From: Diadema antillarum
Taxonomy: Eukaryota
Assembly (NCBI RefSeq): GCF_040938485.1
Contig: NW_027270949.1
Location: 3,534,001-3,598,000 of the forward strand
Length of the DNA: 64,000 nucleotides
Direction of reading: 5' to 3'
Position 1 is the first letter of the stretch. Every line of letters begins with the position of its first letter. The translations under genes were made by a program, and so were the position numbers. Positions 1-64,000 of this stretch are shown here, piece by piece. The notes under the pieces are model-generated. The model was not told the origin of the DNA. It saw nothing but the letters and a program-made list of their open reading frames with translations, and did not search any database.

Positions 1-836
1 TATATCAATATGCATATGTTCAAAAAGAGACTTATAGACACCAATATCAACAGCATGTATACATCATACATTACACTATTCTTTTTCTTTTTTTTGTTAT
101 CCTTGTTCTGAAAAGAAACAAATTCATAATCATCTCCCAAGGCTTTTAACAACCAACTTTTGCTTTGTTGGTATTCCTAATAAAGGCCTTATAGCTTACT
201 TAATACATCATCTTCAAATGCATAAGCTTTAAGTCTTCTAAAACTAAAATAGAACCATCAAACATGTATACACAAAATCTTCATTGCCTCTAATAATGAT
301 ACCTTTTAGCAATGATATCTCTACTATCACATATTCCTGCTCAGATATCCTGATATGTTTGTTTGTACCTTTGCTTTCATTTCCCTATACTTCCATGTTG
401 CACAAATCTTACAAAATAATATTATTGCTATCTACCTGTTTATCTGAATGAAAATCTGCTGAAATATAATCTTGCTACCTGGTTAACACCTGCTACCTCT
501 TAGTACGCCTAGTGTTCTAATACCTCATGTATACTTGAATACGTACACTGTGAGATTTAACTAAGCCTTAAGCATTATTCCCTACTCTTAATCCCTTTAC
601 ATCTACATTGTAATCGCGATTCGCTGATCCTGTAAGAGAAATAAGAGAGAGAGAAAAGCTTTTGTAGCATTTACACTTACATGCGCATTATTTTATTCAT
701 AACAACTCAACAAATATATGTTTCATCATTATGTTTTTCTCTTTCTTTGAGCCTTACCTCCTCAACATGTAATGGAAAAGCAAGGACCATTACAACCAAC
801 AACAATATAAACAGTTACAGCAATCTACTCATGAGG

Positions 837-3062
837 TCAGCCGTTCGGCTTTTTGACTATCACGATGGATGGAGAGTTAGAAGGCTCGATTACTCCTAAC
901 TTCAACATGGAATCAACTTCCTTGCTCATTTCCTCTTCCATAGCCTGAGGTACCCTATGAGGCGGAGATCGCACTGGTCGTTCAGTCGTCAACGAGATTC
1001 CACATTGGACTGGATCTACTGTTACCCTGTCAACAAACTCCATCTGTACTACGCTAAGCATACCGGGCATCTCCCTATTCCAACCAGAACCAGCCTCTGC
1101 CACATCTTCCTCGTCAGCCATGACCTCAACAACTTCCTCATCGCCTTCGACCCCCTCAATCTCAAAGCAACTGGCCACTGGTACCTCTTCACCTCGACTA
1201 TAGTACCTCTTCAACAAATTGATGTGGTATGTTTTGGCAACATCATCAACGTCGGCCACACAGTCATAGTCGAACTCGTACTTGAAATTATCAACATGTC
1301 CTCTTTTCCGCCGTAGAGGGCGCAACGACTCATCATCTTTCTGTTCCTTTAGAAATTCACTCGACCGCACATTATCAACAGGATCTGCAACAGTAAAACC
1401 TTTACTAGGCCTCGAATCCTTCACCTTTTGTGCACGAGTTTGAACAGCCATCCCAGTATCATCCACTTCACCCGGGACTGCGACCTCGACGTCCTGTTGT
1501 ACACCATCCTTTGAACTTTCTAGACCCATATCCGGGGTAATGACCTCTACATCCGGGTCAGACACAACACTCTTTGGGACCCAATGTAGATTGGGGTCAC
1601 TCGGTTCACGAGCCCCTTCTACATTCCCGATAACTACCTCACTCAAACAATCAGGCATGCACACGGTTTCAACTTCCCCTTCAAAATATGGCGAGTCAAC
1701 AGCTACCTTAGCCACGGGAAAACGCCTAACCGTACCGTCAATTAACCTCACTGCCTGATGTTGACCTGTTAATTGGTCATTTCTAACCAATCTCTCTTTC
1801 ACCACGCACGTACTACAACCTGTATCACGCAAAACCGACACGGGTGTATTATCTGGCATCAATCTTCCAGACACAACCGGCATACGATTCGCCTTCGCAG
1901 CGACATCATTGTATGTCATTCCACCTTTTTCAACCACTTCATTCTTTACACACTCAAAGTCGTTGGCCACTCTCTCAAGGAGGAAACAACCTGCCGTCGA
2001 ACCAACAACTCCCGGCTCGGGCTCACCCAGCGACACCTCATTCGCCACATTCATGTCTACCTTTGGGGCCGTACCTTCCCCAGCACCCATCAAACCTTGA
2101 GCTGATACAGGCCTAGACAACATGGGACAATCTCTTTTCATGTGATTTGGGTTTCCACACATATAGCAACCCCTGCCCTCAAAAGTCCTATTTCCCATAG
2201 CCTTTCCCGCCTTTGACTGAGCATCAGCCGGTTCCTGATACGTACTACTCTTCTTGACCTGATTTTGTTGGGGCGGTTTGCTATCCGGCTTTGAATCTGA
2301 TCGGTTTCTTTCCGATCTCTGTACACCCGAAAATGCCTGAGGACCGTGAGCTTCTACATAGATTTCAGCACAATCGACTACCTCCTTGAAATCTTTACAT
2401 TTTCGTTCCTTGACAAACCTAACTACTTCTCTGGGACAATCTATCAGAAATTGCTCTTGCAAAATCAAATCTTCTAGATCCTTTCTAGTATCCCCGATCT
2501 CAGCCTCTTCCACCCAATGATCGAAATACCCCTTCATTCGAGTAGCAAACTGTTTTGGGCGCTCGAACTTCATTGGCTTGGCTGATCTGAAACTCCGCCT
2601 ATACCCCTCTTCAGTGAGATGATAATACGACATCAACTCGTGCTTCACTGTAGCATAATTCTGGCGATCATCAGCACTCATCCGATTCACAACATCTAAC
2701 GCTTTGCCTGTTAGATTGGAAATCAAATACAACACCCACATGTCTACCGGGATATTCTGACTTTTCATCAACATTTCGAACTTTGTGACATAAGCATCAA
2801 ACTTATCATGTGCGTCATCAAATCGACCTACTTTCAGCTTTAAGCCAGCTAACTGGGGCCTACCAACATTCGCTGTTTCTTCCTTTACACGCAACTGCGC
2901 TAATTTTAGTTCATGTTCGCGCGCCTTTTCTAGAGCTTCGCGTTCACGATCAGCTTCAATTGCCTGGCATCGCTCTGAAACAAAGCTACTCAATTCACCA
3001 CCACTAAGGCCCATTTCTCTGCCTAACGAAGAGAACTCTCTGATTTGCTCAACACTAGCCAT
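837..3062 (-). CDS. gag: Gag-protease polyprotein fused in frame to integrase and RT remnants (741 aa)
   Basis: SCAN-like LILQEQFL segment; CCHC knuckle CYMCGNPNHMKRDC; aspartic protease LRDTGCS; integrase-start-like EQKDDESL; integrase C-terminal KTYHINLLKRY; RT start PVRSPPHRVP...EVDSMLKLGVIEPSNSP...VKKPNG followed by a stop. Confidence 0.85.
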   Translation of the reverse strand: MASVEQIREFSSLGREMGLSGGELSSFVSERCQAIEADREREALEKAREHELKLAQLRVKEETANVGRPQLAGLKLKVGRFDDAHDKFDAYVTKFEMLMKSQNIPVDMWVLYLISNLTGKALDVVNRMSADDRQNYATVKHELMSYYHLTEEGYRRSFRSAKPMKFERPKQFATRMKGYFDHWVEEAEIGDTRKDLEDLILQEQFLIDCPREVVRFVKERKCKDFKEVVDCAEIYVEAHGPQAFSGVQRSERNRSDSKPDSKPPQQNQVKKSSTYQEPADAQSKAGKAMGNRTFEGRGCYMCGNPNHMKRDCPMLSRPVSAQGLMGAGEGTAPKVDMNVANEVSLGEPEPGVVGSTAGCFLLERVANDFECVKNEVVEKGGMTYNDVAAKANRMPVVSGRLMPDNTPVSVLRDTGCSTCVVKERLVRNDQLTGQHQAVRLIDGTVRRFPVAKVAVDSPYFEGEVETVCMPDCLSEVVIGNVEGAREPSDPNLHWVPKSVVSDPDVEVITPDMGLESSKDGVQQDVEVAVPGEVDDTGMAVQTRAQKVKDSRPSKGFTVADPVDNVRSSEFLKEQKDDESLRPLRRKRGHVDNFKYEFDYDCVADVDDVAKTYHINLLKRYYSRGEEVPVASCFEIEGVEGDEEVVEVMADEEDVAEAGSGWNREMPGMLSVVQMEFVDRVTVDPVQCGISLTTERPVRSPPHRVPQAMEEEMSKEVDSMLKLGVIEPSNSPSIVIVKKPNG

Positions 3063-3450
3063 ACTGACTATGTAACTTCCAGACTAAGCATACGTGTAGT
3101 CGCACAAAACAACAGCTGACTAGCACCTAGCTATCAAAGTCCGACAAAAGTACTACCTTGCAGCCAGCATACTTATCAACAATTTGTATCTCCGAACGAG
3201 CGTACAATTGCAAATGACAAACAGCTGAAATTCACTCAACAAGTATTCCACATACCAAACCGCTAGTATCTTGTCAAAAGCGTACTGGAATGCAGGCAAT
3301 GTGAAATGACACGAGTTCACTCAACAGACATTCCACATACCAAGCATGCCTTGTCAATAAGCATACTAGAGCTGTATCTCCCAATGAGCATACAATTGAT
3401 TTGGGACTGTACAAACCCAATGCAATCTACCAAACATGCCTATTACAGGC

Positions 3451-3750
3451 AACACCAAAGCAAGGGCGTAACCTTGCAATAAAATAACACTCCGCACAGA
3501 TTCATTCATGCATGCAAACCCCGAATCTATCACACTGCCTCTAACCGACAATACCAAGGGCGTAACCTTGAAAAAGGAGTAACACTCCACATAGACTCAT
3601 GCACACAAACCCGAATCAATCAAACATGCATATAACATGCAACACCAAGGGCGTAACCTTGAAAACGGAGCAACACTCCACACAGATTCAATACCCGAAT
3701 CCACATCACACATGTGCCTCTAGTAGGCAACACCAAGGGCATAACCTTGG
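3451..3750. repeat. ~90-bp tandem repeat (3 full copies plus 1 partial) in the 5' leader of the Gmr1-like element
   Basis: The core CAAGGGCGTAACCTTG...AACACTCC...CCCGAATC recurs at ~3451, 3551 and 3641, and partly at 3729. Confidence 0.8.
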
Positions 3751-3994
3751 GGAGAAAAACTTCAATCAGACTGTCACATAAGGCGACATACTCGTACGAT
3801 TCACACTGGGGTAATGTTTCCGATCAAACATACGAAACGGTTATCATATCGACAATAATAACATGCAATATATGACGGTAATGCGTACGATCGAGCAATG
3901 AAACTTCAATCATGAATCAAACACAAACATCGCATTTAAACCTAAAGCATGTTAAAACAGTATCTGAATAACGTTTTCTAATCAGGTAGCAGGG

Positions 3995-4011
3995 TCTCGG
4001 TGGGACCTCCA
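3995..4011 (-). promoter_or_regulatory. Primer-binding site complementary to the tRNA-Gln 3' end
   Basis: Minus strand TGGAGGTCCCACCGAGA is the complement of the eukaryotic tRNA-Gln 3' end (TCTCGGTGGGACCTCCA). It lies 3 nt after an LTR-like ...GTGACA end. Confidence 0.9.
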
Positions 4012-4014
4012 AAT

Positions 4015-4678
4015 TGTCACGTGAGTGACTTTTTTTTTTTTTCCTCTGCTACTCTGACACCGAAATAATGGAAATTCAAACTGTTCGTACACAGTTATGC
4101 TCGAGTTTAATATTTCAAATCTTTGTAACTTTCTCGTTCATAACAATACATTGAGCATAAAAGATAATATGAAACAAATCACAAATACATAACTTAGGTT
4201 ATCTTGGATGACCTGAACTGGTGATCCCCTCAGCTTGGCTCAGTCGCCATAAATGCCGGATACACTCGTCGTCGACCTCGGCACAGTCGCTTGGCTTGTC
4301 TCTTGGAAGCATCCCTTGACTTGGCCACTCAGCTAGACGCTACCCTATCGGCGGTCCTCTCAGCTCCTCGGCCTTCACTAGTCCCTGCAACCACGCAGAC
4401 TCATGCCTTGACCTGCGATGCCCGAGCTCAAACGACGGCGAGCAGGCAAATGGAGATTGAGCTCCGTTCCAAAGTTCGGATCATAACTGTCCGAGTTCAG
4501 TTTTATCGGCAGCTGGAGCTCGCATCTCACCGACGTGGAAACCCCCCAGAAGAACGACTGCTGCCTAAGCGGAGATCTATGCTGGATGTCTGATTAAAGT
4601 GTTTCTCCTCGATCCTCTACATTACTGAGCTTTTTATTAGCTTCCCTAACCATAGAGATTAACACTAAAGTCCCTTAC
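4015..4678 (-). repeat. Part of the 5' LTR of the Gmr1-like element; probably continues at 13893 to ~14.07-14.2 kb beyond the nested Gypsy
   Basis: Begins at the TG/CA end next to the PBS and runs into the TTAC TSD of the nested element. The distal end (14074 or 14195) is only a candidate because no second LTR copy is visible. Confidence 0.55.
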
Positions 4679-5379
4679 TGTAATGTATATTTAGGATATT
4701 TTGGGATAACTTCCTGTTCATTAACAACTCAACTTAAATTCCCTTGTTTTTGTAAACTCACCTCAGAATATAACACCAAGATTATTTACTATTAATTTCC
4801 TGTCTTTAATTACCCTTGCTTGATGTTTACATCAAGGAGTCATTCAATCACCCTTGTAACAACTCTTCTTTGTCCCTGGTTTAATTACCCAAAGATTATA
4901 TACACACACCTTGTGAACCACCAGACTCTTTGTCTGCCCCTTATCTTATAATACTTCCTCCTCCACAAAAGAATCCCCCTCTTTTGATTGGTCAAACATC
5001 ACCCCTTAGGACAACCCCTTTGGTCACTCTTTTTAGTTATCCCTTTTTGATTGGTTGTCTTACCAAAAATTCTCACCCATCACCCATTGAACATTTCCAA
5101 GTTTGGTGTTCTTTCCAAGGCCCCAAGAGAGATCATGATTTCGACATCAGAGAGTCAACCTCTACTTGATATTGCTCTCTCTCCTGCATCTTGGTACTTC
5201 TATATTTTACTCTGATGTACATACTCGTCATTTAACTTGTCATTGAACTTCATCATGATATTTCTGAACGATTGGGAATAAACACTTTGCATCGATGAAA
5301 TGTACCACAACTGTACCTGAGCTCCTTCATTTCTGCTTCATAATAATATTCCAAATGTAACACCACCCGTTACATTACA
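4679..5379 (+). repeat. 5' LTR (701 bp)
   Basis: Ends TGTAATGTA...TACATTACA (9-bp inverted termini); AATAAA at 5277-5282; matches the 3' LTR except for one A. Confidence 0.97.
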
Positions 5380-5403
5380 TGGTGGAGAACCTTGTATCGA
5401 TCC
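5380..5403 (+). promoter_or_regulatory. Primer-binding site, tRNA-Ala-like
   Basis: TGGTGGAGAA immediately after the LTR matches the complement of the tRNA-Ala(AGC) 3' end. ATCGATCC further on matches the T-arm complement. Confidence 0.7.
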
Positions 5404-6290
5404 TATATCGGAATACCTCATCATTACAACTCGACATCGCTTTTGGAAGGAGACTTTCACCAGACCATGCAGGCCGAGCATTAATAGGACCGTGGCAGCA
5501 TGCGACCTGAAAATTGTTGAAATGTCACTATAACAGATTTTTCGTCGACTTCGAAACTGCAGTGCTGAATCAGGCGATGGACTTCAACAATTAGACAGAC
5601 AACAAACTTTGTGGTGACATGGCCTTTGCAAAAGAATGACGACGGATTGACGACCGACGACTTGAACCTCCACCTATTAACAATGGTGATGACCGTGACC
5701 TGGATGGCGACATCAAGAAGACTTTGATGACGACGCATCGAGGACTACGACGACCACGACCTGAGGGACGTACGAGGAGGACCCATGACTGGTGTTGACG
5801 CGGATGCAGCTCCAGGGAAAATTCTTCAAAAATGGACGCTTTGCTGAATAATGACTGACACATTTTGACAACGATAGGACTACCAGACAGATTCAGGACC
5901 AGACACTTACAGTGTAAACACTAATAGCATTTTCAAGGATAATTGACTCTTAACTTGGAGGACTGATAGTTTGACTGCTTGTGATTATTTTCTTGTTTTT
6001 GGAATACTATACTATGCAATCATTTTGGGAATTGGAGACTTGGTTGAACCCTTTCACATTGGGTAAGTGGAACTTTGATTGTTATTACTGTCCCAGTGTG
6101 AGAGATATTTGAGAGCATGTTGATTTTGATTAGTGCTTACTGAGTTTGCATTATTTTATTTTGACTGGTTACAGTATTTGTATTTAATCCTCATGTGTTT
6201 CCTTTCATACTCATATTTGTTTGACTGTTATTACTGATCTTTGACTTTGATATTTGATTAGATAGGCTTTGTGTTACTCAATATTACACC

Positions 6291-7421
6291 ATGACCACCA
6301 GTAGGACCCTCCGACAGACCGACTTTTTACCGACTAAATTTTCTGGCAGCCGACTAGATTACAATGACTGTACTGCCCATATTTTGACCTTTGAAGACTA
6401 TTTAGACGCCCATGACATTGACTCGGACAAAGCTGGCAACTTGACGACTATACTTAAGACTTTCAAGCGGACATTAGAGGGACAGGCCAGACTCTGGATA
6501 GACAAATTGACTTTCACTACCTATGACGACCTAAAGACGGCTTTCACTAGGCGATTTAGCCCCGCCAAATCGACTTTTGCTAGGGTTACTGACTTTAACA
6601 CCATGACTATGACTGATGGAGAGAGTGTCGAAACTTTTCTCCAACGACTCAGACAGACTGCCTCCTACATAGACTATGGGGAGAAGCAAATAAAGGACCG
6701 TTTACTTGCTGCACTGACCCCCGACTGTCGTGCCGCCATTCTTATGGCATCGCCGACATCAACGACCACCCCTGACGAGATAGCCGCGAAAGCGCAGCTT
6801 TTCATAGATCTTAGGACTGACACTACCCCGACAAAAGAAGTGACATTCGCAACCCAAGACGATGTCGACCTCCTAAGTGAGGAAATTTCCTCCCTTAGAT
6901 TTAAAACCGAACAGAAAGACTCCCGAGGACGAAGACGAAATCGACATTCCCAACACAATGACTCTGACCGCAGTACCAGCCGCAGCGCTAGTAGGACTCG
7001 ACATAGGGATGACCACAGCAGACATGAACGTAGTCTAAGTAGGGACCGACATCATTCTGACTACAGACGTAGTTTAAGTAGAGACAGACGACATGATAGT
7101 AGAGACAGACATCCTGGACGGCGCTCTCCTTCTCGTGATCGTTATCGGTCACAAAGCCGAGGACGCGACCAACGGTCTCGACCTCGATTCGCTGGCAAGT
7201 GTGACTATTGTCACATTCCTGGCCATTTTTGGAGGGATTGTCGGCATAGGTTGAGAGACATTGAACGCGAGAGACGACCCCAATATTACGGACCACCCCC
7301 ACCCCACAGACAACAATACGATGACTATAACCGACATCATCATCGACATCAACAACAACAACAACATCATCTACAATACACAGGACAGTACTTCGACACA
7401 CATCCCCAGGGTTTTCATTAA
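6291..7421 (+). CDS. gag: Ty3/Gypsy Gag (376 aa)
   Basis: Retrotransposon capsid-like motifs (PTKFSG, LEGQARLW, ESVETFLQRL), Arg/Ser/Asp-rich segment and CCHC knuckle CDYCHIPGHFWRDC. Confidence 0.93.
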   Translation: MTTSRTLRQTDFLPTKFSGSRLDYNDCTAHILTFEDYLDAHDIDSDKAGNLTTILKTFKRTLEGQARLWIDKLTFTTYDDLKTAFTRRFSPAKSTFARVTDFNTMTMTDGESVETFLQRLRQTASYIDYGEKQIKDRLLAALTPDCRAAILMASPTSTTTPDEIAAKAQLFIDLRTDTTPTKEVTFATQDDVDLLSEEISSLRFKTEQKDSRGRRRNRHSQHNDSDRSTSRSASRTRHRDDHSRHERSLSRDRHHSDYRRSLSRDRRHDSRDRHPGRRSPSRDRYRSQSRGRDQRSRPRFAGKCDYCHIPGHFWRDCRHRLRDIERERRPQYYGPPPPHRQQYDDYNRHHHRHQQQQQHHLQYTGQYFDTHPQGFH

Positions 7422-7457
7422 GGGAGGAAAATAGAAGCGCTCTCTATTCCACCTCCC
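7409..7457 (+). promoter_or_regulatory. -1 programmed ribosomal frameshift signal
   Basis: G_GGT_TTT heptamer in gag phase (7409-7415), 6-nt spacer, then hairpin GGGAGG/CCTCCC (7422-27 with 7452-57) and AATAGA/TCTATT (7430-35 with 7443-48). Pol is in the -1 frame. Confidence 0.8.
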
Positions 7458-10400
7458 AAAATGAACACCTCAGGCCTAGGGACGGACAAAAACTCAAATC
7501 GACATACTTAGGGACAGAGGACGTAGACCTGCAACTGACTAGTAATAACTTTGTAAAGGGACGAATTGACAGTGGTAAGCACATTTTCATTCTTTTTGAC
7601 AGTGGTGCTACCAAGACATTGATTTCTGACCGCTATGTTAAATCAACTCCACATCTTTCCAACCTAAAGAGGCAGAGCGTGACTCCTACTCGATTTAAAC
7701 TAGGGAACGGGCAGTTCCTTGAAGCGCGAACCGCGATTAAATTCAGAGTCACAATTCAAGGTTACAAATTCGAAATTTCTGCTTTAGTCGTTGAAAACCT
7801 TGTTGGTGTTGATTTGATATTAGGCAATAACACACTTTCGGACGTAGACGGGACTTTGACTTTCAGGGACCATAGGTTCAAAATCAAACGGCGTAGGATA
7901 CCATTTTCCCCTACATCAAAGGTGAAAATCGAACCATTTGAGTCCAGACTCATGACACTACAGGGACATACACCTGCCCACTTACGTAACTCGGACGTCA
8001 TACTGACTTCAAATGACTACCTCAGTAGGCACTGCCCATCAACAATGGTGGTAAAACTAACAAAAGGTGCGACTCAAATCATTGTGACTAATACTACTGA
8101 CAGACCTCTACATTTCTCTAAGGGTAGGGCGATTGCCTTTCTCGACACTACTAACCCCGTACGTGTGACTGAGCCCCTCCCAGTAGATAACATAACTATG
8201 ACCTTGACTGACAACACACATGCACTTTACTCCACTCAGCTTGACACCGCAGACAGTAACCTTGACAACCAGACTAGACAAGCAAACCTTGACAAATACC
8301 CCCACCTTGATCCCAATGACCCCATTGCTAACATGACTGAAGACCAAATCATTAGAGCCCATATTGACTTAAAGGATAGTGTGCTTTCTCCCTCTGAAAA
8401 GAATGAGTTGATACAGATCCTTAAAGACAACAGACCCGCATTCTCCCTCTATGGTGAGCTATCTAGTTGCCCAAACTTTGAAGTAGACATACACTTGACC
8501 AATGACGAACCATTTTTCATTCGACCATACTTTGCTACTGAACCTGACAAACGACAAATCGAAAAGGAACTGACCAAACTCGTGAAACTTGGTATACTTG
8601 AGGTTGGACATCAGGCATACACCTCGCCTGTGTTACTCATTGCCAAGAAAGACAAGACTGAAAAACGAGTAGTGACCGACTTTCGTTACCTGAACTCTAG
8701 AATTAGACGTATCAACCATCCCTTTCCCCTACTGACTGAAACCCTTAAACGCATCGGACATGCTAAGACTAAAGTAATGAGTGTCATCGACCTCAAATCT
8801 GCCTTTCACTGCATTCCTCTCTCTAAACAAGCACAACAGTATACCGGCATTGCCTCCTATCATGGAGGAAAGCACTATTACTATAAACGACTTGCCCAAG
8901 GACTTAACATTTCACCCGGACTATTCCAAGCAAAAATCGACAACATTCTAGGCACCATTCCCAACTCCCGCAATTTCTGCATTGCTCACCATGATGACAT
9001 AATCTTATTTAGCCCTGACAAGACATCCCACAAACTCCACCTGACCAAAGTATTACAGGCCCTCTCTGACAATGGACTTAAAATCTCTCCTAAGAAATGT
9101 AAACTCTTCACCAATGACGTAGACTACATGGGACATAGGATAACTATTAACTCGGACGGTGAGGCTTGTTTTCGACCACTGAACAATAGATGCGCCTCTA
9201 TACACAACATTACTCGACCCAAGACACCCAGACAAGTTAGACGGTTAATTGGTGCTGTCAATTATGTTGCAGGATTCTTTCCCAACATACAGTCTATTTT
9301 GAAGCCACTACACCAGCTTACCCGAAAGAAAAAGAAATTCAAATGGACTGACGAACATGAACGCGCCTTTAACAAAATCAAAGACCTCATGACCAAACCC
9401 CCTATACTACACATGCCTACGAATACCGGACGATTCACACTTTACAGTGACACATCACGGACTGCGACTGGATCTTACTTGACTCAAATCATCAACGGAC
9501 ATGAAAGAGTTATAGGCTATTACTCTAAAGTTCTCCCTGACGCTTGCCAGAGGTATAGTGTAACAGAACTAGAATTGTTTGGCCTTTTGATAAACATAAC
9601 TGCTTTCAAACACTTGTTGCGTGGTTGTGAATTCAATGCATTTGTTGATCACAGCTCAATTGTTCAGATATTAAAGTCCAAAGATGAACCATCCACCACC
9701 CGCCTTCAGAAACTAATCTTGAAATTATCAGAGTACTCCTTTAAGATTGCATACAAGAAGGGTACCGAACTTGTCCTAGCAGATTTTCTGTCTCGCATAC
9801 CAAGCGACAAACATGCCGAAATAGATCATGTAGTGCCCATTTCATTTAGTTTAGTTGATAATCATGACCTAGATCATCTTAATCCCATACAACCTGCCGA
9901 GCGTCCAGTGACACGCGCCTTTGCTAAAAAGATGGGTATTTCTGTTCCCAATCTTCATCCTGACAGACCCAAAACTAACAACCACAACAATATTGATACT
10001 GACACCGCCCCACCCCCTGAACCAATCATCACACCTGCACCCAATAACAATACCCCACATTCGCATGAACCGGCCAATCAGAGATCAGCATTAGACACAC
10101 CCCCTGACCTGCCCCCAACTACGACACACTTTGCCCCACATGACCATAACAGACCCCACACACAGAAACCAACACCTAACGCTCCGAAGCAAACAGAACC
10201 TAGACTGGTGGACAAACAAAATGAGTCACCGTGTACACAAACATACAGGGATGTGCCCCCAGACTTGTTTACAGCCCCTAAGCCACTGATCTCAAATGTT
10301 GAGCAGATTGTTGCTCCACATATACCCAAACAACATGACATAGACAAAGTACTAGACTTGATAAAGAGAAAAATCATCCGTGACTACAACCTGCCCATTG

Positions 10401-12208
10401 ACATACGAAGACTTAAGACAGAACAAGAGACATCTCCATTCTTCAAACCGATCTATGACTTTCTAGCCCACGACATATTACCTAGTGACAAAAAGGCAGC
10501 GAAAACAATTCAGCTGAAAGCTGAGCAATACATCCTATGTGATGGTGTATTATTCCGCCTTTTCTTTGACAAGACTGACGACTTTAAACTACAACTTGCT
10601 GTACCAGAATCACTGACTGATGTTATCATTTCACAATACCATGACAACCTACTTAGCAACCACCAAGGAACAATGCGCACTTACTTGACAATACGACGTA
10701 ATTACTATATGCCACAGATGTTTGACAGGGTACAAAACTATGTCAAAGCTTGCCTGAGATGCCAACAGTTCCGTGGCAAACCAGACAAGTTACGCCCATT
10801 CCACACTCGTGTACCCGACTCCTATCGACCCTTTGACAGAATAAGCCTTGACTTTAAGACCATGCCTACCTCGGCAACTGGTTTTAGACATTTGATGGTC
10901 ATTTGTGACGAGATAACCCGCTTTGTTATTTGTGCCCCACTTCGCACTCTCGATGCCGAAACAATTTGTGAGGCATTGATACAAAAGGTTATCTGCATTT
11001 TCGGACCCCCTTCCTGCCTTGTGACTGACGCAGCAGCCGCTCTCACAGGCAAACTACTGACTACACTGTGTACCGCCCTGAACATTGATAGGAAAGTGAT
11101 TAGTGTTGCAAACCACGGCAGCTTACAAGTTGAACGCCACATTCGAACACTCTCTGACTTCCTCAAGGTGAACCTGAACCAATTTGGAACAGATTGGGTT
11201 CGGTTTATTCCCACTACTTGCTATGCCTACAACTCATTCTCTTCCCCTCATCTAGGTGACCACTGCCCTTACCAACTTGTATTTGGACGAGACCCCCCAC
11301 CCATGACTAACTTGACCTTCAACCCAATGTCTGGTCTGACCCAGACTTATGACGAATATGTTTCCCATCTCAAACGGAAATTTGACCAGATCTCTCACAC
11401 GATGCTTTCGCTCCAAAGGCGAACTCAAGACAAGCAGAATGTCGCCATTACAAATAAACTACGACAAACTCCTATTTATTCAGTAGGCCAGCTAGTCTAT
11501 TTGTACAAGCCAACTTCTTCCTCCCTCACTGCAAACTCGAGAAAGATTGCAGCTGCTTGGGTCGGACCTTTAGTTGTGCATGAAGTGCTCGATAGAACCC
11601 ACTTCATTCTCTCCACTCTCAAAGGTGAAATTCTGCGAGATGTCTTTAACTACAACAGGTTGAAACCCTGTTTCATGAAAGCATCGGATGAGAGGAAACC
11701 CATCACCCACCTCCAGCGACTGAAAGAGGCACTTGGAAAGACAGTGACCCCTGGAGACGGTGAGACCTCTGACAAACCATCAGTAAATTTTATTGATGAG
11801 CATGACCACACCCCTCCTGAATGCACTGCTGATCACATCATGTGCTTTCAGACGACAGACCCAATCCAAACATCTGACTATGTGACATCCATCACCCCTA
11901 ACAACGGAATAGCCGCCCCAACCCCCCTACGACAAACTGACCTTGAACGACAATTTGACCTTCTAACAACTGCCCCTTCTGACAATGACATAACCCTACA
12001 CCGAGGACGATTTAAGAACGGGCAATTGCAAGTACTGACTTCATTCATTAGGACTCCGACTGACGGTAATAACCCCAAAGAGGTTAGATTTTGGTGGAAC
12101 ATAGGACTGTATACAGACACAAGTAACTTGATAAGACAAATTCTGATTGAAAGAATCATTCCTGTCACGGGAACACCAAAGAAATATATGAAACGATTAT
12201 ACACATAA
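7409..12208 (+). CDS. pol: Pol (PR-RT-RNase H-IN plus C-terminal extension), entered by -1 frameshift from gag
   Basis: The frame is open upstream of the track start at 7619 and includes protease FILFDSGAT. RT VVTDFRYLN, VIDLKSAF, AHHDD, YMGH; RNase H YSDTS, TELEL, VDH, LADFLSR; integrase HHCC and D(SLDF)-D(VTDA)-E(QVER). Confidence 0.95.
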   Translation, partial: GFSLREENRSALYSTSQNEHLRPRDGQKLKSTYLGTEDVDLQLTSNNFVKGRIDSGKHIFILFDSGATKTLISDRYVKSTPHLSNLKRQSVTPTRFKLGNGQFLEARTAIKFRVTIQGYKFEISALVVENLVGVDLILGNNTLSDVDGTLTFRDHRFKIKRRRIPFSPTSKVKIEPFESRLMTLQGHTPAHLRNSDVILTSNDYLSRHCPSTMVVKLTKGATQIIVTNTTDRPLHFSKGRAIAFLDTTNPVRVTEPLPVDNITMTLTDNTHALYSTQLDTADSNLDNQTRQANLDKYPHLDPNDPIANMTEDQIIRAHIDLKDSVLSPSEKNELIQILKDNRPAFSLYGELSSCPNFEVDIHLTNDEPFFIRPYFATEPDKRQIEKELTKLVKLGILEVGHQAYTSPVLLIAKKDKTEKRVVTDFRYLNSRIRRINHPFPLLTETLKRIGHAKTKVMSVIDLKSAFHCIPLSKQAQQYTGIASYHGGKHYYYKRLAQGLNISPGLFQAKIDNILGTIPNSRNFCIAHHDDIILFSPDKTSHKLHLTKVLQALSDNGLKISPKKCKLFTNDVDYMGHRITINSDGEACFRPLNNRCASIHNITRPKTPRQVRRLIGAVNYVAGFFPNIQSILKPLHQLTRKKKKFKWTDEHERAFNKIKDLMTKPPILHMPTNTGRFTLYSDTSRTATGSYLTQIINGHERVIGYYSKVLPDACQRYSVTELELFGLLINITAFKHLLRGCEFNAFVDHSSIVQILKSKDEPSTTRLQKLILKLSEYSFKIAYKKGTELVLADFLSRIPSDKHAEIDHVVPISFSLVDNHDLDHLNPIQPAERPVTRAFAKKMGISVPNLHPDRPKTNNHNNIDTDTAPPPEPIITPAPNNNTPHSHEPANQRSALDTPPDLPPTTTHFAPHDHNRPHTQKPTPNAPKQTEPRLVDKQNESPCTQTYRDVPPDLFTAPKPLISNVEQIVAPHIPKQHDIDKVLDLIKRKIIRDYNLPIDIRRLKTEQETSPFFKPIYDFLAHDILPSDKKAAKTIQLKAEQYILCDGVLFRLFFDKTDDFKLQLAVPESLTDVIISQYHDNLLSNHQGTMRTYLTIRRNYYMPQMFDRVQNYVKACLRCQQFRGKPDKLRPFHTRVPDSYRPFDRISLDFKTMPTSATGFRHLMVICDEITRFVICAPLRTLDAETICEALIQKVICIFGPPSCLVTDAAAALTGKLLTTLCTALNIDRKVISVANHGSLQVERHIRTLSDFLKVNLNQFGTDWVRFIPTTCYAYNSFSSPHLGDHCPYQLVFGRDPPPMTNLTFNPMSGLTQTYDEYVSHLKRKFDQISHTMLSLQRRTQDKQNVAITNKLRQTPIYSVGQLVYLYKPTSSSLTANSRKIAAAWVGPLVVHEVLDRTHFILSTLKGEILRDVFNYNRLKPCFMKASDERKPITHLQRLKEALGKTVTPGDGETSDKPSVNFIDEHDHTPPECTADHIMCFQTTDPIQTSDYVTSITPNNGIAAPTPLRQTDLERQFDLLTTAPSDNDITLHRGRFKNGQLQVLTSFIRTPTDGNNPKEVRFWWNIGLYTDTSNLIRQILIERIIPVTGTPKKYMKRLYT

Positions 12209-13179
12209 TTTTCTTGATAAGCTTTATAAGTCTAAAGCTGTATATGATATATTTCTTTGTCATTTTATGATTTGTTGTATTTGTTGCTGAAGTAATATAC
12301 GTAACTTTCACATTATTAATCTCATTGCCAAAATAATGAGAATATAAGCTTTGGAATCCCTTTTCAAGGCTGTGTAATTGCATGTTATATTATTGTATCA
12401 AATTAATTGTCTTGACACTGATTGGAGAAATTTGAGTTTAAACTCGTTTTTAATAAACAGACTTGAAAGTGTCTGTTCTTTCGCTTACTTCTATTGTTAT
12501 CAATTTGGAGAAATTTACTTTCTTATCGAGTGAGGTTTGAGAGTCATATTCTTCTGTGTACATCCTTCACTGAAGTGATAATTCCTAATAGGCCGCACAG
12601 ATAGCTCTCATACCTCGAGCGCACTCGTTACCTCTCCGCTGATACTCAATTAGATGCTTGGAAATTAGCGTCTGCGAGAATGACTCAAATTCTTGATTAT
12701 GATTTGATATACTTGTAGTATTAATTTTCGCTGATATTTCCTGATTTGCTCTTTTAATCATGAATTCCTATTCATGCATATTTTGTGCTGATTTAATTTT
12801 CCTTGTTTGATAATTGAGCATATTGAAGTTATAAATTATAGTCATTGCTCAGTTGTTATTTTTATGGTTGAAGAAATTGACCATTTTAGGATAATTATGT
12901 TGAAGAATATTGCATTAGTTTTGGTTACTTTATTCACTGTATCTCATTGTAAATAGATCACCATTATGTTATTTAAATGTGTGAGAGTGAATGTGTGAAA
13001 GTGATAGTGGGACAGTAATGATTTGAGTTCCACTACCTACCATTCATTTGTTTTTATTTATAATATCTATCATTTTGTTTTTCAACATTCAGATTCTGGA
13101 AATTCCAGAAACCTCTCTATGTTCTGATTTGTTCGTAATATTTTGACCCCCCCCCCCCCCCCGAGCCTTGTTTCCTAAC

Positions 13180-13188
13180 AAAAGGGGA
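13180..13188 (+). promoter_or_regulatory. Polypurine tract
   Basis: AAAAGGGGA directly before the TG of the 3' LTR. Confidence 0.9.
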
Positions 13189-13888
13189 TGTAATGTATAT
13201 TTAGGATATTTTGGGATAACTTCCTGTTCATTAACAACTCAACTTAAATTCCCTTGTTTTTGTAAACTCACCTCAGAATATAACACCAAGATTATTTACT
13301 ATTAATTTCCTGTCTTTAATTACCCTTGCTTGATGTTTACATCAAGGAGTCATTCAATCACCCTTGTAACAACTCTTCTTTGTCCCTGGTTTAATTACCC
13401 AAAGATTATATACACACACCTTGTGAACCACCAGACTCTTTGTCTGCCCCTTATCTTATAATACTTCCTCCTCCACAAAAGAATCCCCCTCTTTTGATTG
13501 GTCAAACATCACCCCTTAGGACAACCCCTTTGGTCACTCTTTTTAGTTATCCCTTTTTGATTGGTTGTCTTACCAAAATTCTCACCCATCACCCATTGAA
13601 CATTTCCAAGTTTGGTGTTCTTTCCAAGGCCCCAAGAGAGATCATGATTTCGACATCAGAGAGTCAACCTCTACTTGATATTGCTCTCTCTCCTGCATCT
13701 TGGTACTTCTATATTTTACTCTGATGTACATACTCGTCATTTAACTTGTCATTGAACTTCATCATGATATTTCTGAACGATTGGGAATAAACACTTTGCA
13801 TCGATGAAATGTACCACAACTGTACCTGAGCTCCTTCATTTCTGCTTCATAATAATATTCCAAATGTAACACCACCCGTTACATTACA
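13189..13888 (+). repeat. 3' LTR (700 bp)
   Basis: Direct repeat of 4679-5379, with A4 instead of A5 in TACCAAAA(A)TT. Confidence 0.97.
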
Positions 13889-14479
13889 TTACACTCCGAT
13901 ACACTTACCTTTTCATGCCTTTCCTACACTAAAGAAATCATCCAATCATCATGCTTAAATATAGCCCTATTGAAACTCTACACAATATGTCTAGCCATCG
14001 TCTAGACTGCTGTTACATAACATCTTTACTCATGAACTTATGAACAATAAACTACAACCAACACCCTAGTGACACTGACATAGCTGAGTCTCGACTGAGC
14101 TAGAGAACATTCCTAGCCACCACCTGGATGGGAGCTATTACATAACACCTCTATTCACTCAATTTCTATAGTCTGAGTTAATACATAATATTACAAACCG
14201 GGGATGCTGTTGCCATGCTATTTCTTTAACTTTTGCTTTGTCTCATTTCATGGGACTGCCCTGTCTGACTTTGACTGATCTAGACATGCTGTTGCTATGC
14301 CAGTTTATTCTTTAACTTTTACTTTGTCTCATTTAATATAAATTTCCAGACAATCAATCTCTTGCAGTTTGACCTAGTGGCTTTCTAGGACAACTTTAAA
14401 GCTCTAAATCTTTTGCAAACTCAAACAAATTCGATTTCACTTCACTGGCAAAATCAAAGATAAATTTCTCTCCTGACAG

Positions 14480-14690
14480 ACGTGAAATGGAGGTCCAGTG
14501 TGGGGTAGAGTCACATCTCAAAAGGACACGCTTTATTCATTCATCCTAAAGAGCATAGTGATAAACAGGCGAAGTGGTCCCACCTCACATCCAACTCACA
14601 CTGCACCCCATGGAAGACTCAGCTAGTGTAGCCGCTGAATGTGTAGACTATATCCAGTTCTCTTCTCAGATGGAAATGAAACAAACGAAC
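14480..14690 (+). mobile_element. SINE-like dispersed repeat fragment
   Basis: Shares AAAGAGCA..GTGA, CCCCATGG.AGAC, GCTGAAT and CTC.TCAGATGGAAA.TGAAA blocks, in order, with 35748-35905, the tail of a repeat that has a Pol III B-box. Confidence 0.55.
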
Positions 14691-14905
14691 TTTACATATA
14701 TTTACACTTGTATACCGTTAGTATAATATTGAGTGATAAAAATTCACAGCGATCACAGAACATTAATGATAAGAAAGCTTTTATGCTGGTTTATCTTGAA
14801 CAGCCCTCCATTCCACCACATTTTATCGACACAAACACACAATACCATTTGAATAACGGATAAAACAGCATTTCCTATCGTGTTGTATTTTTTTTTCTCA
14901 CATAG

Positions 14906-14983
14906 TTACTTCATGATACGACCACCTTCGCCACTCTCAATCTATCCTGATATATTTGACGGTTTGGACAACTTGAACGCGAT
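14906..14983 (+). CDS. Gene 1 (GRL101/LGR-like GPCR): last LRR exon
   Basis: tttctcacatAG / GTAAGA boundaries, 78 bp, phase 2-2, YFMIRPPSPLSIYPDIFDGLDNLNA. Paralogous to 56898-56975. Confidence 0.85.
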
Positions 14984-16412
14984 GTAAGATTTTTCTCTCT
15001 TTTTTTATACAACTTTGCATTTCCTTGCTTGGAAGAACATAGTGTCCCAAAGTGTGAAACGCAATGTTAAATAAACACATTGTGAACACAGTGTGAAATC
15101 TCTTCACGCTGTTAAATTTGAGTGTTTTAACAATGTGATCACATTGTGAAACATCACATTTCAATGTGAAGCAGCACATTGTCATGTAAACACTTTGTTT
15201 AAAAAAAAACACAAAATAAGGGTGTAAAATCATCTTTACACCGTTAAAATCGAGCGTTTTCACATAGCCAATATGTGAACATATTTTGAGCACATTGTGA
15301 GTCACCCGTATTCTTTCCAGCAGTCGGTTTCAGCGAGTTTGAATGATCACAGTGTTGTATAATAAACCTTTAATTGATTTCATCTAGATTCCGTTTTGTT
15401 TGTTATCGGTTCTGCTTTGATTAGAGACAGCACATTTTGTCACCATTGATTAGTTAGCGCTATAAGTTCTCATCATGGTCATACGCAGGCACTGGCAGGG
15501 GGTGGGGGTGGCCAGGGGGAAGGGGGAGGGAGGCAGGAGCTGGAGGAAGATGGAAAAGAGGTAAAGAGATAACGGATCCTACTATTAAGACATACATGAT
15601 GCATTCAGCCAAGTGGGAAGAGGATATTCCCCTCTCACCCGCTCCCCATTTCGGTCGACTTTCGGAGACTAATAGTGATACAGTGAGGCACTCACTACAC
15701 AAGAGATAACATAAACCGGGATTTAGCCATACGCATTTTCTCTCCGTCATCTTTATTTTCGTAGCTCTAATATCACGAAAAGGTTTCCAACATTTAGCAC
15801 CCGATATTTGCAAGAATGCAAATGCTCCCTATTATGGGAGGATCTATACCCCGTCGACACCCTCCCAAAGTTCGGTCCACTTCCATAGTGCCATATTAGT
15901 ACACAAGTACAAACTGTAAGACGCACACGTAAAACAAGAGGTAAAGGATACCATGATTTAGTACCCCCCCCCCCCCGCCATATACTAATTCATCTGATTT
16001 GGGGGATTAACAACTTTCAAAATATTGTTGAATTTCAATTCTAAAAATGCGAAAGTTCCCTTGGGTGTGACGGGGGGGGGGGGGATATACCCGGTACCAC
16101 ACCCTCACCCGCTCGGTCGCTGCACTCCCATAACTATTGTTGGCGTGTTCATCCCGAATATCTGAATATCGAACGTATTCTTGCCCCCTTCACTCAGCAA
16201 AGTATCCTGTGTACATTTATGGTTTCAATTGTTCTTCTGGCTATATGATAGTTTTAACTTATGCTTACAGCAATATTTGGTTACACGTCAGACACATGAC
16301 TTGGTCGGATGTTCCTGTTACCTGCAGCCTCAGTTGGGTTTTTTAATGTTCATACATGGCTGTCGAGATATTAATGATTTGTGCTTGACATTACATTACG
16401 ATTTATTTTCAG

Positions 16413-17499
16413 TTACGCCTTCGACCCACGCATATGTTGCGTAGCTCCAGAGAAAGCTGTGTGCACTCTCCGTCTACCAGCCCACCCGCTCTTCACCTGC
16501 AGACTGACTTTTCTGCAGGATCTTCCCACTAAAATCTTCATCTGGATTCTTGGAATCAGCGCACTTATCGGAAACTCCTACGTAATAATCCAGCGACTGT
16601 TGGCCAAGGTTTCAAGAGATACGGCTAAAGTCCAGTCTATTCTAATTTTGAATCTTGCCATCTCTGACTTCCTGATGGGAATCTATCTCCTGATCCTAGC
16701 AATTATGGACATCGTCATTTCGGATTCCTACTTCTGGGAGGGGAGGGCCGAAGAGTGGCGAACCAGCAGCATTTGTCAGGCGGCGGGCTTCATCTCTGTA
16801 CTCAGCAGCGAGACGTCGGTTTTCTTGATTACCATCATCAGCCTCGATCGAGTAATTGCCGTTCTCTTTCCATTCAGTGAACGTCGCCTTAGTGTCAAAT
16901 CAGCTCACGTGGTAGTAGGAGCGACCTGGGGATTAGCCCTCCTCCTTAGCATCTTTGCTGCTGTACTGAATTATCTCAACCCCGACGCTTATGGACTGAG
17001 CGACGTGTGTGTAGGCCTGCCATTGATTCGCAAGAATTCTGGACTCATATCTGTGGTTGATGAAAACACACTCACAGAGATTGGTTTTGTGCTCCATAAG
17101 ACTGTTGCGGCGGCATCGGAGTCAACTTGGCTGTTTTCCATCGTCCTGTTCCTTGGAGTCAACTTCTTTTGTTTCTCCGTCGTACTCATCGCCTACATCA
17201 TCATCTTTATCTGGGTGCGGGTTACCAGGAACAAGGCGGGACGCAAAGACAGTGAAGGAGCTGAAATCAAGATGGCTGCTAAAATGTCACTCTTGGTCGG
17301 TACGGACTTCTTTTGCTGGATGCCCATCATCATTCTAGGAATACTAGTCCAGAGTAACATCGTCACACTCAGCTCGGACGTCTACGCCTGGCTAGTGGTC
17401 TTTGTCCTACCTATTAACTCATCAATTAACCCTTACCTGTACACAATCGTGGACGCCACGACCCGTAAACAGAAATTGAAAGGAAAAACCAGGCTGTAA
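16413..17499 (+). CDS. Gene 1: hinge plus 7TM terminal exon of a GRL101/LGR-type class A GPCR
   Basis: Acceptor ttattttcAG at 16411-12, phase 2. DPRICC hinge, LNLAISDFLMG, SLDRV, DFFCWMP and NSSINPYLY motifs. Stop at 17497-17499. Confidence 0.93.
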
Positions 17500-18996
17500 A
17501 AAATAATTTACCGCATTCTACTTCTATTTCTGTCATGTCTTTTACGAATGGAGAAAGTGGAGAAAATTTATGACTTCTTGGTGGGAACTGGTTTTCAGTC
17601 AGTCCCAACTAACGTCTTACGTGGAGTGAAAGTTCCGTTAAAGAATAACTAAAATAAAAAAAAGTGAAAAAAGAGCAAATAAGATGAATATGAAACAGAT
17701 GAATAGGACTACGTAAAACAATCACAAATGAGAAATCAAGATATTAAAATTAGTATCTAATATGTATGTATGATGCTAACTGTTGATTATGTACACTTGA
17801 AAGAAAAATCTAGCTATGTTATAGTTTGTAAACTTTATAGGAGCATCAAAACATGCAGTGTTATTTGGATGGTATCAAGCACCGCTCTGCATGTAAGGTG
17901 ACGAGAGTTGGAAGGAGAACGAAGTTGCGATTTGTTTTTCTCTTGATTTTGTCAAATTGTGATATACACGCCAGGTAGAATTATCCTCTTATCCACACAT
18001 CATCTTTCCAAAAGCAGTAGCGTACCAATTATGATCTAAGTTGCTAGAAACATAGGCATAAAGGTTAAAAAATTTGCTTTTTAGCACATTCCTAGAAGAT
18101 CTGTAAAAATTGTTGCACAATGCATACTACAGGTATATCTTTACGCTGTCACAGTTATTTGGCAGTACAGAGTGAAAAGCATACGCATTTTGATGTGTTT
18201 TGATGTTCAAGCTTTGAATTGTACAGCAAGGTCATTTCTCTCAAAATGCGCAAGAGATGTTTAAAGTGCATTACATCATGGAGTTGTATAGCAGCTGCGT
18301 GTTTACACGAGCAATTTCTCGTGATTTTTTGGTCGTAGATGTGAAATGTCAGTGGTACGTCACAAGTGAAAAAAAACAACAATAGCTTGATAACTGTGTA
18401 TTGTGTGTGGTCATGGATTTGACTGTAAGTCGTTGCACTATAAGATGAAAAAAGATAATAATATGTCATTTAGTGGAACATGTCAACTAAATTTACAATG
18501 CTCATCTAAGCAAGAAAATAATCAGAGGGGTGAAGGTTGAGGTGTGCATTTTCTTCAATTTTCTTCAATACTACTTCTTTACACTTTAATGCTGATTTTG
18601 TCGGCAATTACATTGAAAGTAATGTTTAATAACTAATCATCAAAAAGATGAGTCGGTCGTTTCAATTACATGCATGTTCTTCTTGATATTATGGAAAAGT
18701 CTATTGCCGTACTGTGATATTGTACTTTGATTTCTAATTTGTGGGTATAACTTAAGATTTTGAGTAAATCGGCAATGTGAATTGACATTAATTGGATCAA
18801 CTCAAGCATTCCTTACAATTATGTGACAGAATTTATATTTTCCAGTGCTTTGTTCAATTTGCAAAGCACTTTCTGCCTGGATAAATAATTATTTTTGTGT
18901 TGTTTGAAACGAAGCTGTATTGGATATTATGTAACAGAATTTCTTCTTTTCGACTGCTTAGATAAATGTGCACCATAAATGTGCACATGTGAATAA

Positions 18997-19048
18997 ATCA
19001 ACTTGTGTGCGTGTGTGTGTGTGTATGTGTGTGTGTGTGTGTGTGTGT
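18997..19048. repeat. (GT)n microsatellite
   Basis: Direct reading. Confidence 0.9.
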
Positions 19049-19331
19049 AAAACGAAGTTGTATTGTCATGATCACGAAGACTTGTACTATCGTATAATAA
19101 AGATGATACTATGAGTATTTATTGTCTTTATATTTATGAAGACAGAAATGTGGTTTCTTTTTCACTGAGAACATAGTTATGACACTGTGACAACGACAAA
19201 TATTTAGTCAAATACAATCGTTGACCACTTATATAATAATCTATTTGTACAGTTTAATGCACATATGCATACACACGTAAATACATGCAATTACTACTAT
19301 CACAATTGCTTGTAATCATATTATTGTCTTT

Positions 19332-19707
19332 AAATACTGTCCAGATGAAAATGTTCGTTAAGATGTCAGTTAAGATTGTTGAAAATTAAGATAATGAATA
19401 ATTAAGATTAAATCTTTAAATCTTAAATCTTTAAATCTTTAAATACTGTCCAGATGAAAATGTTCGTTAAGATGTCAGTTAAGATTGTTGAAATTTAAGA
19501 TAATGAATGATTAAGATTGAAAGTTAAGATAATGTTCTAACCGCTGACATAATGGAATCGTATTTCATGGCTTATTCTCATTATACAAAGGTGGTCCCTT
19601 CGATGAAAATGTTCGTTAAGATGTCAGTCAAGATTGTTGAAAATTAAGGTAATGAATAATGAATCGTATTCTATTGCTTAATTCTCATTATACAAAGGTG
19701 GTCCCTT
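19332..19707. repeat. Mosaic local tandem duplication
   Basis: GATGAAAATGTTCGTTAAGATGTCAGT.AAGATTGTTGAAA occurs 3 times and ATTCTCATTATACAAAGGTGGTCCCTT twice. Confidence 0.85.
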
Positions 19708-34149: not shown

Positions 34150-35905
34150 AGGGCAGTGAGATGGCTGGGATGTGAGTTTGGGTTCGAGTTCGAATCCAAG
34201 TGACATTGTGTATTATATCATGCTGGCTAATTCCCCTGGTGTAAAAGGCAAAATACTCTGCCTCTCGGATAAGGTATTACATGAAGGTTCCTTGCAGTGC
34301 GAAAGAGTTGGAATCCACGCAAGGAAAAAACAAACAAACAAGACGAAAAAAAAAACCCGCTTAGGCTACTGTCATAACTCAGAGCGGCGACCGACCGATT
34401 TGTAGCCTGCTCGGTCGCCGCTGAAATTTTGAAACCGCCCAACAGTTTTTGAGATGTCGAGCAGGCTATGAAACTCAAGCGATGCCCGAGTGATGCCCTG
34501 TCGATTTCCCGTCGGTCACCGGTCGATTTTAGGTTAAAAATTTACGAAACATGGGGATCTTCTCCGCGCAGAGACTGACCAGTCACCGAGCGATGCCCCA
34601 TTGGCAACTGGACGATCTTCCACCGGCCACCGGCCGATTTTTACGAAATCGCTCAGCGACCGACGGGTGATCGATATGTCATCTACCAGTGTACCGTAGG
34701 CGAACCGGCGGACGCCCGCCGGTCTCTGCCAGATATTTCTCACGAGCTACCTAGGTTTATTCATTTACCTATGTGATTTTTGATGTAATAATAATTAATT
34801 AATGAAACAAAAGATTTAAGAGTTAATTTATCAACTACCAAACCTCAGCTATGTGAAACCACAGAAAATTAGAAATTATGTATTCAAACAAAGGGAGGAA
34901 AACCTAAGATGGAACAAAAATTAGAATAGATTAGAATTTTCCAAAATATCTTTGTTTGCTTCTATATTTTACATTATATTTAGCTATTCCTACCTAATTT
35001 CATATTTTCCTTTTCCCATCTCTTGACATTCATTACTTCTTCATTCAATAGGCCTTCGATAAAGATAACCAAATCATTACTAAGTCTACATATCGACACT
35101 AAAAAATCATCTCGTTTTCCCAAAAGTGGTTGTTCCTGTCTTCCATGTTCCTCATGTTGGTTGCCGAGATGTTGAGATGCTGAGATGTTGGTGGGGTTTT
35201 CTTGCCTCTATTCCTCCCCCTGCTTCTTCCACATATTGTCCTCGATTCTCTTCTATTCCCTGGTTTCTTTCAGTGTTTCTGTCATTTTATCTTTTCTGTT
35301 TTTAGTCCCTAAATCGCTCGACGACGACCGCCCGATATATTCCATTGGTTTTCTTTTGTGCTTTTGTCATTTTTGTCTCTATTATTTTTATTTCCTAAAT
35401 TGCTCGACGGCGACCGCTCGATCTATTCCCTTGGTTTTCTTCTGTGCTTTTGTCATTTTTGTCTCTGTTATTTTTGTTCCCTATATCGCTCGGCGGCGAC
35501 CGCTCGATTAGGTCAGTGTCTAAGCGTTTGCCGCTCGGACACCGAGCGTATTTTGGGCAGCGAGTGAAAACTGGTCGGTCGCCGCTGCAATTTTAACTCC
35601 GTGTTAAAATTTCAGTGGCGACCGACCAATGCCCTAAAAATGAGTGGTGCCTGGTCGGTCACCGGTCGGCGTCCGACCGAAATTGGCTAAAAACTCGCCG
35701 ACTGGTCGCCGAGCAGGCTGATTTTGGGGGTTGTGACCGTAGCCTTAGTTCATCTATCGCAAAGAGCAGGGTGAATAACCCCGTGGGGTCCGTAATTCTC
35801 AAGTACTGACAACTGGACCCCATGGGAGACCAGGTAGTCCTAATGCAGCTGAATATAGGTTGCCCAGACATCTCGTCAGATGGAAAATGAAAATAGACGA
35901 AACTT
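34150..35905 (+). mobile_element. tRNA-derived SINE-like element split by a Harbinger insertion
   Basis: B-box GAGTTCGAATCC at 34186-34197. The body resumes at 35748 and matches 14480-14690. Confidence 0.55.
34364..35744. mobile_element. Non-autonomous PIF/Harbinger-like transposon (1381 bp)
   Basis: TIRs GGCTACTGTCATAAC / GTTGTGACCGTAGCC, TTA TSD on both sides, many subterminal GGCGACCG/CGGTCGCC motifs and an internal ~86-bp tandem repeat (~35240-35510). Confidence 0.85.
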
Positions 35906-36373
35906 CTTGAATTGTCTATCAATACACTGGTATATTGATTATCTTAACAAATGACGTATTGAAATATATATACTCTATTCACAAAAAGTAAAAATCAGTC
36001 TTCAATAAGAAACTATCTCTCCTTTTCCTAAGTTTCATATAGACTGTATTATCTTAAATACTTGAAAATTGGTTATGTGAAAATAGTTATCTACGGTAAC
36101 GCATGATGTGCTAATTCCCGAACAATACTGCTTTGGAAAACACAGACTTTGTAATCATTGAAATAATTGACAAAATTACCGAATCACTTTTAAAAAAAGA
36201 ACGTAATCATCATACCATAGGAGTTTTTATAAACCTCTCTTACAACCCACGCAAAAATATCGATAAAGGGGGGGGGGGGGGTACACTTATATCTAGTTAA
36301 TAGATCCTAGTTTGTTCAATACTAGCATAGATATGATAGAGGCAGTTATAGTTCCCAGCCAGCCATCACAAAA

Positions 36374-36480
36374 TGTGGGGTTCTTCAAGGATCAATCTTG
36401 GGTCAGCTTCTCTTCTTGATGGACATTAATGTATTTGCGCCATTATCATCATACATCATTTGTAGATGACACTAATAAAT
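36374..36480 (+). pseudogene. Decayed non-LTR (CR1/L2-type) reverse transcriptase fragment
   Basis: CGVLQGSILGQLLFLMDIN followed, after a frameshift, by FVDDTN. This resembles GVPQGSILGPLLFLIYIND...FADDT. Confidence 0.7.
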
Positions 36481-36873
36481 GCTTATGCATTTTGTTCCCA
36501 TAGTGATCTAGATGAGCTCCCTGAAACTATCAATACACAATTACTTACAGCTGAATTAAACACAACCATGAATGATAGATTTGCATCAGGCCTAATTATG
36601 CTCTTTCTCTCTCTCTCTCTCTTTCTTAAACCAAACAAAAACCCCCTCTGAAAAAAATGGCGATATTACCGCGCCGTCAAAGTCGTGGTCAAATTCCCGG
36701 CAATAATGATATTATAACAGTCATGACAGTCCTCGTTATCCAGGGTAGCCCCTTCAGTTAACACTGTTCTATCAGAGGGCCCTAACATTATTATTACCCA
36801 AGGGTTGCGAGGTACCCATTCATACACCTGAGTCGAGAGGATGGTTTTGGTTGAAAAAAAAAAATAAATGAGT

Positions 36874-37024
36874 TAATAATAATGATAATAATAATAATGA
36901 TAATAATAACAACAATAACACTGATAATAATAAAATCTTGTCCAAGCCGAAGGACGTAACTGGATGGGATTCGAACTTCGGGTCCTCCGATTGAACGTCA
37001 GAAGTATTATCCACTATGCCACGG
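36874..37024 (-). mobile_element. tRNA-derived SINE with (ATT)n tail
   Basis: Minus strand A-box TGGCATAGTGG and B-box GTTCGAATCC, followed by GTCCTTCGGCTTGGACAAG and an (ATT)n tail. Confidence 0.7.
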
Positions 37025-37270
37025 TGTCGTGGATTTATTATGCACACTACACAATAAAACTTTGCAGGCACAGCACAAACGTATGCAGCAAAACGGCAAA
37101 TTATTGTAAACAGCCTGACATTCATTTCATTCAATCTTCCACATCCATGTTTGTTTGTCTGTTTGTTTGTTGTTGTTTTTTTTTCGGGCGTTGCTATCAC
37201 TTCGATCATTTGCCCATTCATTCATTCATGTTCATTCATTCATAATAATATGAATGATAGTATCGCCCTT

Positions 37271-37658
37271 TGGTACAGTATTGGTGGAGATGAGAATTGG
37301 GCTTTTACCTTTTTGTGAGATACCAAGAAAACACTTATAATATAGGACAGAGCATACCATTTTAAGAGGAATCCAAAGTTTATTTTTTGATGAAAATCGG
37401 GTTTGGAATTACTGAAACATCCAAAAACAAAGTAAAACAAAGCGATCGTAATAAAGTGTGGGTCCCACACTTCATTAGAATCGCTTTTTTTTGATATCTC
37501 AGCCATTTCAAAACCAATTTTCATCAAATAAACGTTGAATTCCTCATAGAATTACATGCTCTTTCATATGTCATAAAAGTTTTTTCATGATTTCCCTCCC
37601 CAAAAAAAAAAGAGTTAGAAACCTGAAATTAGGTCTCAACCAAAACTATACGATCCCT
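37271..37658. mobile_element. TTAA-flanked (Kolobok-like) non-autonomous element; inverted relative of 47551-48231
   Basis: TGGTACAGTATTGGTGGAGATGAGAATTGGG...ACGATCCCT|TTAA, with long reverse-complement similarity to 47551-48231. Confidence 0.75.
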
Positions 37659-38643
37659 TTAACTAACCTTGTCGTTATCTCATCAAACAAAGTGTTGTAT
37701 CAAACGTTGTGTCTGCTTGTCGTCCGACCATTTAGTCCTTTCTACCATATGACTACTCTTGTTGATATTTAGTTGAAAAGAATGAAGAAAAAGTATCAGC
37801 ATGCAAACAAGTTTCTATCCTCAGATTCCGTTACTTTTTTCGAATTGGCAGTATTTTGTAACATTTTCTCCGGATTTAGGCAGACTTTATGAATTTCTTT
37901 AGTTCTAAACATTCTTTGACATTTTAATTTTAGTGAAATTCGAAGTTGCCATATATGACGTCTAGATGATAAATACTGCAGAAAATTAATTCTGCAGACC
38001 TTAGTAGGATGAGGAGTGTATCCAGTGTTAGTTTAATCCGATAATCCCGTTACAATGGTTGCCATGGGTTTTTAAAACCCCTTTTTGTTCTATGCACAAT
38101 TACGTTTGACTAAGAGCAACTTTGTGAATTGACCTTTACCTTCAAAGAGAAATTTTCTTAAAAGCTGCATTCCTGCATGTTTCTTTGCCATCATCTATTT
38201 GATGGATTAGGAATGTATAATCTTGATGAGATGCGTACAACTTTCAAATGAGAATCTCCTCTCTCAGAATTTGACCCATACTGAAGAGAAATATCATCTT
38301 ACGTTAATGTGAATTTTGTAATGTACTTTCACAGAAACAAGTGTATCAGCCTCTAAAATCAGTAGTAATTAAGTCATTGATGTCAAACTGAGAATGGAAC
38401 TATCTGTATGGACGATAGAAAATTGATGAGGGGGTGAATAAACAAAATATTCTGTGAGGAGACAGGGTTGACAGTGCCCAATGATGGTGAACGAAACAAT
38501 ATTTGTCCTCTACATAGTGTAACTACGACAATATGTGTGGATTATATTGGGTTCAGTTTGTTTAAATACTATAGTAAGGGCTTGTTAGGAGCGGAAGAAT
38601 GCACCTTTATCCGGTTAACGTAATGAAAAGTAATACTTTCTAG

Positions 38644-38724
38644 TCATAACCTTTCTGTTGATTGGTGTTGCTGTTTTGGTTCAATCAATCTCTCTCAGCT
38701 CTCCAAATATCAAGCAGTATTCAG
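38644..38724 (+). CDS. Gene 2: candidate signal-peptide exon
   Basis: Encodes ITFLLIGVAVLVQSISLSSPNIKQYS and ends in phase 1, compatible with the exon at 41801. The donor G|GTATAA is weak, and the upstream ATG (38623) is out of frame by 1 nt. Confidence 0.5.
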
Positions 38725-39771
38725 GTATAACACAAGGAATCTTGTATCATCATACAGGAGCTATTGATTACGTCGTGCTGCACAGTGTCAAGGCTATAAA
38801 AGCCAGTAAATGCGCTTTATCACCCTTTCTTCTCTCTTTTTAATTTGGAGAAAACTAAATTAGAGTAATTTGCATATTATCTTTTCACTGCTATGTAGAG
38901 TAGAGAGAAGGCGAATAATGATTAAGTGACACTGATTTTCATTTTGTTGGCGTGTTTCGAAATAACCTTCATGATAGCGAATTGTGAATAATGGAAGGAG
39001 CAAGCAGAATATAGACTGCGTTTGATAACCTTTTCTTCATGCCAATTCAGATCATAATTCTAATTACCCAATAGACCGCACTCAAATTCACTCAAATTCT
39101 TGTCGTGCTTTGTTTACAATAGAAGGCCTTAACAGCCACAAAGCTTGCCAGATAGGCTTGCCCTACCTAATTAGAAAAAAAAAAATGGCAGGTGAATACA
39201 AGCGTTCTCTTCCAGACTGTATAGGAAGAGAAACATCCATGAACTTTAATGCATTACATAAGCGGTCTATTGTAAAGGTTTCTTAGGTAAGAGGTAAAAT
39301 TAAAGCAGATGAGAGCTATGAATGATCGATGAACAATAATTGGTTCCCTCTGCGCATGAGAACGGAAACGATTACGTAATGCTTACAGGTAATTAGACAC
39401 GAAAAAATGCTTCACATATCGCCATGAATGACGTGCAAAAGTGTAATGGACCTATACAACTCATGATTATGAGTGCCAGGACGAACAGGTTGGCACCACA
39501 ATTCAAAGTAAGGTCAATATGAAATCTTTTTTGAAAATCAGTTGCAAGTTTTTGTTTGTTTGTTTGTTTGTTTGTTGTTGTTGTTTTTGAAAATCATGGG
39601 AAAGGTTTATTATGGAAAAAAAGATGAGGATATTCGACGAATAATAGCATCGGCGCGTGTCCCCAACGTATGTCCGATGTAACGTCTTTATAAGCCGTAA
39701 ATACACAAACACACACTTACATACTAGTATACATGTCACATAAGCTATGTATATTCATAAAGTGAAAGAGA

Positions 39772-39783
39772 GCGAGGGAGAGG

Positions 39784-39851
<68 letters not shown>
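39772..39851. repeat. (GA)n microsatellite
   Basis: Direct reading. Confidence 0.95.
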
Positions 39852-39853
<2 letters not shown>

Positions 39854-41800
39854 AGATGTTTCGATCCAAATTCTAGACCTGTATAGCCACTCCCTGGGAT
39901 GTCCTGTATGGGACTGAATATGTTTGTGTTGCTAGCGCAAATTCATTATTTCTGTCCTAAAAATAGTACGTGCTGAGGATGACACCAAAATTAACGATAA
40001 CAAGGGTAGTGACTGAGAAGATGTCCCAGGAAGCACAGTTATGATTATACTACAACTATGATTTATTGGTGATATAAGAGCAATAGTTATCATAGCCTCT
40101 GCGAAACCACTATCTAATTGATAATAAATACCAATAGAACAGGGTTGCATTATTTTGTTTCCATATAAAAACATAACATTTACAAAAATCGAAACACAAT
40201 TGCATTGGTACATTTGTACATTTTGAATGGAAGGATCATACTAGGAAGCACACACGAGGCTTGTTGGAAACGATCCCCTACAAACAATTATTACATTTCA
40301 ACTGAATAATCATCAGACAGGAAATTCATTCTGCAATTACTCATCAGCTCGATTGTAATTTGTGTCTGAAAGAGAACTTTAAGGTCTGTTGGTCGCCGAG
40401 GTTACAGTGTGGACAATCATCCGTGGACCTTGCCATTATCTCGATTAGATTGAGACTGAGACACTGACTTAAAACAACGAGAGAAGGAGGGGAGTGATTA
40501 AAAGGGGCAGCGAGACACGACACGGATATAATTGTTCCAAAGAATTAGGCAGATTGTAGATTTGTGTGAGTGCGTGGTCGAGTGTAACTGAAAGGGAATG
40601 AAATTGAGTCGGTGATGATGGATTGTTTACAAGCGATAGATATCATTTCAATAAAATTGGGTCACTATACGTATTCCATTACAATAATCATCAAAGCTCG
40701 TTAGTGTTTACTGTCCAACCCATCATACTTATCATTAATTTTTTAGAACGAAGTTAGTTAATATCATGAGTAATCGCATGGACAGATAATGATATGTATA
40801 ATTACAGGCTTTTTAGCGAGAGCAAGAGACTATAGAATACATCGGCCTTTAGGATCTTATCTATAAGACATTAAATAGAGCGGAATGCTTGTAATCAATG
40901 TCATAGACAGAGCAAAGAACATCGACAGGAAAACGATATTTAGTAACATTTCTCAGTCCATTTTATAACACGAGTCTTATTTCATGTGTGGCATTAATGG
41001 GTCCAAAAGTGAAAATTGGCACACGCCTGCTGTTTACTATTAAAGGTGACGTCGTGATCCTTTGGTATTCGTCCTCTGTAGATTTTATCCCACAGACGTC
41101 TTAATTATATTTACAGTAAATTCACGTGCATCCAAGACTGCTCTCGAGTGTAAATCAAAAGAAATTAGACCAAACGAGATATCTATTACAGATAACATAT
41201 AAATCAAGCCTGAGTATCATCATAGTATACGCTCCGTTTTCTTCACTTTGATACTGCGATGCCACAGCTGAAGGGGTCGGCCTTGTTGCAGATATCAGGG
41301 CATTCCCTTTATTGTCACTTTGATAAAGCAGTCCTTGATAATCCTTGAGTATTGAGTGCCATTTCAAAGGGCAGTCTTGTTTTACTCGCTGGAAAGGATT
41401 CTTTTATATCTACTATTAAAGCTTAAGTTGACTTTAAGTGCGAATTTAATCATAATAATGTAATGGATAAGAATAGCAAAGTGAGGAAATAGAAACAGAA
41501 TACGTTCTTATGGTTATAATCATAATATATGTTGTATGATATCTGTGTGTGTGTGTTTGTGTATGTGTGTGTGAAGTTCATGTTTATGTTTGGGCTGGTT
41601 TGATTTTATTGTGTTTTTTTTTTTTCTAATCTATGCAACCAATGATCACTCACACACAATTTAACAATGTCGAGCGGTCGGCTTCCTGTAGTCCAACGAT
41701 AACATGATGAACAGACACCACTCCAACAAGTGAATTTGTCAGAAGATTTGAACTCTGATATGAAGGTTTAATAATTCCCTGCCTTGTTTGTATCCTGTAG

Positions 41801-41922
41801 GAGGCAGCACTCACTGTGAAAGCTTTCGGCATGTTCAGAGCATCTCTTCCCCGAACCTACCAGAGCGGTACCCGCCGGACTTCCGGCGAGAGTGGTCAGT
41901 TGAAACAACAGAAGATGAACAG
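41801..41922 (+). CDS. Gene 2: CUB domain, N-terminal half exon
   Basis: cctgtAG/GTAATC, phase 1-0, GSTHCESFRHVQSISSPNLPERYPPDFRREWSVETTEDEQ (CUB ISSP..YP..W pattern). Confidence 0.8.
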
Positions 41923-42407
41923 GTAATCACTCAACAATAATCTTGATATTATTATACTCACTGTACAAGCTGCACTTACTGAAAAAAAACCCAAACCAAA
42001 ACACAAACCCTTTGTCACACATATGCAAACAAAATAATAAACGTACTACTATTATAAGATCACTAGTATTCCTGTATACCATTTTACTAGTTTGTTATGC
42101 ATCAACGAAATAAATAAATGCGATATTGACATCAGGTTCAATGAAAGAGAAAAGTTGTCCATTGTCTTGACAACGCTAGAAAATTAAGCTATTTGAGACA
42201 CATTTTGCGTTTTCGTGAGACAAAGTTTCATTAACCGAATATTCGAGGAAACATAGCAAGACGGCACCCAATAATATAAATTGTTTCCAATTATACACGG
42301 CAACGTGCATAATCGAAATGTTGGGATTGGGGTATGGTCATCAGATTACAACGACGTAACCATTATCATGAAAGACGATATCATTGTGTATAAGCAGTAG
42401 CCCAGTG

Positions 42408-42634
42408 GTCATCCTACGAGACCGACACCCACGAGTCGCAGGGCCCACGAGATCAACATTGAAAAAAAAAAAAGGTCCATGAGTGAGTCATACAGCTCAT
42501 GAGCTCGAGACTAGGCACATAAGGACCATGAGTGCGACAGTACGCAAACAAGGCCCACGAGTCTGATACCAGGCAAAAAAAAAAAGGCCCACTGGTTCGA
42601 CAATGGGTAAAAAGCTCACGAGACCGACATTACA
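42408..42634. repeat. Array of CCCACGAG/TTCGACA-type motifs (transposon subterminal-like); second copy at 53826-54115
   Basis: Both loci begin GTCATCC.ACGAGACC.ACAC.CACGAGTC and reach GACATTACA. The second is followed by inverted motif copies. Confidence 0.6.
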
Positions 42635-43689
42635 ACCGTTACACTGAGCACATCTAGCTATCTTCATTGCTGTGTAAAATGTGTAGTTTACATGTGTGTG
42701 TGTTTTTTAACTGTCAATATTTGTATGCGTACACGAGCGTCTGTGCGTATGTGTGACTGGTCAAATAAGAAAACATATTCATAATGCAGCCCAACATTGC
42801 ATTCAATTCAACTTTTCCAACAACTAACCCTTGCTATAAATTTTCAGAAAACTCGGCCATTAGATAGCAATGTGTCGTCGTTTTTCTTTTTCTTTTTTGG
42901 CACTGAAGATTTGTGTAAGGTCAGCTTGTCAAGTAGCGTGACATTGATTGAATTAATTCAAATAAACGTGAGAGCTTTCTCCCTAAAATGAGCTTGGATT
43001 TGAGGTAGGATAAGAGATAGGTGAAATATCCAAAGAATTATATTGGTTTTTTTTTTCATATTGGAGTTTGTTGTTGTTGGTTTTTTTTTCAGCCGAATCA
43101 AGTAATTTTGTAATTCTATCTGTCTTGAAATCAGCAAATTTATCAGGACAGCGTGGTACTAAGTGTACTATTATAGATTCTTTATGTTTCCCACAAAAGT
43201 TCAGTGATATTGTGACAAAGAGATGTCGTAAGGGCTGAGTAGCAGTTTTAACGCAGGCTTGCGCAGCCTAACCTTAACGTTTGTATAGTCACACACTATA
43301 GTACCCAGTCCTGTACGATCTAGGATGGATAAATACATAATTGAAGTATACCAATCAGGTTCCAACAGTGAAGACAGTAAACTTGAGGGCATGGTTTGGA
43401 AGGAAACACCATCCGCAAAGTCAGGTCACGTAATGTATCATGCTTTAGTATCGTGTTTCAACGTCATTAAAGCTGTAGATTAAAACTTGCATGATTGGTC
43501 AAGGCACAATAAGCCAGGGAAACAATTATAGTCGCGATCAACGGAAGAAAATGGCTCATTAGCATCGCGTGTGATTCACTTTTCAAATCAAGAACTTCGT
43601 TACCTGTGTTCGTCTGTAATCGTGGTTCAAAGGGAAAGCAATGTCATACAGTATCGGTTCTAAAAATATCATGATTATGATGACAATGA

Positions 43690-44120
43690 TGATGATGATG
43701 GTGATGATGATAATGATGATGATAAACAACATTTATATAGTGCCATTTATTTGTAGAACGTTCAAAGGCTCCCAGCTCCCGAAATACGTAACCCGTTCTT
43801 AAGTTCAGATTTGAAGGTACAAGGTTGTTTACAATTCGAACTTGGATTGGTAGAGCGTATCATGCACAACTGTATGAGGATCTGGAAGAAGGGCATGAAT
43901 ATAGTGTGTATGATTATGTCTAGGTTTTGAATTGCAAGTTTGATCATAGGTTTGGCAGTGATCAGTCTCCAGAATGGTAACCCTGACCTGTCTACTTTGT
44001 ACCAGCATGTGAATTTACATTGAAAGGGTGATCTAAAGGCAGTCACAGTCACGTGACAGTCAATGACATCTACAAAGAGATTATTCACCACCGGAAGAAA
44101 GTTACGTGTACTCTCCTAAG
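43690..44120 (-). mobile_element. Probable decayed L2/CR1-type LINE 3' end
   Basis: Minus strand IRS...TFKSELK-like remnant, then GCACTATATAAAATG and an (ATC)n tail. Confidence 0.4.
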
Positions 44121-44497
44121 ACGCTTTAATTGAGGGCATCTTACGTGTCTTATAGGTAGAGAATAACTCTCATCAGAGCATGGAATCAAAATAGAACACG
44201 TCATTAGAATCTTATTCTAAGCTGAAATATCCCCCACAACAATCTTTCTTATAAGAGACGCCCCTTAAAGAATGTTGGTCACTCAAAGTTATTGAATTAT
44301 CTTACTTTTGTAATGATCGAGGTTATCTTTAGTTTATGAAACTTTGAAAATATTTCCTAAAGCAGCATTAACGATACCACATAATATGATTTGAGATGAA
44401 AATGCAAAAGGTTAATGACATTGATAGTGCTCCATTTGATAAGCTTGCCACTTCTATCCTTTCTATTTCCGCTGTACTCCAGTCGACATTTCTTTAA

Positions 44498-44959
44498 AGG
44501 AGACCTCAGGATTATTTTCAGACGTTTACATTTCAACAATATAAATTAGATATACTGGGAACAGAGTTTCAGAATTTATAGTGATTGGGAGGAGGAATAA
44601 GAATGTTTTCAAAATTGATAACGAATCACAATGAACAAGAATGACATGGCAGCTTCACCATATACGAATGCATGAGTTGGGGCTCAAGGAAGCAGATCAA
44701 AAGAACAAAAATGCATTATTTCTACGTTGGTAGACTTGTCAAGCAAGCAGCATTGTTCATGAAATTACACTGCTACATTTTCTGAAACATGTGCATCTCC
44801 TATGTCATCATCCTTGTTCAATGAAATTTGTTTTGGTCATTTTTCAGGGTATTGATTTTTCTGTTCAAGAACCACAATAAATTCCACAAATCTATACAAG
44901 GAGCTGTGGTGTGTGAACTATATGATGTGCAATTATGAAAAATAGTCTGGACTTCCCCT
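44498..44959. mobile_element. Kolobok-like non-autonomous element (462 bp)
   Basis: TTAA|AGG...CCT|TTAA termini, with a reverse-complement homolog at 47092-47545. Confidence 0.75.
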
Positions 44960-45266
44960 TTAATAATAAAGGAACTGTTTTTAAACGAACAGGGGTGCAA
45001 TAATGTGAGGACGGCGACAAGGCGTAACACAACTGAGGATGAACATTATAAGGTCATGCTATCTTGAGTACTCTTTATCCTATGATCTCTAAGACATTCC
45101 CTAGAGAATGGATAAAAATAAAATTTTGTGGCAAGGAGAACTTTTTATAGTACAAGTCCCCTTTTCAGCGAGGTATATACCACTATGTGTCTGTAATAAT
45201 GAGTTTTTGAGGGATTTTCTGAGTTTCTATATGTTTTCTTGACACTTTGTTAAACTGTTTCTTAAG

Positions 45267-45492
45267 GTTACGATACAAGTTAACGTTCTGGAGATCGAGC
45301 GACCTTGGGACACACTCACAGTAAGTCACTGGTTCACCCACAATAACAGCAACGAAACTTTCAAGCTGTCAAGCGGCAATGTGACGTCACTGTTTCTACC
45401 GAATGGCGGTCACACAACAATCGAGTTTTGCAGTGACGTCATGAGGGAGTTTGATGGTTTTGACTTGGATGTGTACTCGTCTCTCATTAATG
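45267..45492 (+). CDS. Gene 2: CUB domain, C-terminal half exon
   Basis: tttcttaAG/GTAAGA, 226 bp, phase 0-1, VTIQVNVLEIERPWDTLTV...TTIEFCSDVMREFDGFDLDVYS (D.L and F.SD...GF motifs). Confidence 0.85.
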
Positions 45493-46170
45493 GTAAGATT
45501 TTTAAAGTTTCCATTCCTGGCGATCCTTTTGATATAACATGTCCTCTTTAATCAAATATAGTTTTTAGTTTAATACATTTAGCAATATTCTTTAATCCCC
45601 GTTTGAGAAAGATGATTTAGACACTGTTTCAATGAATTTCAACTGCTCAGTCAGGCTACACGCAGGGTGTGTTTATCCTTCCTGAAAAAAGGGGACATTG
45701 TATTATTACGTAAAACGCAAACGCCCCAACGCCAGGTAAACATTTCGTTTCTGTTGTTTTTCTTAAAATAAACAAATATGAAGTTATGTGTCTTTTGTAT
45801 ATAGATTCAACAGGTCTACTATACCCGTCACAATCTGCAATTAGACGCTAATCTTAACATCGATACAACGAGAAACTTTCTCTGACCATGTCATAGCCAC
45901 CCAGTCCCTAGCTTTTTGCACACGATCAGTAGAAATTGTTAGGTGATAACATCATCAGCTCAGTCATGTCGAGTTCACATGATACTGTTTTACGAAATTT
46001 CCTTGCTGCGCTAATTGAATTATTTTGCTCTTACTTATCAAGTTAAGTTTTAACTTTTCGGGAATTCCCGCTGAGTAAAAGAGAAATTCGTCTATATTAT
46101 GTTGAAGTATTATTAACGGCAAATAGATACTTTTAACAGACTATCTGTACTATGTTATTTATGCCACCAG

Positions 46171-46296
46171 CCACGTGTGGAAGCGATAATCTCCACGGCT
46201 TCGTGTGTTCGTCGGGACTGCAGACGATCAGGACTGTAGCCAGGTGTGATCACGTGGTAGACTGCCATGACTTTTCCGACGAGGTTGGCTGCGGCA
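46171..46296 (+). CDS. Gene 2: LDLa module 1 exon
   Basis: ccaccAG/GTGAGT, phase 1-1, TCGSDNLHGFVCSSGLQTIRTVARCDHVVDCHDFSDEVGCG. Confidence 0.9.
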
Positions 46297-46841
46297 GTGA
46301 GTATCCGCCTACACTTATCCAGTGGATGAAAATCACAATATTAAGACACAATGGTCCTTTACGCACACAGTTACACTTAATAATTTTTAAAGACATTTTT
46401 CTCTTTTTGAGATTTTTTTTTTGTTTTCTCTCGCTGTATAATGATGATTATAAGTATGTATGCATGAGCGAATTACTTACAATTGTGTGTACATTTGTAG
46501 GTCATTTAATGCTTAAGTAGATAATTAGAAGGTTGTTCTTTACTGTAACATTAGCTCCAAATGTTGTCCTTGACAAGAGATAATGTCAGATATTGACTTG
46601 TTTGGTAACCGTTGTGTTCGGTATTATTCTTTCAATGAAACTCCTTCCAATTTTGTGTGGTCATAACCTGACTTGGAGTTATTCCATAACAATCATAGCA
46701 CAACAAAAAAAAATTAACAACGACAACAATAATAACAACATTACACTCTTTAAACATGTCGAGGTAGGATGCAATGTGGATTTAAAAAAAATCGAGTGAA
46801 CACCTTTTTTGGCGCTAACATCGATTCGCAACGTTTTCCAG

Positions 46842-46952
46842 ACTGCAGTGCTGACTTCTTCGCGTGTCGAGGAAGCGATATCTGCTTGGCAGCGGATTAC
46901 CAATGTGACGGTGTCAACGACTGCCCTCTATCGGACGATGAAGAAAACTGTG
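46842..46952 (+). CDS. Gene 2: LDLa module 2 exon
   Basis: ttttccAG/GTGAGT, phase 1-1, CSADFFACRGSDICLAADYQCDGVNDCPLSDDEENC. Confidence 0.92.
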
Positions 46953-47091
46953 GTGAGTTTTACCAGAACTTTTAAAAGAAGACAAATATTCTTTATTCAT
47001 TCTTATATTACTTCTAAAATGCGCATTTAGACAATACGGGATCAATAAAAGGAAAAAAGTTTTTAAAAAGATTAGATTAAGAGATGATTAT

Positions 47092-58272: not shown

Positions 58273-61200
58273 GGGATGGCATCCAGCGCCATACCTGTTC
58301 CCTCCAATGAGTGCTGGGGTCATCTGGGTCATGTTCGGCTGTCCTAACGTTAGAGTTCTTGTGAATCATGTTTCCGGTTGGGGTGAAGATCCCTCAAACT
58401 GCTGGAGAACAACAACTGAAGGGCACGGCGGGCTGATTCCTGGTGACTGTCTAGTGCTAAATGGGAATTAATGGAGTGGGGCCCCTTAGGTGGTTGGCTG
58501 GCATACTTGTCACCTTCCGGCAGCTCCTGCATCCTGTCTCGCCTCAAGCCGTCTCGACTTCGTCTTGCCTCCAGCCGTCTCGACTTCGTCTTGCCACTGG
58601 ACCCGGCGTCTCAGGACGAGAGAGTGAGGCTGATCCTGCGCAAGTCTCCTTCACTTTAATCAAAGTTCAGCGAAAGTCATGACATCGCCAGCTTGGCAAC
58701 ATTGAAGTCCTGTGGCGATAGGGGAGCGGTGAAGCAGCAGGTGCGGATATACTGGGAGCTGTAGTCGTAAACCTACACACAGGCGGCTTAGGACATGTGG
58801 TCGCTCTTCACTGGACCGAGGCAGCAGTGGAGTTCGGCAACCTTCTGAGCGACCGAGCAGCCCTCGTGAGGATTGCTCTGCTCGCCTCCTCAGCAAGAGG
58901 ACGGGGCTAGAAAAGGTGCCCTAAACATAGCCTGCCTCACCTTACCCTGGCCAGCATACCGCGGCTGGCGGGGATCCCTCTTAGCGGTCGAAACACAAGA
59001 AAAAAAGAAAACAAAAGCGCTCACCCAAGCATCATGGAATGTGAGAACTCTACTTGATGACACAAAAGCAAGCAGGCCAGAGAGACGCACTGCGCTGGTC
59101 GCCAGAGAACTGGCTCGCTACAATGTTGACATAGCTGCTCTTAGCGAAACACGGTTAGCAGAAAAAGGTCAGTTAACTGAAATTGGTGGTGGCAACACAT
59201 TCTTCTGGAGTGAACGTAGCAGTGGAGAGAGAAGAGAGGCTGGTGTTGGATTTGCTGTCAAATCCATCCACGTGCAAAAACTAGCAAGCATCCCTGCGGG
59301 ACTCAATGACCGTTTGATGTCAATGCATCTCCTACTTGAAAAGAAGACAAGTGCAACCATCATAAGTGCCTACGCTCCGACCATGAAAAACCCTGATGAG
59401 GTCAAGGACAAATTTTATGAGGATCTTTATTCTCTCATCGCTTCTACAAAGTCTGAGAAGCTCATCATCCTTGGTGATTTCAATGCTCGAGTAGGGGCCT
59501 GACCATCATGCCTGGCACAATGTACTAGGAAAACATGGCATTGGAAATTGTAACAGCAACGGGCACCTCCTCCTCAGATTTTGCTCCTCTCACGACCTAG
59601 TAATCACCAACACCATGTTTCGACTACCGACTCGGAACAAGACTTCATGGATGCACCCTCGCTCGAAGCATTGGCATCTTATTGACTATTTATCGTCAGG
59701 GTAAGGGACAGGCAGGACGTGAGAGTGACTAAGGCTATGTGTGGTGCTGACTGCTGGACGGATCACCGCCTGATCATCTCAAAGATGAACCTCCTAATCC
59801 AGCCCAAGAGAAGGCCACAGGGCCAGAAAGTAAAAAAGAAACTGAATATCAACAATCCCAAAGACCCCAAGAAGCTGCAAGACTTCCAAGAACACATGCA
59901 TAACCACCTAGCAGACCTTCAGCTAAACCAATCTAGCATCGAGGATCAGTGGGCAACCTTTAGGGATGCTGCTCACTCTGTCGCCCTTGAATGCCTTGGC
60001 CCAGCCACTAGGTACCATCAAGACTGGTTTGATGAAAACGACACAGAAATTCAGGAGCTCTTAGATGCAAAACAGAACCTTCTACGTGTACATCAGAATG
60101 ATCCCTCCAACGCCCGCTGCAAGGTCCAAGTAAAACTACGCCACATGAAAGACTCCTGGCTTAGTGCCAAGGCCGATGATATCCAAAGATTTGCCGACAG
60201 AAACGACATGAAGATTTTCTGTGATACCCTGAAAGCAGTCTATGGACCAAAACCGTCCGGATCATCCCCACTTCTCAGTGCTGATGGTTCTACGCTGCTG
60301 ACAGAGAAGAAGCTCATCCTAAAAAGATGGGCTGAACACTTCAACAGCGTATCAAATCGACCTGCCCAGATCAACAACGAAGCCATCGATCGCCTTTCCC
60401 AGGTGCCCATATATCACAAGCTTGATGTGCCCCCTTCAGAGAAGGAAAACGACATAGCCATCACACAGCTGTCTAGTGAGAAAGCCCCAGGCTCTGATTC
60501 CATCCCTGGAGAAGCGTACAAAAAGGGTGGCCCAATCGCCGTCATTAAGCTCACCGAGATGTACCAATCCATGTGGAGCAAAGAACAATTACCACAAGAG
60601 TTCAGAGATGCTACAGTTGTCCACATCTACAAACGGAAAGGAAATCGTCAGGTTTGTGACAACCATCGAGACATCTACCTCCTGTCTATAGCAGGCAAGA
60701 TCCTGGCCCGTGTCCTCCTCAATCGCTTACTGGAACATCTGGAGCAGGGTCATCTCCCTGAAAGTCAATGCGGCTTTCGTGCAGGTCGAGGGACCATTGA
60801 CATGATATCGTGATCTATACACAACCTTTGTTGATCTGACTAAGGCCTTCGACACGGTTAGTCGTGAGGGACTCTGAAAAAATTATGGGAAAGTTTGGCT
60901 GCCCATAAAAGTTCATTACAATTGTCCGCCAGTTTCACGATGGGATGACTGCCAAAGTTCTAAATAATGGTGAACCCTCCAAGGTCTTTCCAGTGACAAA
61001 TAGAGTCAAGCAGGGATGTGTCCTGGCCCCGACACTATTCAGTATGACGTTCTCGGCAATGCTCTCAGACGCCTTCAAAGACTGCGAACCTGGCGTCAAC
61101 ATTATGTACAAGTCGGATGGAAAGCTCTTTAATCTTAGGCGCTTGAAGGCCATCACGAAGGTGAAGGAGACCGTCATCAAAGACTTCCTGTTTGCCGACG

Positions 61201-62170
61201 ACTGTGCACTCAATGCCAATGGTGAGCACGAGATGCAGATGGAGGTATGGACATATTTTCCTCTACCTGTGACAACTTCGGCCTTACCATCAGCACCAAG
61301 AAGACTGAGGTGATGTTCCAACCAGCCTTAGGGAACCAGTACCACAAACCACAAATCCAGGTGAATAGACAGACTCTCCAGGCAGCAAAGACCTTCACCT
61401 ATCTGGGCAGCACCCTCTCCAATTTTGTCACAATTGATGCTGAGCTCAACAACAGGATCTCTAAAGCCAGCAGTGCTTTCGGGAGACTCAGAAAAAAAAA
61501 ATGTTTGGGAGAGGAGAGGGAGCAGCCTTTCAACAAAGCTGAAAGTCTACAGCGCAGTTGTCCTCACCACGCTTCTCTATGGCTGCGAAACTTGGACTTT
61601 GCACCGGAGACATGAGAGGCGAATCAACCACTTCCATATGCGATGCCTCCGCAACCTCCTTCGCATCCGCTGGGAAGACAAAATTCCGGACACAGAGGTA
61701 CTGAAGCGGGCAGGCATCCCTAGCATTATTACCAAAATCCGCAAGGCCCAGGTGAGATGGGCAGGCCACGTCTCCCGCATGTCTGACAACCGCATCCCGA
61801 AAAATTTCTTCTATGGAGAACTCGCTGATGGAGAGCGCAAGGTAGGAGGAGAGAAAAAGCGCTTCAAAGACAAGCTGAAGCTCTACCTAAAAGACTTCTC
61901 CATCGACACCGAGTCCCGGGAGACACTTGCCGCAGATCGCCCTTCCTGGCGCCACGCTATTGCTGTAGGGGCTCGTAGAGCAGAGGAGCAGCGTGTCAAG
62001 CAGGCAGAGCACAAACGCCAGATGCGAAAAGCTAGAGCAGCCAATCCCAACAGTTTACCCCCTAACCATTTCGCCTTATCTGTGGGAGAGGCTTTCTTGC
62101 CCAGATTGGCCTCATCAGCCACGTCCGGACCCTCGAGCTAATTGATGTCATTGGTCATCCTCGAGAACAT
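58273..62170 (+). mobile_element. Near-full-length decayed RTE-clade (BovB-like) non-LTR retrotransposon in the last intron of gene 2
   Basis: APE domain [37 protein letters not shown]; RT ESQCGFR, DLTKAFD, KQGCVLAPTLF, LFADDCAL; C-terminal RWAGHV.RM. Broken by stops and frameshifts (~59500, 59700, 60810, 61250, 61500). Ends are approximate. Confidence 0.9.
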
Positions 62171-62472
62171 ACAATATAGTCAATAGTAGAATTGTAGAAT
62201 TGACTTCATCTAAACGATATACCCTTACACCTACCTGCACATACGTATAACAGAGAAATAGAGAAATTAAATCTAACCAAAATAAAAACACAAAGGGTCT
62301 ATGCAGATTAAAACATTTCTAACTATAATAATGAGATTATAGTTTGTTTTTTCATAGTATTGATACATCATCAACATAATCTAGATTGATCCTTGTTAAC
62401 GTGTGATTGGCTGAGATGATAGTTTTTATACTTTATAACGTTAGTGATTGCATATTCTATTTTTCTTTTCAG

Positions 62473-63610
62473 AAACGTCTACGACCCACGCATATGTTGC
62501 ATATCTCCAGGAGACTCTGTGTGTATGTTAGGTGAACCACCTCACCCCCTCTTCACCTGTCGAATGACTTTCCTACAGAATCTTCCTATCAAGATTTTCA
62601 TCTGGATTCTTGGGATCAGTGCACTTATCGGAAACTCCTACGTAATTGTTCAGAGATTGCAAACTAAGTTTTCACATAACGCGGCCAAAGTCCAGTCCGT
62701 CCTAATATTGAATCTTGCCATCTCTGACTTCCTAATGGGAATCTACCTCCTGATCCTAGCCATTATGGACATCGTCATTTCGGATTCCTACTTCTGGGAG
62801 GGGCGGGCCGAAGAGTGGCGAACCAGCAGCATTTGCCAGGCGGCGGGTTTCATCTCTGTACTCAGCAGCGAGACGTCTGTTTTCTTGATTACCATCATCA
62901 GCCTCGATCGAGTCATTTCCGTTCTCTTTCCGTTTAGCGAACATCGTCTTAGTGTCAAGTCGGCTCGTGTGGTAGTAGGAGTGACCTGGGGACTAGCACT
63001 TCTTCTCAGTACCTGTGCCGTCGTACTAAATTATCTCAACCCTGACGCTTACAGCCTGAGTGACGTCTGTGTGGGCCTGCCATTGATTCGCAAGAATTCT
63101 AACCTCAATAGCGTCGTTGACGAACGCACATTCAATCAGATTGGTATTGTACAGTATGCCACCGTTGCAGCAGCATCGGAGTCAACATGGCAGTTTTCCA
63201 TTGTCTTGTTCCTTGGAGTCAACTTCTTTTGTTTCTCCGTCGTACTCATCGCCTACATCATTATCTTTATCTGGGTGCGGGTGACCAGGAATAATGCGGG
63301 ACGCAAAGACAGTGAAGGAACTGAAATCAAGATGGCTGCTAAGATGTCACTTTTGGTCGGTACGGACTTCTTTTGCTGGATGCCCATCATCATTCTAGGA
63401 ATTCTTGTCCAGAGTAGTGTAATCACACTCAGCGCGGACGTCTACGCCTGGCTAGTGGTCTTTGTCCTACCTATTAACTCATCAATTAATCCGTACCTGT
63501 ACACCATTGTGGACACCGTAACCCGTAAACAGAAATCAACACGGCCAAACACGGGGAATATGCGCAATACTCAATCTAATTCTGCTAGTTCGAAAACTTA
63601 CGCTGCTTAA
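62473..63610 (+). CDS. Gene 2: hinge plus 7TM terminal exon of a GRL101/LGR-type GPCR
   Basis: Acceptor ttttcttttcAG at 62471-72, phase 2. DPRICC, LNLAISDFLMG, SLDRV, DFFCWMP and NSSINPYLY motifs. Stop at 63608-63610. Confidence 0.94.
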
Positions 63611-63796
63611 GAATGTATATGCCATGCTTCTCTAAGATCAAGATGGTTCCACAAAAATCTGGTAAAAATAAAACAAAACAAAACAACCCCACAAAACAAC
63701 AACAACAAAACAACAACAACAACAAAACAACCATTCCGCTGGTCCACTCTTAGGAGAATGTCGTTCTCGAATCAGGAACAGTGTCAAGGCCTATAT

Positions 63797-64000
63797 TCTA
63801 TATGTGACAGTGCACCTCAAAACAAACAAAAAGTCGCCAGACATGAATTTTTAGTTAAGACCATATTCTGAAAGAGCAGACTTTAAGCTTTAAAATGATG
63901 TATAACTCTAATCAAATGGACTCTCCTAACCTATCTAAATATTGGAAAGAAAGCACAAACTCAGGAAAAGTGTCAACTGAGAAAAGAGGCTCTGAAGTAC
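63797..64000 (+). repeat. Dispersed repeat, same family as 29393-29585, running off the window end
   Basis: Ordered shared blocks as listed for 29393-29585. Confidence 0.7.

Follow-up and report, generated by a model that had tools for sequence, protein, structure and literature searches.

The window analyzed here is a 64,000-nucleotide stretch of Diadema antillarum DNA (contig NW_027270949.1), with positions counted from its first letter. From 4679 to 13888, it carries an env-less Ty3/Gypsy gag-pol LTR retrotransposon. The features of the element, with the basis of each call in brackets, are as follows.

4675..4678, + strand: left copy of the TTAC target-site duplication, TSD (flanking letters)
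4679..5379, + strand: 5' LTR, 701 bp, TG...CA (LTR comparison)
5380..5388, + strand: PBS-like TGGTGGAGA, which we take to match the 3' end of tRNA-Ala (letters directly after the 5' LTR)
6291..7421, + strand: gag ORF with Retrotrans_gag and a C-x2-C-x4-H-x4-C knuckle (ORF, Pfam)
7331..12208, + strand: pol ORF, 1625 codons stop to stop, PR-RT-RNase H-integrase (ORF, Pfam)
7409..7456, + strand: predicted -1 frameshift signal, heptamer and stem-loop (frames, heptamer, fold)
7559..7840, + strand: aspartyl protease, DSG (Pfam, residue patterns)
8789..8806, + strand: motif A of the reverse transcriptase (RT), from the catalytic Asp (8789-8791) to the steric-gate Phe (8804-8806) (translation, alignment)
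8888..8905, + strand: RLAQGL, an LPQG-type motif (translation, alignment, PMC8640165)
8987..8998, + strand: RT motif C, HHDD (translation, letters, alignment to Ty3 RT)
9344..9796, + strand: RNase H with its acidic residues in YSDTS, TELEL, FVDHS, and LADFLSR (Pfam, residue patterns)
10601..11140, + strand: integrase zinc finger (HHCC) and core (D, D, E) (Pfam, residue patterns)
13180..13188, + strand: short polypurine tract (PPT) AAAAGGGGA (letters)
13189..13888, + strand: 3' LTR, 700 bp (LTR comparison)
13889..13892, + strand: right copy of the TTAC TSD (flanking letters)

The LTRs agree at 700 of 700 aligned bases, with one 1-base homopolymer indel, and the 4-bp TTAC duplication stands on both sides. 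The insertion is recent and the element is intact. An earlier sequence-only reading had described essentially identical LTRs and no disabled ORF, a description that stands with the stop-free pol of 1625 codons; its statement that motif A (VIDLKSAF), RNase H, and the integrase DDE are intact holds as well, with D-E-D-D present in RNase H and both HHCC and D-D-E in integrase. Pfam domains follow one another in pol in the order PR, RVT_1, RNase H, integrase H2C2, and rve. The stop-to-stop frame of gag begins at 6258, and pol overlaps gag in the -1 frame. At their junction lies a G GGT TTT heptamer (7409-7415) with a stem-loop downstream (fold about -16 kcal/mol), so that, judging from frames and predicted fold, the junction at 7409-7456 likely uses -1 ribosomal frameshifting. 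A VHDD element in metagenome locus L001 has G GAT TTT (about 2736-2745) just upstream of its gag stop.

Assignment to Ty3/Gypsy follows from the LTR pair with TG...CA, the TSD, the PBS, and the PPT, from the order gag then PR-RT-RNase H-integrase, and from an RT that is nearest to the Ty3 type by sequence and by fold. Between pol and the 3' LTR (12209-13188), the + strand holds no ORF of at least 100 aa that could be env; an errantivirus, that is, an env-carrying Ty3/Gypsy element, is rejected on the lack of an env-sized ORF after pol. The CsRn1 clade, defined by a CHCC gag knuckle and a tRNA-Trp PBS (PMC2582038), is rejected as well; the knuckle here is CCHC, and the 4-bp TSD is the sole common trait. 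Two parts of pol are without Pfam match: a partly proline-rich segment of ~250 residues between RNase H and integrase (9851-10600) and an integrase tail of ~240 residues (11480-12205). In the tail, there is no match at E 0.01 to any Pfam family, chromodomain included, although a divergent domain could escape Pfam. Parts of these segments are conserved across the clade described below. Rfam gave 0 matches within 4000-14500.

Other mobile elements and genes lie elsewhere in the window. About 1.6 kb from the 5' LTR is a second, broken retroelement (837-3083, - strand) with a SCAN-domain gag and a zinc knuckle; the SCAN-gag presumably makes it Gmr1-like. Fragments of a non-LTR element, with endonuclease and RT start in separate frames, lie at 58870-62138. 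Two rhodopsin-family GPCR ORFs (16378-17499 and 62423-63607) are about 86% identical in DNA over 1076 bases and, by this likeness, are a local gene duplication.

The letters of motif C

At 8987-8998, CAC CAT GAT GAC encodes HHDD in the context FCIAHHDDIILFS, in frame in the stop-free pol ORF. The four residues align with YLDD of Ty3 RT, and they depart from the canonical (Y/F)xDD motif C, the first residue being His. The motif that the sequence-only reading had placed here is thus borne out by letters, frame, and alignment.

Region 8300-9900 was compared with contigs from 4 public runs (X1, X3, X10, and X19), and the motif was readable in X1 and X3. The main contig of X1 covers 8300-9900 with 5 differences and that of X3 covers 8300-9141 with 2, in each case with 0 in 8987-8998. 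The two runs bear different organism codes, and the 12 motif bases are the same in the main contigs of both. The window may derive from X1, and less probably from X3. Because neither contig differs in the motif, HHDD is not a sequencing error.

The five base differences between the window copy and the main X1 contig fall at 9005, 9211, 9280, and 9330-9331. They change the residue in 2 codons, both away from the catalytic motifs, and may reflect assembly errors or changes unique to this copy. Among the 40 differences listed for related contigs (37 codons), 34 codons are silent and 3 carry a replacement; the 40 are a best-supported subset, and the ratio is not a dN/dS estimate. When 7450-12200 is compared with runs X1-X12 and 8300-9900 with X1, X3, and X10, near-identical copies (about 99% or more over RT) occur in runs with three different organism codes, which could reflect congeners, mislabelled runs, or horizontal transfer.

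HHDD among related reverse transcriptases

Homologue searches and a look-up of 90% clusters gave 372 proteins, 324 of which (the query included) have a BLAST alignment across the motif. At 57% identity or above, 58 relatives besides the query span the motif: 52 read HHDD, 4 MHDD, 1 HYDD, and 1 HFDD. Since near-identical members of the 90% clusters are included, the 58 are not 58 independent lineages. At 48-57% identity (n = 23), VHDD (7) and IHDD (6) are commonest. Below 48% (n = 242), the commonest form is IMDD (83, plus 31 gap-aligned as -MDD). HHDD occurs in 0 of the 265 proteins below 57%. HHDD is lineage-specific, as the sequence-only reading had held. Other family copies with YxDD were what that reading had named as fatal to its case; 0 of the 58 relatives at 57% or above read YxDD or FxDD.

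Among the 52 HHDD proteins, 29 are polyproteins of at least 1300 aa, and all 29 match the first-Asp and Glu patterns of RNase H and the Asp and Glu patterns of integrase. Holothuria leucospilota has three full-length HHDD polyproteins on contigs that all differ in length and the MHDD form as well; other named carriers of HHDD are Apostichopus japonicus and Patella caerulea, and the IHDD form is found in Lineus longissimus. A metagenome scan yielded 2 loci from 120 pattern matches, L001 with VHDD and L002 with IHDD and neither with HHDD; a viral scan yielded 1 marginal locus from 6 pattern matches, which is not an HHDD element. Three RTs of the same animal retrotransposon clade (P0354, P0361, and P0364) are labelled bacterial in public records (Proteobacteria, Salmonella sp., and Omnitrophica), probably through host contamination of those assemblies.

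For phylogeny, 218 proteins were gathered, of which 206 cover motifs A to C; 12 were set aside on account of coverage or because DD was missing. The quick tree, computed with the two His columns removed, comprises the 120 closest proteins and 22 of the other 74 taken at random. It sets HHDD in a surrounding clade of 122 rows (SH-aLRT 99) that is mostly IMDD and in which xxDD takes at least 19 different forms; Tyr and Phe are absent from position 1 in 113 of these rows. Inside it, the rows that have His at x group without exception into a single 33-row xHDD clade (SH-aLRT 98), whose members are I/VHDD rows and the 23 rows of the HHDD group (91). The careful tree, which is unrooted, holds 62 hand-picked rows and again leaves out the two His columns. 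It recovers an xHDD clade of 32 rows (94/99) and an HHDD core of 22 rows (99/92), while support for all 23 HHDD rows together reaches only 70/83. On these trees, HHDD is one clade within the xHDD clade, with IHDD/VHDD sisters, inside a large and mostly IMDD clade.

The nesting implies that Tyr was lost long before HHDD appeared. The sequence-only reading had pictured a jump from a near-universal (Y/F)xDD, and this part of it is not supported, in view of the 113 rows above and of telomerases, which work with hydrophobic residues in these places (hhDD, such as LVDD; PMC1851649). An IMDD-type ancestor, already without Tyr, would have gained His at x once, giving rise to the IHDD/VHDD/HHDD clade; His at the first position would then have been fixed in one sub-lineage, with a separate origin in an HMDD group. 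The order of the two gains is likely, yet unproven because of the 70/83 support and the unrooted trees. Forcing the HHDD group and six HMDD/HCDD/HSDD rows into one clade is rejected (p-AU 0.0009), which leaves two or more origins of His at position 1, or its loss in between.

The 23 rows of the HHDD clade have pairwise identities of 54-95% (mean 67%), and each His is present in 22 of them; of the 33 xHDD rows, 32 have His at x. On the tree, 1 change accounts for each His column, where the average column takes 3.75. The pair is conserved, though not uniquely so, since among 274 columns 61 need no change and 46 need one. Neither His is indispensable, because MHDD, HYDD, and HFDD occur inside the clade.

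The wider clade is itself a large group of intact marine Gypsy RTs, represented by P0024, P0035, P0043, and about 55 other rows, that reads IMDD alongside many other non-YxDD forms. Among these forms are HMDD, IADD, IIDD, LLDD, QMDD, HCDD, HSDD, and ITDD. A literature search found no paper on IMDD and the other non-YxDD forms of marine Gypsy RTs.

Active site, mechanism, and competing readings

The rest of the active site is that of an ordinary RT. Equivalent residues were assigned by motif, and we assume HIV-1 numbering for them. All 23 HHDD-clade rows keep the Asp triad (one Asp in motif A, two in motif C), the Phe of the steric gate, the Lys and Arg of the fingers, and YMG as primer grip. 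Contrasts with the 72 'canonical' rows are slightly blurred, since a few of those rows are members of the large clade that had not been sampled. RLAQGL, which the sequence-only reading had taken as aberrant, corresponds to the LPQG motif of M-MuLV RT (PMC8640165). In the 23 rows this motif has Pro in 43% and Ala in 48%; given the M-MuLV likeness and a split near half, about half of the clade reading LPQG, RLAQGL does not count as another anomaly. An AlphaFold2 model of RT-RNase H (53-sequence alignment) has a mean pLDDT of 88 and sets the motif at a turn between two strands. Ty3 RT is its best match in fold, as 4OL8 by Foldseek (E 2.8e-35, TM 0.78, a likeness of fold and not of activity) and by VIA-align (Z 36.1, rmsd 3.1, 449 residues aligned), and it is the best sequence hit among solved structures (E 2e-27). 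The structure model suggested at the outset thus yields a predicted RT-RNase H fold that matches Ty3 RT.

In HIV-1 RT, the Asp triad binds the metals, and the residues equivalent to Tyr and x touch the primer and not the metals: Tyr183 intercalates between the last two primer nucleotides, and Met184 lies against the primer terminus (PMC1851649). In HIV-1 RT and hTERT, fidelity is determined in part by positions 1 and 2 of motif C (PMC1851649). In M-MuLV RT, Y222A and Y222S are almost inactive while Phe is tolerated, and V223H is active, more accurate, and used in SuperScript III, according to a review's account of commercial work (PMC8640165). Other V223 changes lower fidelity or leave it unchanged, and several alter it two-fold or less (PMC8640165). 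A prime-editing study repeats the fidelity claim and places V223H with the variants whose editing was reduced or almost absent (PMC10308706); V223H is also part of an engineered RT variant (PMC13298206). A literature search found no data on His at the position of M-MuLV Tyr222.

We consider it probable that HHDD is the conserved motif C of a marine-invertebrate Ty3/Gypsy clade, with a working Asp-metal site and a His pair in primer-contact roles. In this model, the three intact Asp would bind two metal ions as usual, and the two His would take over the primer contacts of Tyr and x. The first His, flat and hydrogen-bonding, would take the place of Tyr in stacking between the final two nucleotides of the primer; the second would be packed beneath the primer end and make the dNTP pocket tighter. 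Judged by sequence and model, the HHDD RT is very probably active with ordinary Asp-metal chemistry. By analogy with V223H, whose precedent is a distant RT that keeps Tyr, fidelity would be equal to or above that of IMDD relatives, with an enzyme that is perhaps slower. A measurably higher fidelity is a tentative expectation from this analogy, falling somewhat short of an even chance.

The main rival holds that HHDD is an active but unremarkable clade signature, entrenched by neighbouring changes, with fidelity and kinetics as in IMDD relatives. It comes close to an even chance, and its premise of an active enzyme is common to our preferred explanation. The surrounding clade tolerates at least 19 xxDD forms, close relatives read MHDD, HYDD, or HFDD, and several M-MuLV V223 changes shift fidelity two-fold or less (PMC8640165), all of which suit a neutral motif. 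It is harder to square with the retention of each His in all but one of the 23 rows, at identities as low as 54%, with His at x in 32 of 33 xHDD rows, and with a position-1 His counted as arising at least twice, or being lost in between.

An error-prone HHDD RT that speeds diversification of the element is improbable. Both positions govern fidelity in HIV-1 RT and hTERT (PMC1851649), and some V223 changes in M-MuLV RT do lower it (PMC8640165); however, the sole His precedent, V223H, is described as more accurate (PMC8640165), and steric gate and primer grip are normal here. The branches of the HHDD clade are not long, a weak argument in a search centred on the query.

Less probable still is a change in metal use, which the sequence-only reading had raised, with the His residues serving, for example, as Mn or Zn ligands. 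His-His beside Asp-Asp does resemble a metal-binding run, and in the 23 HHDD-clade rows the residue three places upstream of the first His is always Cys. Nothing points to His as a ligand, however: the three Asp ligands never vary in the clade, the counterparts of the two His touch the primer and not the metals (PMC1851649), and close relatives carry hydrophobic residues (I, V, M, Y, or F) at either position. Finally, the chance is negligible that the motif is an error of sequencing or a lesion that disabled this copy and left its mobilisation to a YxDD helper in trans: identical LTRs date the insertion and do not prove that the element's own RT made the copy, but the same 12 bases in X1 and X3 contigs from differently labelled organisms and a clade-wide HHDD, with none of the 58 close relatives reading YxDD or FxDD, refute an error or private lesion and agree with the earlier view that a fresh lesion is unlikely.

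Significance and known systems

HHDD is real, conserved, and apparently undescribed as a motif; it is one step in a wide non-YxDD range and not an isolated oddity. The two residues just ahead of the Asp pair rank with the best-studied determinants of RT fidelity and of the response to nucleotide analogues, and nearly all data on them were obtained with point mutants of YxDD enzymes. The HHDD clade is natural, occurs in two phyla, includes intact young copies, and has His at both sites as well as natural intermediates. It makes testable whether mobile elements are selected for more accurate copying, and it offers new RT scaffolds for biotechnology. Many intact marine Gypsy elements, a large group, would be written off as dead by motif filters that require (Y/F)xDD. 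A bolder reading, which we hold as rather doubtful, is that this clade of echinoderm and mollusc elements, old and successful, comprises natural high-fidelity RTs, joining a His at x like the one engineered for accuracy into SuperScript III to a second His in place of Tyr. If so, the graded series IMDD, I/VHDD, HHDD, MHDD, HYDD, and HMDD would show selection tuning the mutation rate of a retroelement. If HHDD enzymes behave as ordinary RTs, the motif is a useful clade marker and little more.

The rvt-type RTs perhaps also have His at x, for which a literature search gave no confirmation. Within the full-text literature, a scope outside which lie Repbase and most subscription papers, where such elements may sit uncommented, we found no description of an HHDD RT. 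Sixteen MolGy clades have been defined, with motifs undescribed in the available text (PMC6238403) and no RT motif string in the searchable part of its supplements; the IMDD-type elements and the HHDD lineage are possibly among these clades. One study reports, for echinoderms, intact gag-pol elements and no env-carrying ones; the term YxDD is absent from its available text, and its supplements (7 files) gave no RT motif match (PMC13524379).

Among known systems, Saccharomyces Ty3 RT (PDB 4OL8, 7Q5B) and the Metaviridae share the LTR-gag-pol-LTR layout, the PR-RT-RH-IN order, and the Asp triad. At about 28% identity, Ty3 differs in reading YLDD where this element reads HHDD and MPFG where it reads LAQG; the ~250-residue segment between RNase H and integrase and the long integrase tail, both without Pfam match, also set the element apart from Ty3. 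M-MuLV RT V223H (YHDD) has His at x, an LPQG-type motif, and a Phe steric gate in common with it. That variant is engineered and retroviral, is about 23% identical, and keeps Tyr at position 1, whereas the His at x here is natural, fixed in its clade, and paired with a second His. Telomerase RT is likewise without Tyr or Phe at position 1 of motif C and is an active RT, reading LVDD in human TERT (PMC1851649), yet it belongs to an unrelated RT class and has hydrophobic residues where the element has His. Closest are the IMDD-type marine Gypsy elements, which belong to the same 122-row RT clade (SH-aLRT 99) and have the same pol layout. From these the HHDD element is distinguished by His at position 1 and at x, by Ser where they have Asp or Glu three residues after the motif A Asp, and by Gln where they have Met in the LPQG motif.

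Follow-up and report, generated by a model that had tools for sequence, protein, structure and literature searches.

Known ligands of LGRs include glycoprotein hormones, bursicon, R-spondins and relaxin-like peptides; insulin/relaxin-type peptide ligands have been shown for type C1 LGRs. GRL101-type receptors were first found in Lymnaea stagnalis and, to our knowledge, this branch has been orphan since 1994. The gene of Diadema antillarum described here resembles GRL101 (type C2) in having LDLa modules N-terminal to the LRR arc and a delta-rhodopsin LGR-like 7TM, and in being an orphan; Lymnaea GRL101 carries twelve LDLa modules, whereas the Diadema gene encodes two, with a CUB domain ahead of them. 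RXFP1 and RXFP2 share with it LDLa, approximately ten LRRs and the 7TM, but they lack a CUB and contain only one LDLa, on which activation depends. The type A receptors TSHR, FSHR and LHCGR have neither LDLa nor CUB; their hinge is long and includes a tethered-agonist segment, whereas the hinge encoded by the Diadema gene is short and Cys-rich and leads directly into TM1. CUB domains of the C1s/cubilin type are found on a protease or an endocytic receptor, in contrast to the Diadema CUB, which is fused to a GPCR.

The analyzed window (64,000 nt of D. antillarum contig NW_027270949.1) contains, at positions 31739-63610 of the forward strand, what its sequence describes as a genuine, intact gene of 15 coding exons with a predicted product of 849 aa. 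It is referred to as unit D, being the final unit in a tandem array of four (A-D). The following features were distinguished (window coordinates, strand in brackets):

14906-17499 (+): 3' end of unit C (LRR8 exon, 14906-14983; 7TM exon, 16413-17499), the other 13 exons of which lie upstream of the window
31739-31805 (+): proposed first coding exon, ATG-initiated and ending at a phase-1 donor (CGT G/gtatga), encoding MGRTPLVCRVTFVCLFIGSHFR
41801-41922 (+): CUB exon 1, phase 1 to 0, encoding GSTHCESFRHVQSISSPNLPERYPPDFRREWSVETTEDEQ; alone, Pfam CUB E 0.013
45267-45492 (+): CUB exon 2, phase 0 to 1, with the invariant motifs E..WD.L...H and FCSD...GF
46171-46296 (+): LDLa module 1, phase 1 to 1, Pfam Ldl_recept_a E 4.8e-07
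46842-46952 (+): LDLa module 2, phase 1 to 1, Pfam Ldl_recept_a E 1.8e-07
48782-48953 (+): Cys-rich LRR N-terminal cap (RCPRGCSC...C...INC) and first LRR strand, phase 1 to 2
50340-50411 (+): LRR exon 1, 72 nt, phase 2 to 2
50864-50935 (+): LRR exon 2, 72 nt, LRR_8 E 2e-4
52256-52327 (+): LRR exon 3, 72 nt
53011-53082 (+): LRR exon 4, 72 nt
53555-53629 (+): LRR exon 5, 75 nt
54641-54715 (+): LRR exon 6, 75 nt
55347-55418 (+): LRR exon 7, 72 nt, matching residues 427-450 in the RefSeq model of the allele (XP_071489384.1)
56898-56975 (+): LRR exon 8 / C-terminal cap, 78 nt
58350-62200 (+, approximate): degenerate non-LTR retrotransposon in the last intron (Exo_endo_phos E 1e-10, RVT_1)
62473-63610 (+): last exon, with a short Cys-rich hinge, complete rhodopsin-type 7TM, C-tail and stop, Pfam 7tm_1 E 2.6e-23

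The 14 exons from 41801 onward sum to 2483 nt, are free of stops, have AG acceptors and GT donors throughout, and run in phases 1-0-1-1-1-2...2, while the nine junction codons from the LRRNT to the 7TM encode L,L,L,L,I,L,L,L,V. The initial annotation, which had joined 14 exons in consistent phase with Leu, Ile or Val at every LRR junction, was correct on both points. Apart from the 7TM exon and pieces of LDLa, none of the coding exons shows up as an open reading frame of at least 60 aa; the 72-nt LRR exons, which were not picked up by a simple LRR regular expression run over stop-free segments, were located by a splice-bounded scan and tblastn with homologs. The retrotransposon of the last intron, recognizable by its GC content (0.48-0.50 versus approximately 0.35 in the flanks) and by pieces of endonuclease and reverse-transcriptase ORFs, is outside the protein and is context only.

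The domain order SP-CUB-LDLa-LDLa-LRRNT-LRR-7TM emerged from Pfam, AF2, Foldseek and profile searches, in agreement with the architecture previously read from the exons (CUB to 7TM). In protein searches the 14-exon join was represented by the RefSeq protein XP_071483700.1 (829 aa, "uncharacterized protein", D. antillarum), which is built from the same 14 exons (95-100% identity); exons were otherwise searched singly. Pfam identified in this protein a CUB domain (25.1 bits, threshold 21.4, covering positions 8-108 of the 110-position profile), two LDLa modules, LRR_8 (E 1.7e-30, residues ~257-450) and 7tm_1 (E 3.3e-22, residues 504-794). The CUB exons, the first of which aligns to residues 3-47 of XP_071483700.1, were below the Pfam threshold when searched singly, and a profile of the CUB subfamily matched the CUBs of cubilin (E 8e-27), C1s (CUB1, E 4e-18), C1r and MASP, in the range of E 8e-27 to 6e-17. 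The canonical CUB pattern of four Cys and two disulfides is absent, residues 1-120 containing only C8 and C98; the 'FCSD' Cys, found there instead, is the sole Cys invariant in the CUB subfamily. Residues Y26, E54, D58 and D100 are invariant in a 13-sequence alignment, and E54, D58 and D100 nearly so in a 24-sequence one. These Tyr/Glu/Asp/Asp positions align (HMMER) with Y17/E45/D53/D98 of C1s, which we take to be the Ca2+ site gripping a ligand Lys or Arg in C1s, MASP and cubilin. LDLa module 1 has five Cys (the third canonical one is substituted) and retains the acidic D..DC.D.SDE cage, while LDLa module 2 has six Cys and the full acidic cage (DGVNDCPLSDDEE). As regards the lipoprotein-type ligand conjectured in the initial annotation, the sequence goes no further than a Ca2+-site signature, which is intact in the CUB as well as in LDLa modules 1 and 2.

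The exon of the LRRNT cap matched a Diadema paralog in tblastn (E 1e-10 to 2e-11), with no match of the Pfam LRRNT model on this exon; a search of NCBIfam, a prokaryote-oriented library, also gave no match. The AF2 model (pLDDT 76) has a beta CUB, an LRR strand approximately every 24 residues, with the beta strands of this region beginning at residue 207, and seven TM helices. The best Foldseek matches of the model were TSHR, FSHR, LHCGR and LGR4 (590-680 columns, E 1e-20 to 1e-16), and ranks 1-35 were all LGRs; the first three, aligned over LRR and 7TM, are the best whole-model structural match (E 1e-20, TM-target at most 0.72). RXFP1 was matched at rank 35 over approximately 340 columns only, the solved RXFP1 chain being without most of the ectodomain. 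Among PDB sequences the 7TM exon was closest to TSHR (3e-29) and RXFP1 (5e-29), followed by LHCGR/FSHR (to 5e-23), with the next receptor class at 1e-12. Class-A activation motifs are conserved in the predicted 7TM (DRV, CWMP and NPYLY), and D596/R597, C752/W753/P755 and N790/P791/Y794 are among the columns invariant in the family.

The predicted protein combines (i) an LGR-like rhodopsin-type 7TM with an LRR arc directly N-terminal to it, on phase-continuous exons, as in LGRs; (ii) two LDLa modules on separate phase-1/1 exons just ahead of the LRR cap, as in type C LGRs; and (iii) more than one LDLa, as in type C2. Type C1, defined by a single LDLa as the only non-LRR ectodomain module, does not accommodate a CUB and two LDLa modules. 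Indirect support for the type C2 (GRL101-like) kind comes from a 2025 dataset, in which the starfish relative XP_022095240.1 is filed as GRL101.e, a type C2 LGR (PMC11863921), and from RefSeq, which calls relatives 'GRL101-like'.

A region-restricted homolog search returned 562 proteins. In a tree of 72 rows, comprising echinoderm family members only (without canonical GRL101, RXFP or glycoprotein-hormone receptor references), unit D falls in an echinoid-only clade (support 100) as sister to a Diadema setosum protein of 95% identity, its one-to-one ortholog, and the ophiuroid and asteroid expansions are separate from this clade. On the evidence of these predicted proteins, the family is large, echinoderm-wide and expanded separately in each lineage, with unit D in an echinoid-specific clade. 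The relatives differ in their heads, with 1-11 CUB modules, varying numbers of LDLa and, in one of them, a C-type lectin domain, which supports the earlier suggestion of a modular LGR group in invertebrates. The CUB-headed design is widespread in echinoderm RefSeq predictions, although searches of the literature for an LGR or GRL101 with a CUB domain found no relevant paper. Matches to 'CUB' in the literature were Current Biology DOIs or concerned amphioxus adhesion GPCRs.

The view of the gene as hidden or uncatalogued is not supported: besides XP_071483700.1, RefSeq holds a model of its allele on the second haplotype (XP_071489384.1), the D. setosum ortholog exists, and proteins of the same architecture are present in the urchins Lytechinus and Strongylocentrotus. 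The initial annotation had named, as an outcome that would overturn its proposal, an architecture already catalogued with one-to-one orthologs and a known ligand; the catalogue entries and the ortholog were found, for a receptor that is still an orphan. The RefSeq models of sister units A and B drop or misread the CUB exons, which is evidence that these models are truncated or misframed.

The 5' end of the gene differs from all earlier models. A candidate signal-peptide exon had been placed at 38644. The stretch 38644-38724 (+) was rejected: its hydrophobic frame has no ATG, being open only from 38634 with a TTG at 38658 as the earliest possible start, the frame beginning at 38644 meets TAA at 38647, and no counterpart of 38600-38780 was found in the other three tandem units. 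A second candidate, 31937-32021 (MIFHHH...), came from a hydrophobicity scan and was also rejected, because it is situated away from the conserved block and the paralogs do not retain it. The block containing 31739-31805 is conserved in all four units, with ATG and GT retained; since it is conserved, ATG-initiated and of phase 1, the gene start is placed approximately 6.9 kb upstream of 38644. The last base of this exon is the first base of a Gly codon finished by CUB exon 1. Its sequence has 10 copies genome-wide, which sit at gene distance upstream of a paralog 7TM exon wherever the latter could also be placed, and paralogs and orthologs with a predicted signal peptide immediately ahead of the CUB occur in Diadema, Lytechinus and Strongylocentrotus. 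Less favorable to a signal peptide, the encoded MGRTPLVCRVTFVCLFIGSHFR has a short h-region preceded by Arg. It is likely that 31739-31805 is the true first coding exon, signal-peptide-like in its predicted product and giving a precursor of 849 aa, compared with 829 aa in RefSeq and the approximately 860 aa estimated before. The exon is missing from both RefSeq allelic models, which start differently (MTG... in XP_071483700.1, MEINSV... in the allele XP_071489384.1) and neither of which has a signal peptide. A candidate match for the MTG start is the 7-nt ATGACTG/gt at 24916; no placement of the MEINSV... peptide was found within the window.

The explanation that we favor, with a probability of roughly 85%, is that this 15-exon gene encodes an 849-aa orphan LGR of the type C2 kind, which belongs to an echinoid clade and signals in an LGR-like manner. 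The receptor would work like other LGRs, the LRR arc holding an extracellular, probably protein or peptide, ligand. The CUB and LDLa modules may make additional contacts, dependent on Ca2+, with basic residues of the ligand or, alternatively, may relay binding to the 7TM, as LDLa does in RXFP1; the 7TM would then activate a G protein. In our view, varied ligands (environmental, conspecific or non-self) are more likely than one conserved hormone, given that each echinoderm class has its own expansion of the family and that the genes are arranged in tandem arrays.

The opposite case, in which the receptor is endocrine, responds to a single conserved insulin/IGF/relaxin-like peptide and has a CUB/LDLa head that only tunes affinity, is unlikely but draws on several lines of evidence: the LDLa, LRR and 7TM plan is common to RXFP1/2, the 7TM exon is about equally close to RXFP1 and TSHR, starfish relatives of the Diadema gene are filed as GRL101-type (PMC11863921), and IGF has been proposed as the GRL101 ligand, with LDLa bound via basic residues (Veenstra, PMC8286064). 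Against it, a single conserved GRL101 ortholog per ambulacrarian was reported (Veenstra, PMC8286064), whereas the Diadema gene is a member of a large echinoderm expansion with dozens of copies, class-specific clades and tandem arrays. A single hormone is also at odds with the wide variation of the relatives' heads, in CUB number and occasional lectin domain, and with an ectodomain that evolves faster than the 7TM (unit D versus B/C: LRR dN 0.21-0.22, 7TM dN 0.08-0.09).

The tandem array anticipated by the initial annotation was found on the contig as four intact units and one broken 7TM fragment. Each unit consists of 15 exons in the same order, with ATG, all AG/GT sites and open frames. Genome-wide, the 7TM exon has 103 matches at E<=1e-20 in the two-haplotype assembly. 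The dN/dS values among units are 0.32-0.38 for the CUB, 0.20-0.24 for LDLa, 0.16-0.24 for the LRR and 0.19-0.21 for the 7TM, and all parts, including the CUB, are under purifying selection. Among the four units dS of the 7TM exon is low, which may reflect gene conversion. It is quite improbable that unit D is a recently silenced or non-functional copy, with intact exons but a lost promoter or no usable signal peptide. Such a fate could be suspected from the absence in unit D of a TATA-containing upstream block conserved in units A-C, the LINE in the last intron, the inconsistent RefSeq 5' ends, a search for sequencing runs with the 7TM exon that listed no RNA, and the broken 7TM copies nearby and on other contigs. 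However, none of the 15 exons has an interrupted frame or a non-canonical splice site, dN/dS is far below 1 against every paralog, the D. setosum ortholog is 95% identical, and the allele of the second haplotype is also intact.

That the CUB exons, with or without the upstream exon, form a separate transcript or gene and the receptor proper begins at the LDLa exons is very improbable in spite of the RefSeq models of units A and B, the 3.3-kb intron inside the CUB and the approximately 10 kb from exon 1 to CUB exon 1, because the CUB exons are kept intact at the same place in 4/4 units and share in the overall constraint (dN/dS 0.16-0.38), their phases (0 to 1) fit the phase-1 LDLa exon exactly, and RefSeq joins the CUB in the gene, its allele and many homologs of four echinoid genera.

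The gene is a solid, unsurprising member of a large echinoderm receptor family and, alone, opens no long-standing question. Its practical yield is that the 5' ends of XP_071483700.1 and its paralogs are corrected and gain a putative signal peptide; the four close paralogs are also a defined set for deorphanization and domain-swap work. In sea urchins what is probably the GRL101 branch has expanded to form tandem arrays of intact, constrained genes with a Ca2+-site CUB ahead of LDLa. A wider proposal, possible though doubtful, is that the echinoderm CUB/LDLa-headed LGRs are an undescribed class of Ca2+-dependent protein/pattern-sensing GPCRs serving chemosensory, conspecific or immune recognition. 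If so, ligands with basic residues would be captured by interchangeable heads (CUB, LDLa, lectin and SRCR) and passed on to a shared LRR-7TM signaling core, and specificity for ligands would diversify through tandem arrays such as this one, with the 7TM exon remaining homogeneous.

Unit D, on the + strand of the window (31739-63610), is an intact receptor gene under selective constraint, whose product combines a complete class-A signalling core with an LRR arc of the leucine-rich-repeat GPCR (LGR) type. The ORF list of the 38-64 kb region contains nothing but a 388-aa open frame (62444-63610), two LDLa-containing frames and retroelement ORFs, and Pfam detected in these ORFs 7tm_1, Ldl_recept_a and Exo_endo_phos/RVT_1. 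Combining tblastn (with the closest full-length family members) and a scan for AG/GT-bounded, stop-free pieces, 14 exons were recovered, upstream of which a first coding exon is proposed:

31739-31805, +, proposed first coding exon (conserved block), encoding MGRTPLVCRVTFVCLFIGSHFR
41801-41922, +, CUB1 exon
45267-45492, +, CUB2 exon
46171-46296, +, LDLa1 exon
46842-46952, +, LDLa2 exon
48782-48953, +, LRR cap exon
50340 to 56975, +, eight LRR exons of 72-78 nt each
62473-63610, +, 7TM exon

The 14 recovered exons (2483 nt in sum) all have an AG acceptor and a GT donor, their phases are 1-0-1-1-1-2…2, and the nine cap-to-7TM junction codons specify L, L, L, L, I, L, L, L and V. Splice sites, phases and codons fully bear out the 14-exon join of the initial annotation, with its consistent phases and Leu/Ile/Val at the LRR junctions; the observation as a whole is essentially right, apart from its first exon at 38644. 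The last intron harbors a degenerate non-LTR retrotransposon (58350-62200, +, same strand as the receptor), containing an endonuclease ORF as well as several reverse-transcriptase ORF pieces disrupted by frameshifts; its GC content is ~0.49 vs. 0.35 around it. An element of ~290 nt, probably a short interspersed repeat, lies in the LDLa2-LRR cap intron (47941-48226) and, inverted and with 90% identity, upstream of the gene (37271-37557); a weaker direct copy is found at 37363-37662.

Placing each exon peptide on 160 kb around the window resolved the predicted tandem array into four units on the + strand of contig NW_027270949.1 (C61):

~3,438.3-3,466.9 kb, +, unit A
~3,472.5-3,495.3 kb, +, unit B
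~3,507.8-3,551.5 kb, +, unit C (last two exons at window 14906-14983 and 16413-17499)
window 31739-63610, +, unit D

Each unit has 15 exons in the same order and retains the ATG, every AG/GT site and open frames; no further receptor copy was mapped with the exon peptides within 60 kb downstream of unit D. A broken 7TM fragment with TAG/TAA stops, a pseudogene relic within the array, lies between units B and C (C61:3500537-3501563, outside the window) and is mirrored on the second haplotype contig, C154 (1469514-1470591). The assembly contains both haplotypes, and the unit D allele on C154 extends over 38.9 kb from the first exon to the 7TM exon, vs. 31.9 kb on C61, which points to haplotype-specific insertions. 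More D-like copies occur at C558:1513011-1552226 and at C154:1033391-1068166, the latter with a single TAA in its 7TM exon. The LRR7-LRR8 intron of unit C (16.6 kb) holds long retroelement-like ORFs (741 aa at window 837-3062, -; 376 aa and an uninterrupted 1529 aa within 6291-12208, +), which by eye resemble gag/protease and gag/pol of LTR-type elements.

The signal-peptide exon originally placed at 38644 was rejected, since no ATG occurs in its hydrophobic frame (open from 38634 onward only), the frame from 38644 reaches a TAA at 38647, and the sequence has no counterpart in the other units. Alignment of the regions upstream of CUB1 across the four units revealed a single common block, with a conserved ATG and a frame of 22 codons that runs to a phase-1 donor (GTATGA). 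The leftover G of this exon (31739-31805 in unit D) and the GA of CUB1 form a Gly codon, and the resulting predicted CDS has 2550 nt (849 aa). The genome contains ten occurrences of the block, with an extra copy at C61:1361055; wherever the 7TM exon of the paralog was also placed, it lies downstream of the block at gene distance. Signal peptides are predicted directly before the CUB in paralogs of Diadema, Lytechinus and Strongylocentrotus; the allelic RefSeq models start with MTG… and MEINSV…, both without a signal peptide. The TACGATG at this start is immediately preceded, in all four units, by a pyrimidine-rich tract with a terminal AG; the signal-peptide exon might therefore be internal, with an untranslated (5'UTR) exon further upstream. 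Within window 31560-31740, only ~50 nt of upstream sequence is common to unit D and units A-C; the latter share a longer, TATA-containing upstream block with TATAAAAAG ~130 nt before the ATG, which unit D lacks. For the MTG start of XP_071483700.1, the region from 17.6 to 41.8 kb offers a single fitting site, ATGACTG/gtaagg (24916-24922), possibly a 5'UTR exon from which automatic annotation picked up an ATG as the start codon.

A search of the species' own 1.75-Gb assembly placed the window at C61:3534001-3598000. XP_071483700.1 (829 aa, "uncharacterized protein") maps to the 14 exons at 95-100% identity, with XP_071489384.1 (854 aa) as its allelic counterpart on C154; thus the gene, initially described as hidden from the ORF track, is already in public annotation. 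The RefSeq models of units A and B are defective. In that of unit A (XP_071483694.1, 589 aa), the N-terminal peptide resembles an out-of-frame reading of CUB1, and the LDLa and early LRR exons are left out; that of unit B (XP_071483695.1, 557 aa) begins within CUB2 and omits LRR1-5. The conserved first exon is missing from all the models.

For whole-protein analyses XP_071483700.1 stood for the 14-exon join, and exons were also searched singly. Pfam identified in this protein a CUB domain (residues 13-110; 25.1 bits vs. a cut-off of 21.4), two LDLa modules, LRR_8 (E 1.7e-30) and 7tm_1 (residues 504-794). Searched singly, CUB exon 1 was sub-threshold and CUB exon 2 gave no match, so the CUB assignment was checked independently with a profile of the subfamily N-terminal domain (13 sequences) against PDB, which retrieved cubilin (8e-27), C1s CUB1 (4e-18), MASP-1/3 and neuropilins. 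Its invariant Y26, E54, D58 and D100 align (HMMER) with C1s Y17, E45, D53 and D98, the residues of the Ca2+ site that holds a ligand Lys or Arg in C1s, MASP and cubilin. The canonical disulfide cysteines of the CUB are missing (only C8 and C98 are present). LDLa2 is complete; LDLa1 has lost the third canonical Cys and kept the acidic cage. This loss extends throughout the echinoid subfamily (consensus F.C.SG.Q.I...ARCDG..DC.D.SDE..C), and in the window copy (residues 121-159; 46171-46296) an extra Cys at position 121 gives LDLa1 an odd cysteine number. The LRR cap, which the Pfam LRRNT model did not match, was recognized by its CPxGCxC pattern and homology alone. The AlphaFold2 model (24 homologs; pLDDT 76, pTM 0.62) comprises an all-beta CUB, an LRR strand every ~24 residues and seven TM helices; in Foldseek against PDB its ranks 1-35 are all LGRs, with TSHR, FSHR, LHCGR and LGR4 aligned over ~590-680 columns (E down to 1e-20). 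In sequence comparisons, TSHR (3e-29) and the relaxin receptor RXFP1 (5e-29) match the 7TM exon equally well, and LGR4 (2e-10) is distant; the exon contains DRV, CWMP and NPYLY, at positions invariant across the family alignment. Pfam, the CUB profile and the structural comparison together support the CUB-LDLa-LDLa-LRR-7TM architecture proposed initially. In such a receptor the LRR arc would bind the ligand, and the CUB and LDLa modules would add Ca2+-dependent contacts to basic residues; alternatively, by analogy with the LDLa module of RXFP1, they may relay to the 7TM domain. The last step would be G protein activation.

The 7TM frame belongs to a very large family, with 795 cluster representatives (E<=1e-30) in an exhaustive protein search. 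The relatives with names are almost all echinoderm RefSeq predictions. Precomputed CUB domains are present in 26 of the 120 best relatives, and all named CUB-positive representatives (13/13) are from echinoderms. The heads vary widely: the number of CUB-like modules per protein is 1-11 (local CUB HMM) and that of LDLa stretches reaches seven (Pfam); a C-type lectin domain was detected in one protein (Pfam). In a tree of 7TM regions (72 rows), an echinoid-only clade (29 rows, support 100) encloses a Diadema-only clade (10 rows), and ophiuroid and asteroid expansions are separate; unit D is sister to D. setosum XP_072175790.1 (95% identity), its 1:1 ortholog.

Nei-Gojobori dN/dS estimates for unit D vs. 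A, B and C are 0.32-0.38 (CUB), 0.20-0.24 (LDLa), 0.16-0.24 (LRR exons), 0.19-0.21 (7TM) and 0.44-0.80 (signal-peptide exon). The dS of the 7TM exon vs. units B/C (0.41-0.44) is ~threefold below that of the LRR exons (1.2-1.4), pointing to gene conversion that affected the 7TM exon or to differing duplication histories of the two halves. The ectodomain evolves faster than the 7TM domain, and this, together with the class-specific expansion and the tandem arrays, makes diverse ligands more likely; a receptor for one conserved hormone, against which the same three features speak, seems improbable. It is very unlikely that the CUB exons form a separate transcript, because their phases fit into the receptor, homolog models join CUB to receptor, and their dN/dS and presence in all units indicate constrained coding sequence that moved with the gene in every duplication.

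The proposed modular invertebrate LGR subfamily holds: its members carry variable CUB/LDLa heads, and starfish relatives are filed under GRL101, the orphan group that constitutes the type C2 LGRs in the literature. The dataset of PMC11863921 includes many such starfish entries, among them XP_022095240.1 (2 CUB and 3 LDLa modules). Canonical GRL101 is reported to have a single ortholog per ambulacrarian, with IGF proposed as its ligand (Veenstra, PMC8286064), whereas the 7TM exon of unit D has 103 matches (E<=1e-20) across the two haplotypes of its own genome. No mention of a CUB domain on an LGR was found in the literature. Unit D, already predicted as a gene in RefSeq, is an undescribed, CUB-bearing domain variant that probably belongs to the known type C2 kind of these orphan receptors.
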